Positions 1-64,000 are shown, counted from the stretch's first letter. The stretch: DNA of 64,000 nucleotides from an uncultured Pseudomonadales bacterium (GCA_964570365.1 CAZMXT010000001.1:73440-137439); one strand, 5' to 3'. The notes: a model not told the origin generated them from the sequence alone. Made by a program: numbers and translations.

Positions 1-1394
1 ATTACAGAGGGGGCAAAGGGCATAAACCAATCCCTCCGCTTCATCACATCATTAATCTTCTCTCTGATATGAGGACCGCGAGGGTCAGCAAGAGCACTGC
101 GCTGGCCTAAAGCTCGAGGGCCCCACTCACCTCGTCCTTGAAACCAGCCAATTACCTTTCCAGAAACAATCTCTGTAGCAACCTTAGTCAAAAATGTTTT
201 GCGAGGAAAAGACTTAAAACTAACTTGCTTCTTAAATTTATCAAGTGCAATTTTTATCTCCGCATTACTAAAGCTACGACCAAAATCAGCTCTTTTGAGT
301 TCGGAACGGCGAAGTTGCTGAGAAACTTTTTGGTACCCTAAAAGTGCCGCACCGACCGCAATTCCGCTATCACCAGGGTTAGGATATACCCACAAATCCT
401 TTACTTTACCTTCATTTAGTAACTTCATACTCATCTTCACATTTAGGAAAAGGCCTCCTGCTGCTGAAAAGGTATTTAATTTATACTTTTTTTGTAGATA
501 CTTAAAGAACTTTAAAACTCGTTCTTCGAGAACTTGTTGTGCAGCTGCCGCTACATGGCGGTCACCATATTTTTCGACTAAATCTTTTAAATAACTGAAC
601 GTCTTTGTCTTGCTAAAAAACTCTATGGTCGAGACGCTGTTTACTTCTAACCAACTTGAACGACCCACCCACTTACCATCTATAAAATCTGGAAAGAACT
701 TACGCATTTCTTTAAGACATTTTTCTGGTTCGCCGTACACTGCTAGACCCATCGTCTTACCTTCACCATCATTTAACTTAAAACCTAACCCAACCGTTAC
801 CGCGCCATAATACAGGGCCAATGAAGCATAGATTGGGACTTCTTCGAGTTCTTGAAGTTGATTGTTCTTTCCAAGAAATATTTTGCCGCAGTTCGGCCGA
901 CCATCAGCGTTTGTACCGAAGCCGTCAAGCGCAACCACTAAGCAATGATCATGGGGACCACACCAATATGCAGTTGCAGCATGTGCGTCAGCATGAGAAA
1001 CACAGAGGATTTTAGAGTCATCTTTAACGAAGTTCTTCAAGGTAATGGTCTGTGGAGCCGAATATCTGACTATGGAAAAAGCACGTTGAAAAAACCAAGT
1101 CAAAAAATTCCAAACTCCACAATAGCGAATTCCTTCAAAGTATGCTTTGTAGTAAGCTAGAGAAGTGTACAAAGACATTGGGGAAGAAGTTGTTACAAAG
1201 TAGTCAACATGCTTTAGCTTCCAGTTTGTAAAACGAAAAGCATCCTCCATTGAGAGTACTGGAAATGATAGATCGTGTTTTTTCTTGCTCGCTCGTTCCT
1301 CTGCCTGGGCAAAAAGCAGTTCTCCATCTTCGAGTAGTGCAATTGAATTATCGTGATTATTCGAAAATTGGGACGTTAGCCCTATAATTTTCAT
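1..1394 (-). CDS. O-carbamoyltransferase, NodU/CmcH/TobZ family (partial; C-terminus runs beyond the window start)
   Basis: The minus-strand translation starts MKIIGLTSQFSNNHDNSIALLEDGELLF and contains GWFQGRGEWGPRALGQRSALADPR and RDWFMPFAPS, stretches typical of carbamoyltransferases. The ATG at 1392-1394 overlaps the TGA of the upstream ORF (ATGA). The forward-strand ORFs in the track at 138-1160 are antisense artefacts. Confidence 0.75.
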   Translation of the reverse strand, partial: MKIIGLTSQFSNNHDNSIALLEDGELLFAQAEERASKKKHDLSFPVLSMEDAFRFTNWKLKHVDYFVTTSSPMSLYTSLAYYKAYFEGIRYCGVWNFLTWFFQRAFSIVRYSAPQTITLKNFVKDDSKILCVSHADAHAATAYWCGPHDHCLVVALDGFGTNADGRPNCGKIFLGKNNQLQELEEVPIYASLALYYGAVTVGLGFKLNDGEGKTMGLAVYGEPEKCLKEMRKFFPDFIDGKWVGRSSWLEVNSVSTIEFFSKTKTFSYLKDLVEKYGDRHVAAAAQQVLEERVLKFFKYLQKKYKLNTFSAAGGLFLNVKMSMKLLNEGKVKDLWVYPNPGDSGIAVGAALLGYQKVSQQLRRSELKRADFGRSFSNAEIKIALDKFKKQVSFKSFPRKTFLTKVATEIVSGKVIGWFQGRGEWGPRALGQRSALADPRGPHIREKINDVMKRRDWFMPFAPSV

Positions 1395-3049
1395 AGAGAC
1401 CTTAGTTGGGCAGGGGTAATATATAATTGTTTATTAGAGTAATCAATTCGCAAAAGGTTATACCTTTCAGGACTAAGGGACTGTGCAGCTGCCTTAAGTG
1501 CTTCCAGCTCATAAAAGTATCCGAATCCATATTCGCCATCACTAAAATATCCTTGGCTTGATAAATCCCACATAAATCCTTGACTTAACAAACTTTGTGG
1601 TATTACGCCTTGAGAATAATAGATGACCATTAAGGTGTAACCTACGCCTTGCTGGAAAGGTAATTTTTGGTTAGGAATAATAAAATCTTCTTTCGAAGAA
1701 ACGTAGAAAAAGTTGATTTTTTTACTGCTAATATTTTGAGCCTGAAACTGCTCCACCATTGTACGACGCTGCATTGAGACAACTGTTTTCTCCTTTAAGT
1801 AAGATTGAATCTGGGTGGATTGAAATGTGATAAAAAGCAAGAAGAATATTAGAGTGCCTGCCAAGACCTTTACTGACCTTTTCTTCAACTCAAGTCCTGC
1901 TAGTATAATCGCTATTCCCACTAGTGGGAGATAGACATACCTACTTTCCATATATGCATTCCCTTTTTGAATAATAGTTAGCGGGAGCAAAGCCAAAAAA
2001 TAAAAAAATCCTCCAATAATGACGTTCTGCCACCGCAAATATCCTCTAACTAGTAAAAATACCCCTACAGCGAGCAATCCAAAAGTAAGTATCACAGAAA
2101 GCACTAGACTTAGGCTGAGCTCCACATATGGAGCTGAATATTTGCCATGAAAAAGGAGTGTGTTGATTTTATATCCCCAGCCAAATAGGAAGGGTGCTGG
2201 AATAAATAATTGACTAACTGTTGCAAGTGGAGCAGAAATAATATTTTTAAAAAGGACTTCCAGACCACTATTATTTGCAGTTGATTGTTTAACCATAATT
2301 CCGGACGCTTCAGAACTTAAAAAAAAGTAGTGCAAGTAACGCAGCAGCGTAGTGCAGGTAATTACCAAAAAGAATGAGGTAGTTTTTAAGTTAGAACGCC
2401 AGTTTCCCCCTCTTTGTAGATAGAAAAGAAAGATGTAGAAAAAGCTAAAAAGCGCATTCATTTCTTTTGTTAAGAAAGAAAGATAAAAAAGAAAGATAGA
2501 TAGGATAAGTTGATCTCTCCTATTTGTACTCAGGTAGTAGAGGAAAAAAAGTATTGAGACTAAGAGCAGGCAAGTTGCTAGCGGTACTGAAATAGAGGCA
2601 GCGAACCACGTAACAGCCTGGTGGGAGGTAATATTAATCAGAAAAATAACTACAGCAGCAAAATTAACGTACTTGGCCGAGCGAATTTTTTGAAGAACCA
2701 AGAAAAGAGAAAATCCAGTTAGACCGTGTAGCGTGATAGAAAAAATAGTTAATGGAATTAAGTTAAATCCAAAAGCTAGGTAAAAGAAAGTGTTAAATAT
2801 TTGAGTAAGTGGTCTTCCTTGGGCAAAGACTAGCGCATTCAAAATCCCCGACTCAGCTATTACCCCGAGCTCTTTTCCATATGTAAGTCCTAAGCCCATC
2901 CATTCATCTTGTTCAAAAAAATGAAAAAAAAGACGCCAGTAGGTAAGGAACGCGATACCTACAAAAACAACTAACCATCTTGACCATTCTGGAGTTTGAG
3001 TAAAAAAATTCAATAGGGAATTATTTGTTGGAGGTTTTCTTTTTTTCAT
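1391..3049 (-). CDS. polytopic integral membrane protein, function unknown (candidate GT-C-like glycosyltransferase)
   Basis: A 552-aa ORF, strongly hydrophobic along its whole length with many predicted TM helices. It sits in the glycosylation locus and is translationally coupled (ATGA) to the downstream carbamoyltransferase. Confidence 0.55.
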   Translation of the reverse strand: MKKRKPPTNNSLLNFFTQTPEWSRWLVVFVGIAFLTYWRLFFHFFEQDEWMGLGLTYGKELGVIAESGILNALVFAQGRPLTQIFNTFFYLAFGFNLIPLTIFSITLHGLTGFSLFLVLQKIRSAKYVNFAAVVIFLINITSHQAVTWFAASISVPLATCLLLVSILFFLYYLSTNRRDQLILSIFLFYLSFLTKEMNALFSFFYIFLFYLQRGGNWRSNLKTTSFFLVITCTTLLRYLHYFFLSSEASGIMVKQSTANNSGLEVLFKNIISAPLATVSQLFIPAPFLFGWGYKINTLLFHGKYSAPYVELSLSLVLSVILTFGLLAVGVFLLVRGYLRWQNVIIGGFFYFLALLPLTIIQKGNAYMESRYVYLPLVGIAIILAGLELKKRSVKVLAGTLIFFLLFITFQSTQIQSYLKEKTVVSMQRRTMVEQFQAQNISSKKINFFYVSSKEDFIIPNQKLPFQQGVGYTLMVIYYSQGVIPQSLLSQGFMWDLSSQGYFSDGEYGFGYFYELEALKAAAQSLSPERYNLLRIDYSNKQLYITPAQLRSL

Positions 3050-3082
3050 TCTAATTAATCAATAACTTCTTGAGTGTAACAT

Positions 3083-6000
3083 ATGCAGTTGACCTTTCAA
3101 AAATCTAGCTGTATTGTTATTTTGAAAATAGCATTCACTTATACTTCGGATTTTCACTTAAAGGCAAAAGGTCGTTTGAAGATACTATCCTTTTTTAAAT
3201 TTTTAAAAAGAATACCCAGTTGGGTAACTGAGGTGGTAATTCTTTTTTTTCTCTCATGGACTCCTTTTTTTTGGTTAAAAAGTGATCAAGTAATTTTAGG
3301 TCATGACGCGGGATTTCGCCTAGATATGACCAATTACTTACGTGACCTTTGGTATTCTTGGACCCCCTCACCAGGTTTTGGAGCTGATTGGACTCTTAAC
3401 AAGGGTTTTCTTATAGCACAAACTCCAGAAACTTTTTTTACTTTTGTGACTAATGATGTATCTCTAGGTCAAAGACTTTCATTTGTTTTTTGGTTTTTTA
3501 TGATTGGCTTATCTATGTATATCTTTGTTAAACATTTTTTCCCAAGAAAAGAATTCTTTACTTTCAGAATATTTTCAAGTTTATTTTATATGTACAACTT
3601 TTTCTTGCTGCAAGGCTGGTTTATTACCGAGAGAGGAAAGTTTTCTCTATATGTAGCACTTCCATTAGGACTACTTATCTTATACGAAACATTACTAAAA
3701 AAAATTCCTCCTTTGAAGGGTGCTACTTTATTTGGACTTATTTTCTTTTTTTTCAATGGAGGTGGCTCACCTCCTCTTTACGGAGCAATTTTAGTCGTCT
3801 ACAGTGTGAGTTTTTTCTACCTATCTTTTGTTAATATCTGGCAAAATGGAGCTAAGGGTTTACTCCATTCTTTAAAAACTATTTTTCTTTTTGGAGTAAT
3901 TACCGTACTTTTAAATTCTTATTGGATTATTCCGCAAATCCAGTTAGCAAAAAATCAATACGGAGCTAGACTAGCCGCATCTGGAGGAATTGAAAGCATA
4001 CTTAACTGGGAAAAGACTGTCAGTAAAAATGCAAGTCTTATAAATCTTTTCCGCCTACAGGGCATACCTGATTGGTACGATAGTCCTAACCACACTTATT
4101 CCCGCTTTTTTCTAGAAAATCCCCTCCTTATTGTATTAAGCTTCTTGCCCATTTCACTGATACTTCTTGGTCTTTTTCTTCATCACCGTTTTAGAGTTGA
4201 AGAAAGAAATGATCACTTATTTTTTCTCATTTTGCTTATTTTAATAGTGAGTTGTTTGTTTGCAGCAGGCTCGCACGACCCTTTTGGCTCAATCTACTTG
4301 CTCTTTATTAAGTATATTCCAGGATTTGCTATATTTCGTTCAGCGATATATAAATTTGGCCCAGGTGTTTGGTTCAGCATTATTTTCCTTTCTGGATACT
4401 CTCTCAACTTCTTACTCCTACATCTGAGATCTAGAAAAAAACTTTCCCTTGTAATAACTAGTCTGAGTATTTTCACTTTGTTGGCATATCACTTTCCTTT
4501 TTTTACGCATCAGTTCTTTCAGTTTGATCCACCATTTGGCACCCGCGTCGCGGTCCCAAAGTATGTGATTGAAACTGCCGGATACATGAATAAGAATGCT
4601 TCCTCAGATTCTCGGCTTTTACTATTACCCAAACTTTACCCTTCATTCCCTGTTGATAGTTATAAATGGGGCTTCTGGAGTTTTGACTTGCTTCCTAGAT
4701 TAAGTTTTTCTCACTCTGTTATCGTTAATGAGGCTGGAGCTCCTCCAATTATTGATTCCTTGTACAAAGCTGCTGATCAGCAGAATCTTTTAGTGTTCAA
4801 CCGAATTAGTCAGATGCTAGGAGTCAATTATGTGCTTTGGAGGTCTGACATTCTCTATCATGATAAAAAAACCCAAGCGAAAGAATTTTCAGATAATCTC
4901 TTCTCTCCAATGAACGCTAATCACCCCGAATCTGTAAAAGATTTTAATGAGTGGCAGCTGTACCCTTTAACTACCTCTTCCAAACTTTTTTCAACCCATC
5001 AGAGAGCCACTTTAACCCAAATCTCTGGTTCTGGATTTGCGAAAGTTCTTGAATCTGAGCCAGTCATGTCCCCGGGCAAGCTCTACTTGGATCAGGCTGA
5101 TTTAGAAGAAACTGCTTTAAGTAGAGAGCTCAGCCTTGATTCAGCTTATATTATTGAAGCACATTGTCTCAACTGTCATTACCTGACTGATCCCAACTTT
5201 CCCTTATTTGGTGTAAGTTTCCCATTTGTAAGATTCCTTCCAAACTCGCTTATATATCCGTATGTTATTTTTAAAGAAAACGAAGCCTTAGCAAATGCAA
5301 GCAATTCTCCAGTCAAAAAGATTGATACTGGTCTACTTTTTGCTGACAAAAGAATTAATGAAGTTTCGTTTCTTCTGCAAGAGCATCAGGACGCTAGATT
5401 AGCGGAGAGCCTTCAGGCAACTATCAACAGATATAAGTCTTTAATAGCAACGATACAGACTGAACTACCTGAGCTCTCAGGACTCACCCAGCGAGAAAAC
5501 CAAACTAAACTACTTTCTCATTTGTATGCACACCAGAAGTTACTGTATCAATCTTCCGGTGTTTCTAGTGAATTAAGTGAGTTTGTTCAAGCCACGCTCC
5601 GGAGCATCGAAGAAGAAGATAGTATTATTCAAAGGACAGGGTTTTTATCTTCCGCAGAAGCAGTGAATGTAAAGAAATTTCTGATTTCAGTTCCTGTATC
5701 TGGGACATACGAAGTACATTTAGTTAATACAGATGTCAAAAAAATAAAATCACTCTGGCAAGGAAAAGAAGTTGATCTTAGTAATGAGTTATCTCTTGAA
5801 GTAGGCGAGTATCAGCTAGAGATCATTTACCCAAAAGCCGAAAATCTCACTCTTTCTCGCCCAGTGGAAATTTCCGGAAAACTACAAGAAAAGAATAGTG
5901 AAAGAGTTGGGTTTAACATTCAAGACTTTGATCATGCCAGCGAGTACTTCATAAGCTTTGAGTACTTCAGCCAACAAGAACAATCCACCTCTTTTTCAAT

Positions 6001-6625
6001 CTTACAAGATAATGACCCACAACCAGAAAAGTACAAGCTGCAGCCTAAAACCAATGTCACACTAAAAAGCAATGGTCAATGGAACACCTATACACATTTC
6101 TTTGTACCCAATGAGTATGCAAAAGAAGTGAACCTCTTTATTACCTCCTTTAACTCTGAAGGAACAAATCCTGAAATAGAAATTCGGAATTTTGAGGTAA
6201 AGAAAATTGCTACACTAGATGTATTTTTAGTAAAGCAAGCTTCTCCAATCACCTCGAAGAATCTCAATTCAGAAAAAATTCCTATCAGTTTCACAACTTT
6301 GAATCCAACCAAACACTTGATACATCTCAACACTGCCCCAGAATCTTTCTTTCTACACTTTAATCAAAGTTACAATCCTGGATGGGCACTTTATCCTGCT
6401 GGAACCCCTTGGTGGCAGACACTCTGGAAAAAATCAATTGCGGCAGATGCTCACTTTATAGGGAACACCTATGCTAATACTTGGTACCTGAAAAATGCTC
6501 AACATCAAGACTTAATTGTTTTTTACCGACCTCAGGCCGTCTTTTACGCGGCTGCCTTAATTTCAACCATTATGATCATCTTTAGCACTTCCTACTTGAT
6601 TCTAATCACAAGAAAAAGAAAATGA
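3083..6625 (+). CDS. giant membrane protein: N-terminal multi-TM domain of about 480 aa plus a large C-terminal non-membrane domain of about 700 aa
   Basis: An 1180-aa ORF. The N-terminal half is hydrophobic, with GHDAGFRLDMTNYLRDLWYSWTPSPGFG in the first loop. The C-terminal half is hydrophilic and has one final TM segment (AAALISTIMIIFSTSYLILI). An alternative TTG start at 3176, preceded by AAAGG, would widen the 33-bp divergent gap. Confidence 0.65.
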   Translation: MQLTFQKSSCIVILKIAFTYTSDFHLKAKGRLKILSFFKFLKRIPSWVTEVVILFFLSWTPFFWLKSDQVILGHDAGFRLDMTNYLRDLWYSWTPSPGFGADWTLNKGFLIAQTPETFFTFVTNDVSLGQRLSFVFWFFMIGLSMYIFVKHFFPRKEFFTFRIFSSLFYMYNFFLLQGWFITERGKFSLYVALPLGLLILYETLLKKIPPLKGATLFGLIFFFFNGGGSPPLYGAILVVYSVSFFYLSFVNIWQNGAKGLLHSLKTIFLFGVITVLLNSYWIIPQIQLAKNQYGARLAASGGIESILNWEKTVSKNASLINLFRLQGIPDWYDSPNHTYSRFFLENPLLIVLSFLPISLILLGLFLHHRFRVEERNDHLFFLILLILIVSCLFAAGSHDPFGSIYLLFIKYIPGFAIFRSAIYKFGPGVWFSIIFLSGYSLNFLLLHLRSRKKLSLVITSLSIFTLLAYHFPFFTHQFFQFDPPFGTRVAVPKYVIETAGYMNKNASSDSRLLLLPKLYPSFPVDSYKWGFWSFDLLPRLSFSHSVIVNEAGAPPIIDSLYKAADQQNLLVFNRISQMLGVNYVLWRSDILYHDKKTQAKEFSDNLFSPMNANHPESVKDFNEWQLYPLTTSSKLFSTHQRATLTQISGSGFAKVLESEPVMSPGKLYLDQADLEETALSRELSLDSAYIIEAHCLNCHYLTDPNFPLFGVSFPFVRFLPNSLIYPYVIFKENEALANASNSPVKKIDTGLLFADKRINEVSFLLQEHQDARLAESLQATINRYKSLIATIQTELPELSGLTQRENQTKLLSHLYAHQKLLYQSSGVSSELSEFVQATLRSIEEEDSIIQRTGFLSSAEAVNVKKFLISVPVSGTYEVHLVNTDVKKIKSLWQGKEVDLSNELSLEVGEYQLEIIYPKAENLTLSRPVEISGKLQEKNSERVGFNIQDFDHASEYFISFEYFSQQEQSTSFSILQDNDPQPEKYKLQPKTNVTLKSNGQWNTYTHFFVPNEYAKEVNLFITSFNSEGTNPEIEIRNFEVKKIATLDVFLVKQASPITSKNLNSEKIPISFTTLNPTKHLIHLNTAPESFFLHFNQSYNPGWALYPAGTPWWQTLWKKSIAADAHFIGNTYANTWYLKNAQHQDLIVFYRPQAVFYAAALISTIMIIFSTSYLILITRKRK

Positions 6626-6978
6626 AGCGTCTTAACCTTCAGTTAATTAGGTTTATCCATAATAATCAGGAGCAAATTATTGTACTGATAGCGATATACA
6701 GTGTCATGAATTTTTTCTCTTCATTACCTTACCTCAACTTGTTTTTTACGCCTTGGACCACAATTCTTTTTGAAGGAATAGTTGCCACGTTGCTTTTTGG
6801 AAAAAGAGTTCCTTTTATTTTCGCTTTTATTTTATTGGGATTTTCCCTGTATGCAACTGTTTTTTCCTTTTATAGCTCTGCAGAAGATGCCGGAGTCTTT
6901 ATCTATATTTTTTTAACTCTTGGCTTTTTGATTCAGGTTGTAGGCTATTTACGCTCACTCCCTCACAGATCTAAATGA
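6622..6978 (+). CDS. small membrane protein (118 aa), hypothetical
   Basis: An ATGA overlap couples it to the upstream giant ORF. It has 3-4 predicted TM helices and no recognisable motif. Confidence 0.4.
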   Translation: MKRLNLQLIRFIHNNQEQIIVLIAIYSVMNFFSSLPYLNLFFTPWTTILFEGIVATLLFGKRVPFIFAFILLGFSLYATVFSFYSSAEDAGVFIYIFLTLGFLIQVVGYLRSLPHRSK

Positions 6979-6990
6979 TATGATAAAAAA

Positions 6991-8550
6991 ATGAAGAAAT
7001 GGTACTTTTTACTCTCACTGGGAATTATCTTACTCGCCTTTATCTTTCGCTTTCAACCACTCAAAGTACCCTTTTGGGTAGATGAGTTTAGTACCGCTTA
7101 CCAGGCTAATCTATTGCTCAAGTTTGGACCTTCGATTATTAGCAATCCCAATTATTACTTTGAACATCACAATGTAACTACACATGTTTTAGTGGCACTC
7201 TTTTTTCAGTTTTTTGGTCAAAGCGAGTTTGCGGCACGCTTCCCACTGATGATCATTGGCTCATTTGTTCCCCTGCTTATATTTTGGCTCGGAAAGAAGG
7301 TTTTTGACCCCCTCACTGGTATTACAGCCAGCGTTTTATCTATTTTTTCTTACTTTATGATTACTTGGTCCCGACAAGCAAGAGGATACGTTATTCAGCA
7401 GTTACTAGTTCTTTTACTTTTTCTGACATACTTCAGCATTTTAGAATCAAAAAGAAATCGCCCTTTCCTACTCTTTTTGTTAGGAATAATTATTCTGTTA
7501 GGAACGTTAACCCACATCATGTTTATGATTGCGTTCGGGACTATGATTCTGCACTTCTGCATATTTCATTTCTCAGAACTTAAAAAGTTTCTTAAGCAGC
7601 CATTTTTTTATCTGTGCATCGGCATATTTTTCTCGATCATTTGGTACGTTGGAATACTTGGCCAAGTAGGTGTTCAAGTAGCGACTATTGCAAGTGGACA
7701 GCTCTCAAATAACCTTTGGTATTATCACTCCTTTTTATGGCGTGAGTACTCCTTAATTACTTTTCTAGGCTTAATTGGACTAGGGCTTGCACTCATAACA
7801 AAAAAAAGATTTGCCTATTTGATTAGTCTCTACTTCTTTTTGCAGTTCATATTCTTGTGTTTTTTCTTTGGACCCTATGTTTCGCGTTACCTACTGCCAC
7901 TCTTCCCATTTTTATTACTAGGCGTTGCGTACTCGCTGACCTACTTTACCAATGCTCTTTTTAAAACCCAGCAGAAGTGGAAGGTACCCCAGCAGTTACA
8001 AAAAGCCCTACCGTTGATACTCGCCCTGCTGATCATTGCAAATGGAGATAAATTTACCCTTAAACCTAAAAGTTATTACTCAGTGAATCATGACTTCCGA
8101 GAAATTGCTGTGATCGACTACGATCAAGTCTATGACCTGATTAAAAAGAAAGGTGAGTTGGATAAAGGCCAGACTGCGGTTGTTGATACTTGGGGAGATC
8201 GTCTAGTTTGGTACTTGGGCACAGAGTTTGAAGGCTCGTACTTCTTTCGCTGGATTGATGGACAGGGATTAATGAAACAAACCTCATTTAGCTTTAACAC
8301 TCAGGGAGAAAAAGTATTGGGTAACCGAAATCAAGCTAAGTTTATGGGTGAGTTAGCCGATCTTCAACTGGCCATGAAAAAATATCCTAAAGGCTTCATT
8401 TGGATAGATGATTCTTCCCTTCCCAAAGAAGTTCTTGATTTTGCTGAAGCCAACTTTCACAAGGAGTTAGTCTTAGATCACTACACTTTAGATGATAATC
8501 CATACTCTATCTGGCCAGGGACACTTTACAGTTGGGGTATTAGTCTATGA
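6991..8550 (+). CDS. GT-C fold glycosyltransferase, PMT/ArnT-like (GT39/GT83-like)
   Basis: A 519-aa polytopic protein. The first extracytoplasmic loop reads PFWVDEFSTAYQA, with a DE motif after TM1 as in PMT/ArnT enzymes. The membrane domain is long and followed by a hydrophilic C-terminal domain. Confidence 0.55.
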   Translation: MKKWYFLLSLGIILLAFIFRFQPLKVPFWVDEFSTAYQANLLLKFGPSIISNPNYYFEHHNVTTHVLVALFFQFFGQSEFAARFPLMIIGSFVPLLIFWLGKKVFDPLTGITASVLSIFSYFMITWSRQARGYVIQQLLVLLLFLTYFSILESKRNRPFLLFLLGIIILLGTLTHIMFMIAFGTMILHFCIFHFSELKKFLKQPFFYLCIGIFFSIIWYVGILGQVGVQVATIASGQLSNNLWYYHSFLWREYSLITFLGLIGLGLALITKKRFAYLISLYFFLQFIFLCFFFGPYVSRYLLPLFPFLLLGVAYSLTYFTNALFKTQQKWKVPQQLQKALPLILALLIIANGDKFTLKPKSYYSVNHDFREIAVIDYDQVYDLIKKKGELDKGQTAVVDTWGDRLVWYLGTEFEGSYFFRWIDGQGLMKQTSFSFNTQGEKVLGNRNQAKFMGELADLQLAMKKYPKGFIWIDDSSLPKEVLDFAEANFHKELVLDHYTLDDNPYSIWPGTLYSWGISL

Positions 8551-9746
8551 TACGCAGCCTCTTTCAACGTTCTATTACTCTATTTATGGGTCTGGCTGCA
8601 GGCAAAGTGCTAAGTACGATAATCTTTATCTTACTGGCCCGCACCCTTTTACCAGAAAGCTTTGGACAAATCTTATTTTTAGCTACCTTTCTGCAAATAG
8701 TCACTGTCCTGGCTGATTTTGGGCTGGTCCAGTGGTATCAAGCTCACTATGAAAAAGAAAAAGACCATTTCCTCTTTCACCGCATTTTGAGAGCCCGCCT
8801 ACTGACTTTAATTGTATCGGCAGTAGCTGCGTTCACTTTCTTAACTTTAACCCGGACTTTTCCCCTTCCAGTAATAGTGCTCCTGATCTTTACACTGTTG
8901 CCGGATTCACTGCTGTCCATTGGAGATGCATATTACCTGCCTCGCCAAAAAACCAAGGCAATATCTTATAAGAATCCCTCGAGAATGCTCATCATCTTAG
9001 CTGGGTACCTCCTCACCCAAAAATTCTTTAACTTAGAGATCGCTGCTTGCCTCTTTCTCTTCAGCTCACTAATTACTGCTATCTGGTTTTTTCCTTGGAA
9101 GGTCCTAAAAGATTGGTTCTCATTTAATTTGATGGAGAGTTACGAAACTTTAAAATCTTCCGCTACTTTCGCCTTCTTAATTGTCACTTCATTCTTATAT
9201 GCCCGAAGCGACTCGTTTGTGATTCAGTATAGTCTTGGGAGCGGAGCTCTGGGTATCTATGGAGCTGCGTATAGATACTTGGAGAGCCTTAGCCTACTTC
9301 CAACCGCTTTGGCACAGAATCTTTTCCCCTTAGCTGCTCGAAAAGGCTTTATTACTGCGACGCAACTGCAAAAGATATTTGCCATTATGGCAGTGCTAGG
9401 TCTCGTGTTAGCTACTGGACTATATTTCAGTGCCGAGTTATTAACTACTACGTTATTAGGCGTAAACTATAGTGCTGCATCACCGCTCGTCAGAGTTTTC
9501 TCCTTTGTTGTTTTACTCTTCTTTATTAACTCTCCGCTGAGCATGGTGGTTCAGAGTTCAAGTTTAGTCAAAAAATTTCTGCCTTTTGGAATGATTAATA
9601 CGCTCCTGAATATTGGTGGTAACTTGTTTTTAATACCTCAGTACGGGATTATTGCAGCAGCATGGATGATGGTGGTAACTGAGCTAACAGGATTTCTGAT
9701 TAACTGCCTCTTTGTTCTGAAAGTTTACAGCCCTAAAAACACTTAA
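8547..9746 (+). CDS. Wzx-like polysaccharide/oligosaccharide flippase (MOP superfamily)
   Basis: A 399-aa protein with about 12 predicted TM helices and an N-terminus (GLAAGKVLSTIIFILLARTLLPESFGQI) typical of polysaccharide biosynthesis (PST) proteins. It overlaps the upstream gene by 4 bp. Confidence 0.6.
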   Translation: MIRSLFQRSITLFMGLAAGKVLSTIIFILLARTLLPESFGQILFLATFLQIVTVLADFGLVQWYQAHYEKEKDHFLFHRILRARLLTLIVSAVAAFTFLTLTRTFPLPVIVLLIFTLLPDSLLSIGDAYYLPRQKTKAISYKNPSRMLIILAGYLLTQKFFNLEIAACLFLFSSLITAIWFFPWKVLKDWFSFNLMESYETLKSSATFAFLIVTSFLYARSDSFVIQYSLGSGALGIYGAAYRYLESLSLLPTALAQNLFPLAARKGFITATQLQKIFAIMAVLGLVLATGLYFSAELLTTTLLGVNYSAASPLVRVFSFVVLLFFINSPLSMVVQSSSLVKKFLPFGMINTLLNIGGNLFLIPQYGIIAAAWMMVVTELTGFLINCLFVLKVYSPKNT

Positions 9747-9754
9747 ACGCCTCT

Positions 9755-11290
9755 ATGACCTTTACTTTAGTTATTATCCATTGGAACACCCCAGAGCTTC
9801 TAGAACAACAATTAACGGCACTTCATGATCTTAAGCATGGAGAAGTTATCGTGATTGATAATGCTTCCTCAGCCAGCATTCACTTACTAGAAGAAAGCTT
9901 TCCAAGAGTAAAGTTTATTTACAACCAGATAAATAAGGGCTTTAGCTTTGCTTGTAATCAAGGTTTAAGCCAAGCCACCGGAAACTGGGTCATGTTCCTT
10001 AACTCTGATGTGGAAATTGATGAACCCCGAATTGAGAATATGATCAGGTTTGTTGAGGAGAAAAACCTAGTCGCAGCTTCTCCAGACTTTTCTAACGATG
10101 ACTATAAAAAACCAATCCCGTCTTTTTGGAGTTTGTTCGTTGAGTTTACACCTCTCTCAACATTGATTTCTTTGAGTGAAGCGTCCCCTCTGACCTTAGT
10201 TGGTGGATGCTTACTGATAAAGAAAACCACGTTGCTAGGACTTCAAGGCTGGGATGAGCGGTTTTTCCTCTGGTTTGAAGATTCCGACTTATCTAAGCGC
10301 TTAGTTGAACAGAAACTGCCTTTTGAGTTAATCAAGGATACAGGAATTAACCATATTGGAGGGACCTCTCTTAGAACACTTACTACTCAAGAACAGAGGA
10401 CAATTTTCTTCCTCTCTTTAAGGCTCTATGCAGAAAAATACTTTTCCGGTTTTGGAAGAAATTTTCTGAGCGCTATGACCCAGAAATTTTCCAGTAATAA
10501 ATTACTTCCGTCAGATCCTAAAATAACTGCCAGTATTGTGGTCCCAAACCAAACTAACACTCTCTTAGAGAAATTTCTTCAGCATAATTACCAGTACTTT
10601 GATTTCTCGATGGAAGAACTAATTGTTGTGAGCAGCGCTGAGATATCATGGGACTTAAAAATGACTTACCCCGAAACAATTTTTATACACTCGAAGCAAC
10701 GGCTGGGCTTTGCTGCAGCAGTGAACTTGGGACTAAAACGCAGTCGTGGTTTATACCTTGGCACCGTAAATGATGATGTGACTCTAGAAAAGAACTGGCT
10801 TAAAAAGCTCGTCGCTCACTTCGAAGACAGCACTGCCAGTCTCTCCCCCCTGATTCTTAATAGATCAGGTGAAGTTGAATCACTAGGTATTAATGTATTA
10901 CCGTTTGGCCGGGCAGAGAGATTACGGGAGATCGCACTAGAAAGAAACTCTGATACATTTAATGGGGCATGTGTGATCTTTTGTAGAAAGGCATTAGAAG
11001 AAGTAGGTTTATTTGATGAGAACTTTCAGTCTTACTTAGAAGATATTGATTTAGGCTTACGTTTCAAAAAAGCTGGCTGGATAAACAAGACCGTCAGTCA
11101 AGTAAAAGTACTTCATCTTGGCCAACAAACCTCTCATGACATGGGAGCACAGAAGAACTTTCTGGACTTTCGCAATTGGTGGCTAGTCATGATAAAAAAT
11201 TTTCCAATCAGTCATTGGTTCCAACATCTCTTGCCCATTTTTCTGGAGAGAGGCAGGAACTTGTCAGGCTGGTTAAAAGCTAGAAACTAG
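9755..11290 (+). CDS. bidomain GT2 glycosyltransferase (two tandem GT-A domains)
   Basis: The first domain reads VIIHWNTPELLEQ...VIDNASS...FACNQG...NSDVEID...WFEDSDLSKR. The second reads IVVPNQTN...GFAAAVNLGL...TVNDDV...YLEDIDLGLR. Both are GT2-type layouts with DxD-like motifs. Confidence 0.8.
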   Translation: MTFTLVIIHWNTPELLEQQLTALHDLKHGEVIVIDNASSASIHLLEESFPRVKFIYNQINKGFSFACNQGLSQATGNWVMFLNSDVEIDEPRIENMIRFVEEKNLVAASPDFSNDDYKKPIPSFWSLFVEFTPLSTLISLSEASPLTLVGGCLLIKKTTLLGLQGWDERFFLWFEDSDLSKRLVEQKLPFELIKDTGINHIGGTSLRTLTTQEQRTIFFLSLRLYAEKYFSGFGRNFLSAMTQKFSSNKLLPSDPKITASIVVPNQTNTLLEKFLQHNYQYFDFSMEELIVVSSAEISWDLKMTYPETIFIHSKQRLGFAAAVNLGLKRSRGLYLGTVNDDVTLEKNWLKKLVAHFEDSTASLSPLILNRSGEVESLGINVLPFGRAERLREIALERNSDTFNGACVIFCRKALEEVGLFDENFQSYLEDIDLGLRFKKAGWINKTVSQVKVLHLGQQTSHDMGAQKNFLDFRNWWLVMIKNFPISHWFQHLLPIFLERGRNLSGWLKARN

Positions 11291-11291
11291 T

Positions 11292-12740
11292 ATGTTGTCA
11301 CCACCCCAAGATAGATACTTTACGCTTGCCTGCTTTTTAACTTTGAGTACTCTGTTTGTCTTCATCCGCTTATTTAATATCTCTAACTCTCTCCTTTACT
11401 TTAATGATATGGGTCGAGATTCTTTGGTATTACTGGAATGGGCTGAAACAGGAAAACCTCCATTATTAGGACCTCAAACAAGTGCATTACCTTTTAACCA
11501 GAGTGCGCTCTACTTCTATCTCCTTTATCCCATCTTTCTACTAACTCACTACTCTAGCTTTTCAGCCGTTCTGACGAATGTAGGTTTTTACCTCGTAACT
11601 TTTGCAACAGCTCTATACATTTCTCGTAAAAATAAAATCCTGACTAAAGTAAGCTTACTAGTTTTTTTCTTGCTTACAATCCATCCCCAGTTTATAATTC
11701 AAAATAGATTTGTTTGGAACCCCTCATTTGTGGGCCCTTCCATTTTGCTTGCCTTTCTCTTTTTTTACAGACTAAAAGAAAAGTTTTCTTTTAAGTATCT
11801 AGCTGCTTTTTCATTAAGCATCGCTGCTGCTACTGCCTTTAGTTACTCAGCTCTTCCAATCCTTTTAGCCTTTGGGGTAGCCAGCATTGTCTACTTCCGA
11901 GTTCGTTCATTCATAATAGGAGCTACGACTGCTATGGCTTTGGGGATTGTGAATTTGCCCACTATTTTCTTTGAACTCAGACATGGCTTTGTACTGACTC
12001 AGATGATGCTTACTAGAGAGAAACTTGCTCAGTCTGGTGCTGGCTTTTCACCACAACTGAGAGATCTAATCAGATACTCTCTATCGACCTCCAACGGTCA
12101 ACTTAATATTTTTGTAGTCTTTTTATTTGTCACTGCACTCATCATTTCATATTTTATTTTTCGTCGCCAAAAAGAGAGTTCAGCGCAAGAGAGTATTTTT
12201 CAGGTGGCTTTTTTAGTATTTAGTCTGGCAGTTGTGTTCACTTTGGTCATCCCAATTGGCATTCACGCTCACTATATATTTGGAGTAGTGACGCTCGGAT
12301 TTATAACTTTGGCAGTCATACCTAATCGGGTCCTAGCCCCACTACTTAGTTTGATAGTACTAGTCTGGCTCTTACCAATAGCGAAAGGCAATTATTTTTT
12401 GCCAGTAAGTCGAACAGTCTTTCAAATGGAAAGTTGTTTTGCCACAATTTGCAATCAAGAAAAAGAAGCCCTGTTTGTGAGCGTTCAATCTGATTTTCAT
12501 CCCTACCATAATGCCCCAGAACATCGATTTCTGCTAAGAAAAGCAGGCTGTAATGTCAAAAATATTGAAGCTAATCCTGAAGCCGCACAGCATATGGTTG
12601 TAGTGTTGGATAGTTCACTCTATGAACACGGTAGGACTACGTATAACGAGCTGAGTATGTTTGGACCAGCAAAGGAACTAAGAAAGTACACCTGCCTGCC
12701 TAACTTTGGAGTAGTATTGCTAGAGAAAAGTTTGGACTAG
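11292..12740 (+). CDS. polytopic membrane protein, GT-C candidate (GRD-motif family, paralog of 45982-47523)
   Basis: The 482-aa protein has FIRLFNISNSLLYFNDMGRDSLVLL...LLGPQTS...LYFYLLYPIFLL, which aligns with FLRLWNFRNTLEFLGDQGRDVIVAS...LIGPVTS...LYYYFMVPFLFL in the 45982 ORF. Confidence 0.55.
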   Translation: MLSPPQDRYFTLACFLTLSTLFVFIRLFNISNSLLYFNDMGRDSLVLLEWAETGKPPLLGPQTSALPFNQSALYFYLLYPIFLLTHYSSFSAVLTNVGFYLVTFATALYISRKNKILTKVSLLVFFLLTIHPQFIIQNRFVWNPSFVGPSILLAFLFFYRLKEKFSFKYLAAFSLSIAAATAFSYSALPILLAFGVASIVYFRVRSFIIGATTAMALGIVNLPTIFFELRHGFVLTQMMLTREKLAQSGAGFSPQLRDLIRYSLSTSNGQLNIFVVFLFVTALIISYFIFRRQKESSAQESIFQVAFLVFSLAVVFTLVIPIGIHAHYIFGVVTLGFITLAVIPNRVLAPLLSLIVLVWLLPIAKGNYFLPVSRTVFQMESCFATICNQEKEALFVSVQSDFHPYHNAPEHRFLLRKAGCNVKNIEANPEAAQHMVVVLDSSLYEHGRTTYNELSMFGPAKELRKYTCLPNFGVVLLEKSLD

Positions 12741-13657
12741 ATAGACTCGAAGATGCTTAAAAAATACTTTACTGTTTCTTCTAGCCCTTGACGCAACCCA
12801 ACCTGAGCTTTCCAACCCAGTAGTTCTTGCGCCTTGGTCGCATCAGCTACAAGTACTAAAGGATCTCCAGGCCTATTAGGGAAGTTCTTGATCTTAGCCT
12901 TCTTCTCCATAATCTCTTCTAGCAGCTGAATTACTTCAGCCACAGAGGCAGGTTTTTGAGTTGAAAAGTTAAAGTAGTGATACTTATGAGGTTGCTGCTG
13001 CGAAAATTCTAGCCCCCTGATATGTCCTGATACTATATCGTCTATGTGAATAAAGTCACGACGATGCTCACCACTTCCCCAGACAGTGACCTCTTCTCCC
13101 TTATAAATCTGTTTGATGAACCTTGGTATGGCGTGAGTTTCAGGTTGGTGATTTTCTTCTGGACCATAAAGATTAAAGTAACGCAAACCCATTCCCGTAA
13201 AACCGTAACTTTCTACATAGGACGACACAAGTCCTTCCATAGCCAACTTGGTCATTCCATAGGGGTTAATTGGAATTGTGCGATCATCTTCAAAAATTGG
13301 AGATCTGAGTGGCTCTCCATACACTGCTGCGCTAGAAGAAAAAATAAAAGTCGAAATATTGTTCTGACGCATCGCCTCGAGTACGGAAACTGTACCTGAA
13401 ATGTTAACGTCCACAAACTTTTGTGGGAACTTGACTGACTCCCCTGCCTCGATTAAGGCTGCTAAGTGAAAAACGGCATCGGCGTCTTTGACTTCTGCCA
13501 GCATTTTTTGAGTATCTTGGATATCTGCAATCACGGCTGGGAACTCTGGATTATCTCTTAAGTCTATGTTCTTTACTTCATGGCCTGCATGTTTCAAAGC
13601 TCTGCACAAATGTTTGCCCAGAAATCCTGAGCCACCTGTTACGATAATTTTTGACAT
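12737..13657 (-). CDS. NAD-dependent sugar epimerase/dehydratase (SDR family, UDP-hexose 4-epimerase-like)
   Basis: The N-terminus MSKIIVTGGSGFLGKHLC carries a GxxGxxG Rossmann motif, and a YxxxK-type catalytic region (PYGMTK) is present. It is 306 aa, a typical length for this family. Confidence 0.8.
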   Translation of the reverse strand: MSKIIVTGGSGFLGKHLCRALKHAGHEVKNIDLRDNPEFPAVIADIQDTQKMLAEVKDADAVFHLAALIEAGESVKFPQKFVDVNISGTVSVLEAMRQNNISTFIFSSSAAVYGEPLRSPIFEDDRTIPINPYGMTKLAMEGLVSSYVESYGFTGMGLRYFNLYGPEENHQPETHAIPRFIKQIYKGEEVTVWGSGEHRRDFIHIDDIVSGHIRGLEFSQQQPHKYHYFNFSTQKPASVAEVIQLLEEIMEKKAKIKNFPNRPGDPLVLVADATKAQELLGWKAQVGLRQGLEETVKYFLSIFESI

Positions 13658-13666
13658 AGAGACTCC

Positions 13667-14875
13667 TTAAGATACCCAATATCCCTGGATAAATAATACA
13701 GTATTAATCAGTAATAGAATGCACAAAATGCCTAGAAAGCATAGTGTAATCAGTGATTTTTTTGGTAAGAAATGAACGAGGACTAAGAAAATGGGGAAGC
13801 AAACTAATAAAAATCTGGGCATGCTTAAGAAGTTTCCCGTTAAAGTGGGGAGTAAAAATACACCAAGTCCAAAAAATACCCACGACGGTCTTACGTATTT
13901 GGCAGCTAATACTAGTAGAGGAAGCCCTAAAGTACCTGCCAAAAATTCATTCACCACAGTAAAGTACCGCCAGTTAAATGGCCGGAAGGTAAGCAGCGTC
14001 TTGAGCGATCTCCACCAGGTTTGGGGATATGTTATGAAGCCTTCTTGCCTACCCGCTCCAAAATCAGCCTGGACATGCAAAAAGTACAACGGATCTTTAA
14101 ACTCCTGCTGTAGAAAAAACATATAACTCAAAAGTCCTACGCTACTGCACAGAATCAGGACTGCTTGGGGCAATGATTTTTGGAAAAAGCTTTTTATAAG
14201 CTCAACGCTAAGAATTATCTTCTTTTTTTGCTGGCTCTGCTTTTCATAAAATTGAAGAGCAAGTTCAATGAGTAAAGCCGGAATCAAGAAGATTCCTACC
14301 ACCCGGGTAGCAGCAGCCAACATCGCAAAAAGACTAGCTCTAAACCACCAGCCCTTTCTGGCTGTATAAAATGAGCTAATAACTAATAAGAGAAATAATG
14401 ACTCAGTATAAAGAGCCCCTAAGAAAAAAGCTGTCGGGAAGAGAAAGAGTAGTAAGACTGCAAGCCATGCTTTATCTTTATCAAAAAATTCTTTGACAAA
14501 TGCATACCATACCCAAGCCAATAACAAACTAAAAACATTTGTTAGGACTAAACCACCTGCCAAAGAAATTAAGCTGGAGCCAAAGGTAAGATGCAAGAAA
14601 CCCAATATAATGTAGGGAAACAAAGGGAAAAAAGCCTGAACTAAACCGAACCCCACATATCCTTCAGCAGCAATCGTTAGATAATGAACTCCATCAAAGT
14701 TTGCCCAACTAAAAAGCCAACGAGGTAAATGTGTGCTTGGCAAAATAGTATCAAAGTAAGGAAACGATGGCTGATAAAGTAAAAAGCTGTCAGCAAAAAA
14801 ACTTAAACCAAATAGAGTTACCCGCCATATAATAAAAAAAAGGGTGATGAGAGCCAGCTCTTTTTTACTAAGCAT
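13667..14875 (-). CDS. polytopic membrane protein, candidate mannosyltransferase of the PIG-V/DUF2029-like GT-C type
   Basis: A 402-aa protein that is hydrophobic throughout. Its loop motif WANFDGVHYLTIAAEGY resembles the conserved loop of PIG-V/GT87-type membrane mannosyltransferases. This is recalled from memory, not searched. Confidence 0.45.
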   Translation of the reverse strand: MLSKKELALITLFFIIWRVTLFGLSFFADSFLLYQPSFPYFDTILPSTHLPRWLFSWANFDGVHYLTIAAEGYVGFGLVQAFFPLFPYIILGFLHLTFGSSLISLAGGLVLTNVFSLLLAWVWYAFVKEFFDKDKAWLAVLLLFLFPTAFFLGALYTESLFLLLVISSFYTARKGWWFRASLFAMLAAATRVVGIFLIPALLIELALQFYEKQSQQKKKIILSVELIKSFFQKSLPQAVLILCSSVGLLSYMFFLQQEFKDPLYFLHVQADFGAGRQEGFITYPQTWWRSLKTLLTFRPFNWRYFTVVNEFLAGTLGLPLLVLAAKYVRPSWVFFGLGVFLLPTLTGNFLSMPRFLLVCFPIFLVLVHFLPKKSLITLCFLGILCILLLINTVLFIQGYWVS

Positions 14876-16565
14876 TTATGATTTTTCTTCTAAACTGACT
14901 GATGCCACAGAGCGCTATTGCGATCAGAGTAAGTCCACTTGCTGAGTTCCCGATCAAACGCGGCCAAGTCCGTTGAGTGAAGCGTGTTTGAACTTGGTAC
15001 TGACCGGCTGGTAAAGTATATGCGAGCCTTCCTTTTATTTGTTCATTATTACTATAGCTCAGCTTGAGCCAACTCTGAACACCCACAGCTTTGACTCTTG
15101 TCTCCCAACCTGGGAAGTTCATAGTTGGCTCAGTTACTATTGAAGGCTCGGTTAACTGAAGTTCATAGTTACGATATGACCCCTTCCAGTTGTACACATT
15201 GATACTGCCTTTCCCCTCCAGTAAAGTAGGTGCTGGACTCCAGTCCGATATCTCGGTGTAGGTAAAGTTTTGAGGCAAGTTTTCGTTAGCTGTAGTTGTA
15301 CTTTGAGGAAAGTTATCATAACCAACAGACTCTTTATGAAAGTACGATACTGCCTCCACTCTAGTAAAAGTTAGGAGTTGAAGTAGTAATAGAATAACAA
15401 AGCAACTTTTTCCCCATTTTCCTAGTTGCTGATACACAAATGCAGCTAATGGAATCAAAAATACCACTAAGAATAAAGTTAACCGCCAAGGAAATTGTAT
15501 AAAATTAGCTAAGGGAACCAGCTGCCAAATCATTGCACTGAATTGAAGCTGCGCAACTAGAAGAATCCAAGCTATTCCTGTGCAAAAAAGCAGAGTTCTT
15601 TTACCATGCAGAGGAATTTTTTTCCAGATCTTAATTCCGATTACCTCAGTTGCTGCTACCAAAACAAAGAATTGGAGTAATCCAACGCTAAATGCTGCTG
15701 AGTCAATCCTCCCAGGATAAGAGAAACCAGACTTTAGTGGTGAAAAAAGGAGCTGTTTTAGAGTTGGGAAATGTTGCAAAAACCCTTGTGATATTCCCGC
15801 CCCATTAATCACTGTATATTTTTGCTCTAATAATGCTGGCAGCCAAAACCAAAGAGAAAGCAGACCTGCTAAGACAAGAACAATACTAAAATTACTCCAC
15901 ATCTTGGTTTTTTTTCCAAACCTCAACAACCCATAGGTGAACAGGAGCGGTGTCCCAAACAGAACAGTCACATTATGGGAAAGAAAAAATGCGGCTAAAA
16001 GGAAAACCAAAATAAGTTCAAACTTGAGACCTGGTGTCTTTGCCTTCTGAGCAATAGTGTCAATTCCAAGTAAGAGCCAAGGAAACAAGCTCAAAGCTAG
16101 TATCTCACCAATACTGCCACGGAAAAAAAATAACTGCAAAATATATGGGCTGGCAGCGAAGACTCCAATCCCAAAACGTCGGCTAGAAAGGTCAAATCCT
16201 AGCAGCTTTAACCAAAACCAAGCTCCAATCAAACCACTCACAATTGCTGTAGCAGCAAGTATTTTAAAAGTCAGCTCATACGAGACTTTGGCAAAAGAAA
16301 AAGGCAGTGACAGAATATTGGCTAACGGATAATTAAAGTTAAACACCGGATATCCGTAGTGATTCATAAGATTGGGAGCAAAACGAGGTGGAAACTGACC
16401 CTCACGCACCGCCGCCTTATAGTTCGCAAAACGAGCTAAGTGGTTCTCCCCATCGTGGGTAGTAGGAAAATCTGAGTGGAGAAAAACACGAGTAACAAAG
16501 AAAGCTAAAAATACAATCCAGCCAATAGTGGTGAGCATAGATTTAGCTAAAAGTTTTTTACGCAT
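14868..16565 (-). CDS. large polytopic membrane protein, GQFP-RW motif family (GT-C candidate; paralog of 32270 and 35399)
   Basis: N-terminal loop THDGENHLARFANYKAAVREGQFPPRFAPNLMNHYGYPVFNFNYPL. The same motif layout recurs in two other ORFs in the window. The membrane core is followed by a C-terminal domain of about 150 aa. Confidence 0.6.
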   Translation of the reverse strand: MRKKLLAKSMLTTIGWIVFLAFFVTRVFLHSDFPTTHDGENHLARFANYKAAVREGQFPPRFAPNLMNHYGYPVFNFNYPLANILSLPFSFAKVSYELTFKILAATAIVSGLIGAWFWLKLLGFDLSSRRFGIGVFAASPYILQLFFFRGSIGEILALSLFPWLLLGIDTIAQKAKTPGLKFELILVFLLAAFFLSHNVTVLFGTPLLFTYGLLRFGKKTKMWSNFSIVLVLAGLLSLWFWLPALLEQKYTVINGAGISQGFLQHFPTLKQLLFSPLKSGFSYPGRIDSAAFSVGLLQFFVLVAATEVIGIKIWKKIPLHGKRTLLFCTGIAWILLVAQLQFSAMIWQLVPLANFIQFPWRLTLFLVVFLIPLAAFVYQQLGKWGKSCFVILLLLQLLTFTRVEAVSYFHKESVGYDNFPQSTTTANENLPQNFTYTEISDWSPAPTLLEGKGSINVYNWKGSYRNYELQLTEPSIVTEPTMNFPGWETRVKAVGVQSWLKLSYSNNEQIKGRLAYTLPAGQYQVQTRFTQRTWPRLIGNSASGLTLIAIALCGISQFRRKIINA

Positions 16566-16571
16566 CTTGGT

Positions 16572-17660
16572 CTATTTGCTTGGAAAAAGCGAGTGATAAA
16601 CCTTAACTGTTTCTAGTGCGGTCTTTGCCCAACTGAACTCTTTACTCCATTTATAACCAGCTCTGACTCTTTCTTCTCTGCGAGTTTTCGACCAGCTCAG
16701 CACTTGTTTAATACCATTAGCTAATGACTCCGCATCATCTTCAACATACTCTGCCACTTCACCCCCTACTTCAACAAGTGACGAACTTCTGACTGCCACC
16801 ACGGGCGTGCGACACTGCATTGCTTCTAAAATTGGCAAGCCAAAACCTTCATAGAGTGATGGCTGGACATAGACTTGAGCACCAGCATAAACAGCAGCCA
16901 ATTCATTCGTAGCAGCAGCTGAAAGTTCAGTCAAGAAGTGAACTCTGTCAAGGACGTTACTCAGAGCTAGTTGAGTTTCAATGGCTTTCCATTCTGGAAT
17001 ATCTTGTGGAATAAAGTTTCGACCTACACATACTAAGTGAAGATGAGGCGGAAAGTACTTCATGGCCTTAATGAGTTGAGGAATATTCTTATTGTAATTA
17101 ATATCTCCCACATACAACACATACTCTTTGGGCAGTTGGTATTTCTTCATTGTCGTTAGAAGCACTTTTTCTTCAGGCTGTTGGAGCTCTGGATTAGCCG
17201 CTAAGTACACAACGTGAATCTTCTCCCTTCTGATATGTAAGTGTTTCACAATATCCTCTTTTGAACTCAACGAATCTGTGATAATCGCATCAGCTTTTCG
17301 TAGCGACAGCAACTGTCTAAAAAAGGTAAGCTTGCCTTTTTTTCCTGGAGGATACTGCTTAGGAAACTTCAAGGGGATTACATCATGAACTGTAACCACA
17401 CTTTTGGAACCTCTAAAAAATGGTAGAGTAGGAAAAAATAAATCAAAGTATGGGTAATGAACTAGGCTTTGCGATCCAGCTACCTTTGCTTTTAAAATCT
17501 TTTGAGATTTGCGCTCTGCAGAACTTTCTAACTGAATTACTTTCAAGTTATTTACTTGCTCTAGTTCTGCCGCTAAAAAACGCGTATACATGCCAACGCC
17601 TCTGCCGGAGTTTTCATTCACAAGCGGAGAAGTGTCAAGAAAGATGGTGATCTCGTTCAT
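16572..17660 (-). CDS. GT4 family glycosyltransferase (GT-B fold)
   Basis: The C-terminal signature YVQPSLYEGFGLPILEAMQCRTPVVAVRSS matches the EX7E region of GT4 enzymes. Confidence 0.85.
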   Translation of the reverse strand: MNEITIFLDTSPLVNENSGRGVGMYTRFLAAELEQVNNLKVIQLESSAERKSQKILKAKVAGSQSLVHYPYFDLFFPTLPFFRGSKSVVTVHDVIPLKFPKQYPPGKKGKLTFFRQLLSLRKADAIITDSLSSKEDIVKHLHIRREKIHVVYLAANPELQQPEEKVLLTTMKKYQLPKEYVLYVGDINYNKNIPQLIKAMKYFPPHLHLVCVGRNFIPQDIPEWKAIETQLALSNVLDRVHFLTELSAAATNELAAVYAGAQVYVQPSLYEGFGLPILEAMQCRTPVVAVRSSSLVEVGGEVAEYVEDDAESLANGIKQVLSWSKTRREERVRAGYKWSKEFSWAKTALETVKVYHSLFPSK

Positions 17661-18429
17661 AAATTTCCCATAACTTTAAGTACGCTACAGCATGATGCAA
17701 TCCACTAAAAATAGCAAAAACAAACCCCGCTGCTCCATCAAGTAAGCCTTTGTGCCGGAAAAAGATCATAAGAAAAGTAAAGACTGGCTTCCAAATCAAG
17801 AACTGAGCTGCCGTCAAAATATTCACCTTCGTACCAAGCTCTTTTAGTTGAGTACTTTTGAAGGTGGTATATGTGTTGAACTTGCGAAGGTACTCACTAA
17901 AGTTATGGTTACCATAATGAAGTAGGTGACCCTTTGCCCAAGCAACTTCCCCTTTTACTACCATTTGTTCATGCACGTCTTTCTGAGGAAGCTTGGCGAG
18001 TCCTTTTCGGTACAAACGAATTACCGCATCCGGATACTGACCTCCTTTAGAAAGAAACCTCCCTAAGAACCAGTTCTTCCGTTTAATCCACCACCCAGCT
18101 GGAAGGGCTGACTCAGATGAAGGTTTTTGAATCTCCTGATGAAGCACCTGAATGAATGCAGCCAATTCATCATCTACTACTTCGTCGGCATCTAACTGCA
18201 GAATCAAGTCGCCAGTTGCTAAGTCCATTGCTTGTTGCTTATTAATATGAAAGTTTGCTTTATTGGTGGTGGCCGTAACTTTAGCACCCAACTTTTCTGC
18301 CAACTCTACTGTTTTATCCTCAGACTCTCCGTCTACCACAATAATTTCATCTGCAAAACTTTTGACTGCGAGGAGACAGCGTGTAATATTTTTTTCTTCA
18401 TTGTGGGTAGCAAGGACGACTGAGATCAT
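17635..18429 (-). CDS. GT2 family glycosyltransferase
   Basis: It has MISVVLATHNEEKNITRCL...IIVVDGESEDKT...LDADE, a GT-A fold with DxD-like motifs. Confidence 0.8.
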   Translation of the reverse strand: MISVVLATHNEEKNITRCLLAVKSFADEIIVVDGESEDKTVELAEKLGAKVTATTNKANFHINKQQAMDLATGDLILQLDADEVVDDELAAFIQVLHQEIQKPSSESALPAGWWIKRKNWFLGRFLSKGGQYPDAVIRLYRKGLAKLPQKDVHEQMVVKGEVAWAKGHLLHYGNHNFSEYLRKFNTYTTFKSTQLKELGTKVNILTAAQFLIWKPVFTFLMIFFRHKGLLDGAAGFVFAIFSGLHHAVAYLKLWEIYERDHHLS

Positions 18430-18854
18430 AGTGACGGTAACGCTCCAAACTTACGAAGGGTTCTCTCTGTGCCTGTATTCAGATCATACTTCTGCAAATC
18501 ATCAGACTTTACCCAAGCAAAATCCACCCACTCATCATTAAGCTGAACACTTCCTTCAACACTCACATCAAAGTAGAGGTAAATTAAGTACTGTTCCTCT
18601 GTTGTCCCATCACGAAACTTTTTAAGTTTTTGATCGTCTGCAAAAAAAAGCGGTGAGAGTGTTTTTACATATAAAGCAGACTCTTCCCAAATCTCTCTTT
18701 TTAAAGCTTCCTCCACTGTTTCATTGTCTTCTACACCTCCACCAACTAAACCCCATTGTCCAGGAAAAACCCCATGGTCATTGGACATCTTACAGAGTAA
18801 GAACTCCCCTGCCTGATTTCTAATGACACCAACTGCAATTAAACGTCTGAGCAT
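18426..18854 (-). CDS. NUDIX hydrolase
   Basis: The Nudix box GGGVEDNETVEEALKREIWEES is present. At 142 aa it is the size of GDP-mannose mannosyl hydrolase-like Nudix enzymes found in sugar clusters. Confidence 0.8.
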   Translation of the reverse strand: MLRRLIAVGVIRNQAGEFLLCKMSNDHGVFPGQWGLVGGGVEDNETVEEALKREIWEESALYVKTLSPLFFADDQKLKKFRDGTTEEQYLIYLYFDVSVEGSVQLNDEWVDFAWVKSDDLQKYDLNTGTERTLRKFGALPSL

Positions 18855-18864
18855 AATTTTTTCT

Positions 18865-20478
18865 TTATAGAACCTTCACTTCCCAAGCATCCTGTTCTTT
18901 ATTCCACTCCACAATCACCGTTTCGTCCGGGAATCGGTCCGGAGTAGCTGCTATAAATCTATAGCGCCCCACCTTATAACCATACCTGAAACCTATTGTA
19001 TCAGGCAAGTGTCTTTGTATCGTAGTAAAGAAGGTTTCTGCAGACATTTTTTTGTACCACGCTGCGGAAATATATTGGTAGCCACTTTCGTCTACAATCG
19101 CAATTTTCCTGCCTTCAGCTTGAGTTTCTGCTTGGACCAAGGCAGCTGCAAACCCTGCCTTTAAGACCTTTGCACTTTGTTGGGGATAGGCAGTAAAGTA
19201 ATCGTTAAAGTAGCTCACAGCTTGGAAAAGCAGCACAACTGACACTAGTGCGGTTAACACATGCTTTTTAGTGAGAAACTGTAGCTGGGAATTTCTTTCT
19301 AGTACCCGCCAAGTCCAGCAAAGACCTTCTACTGCTATCAATACCCAGAAAAAGAAAAAGCCCAAACTCCGAGTGGCATGTGGTGCATCTACTGTTATAA
19401 CAGCTGGGAGGGGTGTAACCAATAAAAAGAAGAGCAGTAAGGCAGGAACCTTTGCTGAAATAGATTTCTTTTGTTGCAACGCTAGCAAGCATCTAGCCAC
19501 TGACCAGGTGATTCCCACCCAACCGAAAACATACACTATGGGTAGCAAGTGGCCATGAAAGGCAATTGTATGCCAAGGATGCCCACCACCTTCTCTAACT
19601 AAAAATTGAGCGCCAAATGTCGCTCGGTAGTTACTAACCACTTTTTGACCAAAGAAAAAAAACTTACTTCCGACTAACTTTTGGCTGAATCCACTTAGCT
19701 GACCTCTGTACTTGGTGTACTCCATCCAAGTGGATTCGTCAGAGAAAATAGTAATTCCACTCTTTTGTTGAGAGAGAGAGGCAAAAGAAACTAGTCCAAT
19801 TGCTAACACCAGTAGTAAGCCCGCGATAGGCAACCTCCATTTTGAGAACTGCCTATAACCTCGCCAGAAAATGATTGTTGGAACTAGAAAGGGTGCCAGT
19901 AATAGTGGTGTGTTGTAGACAAAAACTGAGCTCAAAATGAAAGTAATACCTAAAAAATCAATAATGAATCTTTTATTTGAGTGCTGTATTAGTAAGAGGA
20001 GTACGCCGGTTAAAAAAAGACTCAAAGCCACATTTGCTTCCCAAGCCATTCGAGAGTAGAAAAAGAATACTGGCTGAGTAGCTATCAGCACTGCTACCAG
20101 CAAACTGTATTTTTTTGAAAAGCCGAGAACTCTAAACGAAAACAGGTATCCAATTAACACCAAGGCTGTCCCAGCAACTACCGAAGGCAACCTCACTACT
20201 AAATCTGAAGTCCCAAAGACTGAAAAAAAGGCAACTAGGATAAATGGATAGCCCGGCAGTTTGTAGTCACCAAAAGACTTCAAGCTCAGCGGCCACGACA
20301 TCCCCCACTCATCCGTCCCTGTCCCTTTTAAAAGTAAGGCATTGTAGGCTAAGGCCGCTTCATCTCTATTTAAAGTAGCAGGTAAAGTAGACGCTCCCCA
20401 GATTCGAACTAAAAAAGCCATGCACAGAATGAGCGAAAGTAAAAATGAAGGAGGAAGTTTTTTAATCATATGTGACAA
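18865..20478 (-). CDS. GT-C glycosyltransferase, PMT/ArnT-like (GT39/GT83 family)
   Basis: Loop 1 reads LNRDEAALAYNALLLKGTGTDEWGMSWPLSLKSFGDYKLPGYPF, the DE...FGDYK(L)P pattern of ArnT/PMT_2. It is 537 aa and polytopic. Confidence 0.75.
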   Translation of the reverse strand: MSHMIKKLPPSFLLSLILCMAFLVRIWGASTLPATLNRDEAALAYNALLLKGTGTDEWGMSWPLSLKSFGDYKLPGYPFILVAFFSVFGTSDLVVRLPSVVAGTALVLIGYLFSFRVLGFSKKYSLLVAVLIATQPVFFFYSRMAWEANVALSLFLTGVLLLLIQHSNKRFIIDFLGITFILSSVFVYNTPLLLAPFLVPTIIFWRGYRQFSKWRLPIAGLLLVLAIGLVSFASLSQQKSGITIFSDESTWMEYTKYRGQLSGFSQKLVGSKFFFFGQKVVSNYRATFGAQFLVREGGGHPWHTIAFHGHLLPIVYVFGWVGITWSVARCLLALQQKKSISAKVPALLLFFLLVTPLPAVITVDAPHATRSLGFFFFWVLIAVEGLCWTWRVLERNSQLQFLTKKHVLTALVSVVLLFQAVSYFNDYFTAYPQQSAKVLKAGFAAALVQAETQAEGRKIAIVDESGYQYISAAWYKKMSAETFFTTIQRHLPDTIGFRYGYKVGRYRFIAATPDRFPDETVIVEWNKEQDAWEVKVL

Positions 20479-22177
20479 TTACAAATCTAGCTACGTTACC
20501 CACTCCATATACTTGATGTACAGAACTTGGTTGACGGGTACTTTTCTCAGATAACTCTTTAATCTCATCAGGTTTCCCAGCAACTAAGAAAGCAGACTCA
20601 GAGGTAAGTGTTTTCTGATCGGGAATTCCAAATGTAATATCAGGAATACTAGCTTGAAATTGATATGATTGGCTTGACCAGCTCTGGAACTCGTTTCCAG
20701 TATACGGCCCGTACGCCATTAGCCACAAATAAAACCTATCATCAAAACGAGAAATAAATACTTTTCGATTACTTTTTTGTTGAAAAATATCTTTAGCTAA
20801 ACTCTTGTAGCCATCCTGCCACTCTAGAGCTGACTCCCTGGGATAAATCTTAAAGTAATGAAAGGAAAAACTAAAAATAAAGCTCAGTACCAGTACGCAA
20901 AAAAGAGCTACCGGTAAAAATCCTAAAATTACCGTTCTGGAACCCTGTACATAAGAACTTAACCAGCTGAGCACTTTTACAGTTCCAATACCAATCAACA
21001 CCGATAGCGGCACTAGTGCATTTAAAGAACGAAGTGCATGGGGTGTTCCTTCAGGTACAGCAGCGGGTAGTAATGCTATAACCCACCATGTAATCAAGAA
21101 TAGGAGTACTCGCTTATTCTCAAACCAAAGACTAAAAACTCCTCCGACTAAAAAGGGCAGTAAAAATAAAGGAAAGAGGCCATGAATTCCAGTCCCATGC
21201 CGTAAGTTGGGATCTCCACTTAAAAATAAAAAATTCAGCGATAGGTGGTCACTGTAGTTCATTGCTAACTCTCTAGCTGTTAGCCAAGCTCGATGAAAAT
21301 ACACTCTATCAATAGCAGTATTACCTGCTAACTCGCGGTAAACATTGGATTGTAGGACTTCCTGATCATTTTTGAGAATTGAGTCAGTCCCCAACCTAAA
21401 CCGATTGCTGTCAGCGTAAAGCGGTGATTGGAACATTGGCACCAAACAGAGGAGGAAAAGTAGGACCGGTAGAATAATATGAGGCAGACTCTTCTTCAAG
21501 TTGTTGGCAAATCCCTGATGATTAAAGAGTGGCAGTAACAGAGTCGCTGCTACAAAGACAGCTAGCCAAACAAAGCGCACCGAGAAGTACGTGTAGGTTG
21601 CCACACTACCTAATACAGCTGAGAGAAAGAACCACCTTGGATTTTGACGAGCACATAGTAAAGATCCGACAGAAAGAGCTAACAAAAATTGTCCCAAATG
21701 ACCCTCAAAGGCCGTGCGAGAAAACATGATTGACCAGGGCGCAATCGTTATTACCAGCATCGTGGCCAAGGCGATCAGAGTGGCTCGAGAGACGAGTGTT
21801 CCGTGACGAACTTTTTGCCTCAGACCTAGGGTACTGAGTTGCCATGCAATCCAAGCTGCTGCAATAATTGTTCCTATGCCAGACAAACTACTCACTAGTC
21901 GCAAACTGAACTCACTCACTCCAACTAGCTTCGCTACTGCTGAAGCAAACCAAATATAAACGGGTAACTTGTAGTCCCCATAAGAAGGGTAAATCACCTG
22001 AAACCAAGGCCTGCCATGCATATCTTTGCCTGTCTGAGCCACTGACTTGACGTCCACCAGCATGGCTGCTTCATCCCAATAAAGAGAGCTCGGCACTTCG
22101 CCGAGTTTATACAGACGCAGAGTCAAGGCTAAGAACAAGATACACCCAACAATCAACCCCAGATACTTTCGCGGCAT
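20462..22177 (-). CDS. GT-C glycosyltransferase, PMT/ArnT-like (GT39/GT83 family)
   Basis: Loop 1 reads LYWDEAAMLVDVKSVAQTGKDMHGRPWFQVIYPSYGDYKLPVYIW. It is 571 aa with a polytopic domain followed by a C-terminal soluble domain. Confidence 0.8.
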   Translation of the reverse strand: MPRKYLGLIVGCILFLALTLRLYKLGEVPSSLYWDEAAMLVDVKSVAQTGKDMHGRPWFQVIYPSYGDYKLPVYIWFASAVAKLVGVSEFSLRLVSSLSGIGTIIAAAWIAWQLSTLGLRQKVRHGTLVSRATLIALATMLVITIAPWSIMFSRTAFEGHLGQFLLALSVGSLLCARQNPRWFFLSAVLGSVATYTYFSVRFVWLAVFVAATLLLPLFNHQGFANNLKKSLPHIILPVLLFLLCLVPMFQSPLYADSNRFRLGTDSILKNDQEVLQSNVYRELAGNTAIDRVYFHRAWLTARELAMNYSDHLSLNFLFLSGDPNLRHGTGIHGLFPLFLLPFLVGGVFSLWFENKRVLLFLITWWVIALLPAAVPEGTPHALRSLNALVPLSVLIGIGTVKVLSWLSSYVQGSRTVILGFLPVALFCVLVLSFIFSFSFHYFKIYPRESALEWQDGYKSLAKDIFQQKSNRKVFISRFDDRFYLWLMAYGPYTGNEFQSWSSQSYQFQASIPDITFGIPDQKTLTSESAFLVAGKPDEIKELSEKSTRQPSSVHQVYGVGNVARFVIVTYD

Positions 22178-22234
22178 TTATTGATCATAGCATTTCTCAT
22201 TGCGAGTGGGAAAAGAGACAGGTAAGATGATCTG

Positions 22235-23485
22235 ATGACTTCGTTCCGTCCTATTCATTTATTGATCGTGATTTACTTAATCTCCAGATTATTCATTTGG
22301 GTTTTTCGACCCCAAGCCTTTAGCGAAATCATTTACAGTTATATGCCTTATGCCCATCTCTGGGCCAGTGGCACCAAACCATACCTGGAGCAGTGGTACG
22401 AATATCCACCAGTGACAATTCCGTTGTTTTACATACCCCATATCATTGATCGAGAAACTCGTGAAACTCCTTTTCACTTGAACTACCTACAAAGTTATCG
22501 AGGTTTGCTATTGATTGTTGATCTACTCCTTTTTGGATTGATCTGGAAAACACTACAAAAGCAAAAAGTTGCCTTACCAATTTTTATTACTGCTGTACTC
22601 TATTACATTGGGGTTACCACAAAAGCTCACCACTTTCTGTATGACACCATGGACCTGACTTTTGCCGCTTCGCTCACTCTAGCAGCAGCCGCACCAGTGA
22701 TTTTATCTGCCAAAACTGCCAGCTTTTTTTCTTGGCTGGGCACTTTTTTGGCAATTGGCTTAAAGTACGTCAACGCCCCCCTAATACCGATCTATGCTTT
22801 GTTAGAGCGACAGAACTGGAAACGACTAGTGGTGTCTGGCTTTATTGCCTTTGCGTTAGTCTGGGCATTGCCACTCAGTTTGTTCCGATCTTCCTTGTCT
22901 GTCAGCTTGGTTTACCACGATATGCGCGGAATTCAAGTTGATAGTGCAGCAGCCATTCTCCTCAGAACTATTGACCAATTTACTCAGAGTGAGCGGATCA
23001 TCGAGATTTATAAGAATTATGAAGTTACTGGCCCGCTGACGGATCAAGCCAAGAGCGTAATGAAAGTTCTTTTTCCAGCTTCACTGCTTATTTACGTAGC
23101 TATCGCATGTTGGTTAGTGCTTAAGGTAACTCACAAACGCAGTCAGTTTCTCCGTATTCATCTCACTCTAGGGTATATCTTACTTTTTATGCTCACTGGA
23201 AAAGTGCTTTCGACCCCATTTCTCCTCTGGCATATTCCTTTACTCGCCATCTACCCTTTTACAAGCCTCAAGAGGCAACTGAGCTTTCTCGTCCCTTCGG
23301 CCATCATTATCTTTGTATCAATGACTCAAGTTTCCAATGATCTGATTGGTATTTTTCCTATTCCCTTAATTGTAGGATGGATTCGAACCCTCGCTTTTGG
23401 CTTTCTGTTTATTCAATGGCTCTGTCTGACTAGAGATGAACAAAGAGAAGCTCATTCTCCAGTTACTAGTGCAACTGATAAATAA
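22235..23485 (+). CDS. polytopic membrane protein, candidate GT-C (GT87/DUF2029-like)
   Basis: A hydrophobic 416-aa protein. Its loop motif YEYPPVTIPLFYIPH resembles the YPP-containing loop of GT87-like membrane glycosyltransferases. This is recalled from memory. Confidence 0.45.
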   Translation: MTSFRPIHLLIVIYLISRLFIWVFRPQAFSEIIYSYMPYAHLWASGTKPYLEQWYEYPPVTIPLFYIPHIIDRETRETPFHLNYLQSYRGLLLIVDLLLFGLIWKTLQKQKVALPIFITAVLYYIGVTTKAHHFLYDTMDLTFAASLTLAAAAPVILSAKTASFFSWLGTFLAIGLKYVNAPLIPIYALLERQNWKRLVVSGFIAFALVWALPLSLFRSSLSVSLVYHDMRGIQVDSAAAILLRTIDQFTQSERIIEIYKNYEVTGPLTDQAKSVMKVLFPASLLIYVAIACWLVLKVTHKRSQFLRIHLTLGYILLFMLTGKVLSTPFLLWHIPLLAIYPFTSLKRQLSFLVPSAIIIFVSMTQVSNDLIGIFPIPLIVGWIRTLAFGFLFIQWLCLTRDEQREAHSPVTSATDK

Positions 23486-25118
23486 CCCAGACCACTTTAC
23501 CTTGCAGGTCTCGTACTTCTGATACTTCCTGGGCAACCGAACCTTGTTGGGTAAGACGATTGAATTCTGTACGCGAAGATGCAATGATTCCCTTATTGCT
23601 ACTACTTAATGCATCCACAAACTCGATGTTCTGAAATTGTAGAAACTCACCTTGATCTTTTTTAGCCCACTCATTTTCACCCTGAACTAGGCTTGGGTCG
23701 GTCTTCGTGTAAAACCAGTAATACATTGCAGGACGACCTTGCTCGCGGGTAATAAAGACTGGCAGGTTTGGAGCGCTATGCTGCCTTTTCTTTACTTCAG
23801 CTACCATTTCTTTATACCCATATTGCCATTCAGAGGCATAGAGTTGTGGAAACACTAAGGAGTAAAACCTCCAGAATTGGCCGAATTGGATTAAGAAAAA
23901 AAGAGCTAGTGGAACTGTTAAGATTTCCGGACTTACTCGGGGCCACTTTTGTTTCAGCCACACTACTGAGTACATCACTCCAAAACTGAGGATTAACAAC
24001 AGAGCAGGCATCACTGGCAAAATGCGCAAAGCGTGGGGTGCTGCTTTGGTTAGACCAGCTGGAACAACTCCAATTAAAATCCAGAAAAAAAGAAATGCGA
24101 CTTTCCGATCGCGCATCTTGAATAAATAAAAAATACCTAGCGACAAAAACACCGCATCTAGTAAATAAAATTGACCCACTATTTGAACTGAGTGACGCGG
24201 ATTCTGGTCACCTTGGATAAAAAGAAAAGTTGGTGAAAAATGCTTAAAGTAATTTTCAATAAAGCCGCGACCGTAAAAAAAGTAACGATGGTATAGCAAG
24301 CGGGCGATGTGTGTATCCCCAGCTGCCTCACGATAGGTATTACTCTGCTCTACAAAAATTGGATCACTAAAGAGATTTGTTTCTTTAAAGCGTTGTTGTT
24401 GAATTGGATCCCGGAAACTTAGTAACAGCGGAAGAATGAGTAAAATAAAGAAAATACCCATAGGAAAGATTTTTTTTAAGTTCGCCTTCCAGTCACCTTC
24501 TAATAACCACAGTCCCAATAACCCCATCGCTAAAAATGGAGCGATTAAACGAGTAGCATGATAAGCGTACATGGAGAGTGCTAACAACCCAAAACTAATA
24601 AAGTAGGTTCTTCTGCTCGCTCCTGCTTTCAATCCTAAATAAACTCCCCAAGTAACTAAACAGGTAGCTAAGTTTACCTCCCAAGCAGCGCGCGAGAACT
24701 GAATCGCCCAGGGAGAAATGCTGACTACAAACATCGTTAAGAGTTGAACAATGTCTGGTGAAAAACGAAGCTTTTTAGCGAATACACGAGCGATTAATCC
24801 TGTCCCGATTACTATCAGCAGTCCAGCTATAGCACTCGGAAATCGCACCGCCTCCTCATTTAATCCAAGTAAAGCCACTGCCGGAACTACCACATAAAAG
24901 TACAATGCTGGTTTATAATCACCAAATGACTCAAATGCTGAAATGGGCCAATTATGTCCATGATGATCTTTACCCGTTTTTAAGATTGAGTAAGCATCGT
25001 AACCTAAAGCTACCTCTTCCCAATAAAGAGCCGGGGGGGAACTTGATATGTTATAAAAACGAGTGAATACAGCCAGACCTAAAATAGTAATGAATCCCAG
25101 CAAAAAGATTTTTTTCAT
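23466..25118 (-). CDS. GT-C glycosyltransferase, PMT/ArnT-like (variant EE motif)
   Basis: Loop 1 reads LYWEEVALGYDAYSILKTGKDHHGHNWPISAFESFGDYKPALYFY. It is a paralog of 20462 and 25125, with EE in place of DE. Confidence 0.75.
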   Translation of the reverse strand: MKKIFLLGFITILGLAVFTRFYNISSSPPALYWEEVALGYDAYSILKTGKDHHGHNWPISAFESFGDYKPALYFYVVVPAVALLGLNEEAVRFPSAIAGLLIVIGTGLIARVFAKKLRFSPDIVQLLTMFVVSISPWAIQFSRAAWEVNLATCLVTWGVYLGLKAGASRRTYFISFGLLALSMYAYHATRLIAPFLAMGLLGLWLLEGDWKANLKKIFPMGIFFILLILPLLLSFRDPIQQQRFKETNLFSDPIFVEQSNTYREAAGDTHIARLLYHRYFFYGRGFIENYFKHFSPTFLFIQGDQNPRHSVQIVGQFYLLDAVFLSLGIFYLFKMRDRKVAFLFFWILIGVVPAGLTKAAPHALRILPVMPALLLILSFGVMYSVVWLKQKWPRVSPEILTVPLALFFLIQFGQFWRFYSLVFPQLYASEWQYGYKEMVAEVKKRQHSAPNLPVFITREQGRPAMYYWFYTKTDPSLVQGENEWAKKDQGEFLQFQNIEFVDALSSSNKGIIASSRTEFNRLTQQGSVAQEVSEVRDLQGKVVWVIYQLH

Positions 25119-25124
25119 GCTTGT

Positions 25125-26777
25125 TTAGTATGTCACCTCATTTGGTGTCCTAGTAACTGTAAATCGAACTTTTCCGTCTGTACCCCTCACAACTGCCATT
25201 GCTTTTTCAGCTGGAATTTCACTCGGAGTGGCAATGATTAAAACGTTTTTCCGACCTAAATCCCCTTCATTAATGCTGCGACTAAACTCATACTTAACCA
25301 ACGAACCCCCGTGGTACCAAATCGGATTTGTTTTCCGAGAGAAAAGTGCAAAGATATAAGGTTGTTGATAAAAATCTGTAAAGAGAATTCTTTCAACCTC
25401 TGGCTCATACTGCTTGGCATACTCCATTACTTCTAAGTACCCATCGAGAAAGTCTACACTCACTTCCCGTTGATAGCTGCCATAGTAGCGGTGTAAGTAG
25501 CTGAGCGAAAAGAGACAGTGTAAAAGCAGCCAAGTACCTACAACTGACTTAACCAGTAATTCTTTTTCTGACTTCGTTCCATTAACTCGCTGATTTAATG
25601 AAAGTGGCTGCAGTAACTTCCAAAGTGAGTCTGCGCCTGCCACAGCTAAAAGCAGGAATCCTGGCAAAGCTAGTAGTGCACGATTACTATGTGGAATATC
25701 TCGGCCAATAGCTGCTGGCAATAAGCCAATAAGAATCCAACCCACTGCAATTAACCAGAGTTGCTTTTCATCTGCGATGACCGAAATTTTTTTACGCAGA
25801 AATATAGGAGAGAGGACTCCCGCTACAACCAGCAAGAAAGTTGTTGGCAACAAGACTCCCCAATGACCATCACCGTGACGCAAAGAATTTGTCCATCCAA
25901 AACTCAAAAAAGCTGGCGAGATATGTGCCGAAAAATGGTAGATAAATGCTTCTAATTTTTCCACTGGACTCAGTGGTAATGTAAAAATGGTACTCTGCCA
26001 GAACCTATCAGCTCCGTGACCAAATAGTGAATCTTGAATGAGTGGTAAGAGACCAATGCTGGTTAGTACTCCCACGCAGAGCAGACTTTTGCGCTCAATC
26101 CAAAATACTTTTCTCTTTAAAAATATGAACAGTAGTACTAAAAGAGGCACCACAATTTTAGTACTGTGATAACTATATAAAGCAGCTGCTAAAAAAGTAC
26201 TAGTTGCACCAATATTAAAAAAGCGCTGCCATGCTTTAACTACCTGATTTAATCTAAGTAAGAAAACCAGGGACCAAATCAAAAAGCAGAGAGCAATCCC
26301 ACTTTCGAAACCAATTCGAGAAAAATGAATATGCCACGGAGAGAGGGCAATTAATAATCCTGAGAGTAATGAAAGTGAAGCCGCCGAGAGAAAAACATTC
26401 TCCTCCTTATTTACTACCGACTTGCGTTCTAACAACTGGTAGGTAAGCAAAATCATCCCTCCAACCGCTGCAACCCCAGCCAGTGCAAAAGGTAATCTCA
26501 CTGCCCAGAGGTTCATTCCAAATACAACAGTGAAAAAACCATTTAGATAGATTGGTAACGGCGCTTTGTAGTCGCCAAAAGAACGAAATGAAGTAGGCAA
26601 TCGATTCAACCACTCATCACGGCGCGTGGTCCAGACAGCATACCCATTGTAACCAATTGCAGCTTCATCCCAGCTCATACCATGTGGAACTTCTCCAATT
26701 TTGTAGAGACGTAAAACTGTGGCCAAAATCAAGATTAAGCCCACAAGAATCAGCCATCGTTTAGAAAGCAGATTCAT
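25125..26777 (-). CDS. GT-C glycosyltransferase, PMT/ArnT-like (GT39/GT83 family)
   Basis: Loop 1 reads MSWDEAAIGYNGYAVWTTRRDEWLNRLPTSFRSFGDYKAPLPIY. The start is placed at the internal Met (MNLLSKRW), where the ATG at 26775-26777 forms an ATGA overlap with the stop of the upstream GT2 gene. The longer track ORF running to 26855 is probably an artefact. Confidence 0.75.
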   Translation of the reverse strand: MNLLSKRWLILVGLILILATVLRLYKIGEVPHGMSWDEAAIGYNGYAVWTTRRDEWLNRLPTSFRSFGDYKAPLPIYLNGFFTVVFGMNLWAVRLPFALAGVAAVGGMILLTYQLLERKSVVNKEENVFLSAASLSLLSGLLIALSPWHIHFSRIGFESGIALCFLIWSLVFLLRLNQVVKAWQRFFNIGATSTFLAAALYSYHSTKIVVPLLVLLFIFLKRKVFWIERKSLLCVGVLTSIGLLPLIQDSLFGHGADRFWQSTIFTLPLSPVEKLEAFIYHFSAHISPAFLSFGWTNSLRHGDGHWGVLLPTTFLLVVAGVLSPIFLRKKISVIADEKQLWLIAVGWILIGLLPAAIGRDIPHSNRALLALPGFLLLAVAGADSLWKLLQPLSLNQRVNGTKSEKELLVKSVVGTWLLLHCLFSLSYLHRYYGSYQREVSVDFLDGYLEVMEYAKQYEPEVERILFTDFYQQPYIFALFSRKTNPIWYHGGSLVKYEFSRSINEGDLGRKNVLIIATPSEIPAEKAMAVVRGTDGKVRFTVTRTPNEVTY

Positions 26778-27697
26778 ACTTGATCCCTTTTCCACCACCA
26801 GTATGGCTGCCATAAAATAAAAAGCATTTTTTGAGTCAAACTTCCATTTCTCCAAGTAAAGACACGGGCATTGCGCCAGCTCATTTGAGTAATTCTCTGC
26901 TCACCAAAAACCTCCGCGTTAGTCGTTTCATGATAATGTTTCACTCTAGCCTGATTCTCAAAGAGAACTTGCCAACCTTTTTTCCTGGCTCTAAAAGATA
27001 AATCTACGTCTTCCCAATAGGCTGGGTAGTAAACTGGGTCAAACCCTTTTAGCTCTAACCACTTCTGTTTATCAAAGATGCCACTCCCCCCGCTCACCCA
27101 GGCCGTAGGGCCGGATGCAAACTCTGTGGCTCGTGCATGGATGAAAAGTCCTCTCTCAAACCACAACGAATTTTTGCCTCCCACCACCTCTTCTTCTCCT
27201 TCAAGCGTTTGCTCTTTTTCTAGACAGCCCACCGCAAACACTGCTGAGTTATTAAAATGAGGCAGAAGATACTTGAGAATATCGGCAGCTGGCTGAACGT
27301 CAGTATTAATCAAAAAAACTAGTTCATGTTTTGCTTGCTCTACAGCCCGATTACAGGTTGCCGCAAAGCGAAGATTCTGTCGGTTTTTTATCAAAGTAAT
27401 TGTTACACTTTTATTTGGATGAGTTAACTCAGTTCGCATCATCTCAAACTCTGAGGAAGAAGATTTTTGAGTATTGTCCGCTTGAGCATCGGAGAAGAAC
27501 TGCTGTTTTAACCACTCGCAGCTATTGTCTGAACTGGCATCGTCCATAATGACAATTTCATCCCCACTTCGGAGCATGGCAATTACCGAGGCTAAGTTAT
27601 CTGCCAGTAACGCCTGACCATTAAAGTTTGGAATAATAGCAGAGACATTACGACCACCATAAACTGGGTCGTTCGCAAAAGAAGAAATCGAAGTCAT
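26774..27697 (-). CDS. GT2 family glycosyltransferase
   Basis: It has VSAIIPNFNGQALL...IVIMDDASSDNS...NTDV and a C-terminal YWEDVDLSFRARKKGW region typical of GT2 enzymes. Confidence 0.8.
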   Translation of the reverse strand: MTSISSFANDPVYGGRNVSAIIPNFNGQALLADNLASVIAMLRSGDEIVIMDDASSDNSCEWLKQQFFSDAQADNTQKSSSSEFEMMRTELTHPNKSVTITLIKNRQNLRFAATCNRAVEQAKHELVFLINTDVQPAADILKYLLPHFNNSAVFAVGCLEKEQTLEGEEEVVGGKNSLWFERGLFIHARATEFASGPTAWVSGGSGIFDKQKWLELKGFDPVYYPAYWEDVDLSFRARKKGWQVLFENQARVKHYHETTNAEVFGEQRITQMSWRNARVFTWRNGSLTQKMLFILWQPYWWWKRDQV

Positions 27698-27704
27698 AAT
27701 GCTA

Positions 27705-28802
27705 TTACCTTTTTATCATTTGTTGCAAGGTCTTTTCAAAGCGATCTTGCGAGAACTGCCTTACTTGCGCTCTAGCCATTTCTCTAAGCGATGTACAAAG
27801 TTGTGTGTCCGTAATTAATTTTGTGGTTAACTCCAAACATTCATTTTCTGTCTGCCATAAATATGCAGTGAACTCAGCGCCTACTACCTCAGTTTGACCA
27901 CCCTTACCTACCACGACTGGGATGCAACCGCTAGCCATTGCTTCTCCTGTACTAATTCCAAAGTGCTCTACTTTTTCAGGCGCCTCAGCTTCATTTACCT
28001 CAAACCCAGCCGCGTGCCAATAAATACTCGCTTTAGCATACCATTCCAAGAGTTGACTACGCGCCACATCGTGCAGAAAAGTAATTGGCAAGTCTTTTGC
28101 AAGTTGATAAAGCTGACTCACATACTCTTGATCTTCTATCCCACCAATCAAAACTAGCCTCCAATCTGCCATCAGCTCCGGGTTAGACTGCAACATCTTC
28201 TGAAAGATTTTTATCAAAAGATCTTGCCTTTTTGCATGTGTATGTTGAAAAAAACGCCCCACACTTAAAATCACTTTTTGTTTTTTTGGAGCATGCTGGA
28301 AACAATCCTCCTCTATCACAGGATAGTGAACAAACGGAACAGAAGTCTGCCAAGCTTTTTCAACTACGTTTTGAGTAAACTGTGAGTTCGCATTTTTAAC
28401 AGACCAATTTTTGAGCTTTAATCTTTCCAAAACTGAGGTTTTACGGTTGGTGAATGGAATCTGGATGTGTAAAACATTATTCTTTGCTGCACTAAAAAAT
28501 AAACTGCCGTCAGTGACGTAGTAGAGCAAGTCATACTTGCGAGTCCAATCTAGCTTCCTAAAAAAAGAAGTCTGAGTGCCTAACGGGCTAGCAATAAACC
28601 CAACTACATCAAGTGAAGAGCCTAAGAAGCGACTGTAGTTCTGGCGATATTGAGCCACTTGGTCAGAGGTCAGTGGGTCAGTGGCAGAGATGGCTACTTC
28701 AACTTGGTGTGAGTTGCCCAAAGCCTGTGCGACTTTAAATAAATATCTTTCGCCGCCACCAAAGTGTTTGGGAATATATGGCGAGTATAAACAAACCCTC
28801 AT
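27705..28802 (-). CDS. GT-B fold glycosyltransferase (GT4-like)
   Basis: The C-terminal domain contains EHFGISTGEAMASGCIPVVVGKGG, a GT4/GT1-like nucleotide-sugar binding region. It is 365 aa. Confidence 0.7.
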   Translation of the reverse strand: MRVCLYSPYIPKHFGGGERYLFKVAQALGNSHQVEVAISATDPLTSDQVAQYRQNYSRFLGSSLDVVGFIASPLGTQTSFFRKLDWTRKYDLLYYVTDGSLFFSAAKNNVLHIQIPFTNRKTSVLERLKLKNWSVKNANSQFTQNVVEKAWQTSVPFVHYPVIEEDCFQHAPKKQKVILSVGRFFQHTHAKRQDLLIKIFQKMLQSNPELMADWRLVLIGGIEDQEYVSQLYQLAKDLPITFLHDVARSQLLEWYAKASIYWHAAGFEVNEAEAPEKVEHFGISTGEAMASGCIPVVVGKGGQTEVVGAEFTAYLWQTENECLELTTKLITDTQLCTSLREMARAQVRQFSQDRFEKTLQQMIKR

Positions 28803-29680
28803 GTCACCTCTTCGTCTTTTTTGAGTTCTTTCTTCTCAACAGCAAGCACAGGTGATAAGTCTTCAGGTTTGACACTTTTCCATTGGTTATTAATTTCTAA
28901 CTCTACCCGTTGATACTTCTCGGCTAACGACGGTTTCTGTTGTAATTCCCAAACTTGGATGTAAACCAAAATTCTATTTATTGCCTGCACTAGCGCCTCA
29001 ATCAGACCCTCTAAACCATCCTGGTAGCCTTTTTTGAGAACGGCGCGTCGAAAGAACTCCATGCTCCCTTTTCGTAGCAGCGTCATAAAAGAAACTGGCG
29101 CAACACTTGATTCATACAAAAGTCTAGCTTCGATGGGGGTCCAACTCGCACTCTTGAGTAAGCCATCTACCGTATTTCGGTGGGTCAGATGTACAAGCGA
29201 ACTATGCAGCTGTACTGATTCACCAGTAAAAACTGGACTCTCATGAATATCACCTTGCCACTTCTCTAGGGCACTCAATCTAAATACTCGGGTAATAAAC
29301 TCACTTTGCCAGCCACCGGATTGAAAGACTTTTCCATACATCATGTTCTGTCGATGGAAAACCAAGGCATTTGCGGTACTGGTCTCAGTTTGGACCAGAA
29401 TTTCTTTAGCGAGTCGTGGAGTCACTCGTTCATCAGCATCAATGTAAAAAACCCACTCAGAACTGGCAGCCTCTTTGCCAATATTTCTCTTCTCTGAAAA
29501 AGAGTGAGTCTGTGAGGCAATTACTTTCGCTCCAGCTCGCTCTGCTATCCCAACAGTTTGATCTTCAGAGTCTGAGTCCACCACGATAATCTCGCTGCAC
29601 CATTGCAGTGCTTCCAAGCAATTCGCGAGCATGAGCTCTTCGTTTTTGGTGATGATGATGGCTGAGATGCTAGGTCGCAT
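28799..29680 (-). CDS. GT2 family glycosyltransferase
   Basis: It has MRPSISAIIITKNEELMLANCLE...IIVVDSDSEDQT...IDADE and is a paralog of 17635-18429. Confidence 0.8.
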   Translation of the reverse strand: MRPSISAIIITKNEELMLANCLEALQWCSEIIVVDSDSEDQTVGIAERAGAKVIASQTHSFSEKRNIGKEAASSEWVFYIDADERVTPRLAKEILVQTETSTANALVFHRQNMMYGKVFQSGGWQSEFITRVFRLSALEKWQGDIHESPVFTGESVQLHSSLVHLTHRNTVDGLLKSASWTPIEARLLYESSVAPVSFMTLLRKGSMEFFRRAVLKKGYQDGLEGLIEALVQAINRILVYIQVWELQQKPSLAEKYQRVELEINNQWKSVKPEDLSPVLAVEKKELKKDEEVT

Positions 29681-29687
29681 GGTATAG

Positions 29688-30692
29688 CTAGATGATTGTC
29701 TGCTTACCCATTCTACCTAAAAGAAAATCAATTGTCGCCCGTCGTTCCGTTGCGTCTCCTAGAACTAGGAAGCGCAGAGCTAAGCGAAAAATATTTGCCT
29801 GGAAGAAGAAGATCTCCGGAACTGCTTTCCAGGCAGGTTTGGGAATTTTTTTGGTTTTTGTTGCAAGAGGGTTGTGCATTTTCTGCAATTCTTGCATAGA
29901 GTAGGAGTATCTTAAGAAAAAGTAAAATCTATTTCGAGTTTGATAGTATCTATTGAGCTCAGAGCCTGCTCCACCTGAGGAACTGGCGTTGGCATGCCAA
30001 ACTTTGGCATCTGGCGCATAAAGAACCTTAAATCCAGCTTGTCGAACTCGGATACTCCAATCCACATCCTCTAAGTAGAGGAAGTACTTTCCCTCAAGTA
30101 CTCCTACTTTTTCGATGACTGAGTAGGGCATGAGCACACAGCAGCCGGTAGCAAAATCTGTTTCTTGAGCTTGATCAAAGTGGCCGCGATCTAGTTCATC
30201 CACTCCCCGATGAAACGCATCCAAGTTTGCCCAGTCAATACTTCCCCCTGCATACCACAAGACTTTTCCTTTTTGCGATGGGGTATAGCTAGCATGGTGG
30301 TACTCGTTACCTGGGGCAAAGTAGATTTTGGGAGTAATCATCCCAACTTTTTCGCTTGACTCAGCGCAGGCGATCAGCTTAGTAAGAAACTCTTCATCTT
30401 GGGTTGTGTCATTGTTTAAAATCAAGATATAATCCGGCTTCTTTTCTCGAGCTACATACTCAATTCCTAAGTTGTTACCATCAGTAAACCCTAAGTTGGT
30501 ATCACTTCTGACAATCACGGTATTTTTAGGCAGCTGTTTCTGAGGAATGATCAGCGCGTCTTTAGAGCCATTATCAACTACCACTGTTGAGACGGTGTAA
30601 CTCTTTCTCTTTATTTTACGCAGTGAATCCAAGCACGCCCGAGTGTCTTGATCGTTATTGTAGTGAACAATGATAATAGCAACGTGAACCAT
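29688..30692 (-). CDS. GT2 family glycosyltransferase
   Basis: It has VAIIIVHYNNDQDTRACLDSL...VVVDNGSKD...ILNNDT...YLEDVDWSIR, a classic GT2 layout. Confidence 0.85.
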   Translation of the reverse strand: MVHVAIIIVHYNNDQDTRACLDSLRKIKRKSYTVSTVVVDNGSKDALIIPQKQLPKNTVIVRSDTNLGFTDGNNLGIEYVAREKKPDYILILNNDTTQDEEFLTKLIACAESSEKVGMITPKIYFAPGNEYHHASYTPSQKGKVLWYAGGSIDWANLDAFHRGVDELDRGHFDQAQETDFATGCCVLMPYSVIEKVGVLEGKYFLYLEDVDWSIRVRQAGFKVLYAPDAKVWHANASSSGGAGSELNRYYQTRNRFYFFLRYSYSMQELQKMHNPLATKTKKIPKPAWKAVPEIFFFQANIFRLALRFLVLGDATERRATIDFLLGRMGKQTII

Positions 30693-30724
30693 GATTGATT
30701 ATTGTACCGCACTTCTGAGGTGCT

Positions 30725-31666
30725 TTACCTTTTTAATCGGCGTCGGAGTTGCCACCAGAGCTTCATCAAGCCATTTGTGTGCTGGACTTGCCAATCAGCA
30801 ATCCAGTAGTTAAGGTCTCTTTGAGAACTTCGCAACCCGGCAATAATATCTCTAGGGACATTCTGTGGATCAGTTGTCTTGAAACCATGTTGCTGCCAGC
30901 TCTTGAGTACCACGCTTAACTGATAAAAAGATTGTAGGTAGCTCAGACTCAAACCATGCATACCCTCTTCAATTCCTTTTTCCGCAAAGCATCTGCGAAA
31001 AAACTCATCCCAGAATGTCTTAATTGTTTTGGCAGGCGAGGTAGAAAATGAAGCTACACTCCCACTAGTAAGCTCGATGGTGCTATAGCGATTTAACCGT
31101 TCGATATACTGCTCGATTGTTTGATAGTGGTGGTGCCGAATTGCCCACTCTTCTTTGGCAGCGAGCTCCTCACAACGTCCGGAGACTTGAGGGGCTGCGT
31201 GAATTGTGTCTTCCCACTGTACGGCACCTCGTCGAAACAAGCGCAGTTGATAGTCTGGCCACCAGCCAGTTTTTTCAATCCAACGATCAAAAATAATGTT
31301 TTTCCGAGGTAAAAAGTATGCGAATGTTTCAGAGTTTTTGTCCTCAACTATAGCGAGAATTTTCTGAGCAAGTTGAGGTGGCACTTCTTCATCAGCATCA
31401 ATCACCAACACCCATTCACCTTTTGCCTTACTAACTGCAAAGTTCCGGGCTGGCTCTACATACTGAACATCTTTATGGGGAAATATATCAGCTGAAAAAT
31501 CTTTAGCTATCTCCAAGGTGTTGTCAGTACTCTCCATATCAACGACAACAATCTGATCTACAAACATCAAAGAACTTAAACACCTTCTCAGCGTTTCCGC
31601 AGAGTTTTTTGTGTTTATAACAGCCGAAATTTTGACGGAATTTTTGTGTTCAATCACATGCCTCAC
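30725..31666 (-). CDS. GT2 family glycosyltransferase
   Basis: It has ISAVINTKNSAETLRRCLSSL...IVVVDMESTDNT...VIDADEE. Confidence 0.8.
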   Translation of the reverse strand: MRHVIEHKNSVKISAVINTKNSAETLRRCLSSLMFVDQIVVVDMESTDNTLEIAKDFSADIFPHKDVQYVEPARNFAVSKAKGEWVLVIDADEEVPPQLAQKILAIVEDKNSETFAYFLPRKNIIFDRWIEKTGWWPDYQLRLFRRGAVQWEDTIHAAPQVSGRCEELAAKEEWAIRHHHYQTIEQYIERLNRYSTIELTSGSVASFSTSPAKTIKTFWDEFFRRCFAEKGIEEGMHGLSLSYLQSFYQLSVVLKSWQQHGFKTTDPQNVPRDIIAGLRSSQRDLNYWIADWQVQHTNGLMKLWWQLRRRLKR

Positions 31667-32271
31667 TTATTAATTTTTATGACTGTCTCATTTAACCACA
31701 TTTTATCTTTTAAGAACTCCACTTCATGTTTGCGGTAATCAAAGAGCCCATTTGCCCGACGAAGGTCATCAGAACTACGTAAAAAAAATAGCTGGATATT
31801 TCCAGCACCATCTTGGAAAACTGCAGTACCCTCATTTTGGAAGCGAGTTGTTTGGTTTGGAAGCTTTCTTTCCACCAGTAACTCTGAGAGGGAGGGTCGG
31901 CCACGCACAATGATCTCCTGACTACTTAATAACGGCGAGTGAAATTCTAGCAAGACTGTCTCTTGAGCTTCAGGATTGGGAATCGGGTTCTTCATCTCTA
32001 GTGTGCCAGTTAAAGTAACCAGCTCGCGGTTAAAGGTAAAGTTGCCAGGAGAATAATGTTCTCGGAACTTCCAGTACTTTTGCGGATCTAGAGTTTGGGT
32101 TTCTTCCAGTTGCTTTAGAAAAGTCTCTAGAGTCATTGCCCTGCGCGCTGCAAAAAGTTGGTGCGAGAAGCTGGGTACTAGGAGCAAGGCCAGCAACAAC
32201 ATACTTAGACCCACGAAAGCAGTAAAAAATACTGAGACGGATTTTTTAGCTCTAGGATACAATGAGGACAT
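31663..32271 (-). CDS. membrane-anchored hypothetical protein (N-terminal TM plus soluble domain)
   Basis: A 202-aa protein with one N-terminal TM helix (VFFTAFVGLSMLLLALLLVP) and no recognised motif. Its start codon overlaps the start of the divergent 32270 gene (CATG). Confidence 0.45.
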   Translation of the reverse strand: MSSLYPRAKKSVSVFFTAFVGLSMLLLALLLVPSFSHQLFAARRAMTLETFLKQLEETQTLDPQKYWKFREHYSPGNFTFNRELVTLTGTLEMKNPIPNPEAQETVLLEFHSPLLSSQEIIVRGRPSLSELLVERKLPNQTTRFQNEGTAVFQDGAGNIQLFFLRSSDDLRRANGLFDYRKHEVEFLKDKMWLNETVIKINK

Positions 32272-33994
32272 GCGATTTTTAGCTCAGCAACTTTGGCGTA
32301 GCAAAGATATTTTATACTGTCTACTCCTTTTCATTGTAGCACTGGTTTTCTCCCTAGACCTCTTCTTACATCAGGGGCGGCCAGCTACTTTTGATGGACC
32401 AACTCACCTAACAACGATGGCTCAATTCTTCTTAGGGATGAAAGATGGGCAGTTCCCAGTCAGCTGGGCAGATGGCTTTGCAAACTATGGCATGCCTATT
32501 CCTTTGATTGCTCAGCAACTGACTTCTTACTTAGGTGGTGCATTCATTTTTTTTACTCGGGATGTGGTTTTGGCCTATAACCTGGTAGTATTGCTCGGAG
32601 CAGTCCTTTCTACTTGCTTTTTTTACGCTTTTCTACGCTTATTTTTTAAACAAGAAAGCTCCTTAGCGGGGAGTATTCTGTTCAGTTTAGCGCCCTATCG
32701 AATCATCAACATTTATACTCGTGGAGCCATCCCTGAATTTTTTGTGGCGGTTTTTATTCCCTTAATTGCGATTGGTATGGTCACTTTTTTTCGTGATAAA
32801 AAGAACTGGGGTTTACCCGTTTTTCTAATAGGACTGTGTGGACTAATTTTGAGTCACCCCATGATGCTCGTACCTGCCAGTTTTATCTTAGCTCCGGTCG
32901 CTCTGGTAGCCAGCTGGTCTTGCTGGAAAAACTGGCGTCAAGTACTTGTGATTGGCTTTTTGACTGGAGCCGCTTTTGCGCTTACTGCCTACTACTTGGT
33001 TCCGCTATTTGGAGAAATTAAGTATTTATATTATGGACAAGGAACCAAGCACTTTATTTCCAACAACTTCCTGACCTGGAAGAACTACTTCCAACCTGCA
33101 TGGCCGTACTACACTGCTACAGATATTGGACCACGCGGCCAGTACTTTCATCTTGGAACAGTGGAAATGGTGGCACTACTTGCCGGTGCTGTGGTCACCG
33201 TTATCCGCTTTATAAGAAAACCGCACCGAAACCTGACGGTGTTAGATGGCGCATTAATCGTCACCGGAGTTATTATTTTCTTCACTCTCTCTGTGTCTGA
33301 ACCGTTATACAGAGCTCTTTTACCATTAAATAATATTCAACATCCCTGGCGCATGTTAACTGCGCTGATTTTTTTGCCACCATTTATTTTGGCCTATCTT
33401 CTGGATCAAATGAAAGCTCTGCAAAAATACCAATACTGGTTGGCCGGCGCAGCCGTCCTCCTAATTTGTGGTCTTCGCTTCCCTCAGCTCTACGGCAAGA
33501 ATTATATCTGGTATCCAGATTCTTTTTACTACTTCACCCCGATTAACTTGCATGGCGAGGTCTTAAATACGATCTGGACCGGGAGCAGCAGAGACTACTC
33601 GATCCAGTCCCAAAAGGCTCAGATTATTGGCGGCAACGGGCAGATCGCACAGATGAACGTACTGACCGGCCAACGTCAGTATCAAGTTTCCGCCACGACT
33701 CCGATCCGAATGGTGGACTACACCTTCTACTTCCCTGGTTGGAAGGCATATGTAGATGGACAAGAAGTACCCATAGAGTTCCAAGATATGAATTACCGGG
33801 GCGTAATTACGTATCAAGTTCCAGAAGGAAACCATCAGGTAATGTTGCGTTTTGAAGATACGAAGATGAGACTCTTGGGTAAAGTGGTGACCGTATCTAC
33901 GGTGATCAGCCTAGTTATGATCTACTTTTGTCTTAGACTGCGTAACTCAGCAAAGAGTTTTTCCCGACCGAGCAAGAAGAAAACAGCTAAGTAA
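32270..33994 (+). CDS. large polytopic membrane protein, GQFP-RW motif family (GT-C candidate)
   Basis: N-terminal loop FDGPTHLTTMAQFFLGMKDGQFPVSWADGFANYGMPIPLIAQQL. It is a paralog of 14868 and 35399 and is 574 aa. Confidence 0.65.
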   Translation: MRFLAQQLWRSKDILYCLLLFIVALVFSLDLFLHQGRPATFDGPTHLTTMAQFFLGMKDGQFPVSWADGFANYGMPIPLIAQQLTSYLGGAFIFFTRDVVLAYNLVVLLGAVLSTCFFYAFLRLFFKQESSLAGSILFSLAPYRIINIYTRGAIPEFFVAVFIPLIAIGMVTFFRDKKNWGLPVFLIGLCGLILSHPMMLVPASFILAPVALVASWSCWKNWRQVLVIGFLTGAAFALTAYYLVPLFGEIKYLYYGQGTKHFISNNFLTWKNYFQPAWPYYTATDIGPRGQYFHLGTVEMVALLAGAVVTVIRFIRKPHRNLTVLDGALIVTGVIIFFTLSVSEPLYRALLPLNNIQHPWRMLTALIFLPPFILAYLLDQMKALQKYQYWLAGAAVLLICGLRFPQLYGKNYIWYPDSFYYFTPINLHGEVLNTIWTGSSRDYSIQSQKAQIIGGNGQIAQMNVLTGQRQYQVSATTPIRMVDYTFYFPGWKAYVDGQEVPIEFQDMNYRGVITYQVPEGNHQVMLRFEDTKMRLLGKVVTVSTVISLVMIYFCLRLRNSAKSFSRPSKKKTAK

Positions 33995-35406
33995 ACCAGC
34001 ACCGTTAAGATCATTCCAGAGACCATATTTGGAAAACTTCTGGACCACACCCCACTTAAACTCACCCCAACTAAGGCCATTGCCCCTGCAGCTACTAACT
34101 GTCGCCAGGTATTTTCCCAGACCTGAACTGGCAGTATCTTACGCACATACCAAATTGGTAACACGGAACTAAACGAGATAATAAATGCCGCAATTGCCAC
34201 TCCTTGAAAGCCAAACCACCAAATCATTAAAGGCGTTAAAATCCAGGTTAAAGAGGTCCACATAATCATTAACTTTAATGTCACATCAATCTTACCAATT
34301 GCACTCAGCGTATTGGTCAGGGGAGTAGAAATTGCTCCCCAGCCAATGCTTAAGGTAAACAGAATAAAGGTCAATAATGCTGGCTGCCACTTTTGATACT
34401 TCGCCACCAGTGATATGAAGGGTCCAATAAAAACACACATCCCAATGAGTAGTGGGAAAATGGAGAGTGAGATAAAAAATAAGGTTTTTTCGATTGCCTT
34501 GCGCAGCAGATTACGATCGTGTTGCAATCTTGAGTATGTGGGGAAGGTAATTGCAATCACGTTCTGGACCGTCAACTGGTAGGGAACTTGAGACCATTGC
34601 TTGGCAAAGTTAATGTAGCCAAATTCCTGTAAAGGCAAAAATAAGCCCAGGAAAAGATAAAAAAGCTGATCCTTAATCCTTGCTAGAAAATCATTGAGCT
34701 GGAACTTGGTACCCGTCCCCAGCATAGTCCGCAAAGCCACCCGATTGAGTGCAAAGCCAATTGGCCACCGTTGAATTAGATACATGACCAGTACTCCGAG
34801 TATAGAGCGCAGCAAAATCGCATACATATAGGACTGGACCCCGAAGCCATTTACGGCTAAATAAACCAAGATGCCATAGTACGTTAGCTGCTCAACTACC
34901 TGGGGAAAAACCATTTTAGAGAAATCTAACCTGCGTTCGAGAATTACTGAAGGAATAGTTTTTAAACTGGCTAAAGGGAAAGAGATACCCAAGGCGAGTA
35001 AAACGAATACGCCATTGGCGCCAATCTTTGGGGTTAAAACCCCACTCATCGCTAAACCTACCGTAATCAAGAAGATGAACCAAGATAAGATCTGCTGAAC
35101 CGTAAAAACGGTACGGTACTCGGTGACCGTCGGCGAGTCTTTTTTCTGAATCAGCGCAGACGCTAAACCAATATCAGAAAAAAACGTCAGTAAACCAATA
35201 ATGCTGGTCACCACTCCGTAAATGCCAAACTCTTGAACTGTTAGGTATGCTCCCAAGACAAAAGATGCACCTAAACCAATAAGGTGTAGCAGCAGTGTAC
35301 GAGCCATGTACGAGGCAGCCCCAGAAACGGATTTGCGCTTAATCTCTTGGACTTCTTCTGCGCCAATTCCTTCTAGCGAAGTTGTGACAGCAGCTGTTTC
35401 AGACAT
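33922..35406 (-). CDS. Wzx-like flippase / polysaccharide biosynthesis protein (MOP superfamily)
   Basis: It has about 12-14 predicted TM helices. The start is placed at MSETAAV (ATG 35404-35406), giving an 8-bp overlap with the upstream gene; the track's longer ORF starts at 35442. No soluble domain is present. Confidence 0.6.
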   Translation of the reverse strand: MSETAAVTTSLEGIGAEEVQEIKRKSVSGAASYMARTLLLHLIGLGASFVLGAYLTVQEFGIYGVVTSIIGLLTFFSDIGLASALIQKKDSPTVTEYRTVFTVQQILSWFIFLITVGLAMSGVLTPKIGANGVFVLLALGISFPLASLKTIPSVILERRLDFSKMVFPQVVEQLTYYGILVYLAVNGFGVQSYMYAILLRSILGVLVMYLIQRWPIGFALNRVALRTMLGTGTKFQLNDFLARIKDQLFYLFLGLFLPLQEFGYINFAKQWSQVPYQLTVQNVIAITFPTYSRLQHDRNLLRKAIEKTLFFISLSIFPLLIGMCVFIGPFISLVAKYQKWQPALLTFILFTLSIGWGAISTPLTNTLSAIGKIDVTLKLMIMWTSLTWILTPLMIWWFGFQGVAIAAFIISFSSVLPIWYVRKILPVQVWENTWRQLVAAGAMALVGVSLSGVWSRSFPNMVSGMILTVLVYLAVFFLLGREKLFAELRSLRQK

Positions 35407-37096
35407 TATTTTGTTTACTTTCTGTGTGGTGGAAGATAACATACCCGAGTAAGATAACTCCGCTAATCGCAGAAATCGTATCGGCTAAACTTCTAATTGG
35501 GGTACTGCCAAACTCAAAACCCAGTAAATGTTCACCCGCTGGCACGTCTGCGGCGATCGTACCGTGTTGACCCAGTCTTTTCACTAATGGCGTTTTGCCA
35601 TCCAGTTCTACCTGCCAACCTGGAAAGTCAGCCACCATCAGATCAAATGTCGCCGGACTCGTAAATGTAGTTCTAAATAACTTCTGATGTCCCCGATCGA
35701 CCAGCACCTCCACCTTTGACTCTGTACCTCCTGGAACTAAGTACTTTTCAGTTGGAGGTGTTAATTCTGAAGCCATCTGGATAGGAATATAATCTGGCAG
35801 AATACTGCTCATCTCGCTTCTAATCCGTTCTGGAGAACTGTAGTAAAAGCTATCCGTATTTTCTAAGTAGCTTTCGGGGCGAAAAAAGAACGTATTTCCA
35901 ATCAGCAACACTCCGCCAAGTAGCAGCACATATAAGTACCGGACCATTTTGTGTGTAATTAAAGTTACGCTTGCTCCAGCCAGTAGGGCGATAAAAACGG
36001 CGGCCACTGACAAATACCGCCAAGGGAACTGAACAAAGTGGAGCAAAGGAATGTGATCCCAGATTGGTTGGGACTTCAGCAACGTCATAAATAAACTCAG
36101 TCCCAGAAGAGCTAAAAGTACTGCATAGAATCCATTTCGGGAACGTAAGAATTGCTTGGGGGATAGAGTTTTTGCTCTGCGCAGCAACAACACTGCTAGA
36201 ACTATCAGAGCAATTATTTGGCCTGCACCCAAGAAAAAAGAAATATCATCTTGAGGCCCCCAGCTCGAACCGCCGTACTTCCAGTTGGCAGAAAAGAACT
36301 GACGAATATAGAGGAAGTGTTGCGAGTAATGGAAGTAGCCAGTCAGGATTTTATCAATTTGGGTAAATGACTTTTCGGCAAAAGAAGGAAGCAAGTAAAA
36401 GGCAGCACTACCAAGTGCTAGAAGGTAGGCACCTCCTACTTGAGCGATTGCTCTACCAATACTTAGCTGTTTATTTCTCTCCCAGAACCAAATCGCAACG
36501 GCAAAAGCCAAACTAAAAGGTAAAAAGATCAAAGTAGACACATTGTGGCTTAAAAACAGCGTAATCAAGCTGAGCGTTAAAGTAATGAACCCAGTCTTTT
36601 CTTTGCGATAAATCTGCAAAATTCCGAGCAAAATCCACGGCATGGCCATAATGGCCCATGACTCGCTCAAAGCTCCTCGGACAAACAGATTCACTGCCCG
36701 GTACGGAGCCAACGTAAGGCAAAAAGCGGTGAAAATGCCACCTGACCGACCAAACATTCTCGCACCTAATTTATAAGCTCCCAAGGCAGTACCCACAGCT
36801 GTCATCAAGTAAAGTAGCTTAATTGAAGCAACTAAATCAAAACCTAGCCAGTGCCAAAAGGCACCCACATAGTAAGGAAGTGGCGCATAAAACTCATATA
36901 AAGGCATTCCATATCCATACCCGAAGTTGGCTGACCAGCGCACTGGGAACTGACCTTCTTGAAGAGCCAAAAGCATCTCCCCAATTCTGGCTCCATGAAC
37001 ATAGTCATGAACTCGAAAAAAACTAGGATGCAGCAACGACCAGGAACTAGCCAAGACAGCGAGCAGGAGAGAAAAACCAACCAATACTTTTTTCAT
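35399..37096 (-). CDS. large polytopic membrane protein, GQFP-RW motif family (GT-C candidate)
   Basis: N-terminal loop FRVHDYVHGARIGEMLLALQEGQFPVRWSANFGYGYGMPLYEFYAPLPYY. It is 565 aa. Confidence 0.65.
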   Translation of the reverse strand: MKKVLVGFSLLLAVLASSWSLLHPSFFRVHDYVHGARIGEMLLALQEGQFPVRWSANFGYGYGMPLYEFYAPLPYYVGAFWHWLGFDLVASIKLLYLMTAVGTALGAYKLGARMFGRSGGIFTAFCLTLAPYRAVNLFVRGALSESWAIMAMPWILLGILQIYRKEKTGFITLTLSLITLFLSHNVSTLIFLPFSLAFAVAIWFWERNKQLSIGRAIAQVGGAYLLALGSAAFYLLPSFAEKSFTQIDKILTGYFHYSQHFLYIRQFFSANWKYGGSSWGPQDDISFFLGAGQIIALIVLAVLLLRRAKTLSPKQFLRSRNGFYAVLLALLGLSLFMTLLKSQPIWDHIPLLHFVQFPWRYLSVAAVFIALLAGASVTLITHKMVRYLYVLLLGGVLLIGNTFFFRPESYLENTDSFYYSSPERIRSEMSSILPDYIPIQMASELTPPTEKYLVPGGTESKVEVLVDRGHQKLFRTTFTSPATFDLMVADFPGWQVELDGKTPLVKRLGQHGTIAADVPAGEHLLGFEFGSTPIRSLADTISAISGVILLGYVIFHHTESKQNNV

Positions 37097-37119
37097 TGCT
37101 TCAGTTATTCTAATACAGT

Positions 37120-38190
37120 ATGCCGCAAAGGTCTGAACTTCTCAAAGTGATTCTTCAAACTGTTGCAGTGACTTTGCTTTTGGTCATTCTACTCTTTGGC
37201 GCCACTGCTGGGGTACTAGGATTCTATGCGTACAGACAAGCAAAGCTTTTTAGCGACAGCGCAGGCGTGTCTATTCCAGAGCTGATTGAAGTTGCTCGAG
37301 CTGGCTGGAGAGTCCAACCGCGTCAAAATAATCAACGAGTCAATTTTTTAATCTTAGGCACTGATGAACTTGCTTCCCGCGGAACTGTACCAGTCCTAAC
37401 AGACACCATGATGGTGGCATCTTTGAACCTGAATAATGGTCAACTAAATATGCTCTCTGTACCTCGAGATCTTTGGTCTGCTGAGTACCAAACTCGAATT
37501 AACGCCTTATATACTTATGGAAAAGACCGCTACCCTGACGAACCCGCGCGATTTCCTCGTGAAGTCATTGAAGAGCTCTTCGAGCTCCAAACTAATTACA
37601 CAGTCATTTTAAAGTTAGAGACTGTTGGAGAATTGATTGATGCTATCGGCGGAGTAGAAGTTGAAGTACAAGAAACATTTGTCGACCCGCTCTTTCCTCG
37701 CCCAGAAGTTGACGTGACAGTTGAACGAGATCCTCAAAAGCTCTATCAAACCGTCATTTTTACGGAAGGAACAGAAAAGATGACTGGCGAACGAGCCCTA
37801 CAGTACATCAGGAGCCGTCACTCCACAGGGAATCAGGGGGATGACGTAGCTCGCTCTGTCCGCCAACAAGCGGTCATCACCAGTTTGATCGCAACCCTGC
37901 GGCAACCTTCATTTTATAAAGATTTTTCTCGAGCCGGAAAGCTGTACTCTTTTTATCAAAAAGAATTTGCACAGTTTATTCCTATTACCGAGGTAATTGG
38001 CATGGTAAAACAGTTATATCCAGTGAAAAATCAAGTCAGCCTACAAAGCCACTCATTAAGTATATTTCCTGACGAACCAACTGGGTCAATTACTCACCCT
38101 CCAGTTAATAGGTATCAAGGCCAATGGGTATATGAAGTTCGAGATAAAGCAGCGCTGGAGCAAGAGGTCCATCAAAAATTACAACTATGA
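37120..38190 (+). CDS. LytR-CpsA-Psr (LCP) family glycopolymer/phosphotransferase ligase
   Basis: An N-terminal TM anchor is followed by NFLILGTDE...VLTDTMMVASLN...LSVPRDL, the hallmark LCP motifs. Confidence 0.85.
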   Translation: MPQRSELLKVILQTVAVTLLLVILLFGATAGVLGFYAYRQAKLFSDSAGVSIPELIEVARAGWRVQPRQNNQRVNFLILGTDELASRGTVPVLTDTMMVASLNLNNGQLNMLSVPRDLWSAEYQTRINALYTYGKDRYPDEPARFPREVIEELFELQTNYTVILKLETVGELIDAIGGVEVEVQETFVDPLFPRPEVDVTVERDPQKLYQTVIFTEGTEKMTGERALQYIRSRHSTGNQGDDVARSVRQQAVITSLIATLRQPSFYKDFSRAGKLYSFYQKEFAQFIPITEVIGMVKQLYPVKNQVSLQSHSLSIFPDEPTGSITHPPVNRYQGQWVYEVRDKAALEQEVHQKLQL

Positions 38191-38390
38191 CACTTCGCCA
38201 ATCTCACCAGCCACTCAGTCACAAGCTAGTCATGCGGATATCTGTTACAATCATCATCATTCTGACTCTTCTAGTTGGCTACTACGAATCAACTTTATAT
38301 ATTTGGCAGACCAATCACCGAAGCGCGCTAGAAAAATTTAACGTCAATACAACCAAAGAATTACTTAAGTTAGAGGTGGAGACCAAATGA
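38187..38390 (+). CDS. small membrane protein (67 aa), hypothetical
   Basis: One TM helix ([14 protein letters not shown]). ATGA overlaps at both ends (38187-38190 and 38387-38390) suggest translational coupling between the LCP gene and rmlB. Confidence 0.35.
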
Positions 38391-39397
38391 AATTACTTGT
38401 GACAGGAGGCGCCGGCTTCATCGGTTCAAACTTTATTCACTATTGGCTCAGGAATCATCCCGATGATCAGGTAACGAACTTCGATAAGCTCACTTACGCG
38501 GGCAATCTTGAAAACTTAAGAGCAATTGAGAAAAACCCTGCCTACCACTTTATCCAGGGTGATATTACCTCTCCAGAACAAGTCGCTCAAGCTCTCAATA
38601 ATATTGATGTCGTGGTCCACTTTGCGGCCGAGACTCACGTAGACCGGTCAATTTTGGGACCTGGCATTTTTTTACAGACCAACGTGATTGGGACTCAAGT
38701 CCTGCTCGACGCTGTCCTAAAAGCAGGAATCCAGCGCTTTCATCACATCTCTACTGACGAAGTATTTGGTTCGCTAGAACTTGGTTCTCAAGAGAAATTC
38801 ACTGAACAGACCGCATATGATCCTCGCAGTCCTTATTCTGCCAGCAAAGCAGCCTCAGATCACTTAGTTCGTGCCTATGGAGAAACCTATGGCTTGCCCT
38901 ACACTATTACCAACTGCTCAAACAACTACGGCGAGTATCAATTCCCGGAGAAACTTTTTGGCTTAACTATCACCAACCTGATCGAGGGCAAGAAGGTTCT
39001 GGTGTATGGAGATGGTCTAAATGTGCGCGACTGGTTATATGTACAGGATCATTGCCGAGCCATTGAAGCCGTGCTGCTCAAAGGTCAGTTGCAAGAAACC
39101 TACACGGTCGGCGGCTTAAAAGATGATGTCAGTAACCTCGAAGTAGTCAAAATGATAATGAGAATTATGGGTCAGAACGAGCAAATGATTGAGTTCGTCA
39201 AGGACCGACCAGGTCATGATCGTCGCTATGCAGTAAATTGGGACAAGATCCATGATCAGCTCGGCTGGTCGCCTTCTGTAACTTTAGAAGAAGGTTTAGT
39301 CAAAACCATTGCTTGGTATCAAGAAAATGAAGCTTGGTGGAAACCCTTGAAAGAGAATACTCAAGCTTTTTTTGCGCAAAACTATAAAAAAGCCTAA
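38387..39397 (+). CDS. rfbB: dTDP-glucose 4,6-dehydratase
   Basis: It has [16 protein letters not shown]...[14 protein letters not shown]...[10 protein letters not shown]...ITNCSNNYG, the canonical RmlB-type extended SDR. Confidence 0.9.
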
Positions 39398-39415
39398 AAA
39401 CTTCTAAGGAAAAAT

Positions 39416-39949
39416 ATGAAGATTGCAGATACCTACGAGCATCAATTAACCACTCAAGCCTATGGCCAGAAACCATTCATTGAAGGTGTTGAGATCATTG
39501 AGCTGTCTTTTCATAATGACGATGGAGGCAATTTTGTCGAGCTTTTCCGCCTAGAAGAGGGCCGCATCGCGGGTGTCAAAGAGCCTTTTACAGCTAAACA
39601 AATTAGTGCATCTGTTTTAACTCCTGGTACGATTAAGGCCTTTCATATCCACAAAAAACAAAATGATTTATGGTATGTCTCACCCTACGACCGCTTGCTC
39701 GTGAACTTGCGTGACTTGCGAGAAGACTCTCCTACCTTCAATGCGCATGTACGATTGGTTCTGGGAGGCGGTAAGAACTCAATGCTTCGGATCCCTCATG
39801 GCGTAGCTCACGGCGCCGCCAATGCGTACGAACGCAACATGACACTTTTGTATGCCACCAGCGAACAATTTAACCCTTCTGAGCCTGACGAACATCGCCT
39901 ACCCTGGGATGCATTTGGCGCAGAAATCTGGGCGCTGGTAAAAGGTTGA
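39416..39949 (+). CDS. cupin-fold dTDP-sugar epimerase/isomerase (RmlC-like; could instead be a 3,4-ketoisomerase)
   Basis: A 177-aa protein. HNDDGGNFVELFRLEE aligns with the DERGFFMETY region of RmlC. A possible RBS (aaggaaaaat) lies upstream. Confidence 0.55.
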   Translation: MKIADTYEHQLTTQAYGQKPFIEGVEIIELSFHNDDGGNFVELFRLEEGRIAGVKEPFTAKQISASVLTPGTIKAFHIHKKQNDLWYVSPYDRLLVNLRDLREDSPTFNAHVRLVLGGGKNSMLRIPHGVAHGAANAYERNMTLLYATSEQFNPSEPDEHRLPWDAFGAEIWALVKG

Positions 39950-39950
39950 G

Positions 39951-40829
39951 ATGAAAACTTCAATTATCGGAACCGGTCTTTCTGGTTTAGTCGGCTCTAA
40001 ATTAGTTACAGATTTTGAAGCCTCCTACGACTTCCAAAACCTAGATGTCACTCACCCCACTAAACCAGTAGATATTACCAATTTGGAACAACTTCGACAG
40101 GTATTTACTGCTTCTGAGGCACCAGTGGTGGTTCATTTCGCTGCCTTTACTGACGTTAATAAAGCTTGGGAAGATCGAGACAATAAAGAAGGCATCGTCT
40201 ATAAAGTGAACGTGACCGGCACTGAAAATATTGCCCGGGCAGCCAAAGAAACGAATAAGCATTTAATCCATATTTCCACTGCCTACGTCTTTGATGGCAA
40301 GAAATCTGAGTCATATACAGAAGAAGATCAGATGAGCCCGATTGAGTGGTATGGCCAAACGAAATCCTGGGCCGAAGAGAAAGTGATGAAAGTAGGTGGC
40401 AGCTGGACAATTCTGCGAATTGATCAGCCTTTCCGCAGTGACTCCTTTCCGAAAAAAGATATTGCCCACCGAATTATTGCTGGGCTGCAAGACAAGACGC
40501 TGTATCCGTTATTTACTGATCATTTTTTTGGCCCTACCTACATTAATGACTTTGCGAAAGTGATTGATTGGGTGATTCGGACCAAGACTGCTGGACTCTT
40601 TCATGCTTCTTCTGGCGAGCGCTGGACTGATTATGATTTTGCCAGCCTCATTTCCCAAACACTGAACTTACCTGGAGAGCTTCAAGTAGGCGACTTAGAT
40701 GAGTATCTGAGAACTTTGACCAGACCATATCAGCGAAATACCGCTTTAAATACGACTAAACTTTTTGCAAAACTGGACTTCCAGCCAAAAAGTATTAAAC
40801 GAGCAATCGCAGAAATAACCGATTTTTAA
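39951..40829 (+). CDS. dTDP-4-dehydrorhamnose reductase-like (RmlD family)
   Basis: It has MKTSIIGTGLSGLVGSKL...HISTAYVFDG...YGQTKSWAE, matching the RmlD pattern STDYVFDG...YGKTK. Confidence 0.75.
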   Translation: MKTSIIGTGLSGLVGSKLVTDFEASYDFQNLDVTHPTKPVDITNLEQLRQVFTASEAPVVVHFAAFTDVNKAWEDRDNKEGIVYKVNVTGTENIARAAKETNKHLIHISTAYVFDGKKSESYTEEDQMSPIEWYGQTKSWAEEKVMKVGGSWTILRIDQPFRSDSFPKKDIAHRIIAGLQDKTLYPLFTDHFFGPTYINDFAKVIDWVIRTKTAGLFHASSGERWTDYDFASLISQTLNLPGELQVGDLDEYLRTLTRPYQRNTALNTTKLFAKLDFQPKSIKRAIAEITDF

Positions 40830-41506
40830 TTTTTCTCCTGCCGACTTTGAGATTTGCGCCACGCCTCAATGAGCTTGTGATGCCCTTGGAGCAAGATTTC
40901 CGGAACTTGCCAACCCTGGTACTCTACTGGTCGAGTGTATTGAGGATGTCCAAGAAAGCCCACTGCCGAGTGTGACTCATTCGTCGTGCTACTTTCATTT
41001 CCTAGCACTCCTTCGATGAGTCTGCTAATCGCGTCCACCATCACTAAAGCGGCAGGCTCACCGCCAGTCAACACGAAATCTCCTATCCGCAACTCTTCAT
41101 CTGCCAAGTGCCAAGCTACACGCTCATCGACGCCTTCATAGTGTCCACAAATAATCACCAGCTCATCCAGCTGTGACAACTCAACTGCTTTTTCTTGAGT
41201 AAAGGCCTGACCTTTGGCTGAAGTTAAGATTACTCGGGACTTACGTGCTGCTCGATTTGGGTCATGCTCTTTATCTTTGTACCCTAAATCATACAACGCT
41301 GCATGGATGGGTTCTACCTTCATTACCATCCCTGGACCGCCACCAAATGGTCGGTCATCAGTGGTTTGATGCTTATCGGTCGCAAAGTCACGGATATTAA
41401 TAAGCTGGTACTCATTGATCCCTTTTGCATCTGCGCGCTTCAACATTGACGTCGAAAAAGGAGAGCTAAAAAACTCTGGAAAAAGGGTCAGTACTTTAAA
41501 TCTCAT
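40826..41506 (-). CDS. trmD: tRNA (guanine37-N1)-methyltransferase
   Basis: It has MRFKVLTLFPEFF...RPFGGGPGMVMKVEPI...ICGHYEGVDERV...GDFVLTGGEPAALVMVDAI, a classic SPOUT TrmD. Confidence 0.9.
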   Translation of the reverse strand: MRFKVLTLFPEFFSSPFSTSMLKRADAKGINEYQLINIRDFATDKHQTTDDRPFGGGPGMVMKVEPIHAALYDLGYKDKEHDPNRAARKSRVILTSAKGQAFTQEKAVELSQLDELVIICGHYEGVDERVAWHLADEELRIGDFVLTGGEPAALVMVDAISRLIEGVLGNESSTTNESHSAVGFLGHPQYTRPVEYQGWQVPEILLQGHHKLIEAWRKSQSRQEKN

Positions 41507-41557
41507 GACAGAATTATACTCGCCCTGCTATACTCTACCAATTAGCGTCTTAGACTT
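41507..41557. promoter_or_regulatory. divergent promoter region between trmD (-) and the UDP-sugar dehydrogenase gene (+)
   Basis: A 51-bp AT-rich spacer containing TATACT-like -10 hexamers (gaattatactcgccctgctatactct). Confidence 0.35.
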
Positions 41558-42850
41558 ATGAATATTTGCATCATTGGTACTGGTTTTGTAGGAGTTGTAG
41601 CGGCTGCTGTGTATGCCTCACTTGGGCATACTGTGATTGGATTGGATGTCGATTTGGCCAAAATTGAGAAGTTGCGTCAGGGAATCGTGCCTTTTTTTGA
41701 ACCTCAGTTAAAAGAGTTACTGATTGAGCAACAAAGCTTGGGTAAACTAAGCTTCACCACTGAGTATAAAGTGGCTATTTCCAACTCTGAAATTGTGATT
41801 ATTGCCGTAGGAACTCCTTCTGCTCCTGACGGTCAAGCCGATTTAAAGTATGTGGTTGCTTCGGCAGAATCATTAGCACCTTTTCTGAAAGAAAAAGCCA
41901 TCGTCATCATCAAGTCTACGGTTCCACCCGGCACATTGCCTAAAATAGAAGATGTAATTCGCCGGAAGACACAGGTAAAGTTTTTTACTGCTTCACTGCC
42001 TGAATTCTTGAAAGAAGGCAGCGCTGTGCATGACACCCTTAATCCAGATCGAATCGTGATTGGTGCAACCGACCCTTTTGTTTTTGCAACACTGGAAGCT
42101 CTGCACGCTCCATTTGAAGCCCATATCGTTAAAGTTCGACCTGAGTCTGCTCAAATGGCCAAGTATGCTGCCAATGCTTACCTAGCTACTAGAATTACCT
42201 TTATTAATCAAATTGCTGATTTGTGCGAAAAGAATGGAGCTGACATTCAGGATGTGATCGAGGCCATTGGCTATGACAAAAGAATTGGCAAACATTATTG
42301 GTATCCTGGATTTGGCTATGGTGGCTCCTGTTTTCCCAAAGATGTCAAAGAGCTAGCTGCCTACTCACGTGCCATAAATGAAGAGCATAATCTCTTGAAT
42401 AAAATTAATGAACTGAATGAGCAACGAGTAGCTAAACTGCTGGATTCATACAAAGATAGAATTGGTGGTTGGCAAGGCAAAAAAGTGGCTGTTCTCGGCC
42501 TGTCTTTCAAACCAAATACTGATGACATGCGTGAGGCCCCCAGCACTAGAGTTATTCCTTATTTGCTAGAACACGGAGCTATGGTTACTGGATATGACCC
42601 AAAAACCGTTGAGGTTGCGCCCCACTTCATTCCCGCCAATGAGCACTTGAGTTTCACCGAAGATCTCAATGCTGCAGTCGAAGGTACAGACGTGATTTTC
42701 AGCTTAATTGAGTGGCCAGAAATTACCACCTACGACTTTAGCTCGGCTAGAAATAAGGATAAAACACAGTGGTTTATTGATGCCCGCAATCAATTCTCGC
42801 CTGCCAGAGTCAGTGAGTGGGGTTTTGAGTACATTGGAATAGGAAGATAG
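41558..42850 (+). CDS. UDP-glucose/UDP-sugar 6-dehydrogenase
   Basis: It has MNICIIGTGFVGVV (NAD-binding) and GFGYGGSCFPKDVKEL (catalytic Cys), typical of the UDP-glucose/GDP-mannose dehydrogenase family. It could equally be a WbpA-like UDP-GlcNAc 6-dehydrogenase. Confidence 0.85.
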   Translation: MNICIIGTGFVGVVAAAVYASLGHTVIGLDVDLAKIEKLRQGIVPFFEPQLKELLIEQQSLGKLSFTTEYKVAISNSEIVIIAVGTPSAPDGQADLKYVVASAESLAPFLKEKAIVIIKSTVPPGTLPKIEDVIRRKTQVKFFTASLPEFLKEGSAVHDTLNPDRIVIGATDPFVFATLEALHAPFEAHIVKVRPESAQMAKYAANAYLATRITFINQIADLCEKNGADIQDVIEAIGYDKRIGKHYWYPGFGYGGSCFPKDVKELAAYSRAINEEHNLLNKINELNEQRVAKLLDSYKDRIGGWQGKKVAVLGLSFKPNTDDMREAPSTRVIPYLLEHGAMVTGYDPKTVEVAPHFIPANEHLSFTEDLNAAVEGTDVIFSLIEWPEITTYDFSSARNKDKTQWFIDARNQFSPARVSEWGFEYIGIGR

Positions 42851-42861
42851 AAATTGCGAAT

Positions 42862-43824
42862 ATGGCAAACCAGACTAAAATTTTAATTACTGGTGGAACG
42901 GGCTTTGCTGGCTCTCACTTGATAGCGGCGCTAAAAAAGAAGGAGTATCAAAATATTCATGTGACTCACTTTGCCTCAACCCAGAACGCGGAGCTAGGCA
43001 AAGAAGTCGTAGTCCATCAGCTTAACTTGACAGACAAATCGAGTGTGGCTGCTTTAATCAAAGAAGTTCAGCCGGAGCAGATATATCACCTGGCTTCGTT
43101 CGCAGCTGTAGGAAAAAGTTTCCAACAGGCTTCGATGATCCTCGAAAATAACATTACTTTGCAGTTGAATGTCCTTGAAGCCATGCGCGAGCACGCTCCT
43201 AAAGCTCGACTTTTATCAATTGGCAGCGCTGAAGAGTATGGTCTGGTCTCTACGGAGATTGCCAAAGCTCACCGTAAAATTAATGAAGAAACAGCCTTAA
43301 ATCCAGTCAATCCATATGCTGTTTCCAAAGTTGCTCAGGATTTGCTGGCAAACGCCTATTTTTTGTCATTTCAACTAGATATTGTCAGAGTCAGACCCTT
43401 CAATCACATTGGCGAAAATCAATCGCCTGATTTTGTCATCCCAGCTTTTGCTAGCCAGATTGTAAAGATTGAAAAAGACCCAGAAAGCAAGCTGAAAGTT
43501 GGCAATTTGGAGAGCATTCGTGACTTTACTGATGTCAAAGATATGGTTCAGGCCTATATTGTTTTGATGGAGAAAGGCAGAGCTGGAACTGTGTACAATA
43601 TTGGTAGTGGAAGGGGGGTAAGAATTAAAGAAGTGCTCGAGACACTGCTTCAATTGGCCAATCAACCCATTCAAGTGGAAGAAGATCCCTCTAGACTACG
43701 CCCTTCAGATGTACCCTACTTTGTAGCTGACATCACCAAGATTCGGGAGCTTGGCTGGGAGCCCAAGATTGAGTTATCACATACTTTAGAACGAGTACTA
43801 AATGAATGGAGATCCAAAGCATGA
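42862..43824 (+). CDS. NAD(P)-dependent 4-keto-6-deoxy sugar reductase/epimerase (Rmd/Fcl-like SDR)
   Basis: It has [14 protein letters not shown] and PYAVSK (YxxxK). It lies immediately upstream of gmd and is translationally coupled to it (ATGA at 43821-43824). Confidence 0.7.
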
Positions 43825-44795
43825 AAAAAGCGTTTATAACTGGGATAACCGGCCAAGATGGTTCGTACCTAGCTGAATCACTCTTAGAAAAGGGCTATCA
43901 AGTGTATGGCTTAAATCGCCGGACAAGCACCCAAAATTTTGAACGGATTCAATCAATTATTCACAACCCAAACCTGCAGTTGGTTTCTGGTGACTTACTC
44001 GATCAGCATTCCCTGACTGTCGCCTTGAAGGATATTCAACCTGATGAAGTGTACAACTTGGCTGCTCAGTCATTTGTTAAAACGAGTTGGGACCAACCAG
44101 TTCTGACTGGTGAGTTCACTGCTCTGGGGGTGACGCGAATGCTTGAAGCCGTGCGTTTTGCTTGCCCACAAGCTCGTTTCTACCAAGCTAGTTCTTCCGA
44201 GATGTTTGGTAAAGTTCAGGAGGTACCTCAAACCGAAGACACGCCTTTCTACCCTCGCTCGCCTTACGGCGTTGCGAAGGCATACGGACACTGGATTACA
44301 GTCAACTACCGCGAATCTTTTGATCTCTTTGCGTGCTCGGGCCTACTCTTTAATCATGAGTCTCCTCGCCGTGGCTTAGAGTTCGTAACTCGCAAAATTG
44401 CCAATGCCGTAGCTCGAGTGAAGTTAGGAAAACAACAGCATGTAGAACTGGGCAATATGGAAGCCAAGCGTGACTGGGGCTATGCCAAAGACTATGTTGA
44501 AGCCATGTGGTTAATGCTTCAACAAGATAAGCCTGAAGACTATGTCATTGCTACCGGAGAAACTCATTCTGTACAAGAATTTTTAGAGCTGTCATGTCAA
44601 GTGGCTGGGATTCAAGATTGGCAATCTATTTATAAACATAACCCTAGCTATGACCGACCAGCAGAAGTAGATCTCCTGATCGGAAACCCTTCAAAAGCCA
44701 AGCAAAAATTAGGTTGGAAACCCACCATTACCTTCTCACAACTAGTTGAGTTAATGGTTTTAGCTGAGCTTAAAATAGAAAGTGCTGCTCAATGA
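43821..44795 (+). CDS. gmd: GDP-mannose 4,6-dehydratase
   Basis: It has [36 protein letters not shown]...YNLAAQSFV...[21 protein letters not shown]...NHESPRRG, the canonical Gmd. Confidence 0.9.
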
Positions 44796-45964
44796 AGAAG
44801 GCCTTTGTCATCATTCCCACCTACAATGAGCGTGAGAACATCGCCAAAGTAATCCCTTTGCTACTAGAAGTGTTTAGTAAAGTAGCTGATTGGGACATGA
44901 ATATTTTGGTGGTAGATGATAATTCTCCAGATAGAACTTCTGAAGTGGTTCAAGAACTACAAAAAAAATCCAAAAATATCTTCTTACTCTTAAACCCTCA
45001 CAAGTCGGGTCTGGGCGGAGCCTACTTAAAAGCTATGGCCAAGGCTTTTGATGAACTCAATGCCGACGTGGTTTTTGAGTTTGATGCAGATCTATCTCAT
45101 GATCCAACCAAAATTCCCAATTTCCTTAAAAAAATTGATCAGGGGTATGACATGGTACTGGGTTCTCGCTATATTTCTGGTGGTGGCATACCAGAAAACT
45201 GGGGACTCCATCGAAAGCTTTTAAGCGTCATTGGAAACTTGAGTATTATGTTAGTCCTGACAGACTTCCGAATCAGAGACTGGACCGGTGGCTACCGCGC
45301 TATCACCCGCAAAGTCTATGAAGCAGTTCATCCCGAGCTGCACAGTGAGCGATTCACCGGCTACACTTTTCAGATTGGCTTTTTACACAAGGCAGTTAAA
45401 AAAGGATTTAGCATTACCGAAGTACCTTTTAAGTTTGTAGATCGAGAGGTGGGTGAATCCAAGCTTGGGATGGAGTATATTAAAAATACGCTGTTATACA
45501 TTTTTCGCGTTCGCACTAAAGAAATCCTAACTAATCGAATTTTTAAGTTTATCGTGACTGGTAGCGTGGGAGCTCTTGTTCAGCTCTTATCCCTGCAGTT
45601 CTGGCGCAAATCATTCCCATATGAAGCTGCGTATTTTATCTCCTTAGAGACTGCTATTCTCTCTAACTTTATCTTAAGTAACTTCTGGACCTTTGCTGAC
45701 CGGAAGCCCAAACTTAGTCAGTACCCTAGTAAATTCGCCCAGTTTAACTTTGCATCAGCTGGATCGATCGTTGTCCAATTAATTATTGCGACAGCTGGTA
45801 AAAATCTGATTGGTTTGCATAGTCTCCTTACTGTACCGTTCATTAACTTAGAGATTGATACTGGTCTGATTTATGCAGTGATTGGGATTCTGGTCGGCAT
45901 GTCCTGGAACTTCTTCGCCTATAGTCGTTTTATTTGGAAAAAGCCACCAACTAAGGGGTCTTAG
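44792..45964 (+). CDS. polyprenyl-phosphate sugar synthase (Ppm1/DPM1-like GT2) fused to a C-terminal GtrA-like membrane domain
   Basis: The N-terminus [12 protein letters not shown]...VVDDNSPD...[10 protein letters not shown]...GSRYI matches DPM1-like enzymes. The C-terminus [15 protein letters not shown]...NFWTFADRK is a GtrA-family 4-TM domain. Confidence 0.8.
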
Positions 45965-45981
45965 TCTAGAGTTAACCTTAT

Positions 45982-47523
45982 ATGCTCGGTTTTCCCACTC
46001 TTTCTTCCATAAAACAGCGGATCAAAAAAATGAGTGTGATTGAGTGGATTTTAGTGGTGTTGTTGCTCGGGGGAGGCTTTTTACGTTTGTGGAACTTTCG
46101 CAATACTTTGGAGTTTCTCGGTGATCAAGGTCGTGACGTAATCGTCGCCAGTCGTATCTTTAGAGACCATGACCTTGTTTTGATTGGACCGGTCACCAGT
46201 ACAGGAGACATGTATCTGGGTCCCCTGTACTACTACTTCATGGTTCCATTTCTGTTTCTTAGTTTCCCCAATCCCATTGGACCAGCCTACGCAGTTGCAG
46301 CCCTTTCTATTCTGACTATCTTCCTGATGTACCAGCTAGGGAAGGAAATCGTCGGCCAAAAAGCGGCCATACTTGGGGCATTCTTTTTTGCGTTTTCGAG
46401 TGTCGCGGTCAGGTTTGCCCGCTTTAGTTGGAACCCTAATCCTGCGCCTTTACTCTCAATCATTTTTATCTGGGCATTGTGTAGAGCGCGCCTGAAAAGC
46501 CATTGGTACTTTGTACTGGCTGCTGCCTGCATTGCCATCTTAATCCAACTTCACTACGTAGCTTTATTGACCGTGCCAATGGCAGGTCTGGTGTGGCTAG
46601 CAGAGGCATTTAAACTGCGTCAGAAAGCAAGTATGGCGAAAAGATTCCTTGCTGCCACTCTAGTCTCACTGCTCCTGTTTGTGGCTTCATTGGCACCTTT
46701 AATTGCCTTTGACATTCGACACGATTACTTGAACTTTAACTCTTTAAAGTCCTTTATTGCTGACAGCCAGGACCCGCTGGAAGCCCAATCTATCAGCGAA
46801 AAGATTGCTACCACCCTCAAAGAGACACATGGCAGAAGTTTGCACATCTTCTTTGAAGTCTCCATTGGTAAACAAAGAACCCTAAATACTGTACTACTCA
46901 TCGGTGTCTTAGCAGCTCTAGTCATCATGTTAACTAAAAAGAAGAATGAGTGGAGAGATGGCCTCAGGTTACTTTTTCTTATCTACGTCGTGAGTGTTTT
47001 GGGTTTGTCTTTCTATCGCGGTTCTGTCTTTGACCACTATATTTCCTTCTTATTTCCCGCCACTTTCCTCATCTTTGGCAGTGTCCTAACCTGGATTAGT
47101 CAACATAAACTTGGAAAGCTGCTTGCAATCATTTTGATTGGAATTTTCCTTGGGTGGAATATTCCGCGCTACCCTTTGCGCACTCTGGGCTGGACAGTAG
47201 ATGAAATGCAGCAAACCAGCCAGACAGTGCTAGATCGAGTGAAACCAGGAGAAAAATATAACGTAATTTTACTTTCAGAATCAAAGGATATTTACGGTCA
47301 GAATTATCAGTACTTTCTACATGCTTCTGACAAACCGCCAGTACGACTTGAACAACTAGGAGAGGCCAGTAAATTATTTATAATTGATGAGCAACGACTG
47401 CCGATTGATGTAACCCAAATGCCAATTTATGAAATTGTCGTATTTCCCAATAAGAAGCCGACTGAAGTGTATACTATACAAGACGGTCCCCGTATTACAG
47501 TTCTGAAGAAAGAAGATGACTAA
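45982..47523 (+). CDS. polytopic membrane protein, GT-C candidate (GRD-motif family, paralog of 11292)
   Basis: See 11292; the two share the GDQGRD...LIGPVTS block. It is 513 aa with a hydrophilic C-terminal domain of about 150 aa. Confidence 0.55.
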   Translation: MLGFPTLSSIKQRIKKMSVIEWILVVLLLGGGFLRLWNFRNTLEFLGDQGRDVIVASRIFRDHDLVLIGPVTSTGDMYLGPLYYYFMVPFLFLSFPNPIGPAYAVAALSILTIFLMYQLGKEIVGQKAAILGAFFFAFSSVAVRFARFSWNPNPAPLLSIIFIWALCRARLKSHWYFVLAAACIAILIQLHYVALLTVPMAGLVWLAEAFKLRQKASMAKRFLAATLVSLLLFVASLAPLIAFDIRHDYLNFNSLKSFIADSQDPLEAQSISEKIATTLKETHGRSLHIFFEVSIGKQRTLNTVLLIGVLAALVIMLTKKKNEWRDGLRLLFLIYVVSVLGLSFYRGSVFDHYISFLFPATFLIFGSVLTWISQHKLGKLLAIILIGIFLGWNIPRYPLRTLGWTVDEMQQTSQTVLDRVKPGEKYNVILLSESKDIYGQNYQYFLHASDKPPVRLEQLGEASKLFIIDEQRLPIDVTQMPIYEIVVFPNKKPTEVYTIQDGPRITVLKKEDD

Positions 47524-47532
47524 TTCTTTTGT

Positions 47533-48309
47533 ATGGCTAACTATCGCCTTCACCTCTCAATTGTAATTCCTTCTTATAATGAAGCCAAAAATATTCATCG
47601 AGGAGTTCTTACATCTCTGGCGGAACATTTGTCAAAACTAGAAGGCTCATGGGAAGTTATTTTTAGTGACGATGGCTCAAACGATGAAACAGTTCCCTTA
47701 ATTCGCGAGTTTATTCAAAAGTATTCCAAGCAATTTCCTGACCAGCTTTCCATCTTAGAGAACATTCACGCTGGCAAGGGACCAACCGTCCAAGCTGGAA
47801 TGTTAAAGGCTCAAGGAAAGTATCGTCTTTTTACCGACTTTGACCAATCTACACCCCTAAATGAAGTCAAGAAGTTACTCAAGCATGCTCAGGAAAATTA
47901 CCCAGTAGTGATTGGTTCTCGAGAGATTGAAGGCGCCCATCGAGACCGCGAACCCCTACATCGTCACTTAATGGGACGGGGCTTCAACTTGCTCGTCCAG
48001 ATATTAGCCATACCCGGCATCTATGACACCCAGTGTGGCTTTAAACTTTTCAGCGCAGAAGCTACTGAGCAACTTTTTAGTAAGTTGTATGTGTACGGCA
48101 AACGATCTGCTCGTCAAGATGCTTTCACTGGTGCTTTTGACGTCGAGGCCCTTTACCTAGCAAAAAAATATGGCTTCAAAATTAAAGAAGTCCCTATTCA
48201 GTGGGAGCACAATGAAACCGATCGAGTTAGTCCTGTGAGAGACTCAGTCAGGATGCTCCGAGATATCTTCAGAATCAGGATTGCAGATCTAAATGGAAAG
48301 TATACATAA
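47533..48309 (+). CDS. GT2 polyprenyl-phosphate glycosyltransferase (DPM1/GtrB-like)
   Basis: It has LSIVIPSYNEAKNI...VIFSDDGSNDET...FTDFDQSTP...QCGFKLFS. The DxD and QxGFK arrangement is typical of Dol-P/undecaprenyl-P hexose synthases. Confidence 0.75.
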   Translation: MANYRLHLSIVIPSYNEAKNIHRGVLTSLAEHLSKLEGSWEVIFSDDGSNDETVPLIREFIQKYSKQFPDQLSILENIHAGKGPTVQAGMLKAQGKYRLFTDFDQSTPLNEVKKLLKHAQENYPVVIGSREIEGAHRDREPLHRHLMGRGFNLLVQILAIPGIYDTQCGFKLFSAEATEQLFSKLYVYGKRSARQDAFTGAFDVEALYLAKKYGFKIKEVPIQWEHNETDRVSPVRDSVRMLRDIFRIRIADLNGKYT

Positions 48310-48311
48310 AG

Positions 48312-49532
48312 ATGCGCAGCTCTGCCTTTCTACTTGCCTGTAGTTTTTACTTTATACTCCTTACTTTTTACGCCGTTGCTTCTTTTGCGCTAACCGATCC
48401 AAATTTGGTGCTGACGAGCTGGCCACCCTTCTGGAACTTCCAACAGTGGATGTGGCAAACTTTCTTTCTCAATCGCCAACTTTTAGCTAGCACCTTTGGC
48501 GCTTTATTCATCGGCATGTTTGCTTCCTACTTATGCGTTGTACGAGCAGTTCAGCAACAAAGTCCCAAGCAAATTTTCTTGATCAGCTTGGTATTCGCTT
48601 TTCCATTACTCCTTTCCTATAACGCTTTATCGCACGACGTTTTCAATTATATTTTTAATGCCAAGATGGCTGTAATCTATCACGCCAACCCACATCAGCA
48701 CGTCGCCCTTGATTTTGCTCAAGATACCTGGACACGTTTCATGCATAACACACACACACCCGCACCGTATGGGTATGGCTGGACTCTATTTTCGCTCATA
48801 CCATTTCTGCTAGGAGTGGGTAAATTTACTTTCACTTGGCTTCTTTTCCGACTTACTAGCGTACTTAGCTTAGCTGTGCTTTTCTTCTCGCTCCAGCAAT
48901 TTCTAAAACAGGACACAAAGTCAGGAAAAAAATTTGCACTTCTTTTTTTTAATCCTTTGCTTTTAATCGAGGTCGTTAGCAACTCCCACAATGACCTCTG
49001 GATGATTGCGCCAGCTATCCTCGGGTTTAGTCTCGTTTTGAGATTAAAAAACAAACTATTTAATACACTTTTCGACCAGATCCTTATTTCCGCCGGACTG
49101 CTTCTCTTTTCTATCTCAGTCAAGTTAGCCACAGTGACTTTACTCCCATTTTGGGCTATCCTTGTCGCAGTTCGGGCGGTTCCTATGAACAACTGGGTTG
49201 GGCGCCCTCAGGACTTCTTAAAAAGGAACCTTCCACTGCTCTGTTCGCTCTGTCTATTCTTACTGCTCTTAACCCCTAGATCTCAACAATTCCATCCTTG
49301 GTACTTGGTTTGGATTTTGGCTTGGCTACCCCTGATTAAACAAAGATTTTGGACGTATGGGGTAGTGATTTTATCCGCCAGCTCTTTACTTCGTTATTTA
49401 CCCTGGATCTGGGCAGGAGGCTTTTCCCCTCTGATTATTCAGCAACAAAAAATGATCACTTGGATCCCACTACTGGTCTTTTCCGTAAGCTGGCTAACTC
49501 TGAGATTCATCAAACCCCGGCTTCAGCTATAA
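48312..49532 (+). CDS. polytopic membrane protein, hypothetical (possible GT-C)
   Basis: A 406-aa protein, hydrophobic throughout, with loop motif LSHDVFNYIFNAKMAVIYHANPH. It is coupled to the upstream DPM1-like gene by a 2-bp gap. Confidence 0.5.
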   Translation: MRSSAFLLACSFYFILLTFYAVASFALTDPNLVLTSWPPFWNFQQWMWQTFFLNRQLLASTFGALFIGMFASYLCVVRAVQQQSPKQIFLISLVFAFPLLLSYNALSHDVFNYIFNAKMAVIYHANPHQHVALDFAQDTWTRFMHNTHTPAPYGYGWTLFSLIPFLLGVGKFTFTWLLFRLTSVLSLAVLFFSLQQFLKQDTKSGKKFALLFFNPLLLIEVVSNSHNDLWMIAPAILGFSLVLRLKNKLFNTLFDQILISAGLLLFSISVKLATVTLLPFWAILVAVRAVPMNNWVGRPQDFLKRNLPLLCSLCLFLLLLTPRSQQFHPWYLVWILAWLPLIKQRFWTYGVVILSASSLLRYLPWIWAGGFSPLIIQQQKMITWIPLLVFSVSWLTLRFIKPRLQL

Positions 49533-49539
49533 TCAAATA

Positions 49540-51093
49540 GTGAAAACTCGTTACCTCTACCTCGGAATCATTTTAACTTACCTGCTTTCTCACTTATGGA
49601 ATCTGAGTGTATTTCCAGTTTTTTCTGATGAAGCTATCTATATTCGCTGGTCGCAATTGATACTAGACGACTGGAAACAGTACTTATTTTTTGCCATGAA
49701 TGACGGCAAAACACCATTATTTATTTGGCTACTTACTCCCTTACAGTTGTTTTTTAGCAATCAATTGGTAGCCGGCAGAATTTTGTCTGTAGCAGTTGGG
49801 CTTGCTCAAGTTCTCGTCATGGGCCAGCTAGTGAAGCAACTTGGTGGGCGACGGCAGACTCAATTTCTGGCCATGCTCTTTTCTACTCTGCTACCATTTT
49901 GGTTTTTTTCTCACCGCGTTGCTTTGATGGACGGTTTATTGACTCTCTTTCTTTCCTTAGCATTTTGGTCGGGGCTGAGGTTGGTTCAAGGGTCACAGAA
50001 AAATCTGCGGCACGCTGCCCCACTAATTACCTTGACTGGCATCTTTACTGGCTTAGCAGTTTGGAGCAAGCTCCCAGCCATTTTCTTTGTCGGTGCATTA
50101 CCACTATTGAGCTCACTGCCTGCCCAGCTAAGTCGGGAGGAAAGGGTCCGTAGATTCTTGTACTTAGGAGTGGCAGCAGGAATCGGTATTTTTATGTTGT
50201 TGCTACTGCGAGTTAGTCCCGCTTTTGGTCAACTGTTCAGTCGTAGTCAAGACTTTACCTACTCTCTAAGTGAAATCATGGTTGAAGGTAAATGGACCCA
50301 GACCTTGCCCAGCTTCCCTACTTACTTTGCATACTTTGGTCAGTATCTCACCTGGCCGGTAGTAGTCTTAAGTTTGGCTGGACTTTTTATGGATACAACC
50401 AGGAGGAAAGTAGCCATATTACTGCTATTTGCTGTAGCCTTCTGTCTGCCCATTACCTTGCTTGGAAAAGTCGTGTACCCTCGCTACTTATTGCCTGGAG
50501 CTATTTTCTTTACCTTGGCCAGCGTACTGACACTCCAAGCAATGCACGATCAAATATTTGTCCTAAAAAAAGCAAAGTCTATGCTTTATCAAGTGATGAT
50601 TGCATTGCTGTTTGCAGCTATTCTGGGAAATATTTTTACTGCTTCTGCCAGCTTTACTGCAGCCTTTACTTTTGCTCCCAATGCAACCCCGTTTGTCTCC
50701 GCTGACCGTCAACAGTACTTGGAGGAATGGTCATCAGGACACGGTATTTCCGAAGTAGCAGCAATGATTAAAGAGGCAGCCAAGACAAGAAAAATTGCAG
50801 TGGCCACAGAAGGCAGATTCGGCACTTTGCCTGACGGCCTACTGCTTTTCTTTCATCGTACGAATACCGAAAACATTTATATTGAAGGCACTGGTCAGTA
50901 CCCAGTCAAGACCTTGCCTGAATTCTTTGTCCAACGAGCTAAATTAGCCAACCAATCATGGTTAATAGTCAACTCCCATCGGATGGAGCTTCCCCTAGAC
51001 GAGTCCAAGTTAATTCGAGAATTTTGCCGACCCAACAACGCGCCCTGTCTTCAGGTCTGGGATGTAACGGATGAGGTGAAAAAGGCCCCTTAG
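49540..51093 (+). CDS. GT-C glycosyltransferase, PMT/ArnT-like
   Basis: Loop 1 reads VFPVFSDEAIYIRWSQLILDDW...DGKTPLFIW, a DE motif in the correct position. It is 517 aa with a C-terminal soluble domain. Confidence 0.65.
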   Translation: MKTRYLYLGIILTYLLSHLWNLSVFPVFSDEAIYIRWSQLILDDWKQYLFFAMNDGKTPLFIWLLTPLQLFFSNQLVAGRILSVAVGLAQVLVMGQLVKQLGGRRQTQFLAMLFSTLLPFWFFSHRVALMDGLLTLFLSLAFWSGLRLVQGSQKNLRHAAPLITLTGIFTGLAVWSKLPAIFFVGALPLLSSLPAQLSREERVRRFLYLGVAAGIGIFMLLLLRVSPAFGQLFSRSQDFTYSLSEIMVEGKWTQTLPSFPTYFAYFGQYLTWPVVVLSLAGLFMDTTRRKVAILLLFAVAFCLPITLLGKVVYPRYLLPGAIFFTLASVLTLQAMHDQIFVLKKAKSMLYQVMIALLFAAILGNIFTASASFTAAFTFAPNATPFVSADRQQYLEEWSSGHGISEVAAMIKEAAKTRKIAVATEGRFGTLPDGLLLFFHRTNTENIYIEGTGQYPVKTLPEFFVQRAKLANQSWLIVNSHRMELPLDESKLIREFCRPNNAPCLQVWDVTDEVKKAP

Positions 51094-51776
51094 GTAAGCT
51101 CATGGAGTGTTAATTCTTTAACGATGTACCCAAATCCCCGAATGGTTTGAATGATTGTGTTGTGGGAACCTAGCAGGATCCTGATCCGTCGCATGTAGAC
51201 GTCAATCGTGGTAAACGAAGGAGTATCTGCTTCCCCCCAAATATTATCGATGATCATTTCTCGGTTGATGACACAATTTTTATGACGAACTAAAAAAGCT
51301 AAAAGCTCAAACTCCCGCTTCCGAAGCTGGACAGTTCTCTGACCTACATGCACTAATCCAGCCCTGGGAAACAAACTCAGCTGGCCAGCTCTTAAAGGAC
51401 CGCTATCTAGATTCTTGGTTCTAGCTAACAGCTTCTGCACACGCAGTAGTAACTCAACACTAGAGAAGGGCTTCGCCAAGTAATCGTCTGCTCCTTTTTG
51501 TAGGCCAAAAATGCGATCAGGGATAGAGCACTTCTCGGAGAGAATCAAAATTGGAGAGGTTGATAGCGAATGGTGTAGATACTCAGCAATTTCTACCCCG
51601 TCACCGTCTGGCAATCGGCGATCGAGCATCACCAAGCTGGGACGATGAGTCGCCAAAAAAGTATATCCTTCCTCCAAGTTGGCTGCCGTAAAAACCCTAT
51701 ACTCGGACTTGGGTAATAGCTGCTGAATGGAGTGGGTCAACTGGGTATCATCTTCCACTACCAAAATATTGTGCAT
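51090..51776 (-). CDS. OmpR/PhoB-family response regulator (receiver plus winged-helix DNA-binding domain)
   Basis: The receiver domain reads ILVVEDDTQL...VMLDRRLPDGDG...KPFS. The C-terminal winged-helix domain reads TVQLRKREFELLAFL...TIRGFGYIV. No histidine kinase is adjacent. Confidence 0.9.
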   Translation of the reverse strand: MHNILVVEDDTQLTHSIQQLLPKSEYRVFTAANLEEGYTFLATHRPSLVMLDRRLPDGDGVEIAEYLHHSLSTSPILILSEKCSIPDRIFGLQKGADDYLAKPFSSVELLLRVQKLLARTKNLDSGPLRAGQLSLFPRAGLVHVGQRTVQLRKREFELLAFLVRHKNCVINREMIIDNIWGEADTPSFTTIDVYMRRIRILLGSHNTIIQTIRGFGYIVKELTLHELT

Positions 51777-51851
51777 ACCCTGACTATATCAAAGAAGATT
51801 AAATTATTCTTAAATTTTGGGAGAAATTGGCGAGCAGATTTTGAAACTTTG

Positions 51852-51922
51852 ATCCCAGGCTAGGATTCGAACCTAGAAGAACAGGGTCAGAACCTGTTGT
51901 GATGCCATTTCACTACCTGGGA
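51852..51922 (-). tRNA. tRNA-Gln (anticodon CUG)
   Basis: The reverse complement folds as a cloverleaf: acceptor TCCCAGG/CCTGGGA, D-stem GTGA/TCAC, anticodon stem ACAGG/CCTGT with loop TTCTGAC, and T-arm CTAGG-TTCGAAT-CCTAG. It has a U1-A72 pair and no encoded CCA. Confidence 0.75.
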
Positions 51923-52072
51923 GCTCAGCACTTAACCGAGGAATTATAACAAAACTCCTCCATTCCTACAGCTAGGGCTTCATTTAATAATCTTTTAATA
52001 TTGCTGTCATTGTTTTGTCATCTATTTTAAATAGAATTTGTCTATTATTACTCTACGAATAAAAGAACTCTT

Positions 52073-52666
52073 ATGAGCAGAGAAAAAAAGAATCCCGTTG
52101 TGCAGGGTGACCTAGCAGAAACAGCTCGTACCCAACCACTTCCCTTTATTTTAATGAACGGGGAGTGGCAGGATGGCACTCCTTGGCAGTTTGTGGCCAC
52201 TCCATCTTCAGAAAACTTTCCCAACCCTAGTCTGTGTACAGCTGCCTTCTGTGTGGTGACTTATCAAGAAAAACTCGTCGTGGTTGAGCACACCAAACGA
52301 GGGATCGAGCTCCCCGGCGGGCATGTTGATCCAGATGAAGAAATTCCCCGGACCGTTGAGCGGGAGGTACTAGAAGAATCTGGCGCCAGAGTCCTCCAGC
52401 CCACCTTTTTTGGCTACAAGAAAGTCTCACCAGCGAATCCAATTCCTCATCGAGATGATCAAAGCAAATTTTATCCTTTTCCTCATTCCTTTGTTCCCTA
52501 CTACTTCTGCGAAGCTGCAGAGATGCTCAATGTGCCGTTGGCAGCGGACGTGAAGGCTGTCCACTTAGTTACCCTCCAGGAAGCTCGCCAGCTCTTCACG
52601 CCAGGACAGAATCATCACGTAATCATTCAACACTTACTCCAACAAGGAGTCATCAGACTGCAATGA
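52073..52666 (+). CDS. NUDIX hydrolase
   Basis: The Nudix box GGHVDPDEEIPRTVEREVLEESG is present. It is the first gene of the aminosugar operon. Confidence 0.85.
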   Translation: MSREKKNPVVQGDLAETARTQPLPFILMNGEWQDGTPWQFVATPSSENFPNPSLCTAAFCVVTYQEKLVVVEHTKRGIELPGGHVDPDEEIPRTVEREVLEESGARVLQPTFFGYKKVSPANPIPHRDDQSKFYPFPHSFVPYYFCEAAEMLNVPLAADVKAVHLVTLQEARQLFTPGQNHHVIIQHLLQQGVIRLQ

Positions 52667-53643
52667 TGAAGCCAACTCCACCAATCACCCGACCTATTTC
52701 TATTGGCTTGATTGGCTATGGAAAGCAAGGTAGTCAGCACTTTGAGAGCCTACTTCCACTGATCAAACAGCATCGAATCCAGATCTGCGGTATTTGTGAC
52801 CTACTCCAGCCTGGAACATTTCAAAATATCCCCTTTTTTCAGGATTACCGTGATCTGTTGGCAGAGCAAAAACCAGATGCGGTCATTATCACCACTCCTA
52901 ACTACTTACACCAAGAGATCGGCATGGCAGCGCTCAGCGCAGGTTGTGACATCATTAAGGAAAAGCCATTGGCAACTTCGTATGCCGAGGGCAAAGAGCT
53001 GATTCAACGAGCAGAAACGCTGGACCGATTGGTCATTACTGCCCAGCAGCGTTTCTACTCTCCATTTTTTCAAAAGGTAAAGCAGCTCATTCCTGAGCTG
53101 GGAGAAATCTTGGACTTCTCTTATCACTTCACCGTCAATGATGAAACCAATAGCTGGTACTGGGAACTGGCAAAAGCCGGCGGAGGTAGCTGGTTAAATA
53201 TGGGCTGGCACGGCATTACGATTTTGCAGTGGCTGCTTGGTCCAGTCACCGATGTCCAACTGACCTGGAACACAGGCGGCAAACGCAACTGGGTGTATGA
53301 CACTGACCACAGCTCATTCGCCCGCCTTACTATTAACCAGAACACTACCGGTCATGTGTTCTTCAGCTGTATCTACCCAAAAGAAGAGTCGCTCAAGATT
53401 GTTGGCAATAATGGCACAATTCTCCTGACGCGGGAAAAGTTGAAGTTTATTACTTCTACCAAGGTTCGCGTTTACCGCTCCTTTCAACCCACTACCACTG
53501 CCTATGTCCGCCAGTATCAGCGCATCTTTCAACAGTTGGGGACGCGAGAGCACCGCATGCAGGCAGATCTTCAAACGTTGGCCGTTATCTCACAGGGAAT
53601 CGAGTCCCTCAATAAAGGAGGCTTCCATGCCAAAAAAAACTGA
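52663..53643 (+). CDS. Gfo/Idh/MocA-family NAD(P)-dependent sugar oxidoreductase (WbpB/WlbA-like candidate)
   Basis: It has ISIGLIGYGKQGSQH (Rossmann) and ITTPNYLHQEIGMAAL...EKPLA, a typical Gfo/Idh/MocA N-domain. Confidence 0.8.
   Translation: MMKPTPPITRPISIGLIGYGKQGSQHFESLLPLIKQHRIQICGICDLLQPGTFQNIPFFQDYRDLLAEQKPDAVIITTPNYLHQEIGMAALSAGCDIIKEKPLATSYAEGKELIQRAETLDRLVITAQQRFYSPFFQKVKQLIPELGEILDFSYHFTVNDETNSWYWELAKAGGGSWLNMGWHGITILQWLLGPVTDVQLTWNTGGKRNWVYDTDHSSFARLTINQNTTGHVFFSCIYPKEESLKIVGNNGTILLTREKLKFITSTKVRVYRSFQPTTTAYVRQYQRIFQQLGTREHRMQADLQTLAVISQGIESLNKGGFHAKKN
53612..53620 (+). promoter_or_regulatory. Shine-Dalgarno sequence (AAAGGAGG) for the aminotransferase gene
   Basis: A perfect AAGGAGG core lies 7 nt upstream of the ATG at 53627, inside the 3' end of the preceding gene. 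Confidence 0.5.
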
Positions 53644-54901
53644 AGCGATCTTGGCCATTAATGGTGGTATCCCCGCCGTTACACTTACCCCACCCCATCA
53701 TATCTGGCCACCTGCTCCGACCGAAGATGAAAGACGGGATTTAATGCAGCAACGAGAGCTTGATATCGGCATTAAAGGCCGCGTCGGACCTATCCGAGTT
53801 TTTGAGGAACTGTTTAAAGACTTTCTGGAACACCAGGTTCAGTATGCGATTACCTTCAACTCCGGCACCTCAGCGCTCCTGGCAGCGTACTTTGCACTAG
53901 GTATTGAAGAAGGTGATGAAGTGATTGCCCCAGCAATTACCTACCATGCGGCTGTTAGTTGCCTATATTTTTTACGCGCCAATCCTGTCCTCGTAGATGT
54001 AGAACTAGATACCTGGACGATTGATCCGGCCAAGATTGAAGCCGCAATTTCTCCGCGGACCAAAGCAATTATTGTCGTTCATCAATGGGGGCATCCCGCT
54101 GACATGGATCGCATCCTTGCAATCGCCAAGAAGCATCGCCTCAAAGTCATTGAGGATTGTTCTCATGCTCACGGCAGTCGGTACAAGGGGAGACTAGTGG
54201 GCACATTCGGTGAGGTGGCAGTCTTCTCACTCCAAACCAATAAGCTGATCTTCGCTGGAGAAGGGGGGATTTTAGTCACGAATAGCATGGAGGTGCACGA
54301 TCGGGCGACCTTGCTCGGACATTATCGAGATCGTTCTAAAAATGAAGTTATCTCTAAGTTCTATCAGCAATTTTGGGTGACGGGCTATGGTCTAAAACTT
54401 CGCATGTCTCCCTACAATGCCATTACCGCCATCCATTCTTTAGCGGCTGCTCATACGCGAATTGCCATGCGCAAAGCTTGTTTGGAGTACTTTTCTGAGA
54501 AACTACGAGTCTTTCCAGAACTAACTATTCTGCAACCGAGAACTGAAGTGGAACTAGGTGCCTGGTATGGCTTCAAGCCTCGGTATGATTCCAGCAAGTT
54601 TCATAGTATTTCTCGTCAAAAATATATTGATGCGTTAGTTGCAGAAGGGGTAGATGTGAGTGAGCCAGGTTCGCCAGCCTTTTCGAGCTTGCCTCTTTTT
54701 ACTCTCAAAGATGACCAGATGTTTCGCAATCGTGATACTAAAAAAGTCTATCAGCCTGGTGACTTTCCTCAGGCAGAAAGATTAGCTCGTGAAAGCCTTT
54801 CCCTCCCGACATTCTCACGTTGGCCAGATGACAAAAAAGCTATGAATCAGTATGTCGCTGCGTTTCAAAAGTTACATGATAACTGGCAGGAATTAGCATG
54901 A
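53627..54901 (+). CDS. DegT/DnrJ/EryC1/StrS-family PLP-dependent sugar aminotransferase
   Basis: It has ITFNSGTSALLAAYFALGIEEGDEVI...HQWGHPADM...FSLQTNKLI (PLP-lysine region). The start is set at MPKK (ATG 53627-53629), 7 nt downstream of AAAGGAGG. The track's longer ORF starting at 53504 overlaps the previous gene. Confidence 0.85.
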   Translation: MPKKTEAILAINGGIPAVTLTPPHHIWPPAPTEDERRDLMQQRELDIGIKGRVGPIRVFEELFKDFLEHQVQYAITFNSGTSALLAAYFALGIEEGDEVIAPAITYHAAVSCLYFLRANPVLVDVELDTWTIDPAKIEAAISPRTKAIIVVHQWGHPADMDRILAIAKKHRLKVIEDCSHAHGSRYKGRLVGTFGEVAVFSLQTNKLIFAGEGGILVTNSMEVHDRATLLGHYRDRSKNEVISKFYQQFWVTGYGLKLRMSPYNAITAIHSLAAAHTRIAMRKACLEYFSEKLRVFPELTILQPRTEVELGAWYGFKPRYDSSKFHSISRQKYIDALVAEGVDVSEPGSPAFSSLPLFTLKDDQMFRNRDTKKVYQPGDFPQAERLARESLSLPTFSRWPDDKKAMNQYVAAFQKLHDNWQELA

Positions 54902-55464
54902 CCAAGATCTTATTCACTGGTACTACTAGCTCGGGAAAAACCACCCTCCTGCGTCACTTTAAAGCAAACTCGAGAGTTGGCGTCACCGTTATTGATGAAG
55001 TAGCCCGACCAATTCTGGAAAATCATCCTGAGCTCCTCAAAAGCCCCCAACTACAAAGCATTATTTTTGCCGAACAAACCAGGCTAGAAAAAGAGGCGGC
55101 GGCGGCGGGAGCAGGGGTCATTCTCTGCGACCGAGGCAGCGTAGACGTTCTGGCACATGCAAAACTTTTTGGTCAGGAACTTCTCCCAGAGTGGCGCACC
55201 TGGAGCCAGCAGGAATATGACCAAATTTACTTGCTTGACCAGAAGGACATTCGGTTCCAGCGAACACCCCTTCAGCAACACCTGGAAGAACAGGACTGGG
55301 GAAAGTTCCGGATGGACTTAGAAGCGCAACTCCACCTTACCTTAGCTGAGTGCGGTTTGGCCTACACTATTCTCTCTGGGAGCGTAGAGCATCGAATTGC
55401 TCAGGTTGAAGAGAAAATCTGGCAAAGCTTGTGGGAAGCAGAAAGACGGCATCAGAAAGAGTAA
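54898..55464 (+). CDS. P-loop NTPase / predicted kinase (AAA_28/NadR-kinase-like)
   Basis: It has the Walker A motif FTGTTSSGKTT and a Walker B-like VILCDRG. It is 188 aa and ATGA-coupled to the aminotransferase. Confidence 0.55.
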   Translation: MTKILFTGTTSSGKTTLLRHFKANSRVGVTVIDEVARPILENHPELLKSPQLQSIIFAEQTRLEKEAAAAGAGVILCDRGSVDVLAHAKLFGQELLPEWRTWSQQEYDQIYLLDQKDIRFQRTPLQQHLEEQDWGKFRMDLEAQLHLTLAECGLAYTILSGSVEHRIAQVEEKIWQSLWEAERRHQKE

Positions 55465-55465
55465 G

Positions 55466-56227
55466 ATGCCCATTTTTAATCAAAGCATTTTCTTTTGGTG
55501 CTGCAAGCCACTAGGTGCTCTTTGTCTGGAATTCCTTCTCCAGACACTTGAAAAACAGTACTCAATCACCAAGCTTCTTGGTGTCTGTACTGCTACAACT
55601 GATTCCTCTCATCAGCAGATTAGTGAGATCGCCCAAAAGTATAACGTTCCTGTTTTTACGGAAGACCAGCCGATCGATCTACATGCTGATCTAGGTCTAG
55701 TGATAGGCTTTCCACAGCGCATCCCACTCAGTACCATCCAACGTTTTTCGCATGGAGTAATCAACCTGCACTTTGCCCCCCTGCCCGAATATCGGGGCTC
55801 GGGTACTCTCACTCATGCCATCATTAACCAAGCAGAGACGTATGGCCTGACCTTCCACTATATTGACGAGAAACTAGATACTGGACCAATCATTGCTACG
55901 CGACTGATTCCACTTTCTCCCACCAAAATAGCCTCACAGGTAATCGAAGAGCTGGAGGAACTTGGCTTTAGTTTTTTCCAGGAGTATCTAGAGCGCTTTA
56001 TCACTACTAAACTGCCGACTACCCCACAAGCAGAGTTGATCAGGCACTTTCAGATCATTCCGAAGTTCTGCACGCGGAAATCCATTGAAGAATTATATGA
56101 GCTCTCTCCAGCTTGGTCACTCGAAAAAATCCACCGCTATGTACGAGCGCTGAGTCTGGGAAAAAATCGCCAACCATACTTCAAGTTTGGAGAACAGAAA
56201 ATCTTTTTGAGCCTTAGGCAAACGTAA
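55466..56227 (+). CDS. formyltransferase (Fmt/ArnA-N/PurN-type N-10-formyl-THF-dependent sugar N-formyltransferase candidate)
   Basis: NLHFAPLPEYRGSGTLTHAIIN matches the HxSLLPxxRG formyltransferase core, and the catalytic Asp region DEKLDTGPII is present. The start is placed at MPIFNQ (ATG 55466), immediately after the upstream stop. Confidence 0.7.
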   Translation: MPIFNQSIFFWCCKPLGALCLEFLLQTLEKQYSITKLLGVCTATTDSSHQQISEIAQKYNVPVFTEDQPIDLHADLGLVIGFPQRIPLSTIQRFSHGVINLHFAPLPEYRGSGTLTHAIINQAETYGLTFHYIDEKLDTGPIIATRLIPLSPTKIASQVIEELEELGFSFFQEYLERFITTKLPTTPQAELIRHFQIIPKFCTRKSIEELYELSPAWSLEKIHRYVRALSLGKNRQPYFKFGEQKIFLSLRQT

Positions 56228-57437
56228 ACATGCCCTTTTCGTAAATCACTCGGCGTGTACCGTTGGTCATGACAGCTGTCACAGTTCGATCAGTTGTGGA
56301 GATAATGTCAGTGTGCTCAGGAGAGTCGTTGAAGCCATGAGCTTCCCAGTCTTCCTTACTCAGATCTGCCGGGTTACCGCGATAACAATCCTTGTATGCC
56401 ATCCCAATTGCTAAGTGAGTATTCCCAAAAGGGCCACCGATATTTTCATCATAGAGCGTCTCTGCCATCACGTGTGTGATCCGAGACATTCGCTTGTCGG
56501 TGAGGGAGTATTCACCAATTTTATTGGCGTTCTTACTCTTGAGCATCTGTTGCAGTAATTTGTTGCCGACTCGAGCATGAGCCTGCGTCACTATGCCATC
56601 TTTAAATGTCAGCGAAATATCTCGCAGGACATTGCCATAACGGTAAAGTGGTTGATTAAACTTAATCCACCCTTCAGTGCCTCGCCAATCCGGTGACGTA
56701 AAAAACTCAAAGCTGGGAATATTGCGACCACCTCCCCCATTCCAGATTCGATTGGCACCGAGCTTGACCCGCAAATCCACGTCTTTCCCTTTTACTTCCA
56801 AGTAATCAATCTCCATCTCGTTGAGTTTTGCTTTGATCTGACGTTGGAAGATGAGTAACTCTTGCCACTCAGCCACGGGATTTGCCTTGTCCAGGAAGCA
56901 AGCCTTAATGATTTGTTGCCAGTAGTCTTTTAAGGAAAGACCAACTTCTCTGGCTGCTGCCTCTACTCCCCAGAGTCCAATCGTCCAGGTAAACTTTCCT
57001 TGAGTTTCTTTCTCAACTAACCACTCGCGATACTTGGTTTTTGAGTCGCGGGACAAAGTGATTTTCTGTGGATCAATATTCTTCAATTCTTGAGGATCCA
57101 CGTCAGCAATGATCGAGATATGATGATTCAATAAGGCAACTTTGGCTTTGGTGAACTCTGCTGGAAAGAACTCTAGTTGGTCATTTGATGCCAGCTGGAA
57201 AAAGTCTTTGCTAAAACCGGTCGGGGTTAAGCGGATAATCGGATGTCCGCCTGCTTCCAGGATGACATTCTGCAACTCCCGCGCTAGGGGTTTGGCCACA
57301 TCTGGGACTGTACACTCCACGACTTCCCCAGCCTTCATTCCTTTCCCTGAGTTCAGGGCGAACTTAACTAATACTTCCGCATATCGACGTAAAATTTTGG
57401 TAGGAGGTAGATAAAAAGAAGTATCTAAAGTTTTCAT
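56214..57437 (-). CDS. aminopeptidase, M29 (AmpS/PepS) family
   Basis: A 407-aa protein whose N-terminus (RRYAEVLVKFALNSGKGMKAGEVV) matches the conserved M29 start. It contains the metal-binding His/Glu/Asp-rich segments. Confidence 0.65.
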   Translation of the reverse strand: MKTLDTSFYLPPTKILRRYAEVLVKFALNSGKGMKAGEVVECTVPDVAKPLARELQNVILEAGGHPIIRLTPTGFSKDFFQLASNDQLEFFPAEFTKAKVALLNHHISIIADVDPQELKNIDPQKITLSRDSKTKYREWLVEKETQGKFTWTIGLWGVEAAAREVGLSLKDYWQQIIKACFLDKANPVAEWQELLIFQRQIKAKLNEMEIDYLEVKGKDVDLRVKLGANRIWNGGGGRNIPSFEFFTSPDWRGTEGWIKFNQPLYRYGNVLRDISLTFKDGIVTQAHARVGNKLLQQMLKSKNANKIGEYSLTDKRMSRITHVMAETLYDENIGGPFGNTHLAIGMAYKDCYRGNPADLSKEDWEAHGFNDSPEHTDIISTTDRTVTAVMTNGTRRVIYEKGMFTFA

Positions 57438-58021
57438 TTCTTTTCCTGTAGATAAATAAATAGCTTGGCCATTGCCATAGCTCGGTGACTAATTAGCCCT
57501 TTGACCTGATCTCCAAGCTGGCCAAATGAGTCCTGATAGCCGGTCGGCACAAAAATGGGATCATAGCCAAAACCGGCTTCACCTTCAGTTGCTAGAGCTA
57601 TAGTACCGGTCACTTCACCTTCAAAAAACTGACATATATCAATCTGGGGATCATACCATGCGATCACGCTCACAAACTTGGCGCTACGATCTGAGTGAGT
57701 TTCCAGCTGGCGCAAAACTTCATTTACCCGATCTTTATCTGAACCTGGAAAAAAGCGCTTTGAGTGCACGCCGGGACGATTATTGAGGGCAGTAACTAAC
57801 AGTCCGCTATCATCTGCTATGGCCAGCAGACCTGATTGTTGACTAAAGCCACGGGCTTTGAGCTCAGCATTTTCCTCAAAAGTCTGCCCCGTTTCTTCGA
57901 CGTCAAATTCCTCAGGAACTCCAACCTCTGCCGGAGAAACTACCGTAATGGGCAGAACCTGAAAAGCGGTTCTGATCTCTTGAATTTTTTCGGGATTGCG
58001 ACTGGCTACCAGCAACTGCAT
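57434..58021 (-). CDS. rdgB: non-canonical purine NTP pyrophosphatase (dITP/XTP pyrophosphatase)
   Basis: It has LLVASRNPEKIQE...DDSGL...GFGYDPIF, Ham1/RdgB family motifs. Confidence 0.85.
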   Translation of the reverse strand: MQLLVASRNPEKIQEIRTAFQVLPITVVSPAEVGVPEEFDVEETGQTFEENAELKARGFSQQSGLLAIADDSGLLVTALNNRPGVHSKRFFPGSDKDRVNEVLRQLETHSDRSAKFVSVIAWYDPQIDICQFFEGEVTGTIALATEGEAGFGYDPIFVPTGYQDSFGQLGDQVKGLISHRAMAMAKLFIYLQEKK

Positions 58022-58320
58022 TAATCCGCCTGTTGTCCACCACCACCACCCAACATACCACCAAGTCCACCCGTCATGCTCTGCAACTTCTTGGCTGCCA
58101 GCTCTTGGGACTTCTTAATTGCTCTGTTCAGGATGTCGATCACATCTGGGCTACTAATGCCTTGGACTGATAATTGTTTGATTTTTTGATCACCCGAGAT
58201 CACCACTAAAATATCACCTTCTTCGATTCGAATTTCCTCTTCCGAGAGCTCTTGCTGCATCTGCTTGGCTTGTTTGCGAAGTTGGTTTAAGTCACCCAGG
58301 GCTTTGAATGGATTTGCCAT
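58021..58320 (-). CDS. ybaB: YbaB/EbfC nucleoid-associated protein
   Basis: A 99-aa protein: MANPFKALGDLNQLRKQAKQMQQEL...GGGLV-like core ending in a Gly-rich tail. It sits immediately after dnaX, as in the canonical dnaX-ybaB arrangement. Confidence 0.85.
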   Translation of the reverse strand: MANPFKALGDLNQLRKQAKQMQQELSEEEIRIEEGDILVVISGDQKIKQLSVQGISSPDVIDILNRAIKKSQELAAKKLQSMTGGLGGMLGGGGGQQAD

Positions 58321-58361
58321 ATATCTCCTTTAATTTTTTGGTCTCTCTTGGAGAGATTCTA

Positions 58362-60038
58362 CTACAAGAAAACTTCTTTAGCGAGCTTAATTAAGTGATC
58401 ATCCTCATTGACATCTCCAGATATCGTAGAAAGTTTTGCCCCAGCCTCAGATTGCGGAGCCAGGCTAAACTCAAAAAGGACTCTTCCCCCCAGGACTTCG
58501 ACACAACACTCTTCTAAGATGGTAAGAAATTTTGGTTGGCGGAGCTGATCACGATGAAACTGATAGTAAACTTCAATCTTCGCCTCCCCATTCTGATTGA
58601 CTGAAGGTTTCGCTGACTGCAAAAATGCTCCAATCGAAGAGTTCCGCTGTCGAACTCGCTGAATGAACTCTTCCCAGCGCAGCAAAAGCACTGCACCGTT
58701 CAGCAACTCACCAGTCTCTACCATTCTGCTAGTGGTGACTGGAACAGGATGATGAATTTCATCAGGAATCTGCAGATTTACCGACACGACATTTTGTATG
58801 ACTACTGTTTCAGTCAAGCTAGAAAATATTTCTGCAGTTGACTCTTTCGATGCACTTTTGCGGGACTCTGGTGGGCTAGCAGGTTTGGCCTTACTAGAAG
58901 GAGAAACTGCCGTCACTGAACTCCCACCCTCCCTATCTTTGGCTTTAAAAACCAGCTCCAGTGCTTTCAGTTCTAAAGCCAGAAATGGTAGAGCAACTGC
59001 ACTCACGAGCAAGCTCATAAACTGGGTCAACAAGAAATGGGAAATTTTTTTACTAAAATGTGGAGTTTCTTGGGTGGTCACCGCCTGAATTAAGTCATCA
59101 TGCAGCAGCTCGAGCAGCTGTTGGTGAAAGTAGCTTTGGTCACTGCCGGTAATACGCAGCTCTTGAAAAAGTGCTACTACTTGCTGCTCATCCTTCTTCA
59201 CCACTGCATCCAGTAACTCCCAAATTTTTTGCTCTGGCGCTGAGTGAAGCAGGTTTTGGACCCGGTCCAGCGTAAGCTTGGACTGACCAGCCGCCACTGA
59301 TTCTAGCAACTTAACTCCATCTCGGAAGCTGCCATCTGCTACTCGCGAAATTTGCTTGAGCGCAGCTTGGTCGTACTCAATACGTTCTTTCTCTAAAATC
59401 TGGGCAAGCGCTTGAGTCAGCTCTACCTCAGTCGCTTTGCCAAACTGCACTGTCATGCAGCGAGACAGAATCGTGGCTGGCACCTTATGCAGTTCCGTAG
59501 TGGCCAAAATAAAAACCAAGTGCGCTGGCGGCTCCTCCAAGATCTTGAGTAAGGCATTGAACGCCTCGGTGGTGAGCATGTGCACTTCATCCAAGATAAA
59601 GACAGAAACTTTGCCTTCCTGAGGTGGCAAGTACGCTCGTTCCTTGAGTTGCCGAATATCGTCAATCCCTCGATGACTCGCCGCATCCAGCTCAGTGACC
59701 ACAAATGAGCTGCCTCGATAGATTCGTTGCACGATCTCGCTGGCAGGTACAGGCTCTTGGAGTTGTGGATTAAGTGTTTTTTTAGCTTTGATGGCGGCTG
59801 CAGGAGCCTGAAAAAAAAGCGTCTCCACGGCGGCTTCATTGAGCGGCTCGTTGAGGATGGCCGCAACAATTCTGGCAGCTGAGGTCTTGCCAGTACCCTT
59901 AGGGCCAGTAAAAAGCAGCGCATGAGGAAACGAACCACTTTCCATTAAAGATTGTAGATTTTGGCGAACAGAGCCGAGATGTAGGCCGGCTACAGTAGTA
60001 GGTCGATACTGGCGATACCAGGACATAGGAATAACCAC
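58362..60038 (-). CDS. dnaX: DNA polymerase III subunit gamma/tau
   Basis: It has YRQYRPTTVAGLHLG...FTGPKGTGKTS (Walker A)...LDEVHMLT...SRC, clamp-loader AAA+ motifs. Confidence 0.85.
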   Translation of the reverse strand: MVIPMSWYRQYRPTTVAGLHLGSVRQNLQSLMESGSFPHALLFTGPKGTGKTSAARIVAAILNEPLNEAAVETLFFQAPAAAIKAKKTLNPQLQEPVPASEIVQRIYRGSSFVVTELDAASHRGIDDIRQLKERAYLPPQEGKVSVFILDEVHMLTTEAFNALLKILEEPPAHLVFILATTELHKVPATILSRCMTVQFGKATEVELTQALAQILEKERIEYDQAALKQISRVADGSFRDGVKLLESVAAGQSKLTLDRVQNLLHSAPEQKIWELLDAVVKKDEQQVVALFQELRITGSDQSYFHQQLLELLHDDLIQAVTTQETPHFSKKISHFLLTQFMSLLVSAVALPFLALELKALELVFKAKDREGGSSVTAVSPSSKAKPASPPESRKSASKESTAEIFSSLTETVVIQNVVSVNLQIPDEIHHPVPVTTSRMVETGELLNGAVLLLRWEEFIQRVRQRNSSIGAFLQSAKPSVNQNGEAKIEVYYQFHRDQLRQPKFLTILEECCVEVLGGRVLFEFSLAPQSEAGAKLSTISGDVNEDDHLIKLAKEVFL

Positions 60039-60086
60039 ATTGTGGCGAGATGAGGTGTGAGTGTCAACTGGAAACTCCAGCTGAGC

Positions 60087-60482
60087 TTACTCTTCCTCGT
60101 GGTGATACCCCAGCAAATGCATGATCCCGTGCTCCACAAAAAAGCAAATCTGCTCATCGACACGCTTGCCATACCGCCGAGCATGACTCACAGCTTCAGG
60201 GAAGCTCACCACAATATCTCCTAGATGCGGTGGCATGCCCTCTGGCAGAGGGAAGTCATTATATTGGTGTCGTTCGTGCTGAGGGAAGGACAGCACATCC
60301 GTCGTTCCTTCATGAAGCAGCTTTGACTCATTGAGCGTCTTGATCTTCCGCGCTCCAACAATCGAGATATCAACTTGGGCGTCAAAGACTGTATTTTCCT
60401 GCAAAATACTCTCAATCCGCTGCCGAATAAGCTTGCGGTTAACTGGATAGCGTGACTGGACGAAGAGGTTAACGACGATCAT
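60087..60482 (-). CDS. ybeY: endoribonuclease YbeY (rRNA maturation factor)
   Basis: The C-terminus is HGIMHLLGYHHEEE, the H3xH5xH zinc motif. The start is set at MIVVNL (ATG about 60480-60482); the track's longer ORF overlaps the upstream gene. Confidence 0.85.
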   Translation of the reverse strand: MIVVNLFVQSRYPVNRKLIRQRIESILQENTVFDAQVDISIVGARKIKTLNESKLLHEGTTDVLSFPQHERHQYNDFPLPEGMPPHLGDIVVSFPEAVSHARRYGKRVDEQICFFVEHGIMHLLGYHHEEE

Positions 60483-61278
60483 AACGAAGGCTAAGTAGGC
60501 CAAGTGGAATCGTATCATGTGGGTCATTGATAAACATGACCAGCACATGGCCACGACTGTTGGGGCTCCAAATTTTTGCTGAACGAATCACTTCGGGAGC
60601 ACCACCAAACTGAGCTCGCATCCAGTCTGCTGGGCCAATATCTCCAACTGCAGACACGACGGCGCACTGCTCAGCCGGGTTAATCACCAACATCTTGCGG
60701 AACTTCATCCAGTTTTTTAGAACATCATTCTGTGTTTGCCAGGTTGGCAAAAAGCTTATGGGTACAGAAATATAGTACTTTTCTCGGGCTATGGCAGCAG
60801 GAGTCAGCTGTCCCATCTCAGTAAACCAGCCAAAACCGCCGCGACTCTCGCGAATTCCAGCTTCCAGATAAGTAACGTGGTTCATTAACAAATCAGTGGG
60901 ATGTCTTCGTAAATGAGGTTGGGCAGCCATCATCCCGATCGAGTAGGGTAACCGAACTCCTTCCAGTTCAGCCACTACCTCAAAACCCAGCATGTCTGTC
61001 AGCTGCTGCTCTAAGTACAGCTCCTCTTGGCGAGGTAAGTGACCGGCCGGAGTTTGTACAATCCCCACCATTTTTTGCAGCACTGCTTCGTGCTCTTCTT
61101 GGGTCAGCGTTTGATACATGCTTTGATCCGCTGCAGCTGCATCGTGTTGCAGCTGTTGGGCAACATAGCTATCTACAGCCAGAACCGAAGCCTGCGGGAA
61201 AGGAACAGTAACGGAATTCGCCGGAAAACTCGGATTCCCGGGCTGAATTGTAGGCGTGGGCTGTAAGTACGCGTCCAT
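60469..61278 (-). CDS. hypothetical protein (269 aa), no recognised domain
   Basis: It has a Q/A/P-rich N-terminus and no TM helix or nucleotide-binding motif. It occupies the position usually taken by phoH upstream of ybeY. Confidence 0.5.
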   Translation of the reverse strand: MDAYLQPTPTIQPGNPSFPANSVTVPFPQASVLAVDSYVAQQLQHDAAAADQSMYQTLTQEEHEAVLQKMVGIVQTPAGHLPRQEELYLEQQLTDMLGFEVVAELEGVRLPYSIGMMAAQPHLRRHPTDLLMNHVTYLEAGIRESRGGFGWFTEMGQLTPAAIAREKYYISVPISFLPTWQTQNDVLKNWMKFRKMLVINPAEQCAVVSAVGDIGPADWMRAQFGGAPEVIRSAKIWSPNSRGHVLVMFINDPHDTIPLGLLSLRYDRR

Positions 61279-61293
61279 AATGTAAAAGTAATC

Positions 61294-62751
61294 CTACAAA
61301 GTTTCCTGGCGCTTGAGTAGCTCCAATGCAGTCTGAAGTCGCTTGAGTACTTCTTCACGACCCAGCACAGCAAAAGTATCAAAAAGAGGTGGAGTAGCTT
61401 CCTGACCGGTGACGCTGACACGCAGCAACATAAAGTACTGACTCTTTTTATAGTCTTTCTCTGCTTGGAGGGTCCGAAGTTTTTCTTCTAACGCTGATAT
61501 TTGCCATTCTTTTAAATCTTGCAAAACCATCAGAGTTTCCCCTAACTGTTGCAACACCTCAGCCGCTGAAGACTTGCGTAACAAGACTTGTGGCTCCACG
61601 GTAATGGCGCGATAAAAGAAACTAGTCAAGCTCTCAACGTCTTTTAAAGTGACTAAACGCTCTGTCACTAACGGCAAGATACTGTCAATTCGATCGTGTG
61701 GAAAGTCAGCGGGTAAGTACGGCTGAATTCTGACTTTCAGTTCCGCAAATGAGAGATTGCGAATATACACACCGTTCATCCAGTCCAATTTTTTCTGATC
61801 AAAGACGGGACCAGTTTTTTGAACACGATCCAAAGTCATCACTTTCAGAAACTCAGCAAACGAGAAGATCTCTGACTTTTCTGGATGTGACCAACCTAGC
61901 AATGCAATGAAGTTCAGCAGCGCCTCCGGCAAGTACCCCTTCTCCCGGTAGCTTAAAATAGAGACATCATTCTTGCGCTTGGATAACTTACTCTTGTCAG
62001 CATTACGAATCAGTGGCAAATGAGCAAAAATCGGCATCTCCCAATTAAAGTACTGGTAAATTAGCAGATGCTTGGGTGTACTGCTAATCCACTCTTCACC
62101 TCTGAGTACGTGGGAGATCTCCATTAAGTGGTCATCAACGACCACCGCAAAATGATAGGTGGGAAAGCCATCTGACTTGATCAGGACTTGATCATCGACG
62201 CTCTGAAACTCAAAGCTGACCTTCCCGCGAATCGAATCATTCCAGTTAATACTTCCAGTTTCTGGAACTTTAAGTCGTACGACTGAAGGCAACCCAGCCG
62301 CTCTTTTCTCTGCTACTTCTGCCACTGAGAGATGGCGACAGGTTTTGTCATAGCGCGGTAACTGGCCAGCTTTTTGTTGGGCATCTCTCATTTGAGTCAG
62401 ACGCTCGCTACTACAAAAGCAGTAGTAGGCATTGCCAGACTCCAGCAACTGCTCAATATATTTGTGGTAAATATCTAAACGCTCTGATTGTTTATATGGG
62501 GCGTATGGACCACCTTTTTTGACACCCTCGTCATACTCAATCCCCAACCACTCGAAGGCTTCATAGATTTTTTCTTCAGCTCCCTCAACAAAGCGACCTC
62601 GATCAGTGTCTTCAATTCTAATCACAAATTGACCACCATTCTGACGCGCTAGAGCTAGGTCAAACATCGACATCCAAGCAGTCCCAACGTGAGCAATTCC
62701 AGTCGGGCTGGGAGCAATTCGGGTGCGGACCACTTTCTTTTCCATGGACAT
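61294..62751 (-). CDS. gltX: glutamate--tRNA ligase
   Basis: It has RIAPSPTGIAHVGTAWMSMF (a HIGH-type motif) and KLSKRK (KMSKS) plus the conserved GluRS core. Confidence 0.9.
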   Translation of the reverse strand: MSMEKKVVRTRIAPSPTGIAHVGTAWMSMFDLALARQNGGQFVIRIEDTDRGRFVEGAEEKIYEAFEWLGIEYDEGVKKGGPYAPYKQSERLDIYHKYIEQLLESGNAYYCFCSSERLTQMRDAQQKAGQLPRYDKTCRHLSVAEVAEKRAAGLPSVVRLKVPETGSINWNDSIRGKVSFEFQSVDDQVLIKSDGFPTYHFAVVVDDHLMEISHVLRGEEWISSTPKHLLIYQYFNWEMPIFAHLPLIRNADKSKLSKRKNDVSILSYREKGYLPEALLNFIALLGWSHPEKSEIFSFAEFLKVMTLDRVQKTGPVFDQKKLDWMNGVYIRNLSFAELKVRIQPYLPADFPHDRIDSILPLVTERLVTLKDVESLTSFFYRAITVEPQVLLRKSSAAEVLQQLGETLMVLQDLKEWQISALEEKLRTLQAEKDYKKSQYFMLLRVSVTGQEATPPLFDTFAVLGREEVLKRLQTALELLKRQETL

Positions 62752-62792
62752 ACAGTTTTTCCTTTTCCGAATTATACCGTACCTCTGGTAAA

Positions 62793-63881
62793 TTACTCTG
62801 TAAGAGCCGGTGCTAACTGCACATACCGGGGGTCGATGGCCGGAACAAAACCTAAAAAGTTATTATCACCCTCAAAAACATAGATTGGCTGTAAGTATTC
62901 TTGTTCCTCAAAGTCATCGTAGTAGCCTAAGTAGACATCTCGAATGATGATATTCTCATCACTCCCCCGCACTGCAATGAATCCCTCACCACCTTGGAGA
63001 AGCTGCCAAGCATTCTGAACCGTGCGCAGCGGGTACGTGTGACGCTGTAAGTAATCTGCTGCTTGGTAATGATACTCAGCGTGGACGATGCTGTCACTGC
63101 CACCTAAACTGCTACTGAGCACTGCATGAATAATCCCTTTTCGCCCCTCGGGTGAGTAAAATTGATACTTTCCATCAACTGGCTGTCGCATAATATCAAC
63201 TTGGGCAAAATCTGCATCTGAGAGTGAAACAGCAGGGATAAACTCATTCCCTAGCGATCTCAGGTACGTCACACTCCCCGAAGACGTCGCAATATCTGAG
63301 CTGAGACTCACGCCAGAGTTAATAAAAGATTTTACATTTTCCAGTGCTGAGACCTCATCTGGGAGGTTCTGCCCCCCCAAGAGTTCAGGCTTATTCAAGT
63401 AATTGGTGGTGAGAGTAAAGTTATGATCTAAGAGATCCATCTCGAGAGTACTGTCTAAAGGAGCAGATTTATTCCAACGATATGTTCGATCATTCAGAAT
63501 AGTGGGGGCGAAGACAAAGCCATATCCAGCGGCAATTTCTTTAATACGTTGGTCCGCCAATAGACTGGTGCTGGCGTGCAGCATCAAGAAAACTTTGGCC
63601 CGATCTTCAAACTTCGGTAGCTGCCCATTAAACGTTTCCAAGGTGTAGGAGCTGGGTTTATTGGCAGCGTCTTGTTCTGGAAGACGAATCTGCGGCAGTA
63701 CTCCGAAACCAACGGTTGGAGGGGGAGGGGCTGGCGGGTGGGTCGCGCGCCAATAGCCACTGGCAGCTATTAGGAATGTCCGGCCGACCATTAAGGCAAC
63801 AATCGCAATTGCACCAAACTTAATAGTTCGACGACCAATATACGCTGCACGAGTAAGGGTAAGACCAGCTTCTGTTGCCAT
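62793..63881 (-). CDS. membrane-anchored extracytoplasmic protein, hypothetical
   Basis: It has an N-terminal TM anchor (FGAIAIVALMVGRTFLIAASGYW), then a proline-rich linker (HPPAPPPPTVG), then a soluble domain of about 300 aa with no recognised motif. Confidence 0.5.
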   Translation of the reverse strand: MATEAGLTLTRAAYIGRRTIKFGAIAIVALMVGRTFLIAASGYWRATHPPAPPPPTVGFGVLPQIRLPEQDAANKPSSYTLETFNGQLPKFEDRAKVFLMLHASTSLLADQRIKEIAAGYGFVFAPTILNDRTYRWNKSAPLDSTLEMDLLDHNFTLTTNYLNKPELLGGQNLPDEVSALENVKSFINSGVSLSSDIATSSGSVTYLRSLGNEFIPAVSLSDADFAQVDIMRQPVDGKYQFYSPEGRKGIIHAVLSSSLGGSDSIVHAEYHYQAADYLQRHTYPLRTVQNAWQLLQGGEGFIAVRGSDENIIIRDVYLGYYDDFEEQEYLQPIYVFEGDNNFLGFVPAIDPRYVQLAPALTE

Positions 63882-64000
63882 ATCTCAAGTGTAGCAAACT
63901 TTCGTCCTTTTTACTGGAGTTTTATTGTGATGACTGAGAGGGGAACGAGAGATTCTTCCAGACGTAGTGTTGATCTAGCCAAGTGAGCAACTGCCGAGTG

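What the first reader, a model, noticed from the sequence alone, without database searches (positions are those of the whole stretch)
52073..56227. Operon for an N-formylated (or otherwise N-acylated) amino sugar
The operon encodes a NUDIX hydrolase, a Gfo/Idh/MocA oxidoreductase, a DegT aminotransferase, a P-loop protein and a formyltransferase. The oxidoreductase plus aminotransferase pairing mirrors the WbpB/WbpE (WlbA/WlbC) logic for 3-amino sugars, and the formyltransferase would add an N-formyl group. Together with the upstream UDP-sugar 6-dehydrogenase and rmlB, a candidate product is a formamido-dideoxyhexose or a 3-formamido-uronic acid. No N-acetyltransferase is present in the window.
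Basis: partly seen in the sequence, partly recalled or inferred. Interest (0 to 1): 0.6.

Follow-up and report, generated by a model that had tools for sequence, protein, structure and literature searches.

The report
Formylated aminonucleotide operon in Patescibacteria
The five genes are a real operon, but its aminotransferase is a close relative of the puromycin enzyme Pur4, so it most likely puts a formylated amino group on the ribose of a nucleotide (a possible new antibiotic-like nucleoside from a tiny-genome bacterium), not on a cell-surface hexose.

Summary
Window 52073-56227 (+) carries five overlapping or abutting genes: NUDIX, Gfo/Idh/MocA, DegT, AAA_28 P-loop protein and a 253-aa formyltransferase.

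The keto, then amino, then formamido logic survives. The aminotransferase, however, is not in the WbpE, QdtB or ArnB clades. It is 54-55% identical over its full length to Pur4 orthologues inside puromycin gene clusters, and it sits in a Pur4 clade with 100/100 bootstrap support. No other DegT reaches more than 36% identity to that clade.

The oxidoreductase groups with Pur10 rather than WlbA (78-79/100). The P-loop protein has a nucleoside/NMP-kinase fold. Related cassettes carry NTP pyrophosphatases, phosphatases and a nucleobase-type deaminase.

The cassette recurs in Patescibacteria in unrelated genomic contexts, so it is not tied to the upstream ugd and rml genes.

Best reading: a puromycin/ADG-type 3'-amino-3'-deoxynucleotide pathway in which a formyltransferase acylates the 3'-amine and a kinase replaces the usual phosphatase. 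The predicted product is a 3'-formamido-3'-deoxy nucleotide or nucleoside. I found no description of it in the paper library. This is a new variant of a known kind, and all of it is inferred from sequence.

The parts
52073..52666 (+). NUDIX hydrolase. Predicted to hydrolyse an aminonucleoside triphosphate (or a dinucleotide). It does the job of Pur7 but is not its orthologue.
   Evidence: Pfam NUDIX E 3e-13, with an intact GX5EX7REUXEEXGU box. Its family is found in the cassettes and in L040, L041 and L117. It carries a conserved S-x-x-Y-P-F-P-x-S motif that aligns with the SQPWPFPQS motif of E. coli NudC. Similarity to Pur7 orthologues is limited to the Nudix box (E 0.014).
52663..53643 (+). 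Gfo/Idh/MocA NAD-dependent oxidoreductase. Predicted 3'-dehydrogenase in the Pur10 role.
   Evidence: Pfam E 1e-21; GxGxxG and EKP motifs are visible in the sequence. It always lies next to a Pur4-clade DegT gene. GFOs from Pur4-type loci, including a true Pur10 orthologue, are monophyletic at 78-79/100, with WlbA outside. Raw scores do not discriminate: Pur10 60-73 bits, WlbA 69.8 bits.
53627..54901 (+). Pur4-clade DegT/PLP aminotransferase. Predicted 3'-keto-nucleotide aminotransferase.
   Evidence: 54.7% and 53.6% identity over about 410 aa to the Pur4 orthologues in the puromycin clusters of L033 and L034. The Pur4 clade has 100/100 bootstrap support; identity within the clade is at least 47%, to outside DegTs at most 36%. 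The best solved structure scores only 163 bits. The PLP-binding lysine aligns with ArnB K188. An AAGGAGG site precedes the ATG.
54898..55464 (+). AAA_28 P-loop protein. Predicted nucleoside or nucleoside-monophosphate kinase.
   Evidence: Pfam AAA_28 E 6e-22. AlphaFold model pLDDT 88.5. The nearest solved folds are the NadR ribosylnicotinamide-kinase domain, then thymidylate kinases and deoxynucleoside kinases. A Walker A motif plus E-x-A-R and C-D-R-G motifs are invariant in the 6-member alignment.
55466..56227 (+). Short (253 aa) N10-formyl-THF-type formyltransferase. Predicted N-formylation of the new amine.
   Evidence: Formyl_trans_N E 2e-16, no Formyl_trans_C. N100, H102 and D138 are invariant in 23 homologues and align with ArnA N102, H104 and D140. 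Model pLDDT 94.6. TM-scores of 0.78-0.81, normalised either way, to the roughly 245-aa sugar N-formyltransferases (VioF, and the Shewanella and Pseudomonas congelans enzymes). The family is small: 98 representatives at E<=1e-30, about 16 above 200 bits.

Best explanation
The operon is a Patescibacterial version of the aminonucleoside core pathway known from puromycin (Pur10, Pur4, Pur7, Pur3) and from the Photorhabdus 3'-amino-3'-deoxyguanosine operon (adgB-E).

**Inferred steps.**
1. The Gfo/Idh/MocA enzyme oxidises the 3'-OH of a ribonucleotide, probably a purine NTP.
2. The Pur4-type aminotransferase converts the 3'-ketone into a 3'-amine.
3. The NUDIX enzyme removes pyrophosphate from the toxic 3'-amino-NTP, giving the monophosphate.
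4. The formyltransferase formylates the 3'-amine. Related cassettes have an amino-acid-ligating enzyme in this slot (Pur6, an ATP-grasp enzyme, or a class I tRNA-ligase-like protein).
5. The NadR/TMPK-like kinase stands where other cassettes have a phosphatase. It would keep or return the compound in phosphorylated form. This is the least certain step.

**Predicted product.** A 3'-formamido-3'-deoxy nucleotide or nucleoside. It could be an antimetabolite or a masked chain terminator.

**Status.** No step has been shown biochemically for these proteins. My confidence is about 0.7 that the substrate is a nucleotide rather than an NDP-hexose, and about 0.5 that the formyl group goes on the 3'-amine.
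For: **Aminotransferase.**
- It is 54-55% identical over its full length to Pur4 orthologues. Those orthologues lie in clusters with the puromycin gene order: M28 peptidase, NUDIX, GFO, a 763-aa protein, DegT, methyltransferase, Inositol_P phosphatase, GNAT, O-methyltransferase, MFS.
- S. megasporus is listed as a holder of a puromycin cluster in PMC11641026.
- The Pur4 clade is supported 100/100.
- A metagenome scan shows an identity gap: 50-62%, then 37% or less.

**Oxidoreductase.** It groups with Pur10, with WlbA outside, at 78-79/100. A GFO gene lies within 5 kb in 18 of 20 Pur4-clade loci, versus 15 of 88 other DegT loci.

**Pyrophosphatases.** A strict Nudix-box ORF lies within 5 kb in 9 of 20 Pur4-clade loci and in 0 of 88 other DegT loci (p = 4e-8). 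Other cassettes have a MazG-like gene in that position, weakly in L116 and annotated as such in L124.

**Nucleotide-type accessory genes in related cassettes.**
- Inositol_P or HAD phosphatases.
- A cytidine/dCMP-deaminase-family gene.
- A kinase with an NMP-kinase fold.

**Independence from glycan genes.** The cassette keeps its composition while its flanks change completely.

**Experimental precedent.** adgB-E alone make 3'-amino-3'-deoxyguanosine in E. coli (PMC9239236).

**Formyltransferase.** The catalytic triad is intact.
Against: - The NUDIX is not orthologous to Pur7.
- The oxidoreductase scores no better against Pur10 than against WlbA, and its clade support is moderate, from neighbour-joining only.
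- The closest relatives of the formyltransferase outside the family (25-30% identity) lie beside ordinary sugar-type DegT and GFO genes, in one case inside a glycan cluster. Its best solved sequence match is a sugar 3-N-formyltransferase.
- In the window and in L002, L121 and L122 the cassette lies near glycosylation genes.
- A second NUDIX gene sits inside the window's glycan island, so a NUDIX gene alone does not exclude sugar chemistry.
- There is no exporter and no phosphatase in the operon, so an antibiotic role is unsupported.
- Substrate switching at 55% identity cannot be excluded.
Confidence: 0.6

Rival explanations
1. A WlbA/WlbC-like (or RifL/RifK kanosamine-like) pair makes an NDP-3-amino-3-deoxy-hexose or uronic acid. 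This is N-formylated and used by the neighbouring glycosyltransferases.
For: - The best solved sequence match of the oxidoreductase is WlbA (3q2i and 3q2k, E 2e-18), and that of the formyltransferase is WlaRD.
- GFO-DegT-FT triads occur in several other phyla (Thermoplasmata, Omnitrophota, Blastocatellia and others). The one whose context I annotated (L008, Omnitrophota) lies in a glycan cluster.
- The window is a large glycosylation island.
Against: - The aminotransferase belongs to the Pur4 clade (100/100). It scores only 111-146 bits against WbpE, QdtB and ArnB, versus about 495 against Pur4 orthologues.
- WlbA falls outside the oxidoreductase's clade.
- The cassette occurs without glycan genes in L001, L004 and L035.
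- The NUDIX, the NMP-kinase-fold protein and the deaminase variants have no role in this scheme.
Confidence: 0.2
2. A variant of the main idea in which the substrate is NAD or nicotinamide-riboside related. The ribose of an NAD-type dinucleotide or riboside is aminated and formylated. The NUDIX acts as a NudC-like dinucleotide pyrophosphatase and the P-loop protein as a riboside kinase.
For: - The NUDIX family conserves S-x-x-Y-P-F-P-x-S, which aligns with the NudC signature SQPWPFPQS.
- The top structural matches of the kinase are NadR ribosylnicotinamide-kinase domains, and NCBIfam gives a weak nadR hit.
Against: - Similarity to NudC is weak (33 bits). The best family hit of the NUDIX is the YtkD/RppH type.
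- Thymidylate and deoxynucleoside kinases match the kinase model almost as well.
- The characterised relatives of the aminotransferase start from ATP or GTP.
Confidence: 0.1
3. An Arn-like pathway. Ugd plus a decarboxylase make a UDP-4-keto-pentose. The DegT enzyme acts like ArnB and the formyltransferase like the N-terminal domain of ArnA. The ArnC-like GT2 and ArnT-like GT-C enzymes nearby then transfer the aminopentose.
For: ugd, UXS-like epimerase/dehydratase genes, a GT2-GtrA protein and many PMT-type GT-C genes lie upstream. An Arn-like arrangement with a related formyltransferase exists in L008.
Against: - E. coli ArnB scores 135 bits and ArnA 29 bits against the window proteins.
- An Arn pathway needs no Gfo/Idh/MocA enzyme, NUDIX or kinase.
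- The cassette moves independently of these genes.
Confidence: 0.03

Closest known systems
Photorhabdus luminescens adgA-E operon (3'-amino-3'-deoxyguanosine; PMC9239236)
   Same: A compact operon with a Pur10-type oxidoreductase, a Pur4-type aminotransferase and an NTP pyrophosphatase. adgB-E alone suffice to make the aminonucleoside in E. coli. Loci L116 and L118 have an adg-like layout (GFO, DegT, a weakly MazG-like 175-aa protein, Inositol_P). Their oxidoreductase is closer to the window's (119-124 bits) than any oxidoreductase from a locus with an ordinary (non-Pur4) DegT (70 bits or less).
   Different: The window operon has no Pur3-type phosphatase and no MFS exporter. It adds a nucleoside/NMP-kinase-fold protein and a formyltransferase. 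Its NUDIX comes from a different NUDIX lineage.
Puromycin (pur), A201A and cystocin clusters: the Pur10, Pur4, Pur7, Pur3 aminonucleoside core plus an N-acylating step
   Same: The aminotransferase is 54-55% identical to Pur4 orthologues. The oxidoreductase is in the same clade as Pur10. The overall logic is the same: 3'-oxidation, transamination, pyrophosphate removal, then acylation of the 3'-amine.
   Different: The acyl group would be formyl, added by a folate-type transferase, rather than an amino acid added by Pur6. There are no methyltransferases, no Pac-type acetyltransferase and no exporter. The host is a Patescibacterium rather than an actinomycete.
WlbA/WlbC (WbpB/WbpE) 3-amino sugar pair plus sugar N-formyltransferases (WlaRD, FdtF, QdtF, VioF, ArnA-N)
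   Same: The same three enzyme superfamilies and the same keto, amino, formamido chemistry. The formyltransferase has the size and two-domain fold of the small sugar N-formyltransferases.
   Different: The aminotransferase and oxidoreductase fall outside the WbpE and WlbA lineages. The formyltransferase scores 47.5 bits or less against every characterised enzyme. The NUDIX and kinase genes are extra. Linkage to glycosyltransferases is not conserved.

Membership tests
Puromycin/ADG-type aminonucleoside core (Pur10-Pur4-Pur7-Pur3) | Aminotransferase of the Pur4 lineage | tested here: met
   54.7% and 53.6% identity over about 410 aa to Pur4 orthologues in puromycin clusters. The clade is supported 100/100; identity within it is at least 47%, to outside DegTs at most 36%.
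Puromycin/ADG-type aminonucleoside core (Pur10-Pur4-Pur7-Pur3) | Adjacent Gfo/Idh/MocA dehydrogenase of the Pur10 lineage | tested here: inconclusive
   The gene is adjacent and translationally coupled. It groups with Pur10 and excludes WlbA at 78-79/100 in neighbour-joining trees. Identity to Pur10 is only 22-27%, and its score equals that against WlbA.
Puromycin/ADG-type aminonucleoside core (Pur10-Pur4-Pur7-Pur3) | Pur7-type NUDIX NTP pyrophosphohydrolase | tested here: not met
   A NUDIX with an intact box is present, but similarity to Pur7 orthologues is limited to the box (E 0.014). It is at best a functional analogue.
Puromycin/ADG-type aminonucleoside core (Pur10-Pur4-Pur7-Pur3) | Pur3-type (Inositol_P) monophosphatase releasing the nucleoside | tested here: not met
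   No Inositol_P or HAD domain in the operon or in the window ORFs I scanned. A kinase-fold gene occupies the operon instead.
Puromycin/ADG-type aminonucleoside core (Pur10-Pur4-Pur7-Pur3) | Product is a 3'-amino-3'-deoxy nucleoside or nucleotide | not testable with these tools
   Requires expression with LC-MS, or enzyme assays.
WbpB/WbpE (WlbA/WlbC) UDP-2,3-diamino sugar pathway | Aminotransferase of the WbpE/WlbC lineage | tested here: not met
   WbpE (3nu7) scores 110.9 bits, versus 491-497 bits for Pur4 orthologues.
WbpB/WbpE (WlbA/WlbC) UDP-2,3-diamino sugar pathway | Dehydrogenase of the WlbA/WbpB lineage | tested here: not met
   WlbA is the best solved hit (69.8 bits). In the tree, however, WlbA groups with oxidoreductases from loci that carry an ordinary (non-Pur4) DegT, outside the window's clade. 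WbpB scores only 30-31 bits.
WbpB/WbpE (WlbA/WlbC) UDP-2,3-diamino sugar pathway | Conserved linkage to sugar-nucleotide and glycosyltransferase genes | tested here: not met
   The flanks in L001, L004 and L035 contain no such genes.
Sugar N-formyltransferases (WlaRD, FdtF, QdtF, VioF, ArnA-N) | Formyl_trans_N core with the Asn-His-Asp catalytic triad | tested here: met
   N100, H102 and D138 are invariant and align with ArnA N102, H104 and D140.
Sugar N-formyltransferases (WlaRD, FdtF, QdtF, VioF, ArnA-N) | Clade membership with a characterised sugar N-formyltransferase | tested here: not met
   The best is WlaRD at 47.5 bits, about equal to an Fmt (45.0) and a PurN (43.0). The fold search does not discriminate either.
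Sugar N-formyltransferases (WlaRD, FdtF, QdtF, VioF, ArnA-N) | Acceptor is an NDP-linked amino sugar | not testable with these tools
   The gene context points to a nucleotide 3'-amine instead. This needs an assay.
Methionyl-tRNA formyltransferase (Fmt) | C-terminal tRNA-binding Formyl_trans_C domain and a TIGR00460 score above its cut-off | tested here: not met
   No PF02911 hit. TIGR00460 scores 66.2 against a cut-off of 201.5. The C-terminal region is about 60 residues shorter than in E. coli Fmt.
NadR-type riboside kinase / NMP-kinase fold (Pfam AAA_28) | P-loop domain above the Pfam cut-off, with a nucleoside/NMP-kinase fold | tested here: met
   AAA_28 scores 79.2 bits against a cut-off of 27. 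The top fold matches are the NadR RNK domain, thymidylate kinases and deoxyadenosine kinase. The substrate is untested.

The most novel reading that the evidence does not exclude
Patescibacteria (CPR) carry a compact pathway for a previously undescribed nucleotide analogue, a 3'-formamido-3'-deoxy purine nucleotide. The formyl group would reversibly mask a 3'-amino chain terminator, giving self-protection or prodrug behaviour, as N-acetylation does for puromycin. The dedicated kinase would keep the compound in nucleotide form. The compound would serve as a weapon against the host bacterium, competitors or phage polymerases. That would make it the first nucleoside-antibiotic-type pathway assigned to these ultra-small episymbionts, and the first N-formyl aminonucleoside.
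Probability: 0.3. Interest if true: 0.8.

Novelty: new variant of a known kind. Interest (0 to 1): 0.62.

Why it matters
- Aminonucleoside pathways are known from actinomycetes (puromycin, A201A, cystocin) and from one Photorhabdus operon (ADG).
- Here the same Pur10/Pur4-type core appears in reduced-genome Patescibacteria. It is joined to a folate-dependent formyltransferase and a nucleoside/nucleotide kinase in place of a phosphatase and an exporter.
- If the prediction holds, it points to a new 3'-modified nucleotide. It also gives a directly testable five-gene operon, and a possible chemical basis for how these episymbionts interact with hosts or phages.
- The Pur4 clade works as a clean genome-mining marker. 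The scan turned up cassettes with varied third components: ATP-grasp enzymes, an aaRS-like ligase, deaminases, and APH-type kinases.
- For annotation, it shows that a DegT, Gfo/Idh/MocA and formyltransferase trio next to glycan genes is not automatically an amino-sugar module.

Tried and rejected
- **Promoter and terminator scan of 51000-57500.** Counts are at shuffle level, so it is uninformative.
- **Rfam.** No riboswitch upstream of the operon. The only hit in the window is a tRNA-Gln gene.
- **PADLOC defence models.** Nothing meaningful.
- **IMG/VR scan with the aminotransferase.** Only relatives at 36% identity or less, so there is no evidence of phage carriage. The phage GenBank collection gave the same result.
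- **Foldseek of the formyltransferase model.** Fmt, ArnA-N, FDH-N and the sugar formyltransferases all come out at E around 1e-15, so the fold cannot place it.
- **Word-indexed homologue search with the kinase.** Only 6 hits, so I have no wider picture of that family.
- **NCBIfam.** No equivalog cut-off is reached by any of the five proteins.
- **Literature searches.** I searched for formylated aminonucleosides and for such cassettes in Patescibacteria. I found nothing relevant.
- **Search of the fetched loci with the published adgB primer.** No match.
- **Housekeeping Fmt.** Rejected on domain content and on the conserved cassette context.
- **Arn-like pathway.** Rejected on scores and on the lack of conserved linkage.

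Full report
**1. What is there**

Window 52073-56227 (+) holds five genes.
- NUDIX, 52073-52666.
- Gfo/Idh/MocA, 52663-53643.
- DegT/DnrJ/EryC1.
- AAA_28 P-loop protein, 54898-55464.
- Formyl_trans_N.

Two mechanical ORF starts are too long. The aminotransferase begins at ATG 53627, behind an AAGGAGG site. The formyltransferase begins at ATG 55466, one base after the kinase stop codon.

Neighbouring genes overlap by 4, 17 and 4 nt or abut, which indicates translational coupling. The operon is preceded by about 150 nt of AT-rich spacer and by a tRNA-Gln(CTG) gene on the opposite strand.

The consensus promoter and terminator scan and Rfam added nothing. No NCBIfam equivalog cut-off is reached by any of the five proteins.

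**2. It is a conserved cassette, independent of the glycan genes**

The formyltransferase belongs to a small family. There are 36 close homologues in the word-indexed search. An exhaustive profile search found 98 representatives at E<=1e-30, of which about 16 score above 200 bits.

The named sources are Candidatus Levybacteria and other Patescibacteria.

Wherever enough contig is available, this formyltransferase sits with the same partners:
- **All five genes:** the window, L001, L002 (with L003 near-identical in the shared part), L004 and L005, and L035, where the order is GFO-DegT-NUDIX-AAA_28-FT.
- **Reduced or varied forms:** L006 (no kinase, NUDIX disrupted), L121 (GFO-DegT-FT), and L122 and L123 (GFO, DegT, a cytidine/dCMP-deaminase-family gene and an unknown gene, then the formyltransferase, preceded by a NUDIX in L122 only).

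The flanks differ completely from locus to locus:
- ECF transporter and methyltransferase genes in L001.
- Suf, thioredoxin and ferredoxin genes in L004.
- DnaG, HD and GreA genes in L035.

So the upstream ugd and rmlBCD genes of the window, 9-14 kb away, are not part of the unit.

**3.

Against solved structures the protein scores as follows:
- 163 bits for the best hit, 7b0m.
- 158 bits for BtrR.
- 146 bits for ArnB.
- 138 bits for QdtB.
- 111 bits for WbpE.

Against the big protein collection it finds more than 100 proteins at 52-69% identity. These include Streptomyces proteins at 54-55%.

The Streptomyces megasporus homologue lies in a locus with this order: M28 peptidase, NUDIX, Gfo/Idh/MocA, a 763-aa protein, DegT, methyltransferase, Inositol_P phosphatase, GNAT, O-methyltransferase, MFS.
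- To my knowledge this is the gene order of the S. alboniger pur cluster: napH, pur7, pur10, pur6, pur4, pur5, pur3, pac, dmpM, pur8.
- PMC11641026 lists S. megasporus among the species that hold puromycin clusters.
- A second Streptomyces locus has the same gene set.

BLASTP gives 54.7% and 53.6% identity over about 410 residues. phmmer gives 491-497 bits.

A metagenome scan shows a clean gap: seven loci at 50-62% identity, and everything else at 37% or less.

In a neighbour-joining tree of 47 DegT proteins, with E. coli ArnB as outgroup, the Pur4 clade is recovered in 100 of 100 bootstraps. It contains the window protein, the other cassette proteins, the two puromycin-cluster proteins and other cassette types. 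Identity within the clade is at least 47%. Identity to outside proteins is at most 36%.

The PLP-binding lysine is conserved.

**4. The company that Pur4-clade genes keep**

Oxidoreductase. A Gfo/Idh/MocA gene lies within 5 kb in 18 of 20 Pur4-clade loci, versus 15 of 88 loci with other DegT genes.

Pyrophosphatase.
- A strict Nudix-box ORF lies within 5 kb in 9 of 20 Pur4-clade loci, versus 0 of 88 (Fisher p = 4e-8).
- The regular expression undercounts. Pfam finds NUDIX domains in further loci.
- These loci are not an independent sample, because several were fetched through the formyltransferase.

Other recurring partners are nucleotide-type:
- An Inositol_P phosphatase together with a weakly MazG-like protein, in an adg-like four-gene layout (L116, L118).
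- A HAD phosphatase together with a protein ending in a NUDIX domain of the window's own NUDIX family (L040, L041).
- An MFS transporter plus a Pur7-like NUDIX (L042).
- ATP-grasp ligases (L036, L117).
- On Bacillus thuringiensis and B. cereus megaplasmids, a 43%-identical DegT. In the B. thuringiensis record I examined (L124) it sits with an oxidoreductase, an MFS transporter, a MazG-like protein, a class I tRNA-ligase-family protein and a GNAT.

The pattern is a conserved oxidoreductase-aminotransferase core, an NTP pyrophosphatase, and a variable enzyme able to acylate an amine. In the window's cassette that variable enzyme is the formyltransferase.

**5. The other four proteins**

Oxidoreductase.
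- Raw scores do not discriminate: Pur10 orthologues 60-73 bits, WlbA 69.8 bits.
- It is closer to the oxidoreductases of adg-like and HAD-type Pur4 cassettes (119-152 bits) than to any oxidoreductase from a locus with an ordinary (non-Pur4) DegT (70 bits or less).
- In neighbour-joining trees, all oxidoreductases from Pur4-type loci form one group at 78-79/100. This group includes a true Pur10 orthologue.
- The two WlbA sequences were transcribed from the PDB alignments. They fall with the oxidoreductases of loci that carry an ordinary DegT.
- This is moderate support, not proof.

NUDIX.
- The Nudix box is intact.
- The protein is not a Pur7 orthologue (E 0.014).
- Its family has a conserved N-terminal extension and an S-x-x-Y-P-F-P-x-S motif that aligns with the NudC signature.
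- Its best curated-family hit is the YtkD/RppH type, an NTP or RNA-5'-triphosphate pyrophosphohydrolase.

P-loop protein. The model (pLDDT 88.5) is closest to the NadR ribosylnicotinamide-kinase domain, then to thymidylate kinases and deoxynucleoside kinases. That makes it a nucleoside or NMP kinase fold.

Formyltransferase.
- The Asn-His-Asp triad is invariant.
- There is no Formyl_trans_C domain.
- The model (pLDDT 94.6) superposes equally well on Fmt, ArnA-N, FDH-N and the sugar formyltransferases. Its size matches the roughly 245-aa sugar enzymes (TM 0.78-0.81).
- By sequence it is nearest to WlaRD, but only marginally: 47.5 bits versus 45.0 for an Fmt.
- Its nearest relatives outside the family (25-30% identity) lie beside ordinary sugar-type DegT and Gfo/Idh/MocA genes. 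In L008 this is inside an Arn-like glycan cluster.
- This suggests recruitment from amino-sugar formyltransferases.

**6. Most likely mechanism (all steps inferred)**

1. NAD-dependent oxidation of a ribonucleotide 3'-OH. The Pur10 precedent, ATP dehydrogenase activity, is cited in PMC11641026.
2. PLP-dependent transamination to the 3'-amine.
3. NUDIX removal of pyrophosphate from the toxic 3'-amino-NTP.
4. Folate-dependent N-formylation of the 3'-amine.
5. Phosphorylation by the kinase, either of an incoming nucleoside or of the product. This would keep the compound as a nucleotide, in place of the dephosphorylation and export seen in the pur and adg systems.

Experimental anchor. adgB-E alone (homologues of pur10, pur4, pur7 and pur3) produce 3'-amino-3'-deoxyguanosine in E. 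coli. Its triphosphate terminates RNA chains (PMC9239236).

Still unknown: the base specificity, the order of steps 3 to 5, and the biological role.

**7. Rivals**

It remains possible, at about 0.2. Reasons: the ancestry of the formyltransferase, the WlbA hit, and the nearby glycan genes in the window and in L002, L121 and L122. A second NUDIX (18426-18854) sits inside the window's glycan island.
- **An NAD or riboside-related substrate.** This is a sub-variant of the main idea, suggested by the NudC-like motif and the NadR-like kinase fold.
- **An Arn-like pathway, or a housekeeping Fmt.** Both are rejected on scores, domain content and lack of conserved linkage.

**8. Novelty and verdict**

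I found no description in the paper library of a formyltransferase-bearing aminonucleoside cassette, or of such cassettes in Patescibacteria. That library is incomplete, so this is absence of evidence only.

I rate it a new variant of a known kind: the puromycin/ADG aminonucleoside core with new tailoring, in a new host group. Interest is moderately high, because the prediction is specific and can be tested with a five-gene construct.

Noticed in passing
window 51851-51922 (-): A tRNA-Gln(CTG) gene lies between the divergent response-regulator gene (51090-51776, -) and the operon. It is the only Rfam hit in the 64-kb window.
   Followed up: yes
window about 6991-51093: Most of the window is one very large glycosylation island. 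It holds at least seven GT-C-type membrane proteins (PMT, PMT_2, PTPS_related), about ten GT2 and two GT1 genes, two Polysacc_synt flippases, rmlBCD, ugd, several epimerase/dehydratases and a LytR_cpsA_psr gene. Several further 400-570-aa ORFs have no Pfam hit and may or may not be additional GT-C proteins.
   Followed up: partly
window 18426-18854 (-): A second, unrelated NUDIX gene (142 aa, E 1e-20) sits among the glycosyltransferase genes. It shows that a NUDIX gene by itself does not separate nucleotide pathways from glycan pathways.
   Followed up: no
window 3083-6625 (+), 1391-3049 (-) and 62793-63881 (-): Large ORFs of 1180, 552 and 362 aa with no Pfam match at E<=1e-3 (the 1180-aa ORF) or E<=1e-4 (the other two).
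   Followed up: no
L124 (Bacillus thuringiensis plasmid NZ_CP126475.1, 472364-484576): An apparently undescribed cluster: oxidoreductase, DegT (43% identical to the window enzyme), MFS transporter, a 589-aa hypothetical protein, a MazG-like protein, a class I tRNA-ligase-family protein and a GNAT. It looks like a peptidyl-aminonucleoside (puromycin-like) gene cluster. The same DegT is present on B. cereus and other B. thuringiensis megaplasmids.
   Followed up: partly
L036 7051-10149 and L117 5992-9501: Oxidoreductase plus Pur4-clade aminotransferase followed by an ATP-grasp ligase. In L036 there are also a NUDIX, a GNAT and an APH-kinase/HisA-like fusion upstream. These are candidate amino-acyl aminonucleoside cassettes on metagenomic contigs of unassigned origin.
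   Followed up: partly
L122 2-4657 and L123 3594-7618: A variant of the formyltransferase cassette with a more divergent aminotransferase (39% identity), a Pur10-like oxidoreductase, a cytidine/dCMP-deaminase-family gene and a 172-174-aa protein with no Pfam hit. It may act on a different base.
   Followed up: partly
L006 842-1798: In this Patescibacteria contig the NUDIX gene appears disrupted. An unrelated N-terminal segment is fused to the post-Nudix-box half of the protein, and the kinase gene is absent. The cassette may be decaying there.
   Followed up: no
window 52073-52666 and family alignment: The cassette NUDIX family has a conserved N-terminal extension of about 55 aa (G-x-W...PWQF, LCTAAFC) and a GHNH motif near the C-terminus. 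Neither matches anything I recognised.
   Followed up: no
L035 6352-6918: A 188-aa gene directly upstream of the rearranged cassette gives a weak hit to nucleoside 2-deoxyribosyltransferase (E 6.5e-4, below the Pfam cut-off). If real, it is another nucleoside-related neighbour.
   Followed up: no
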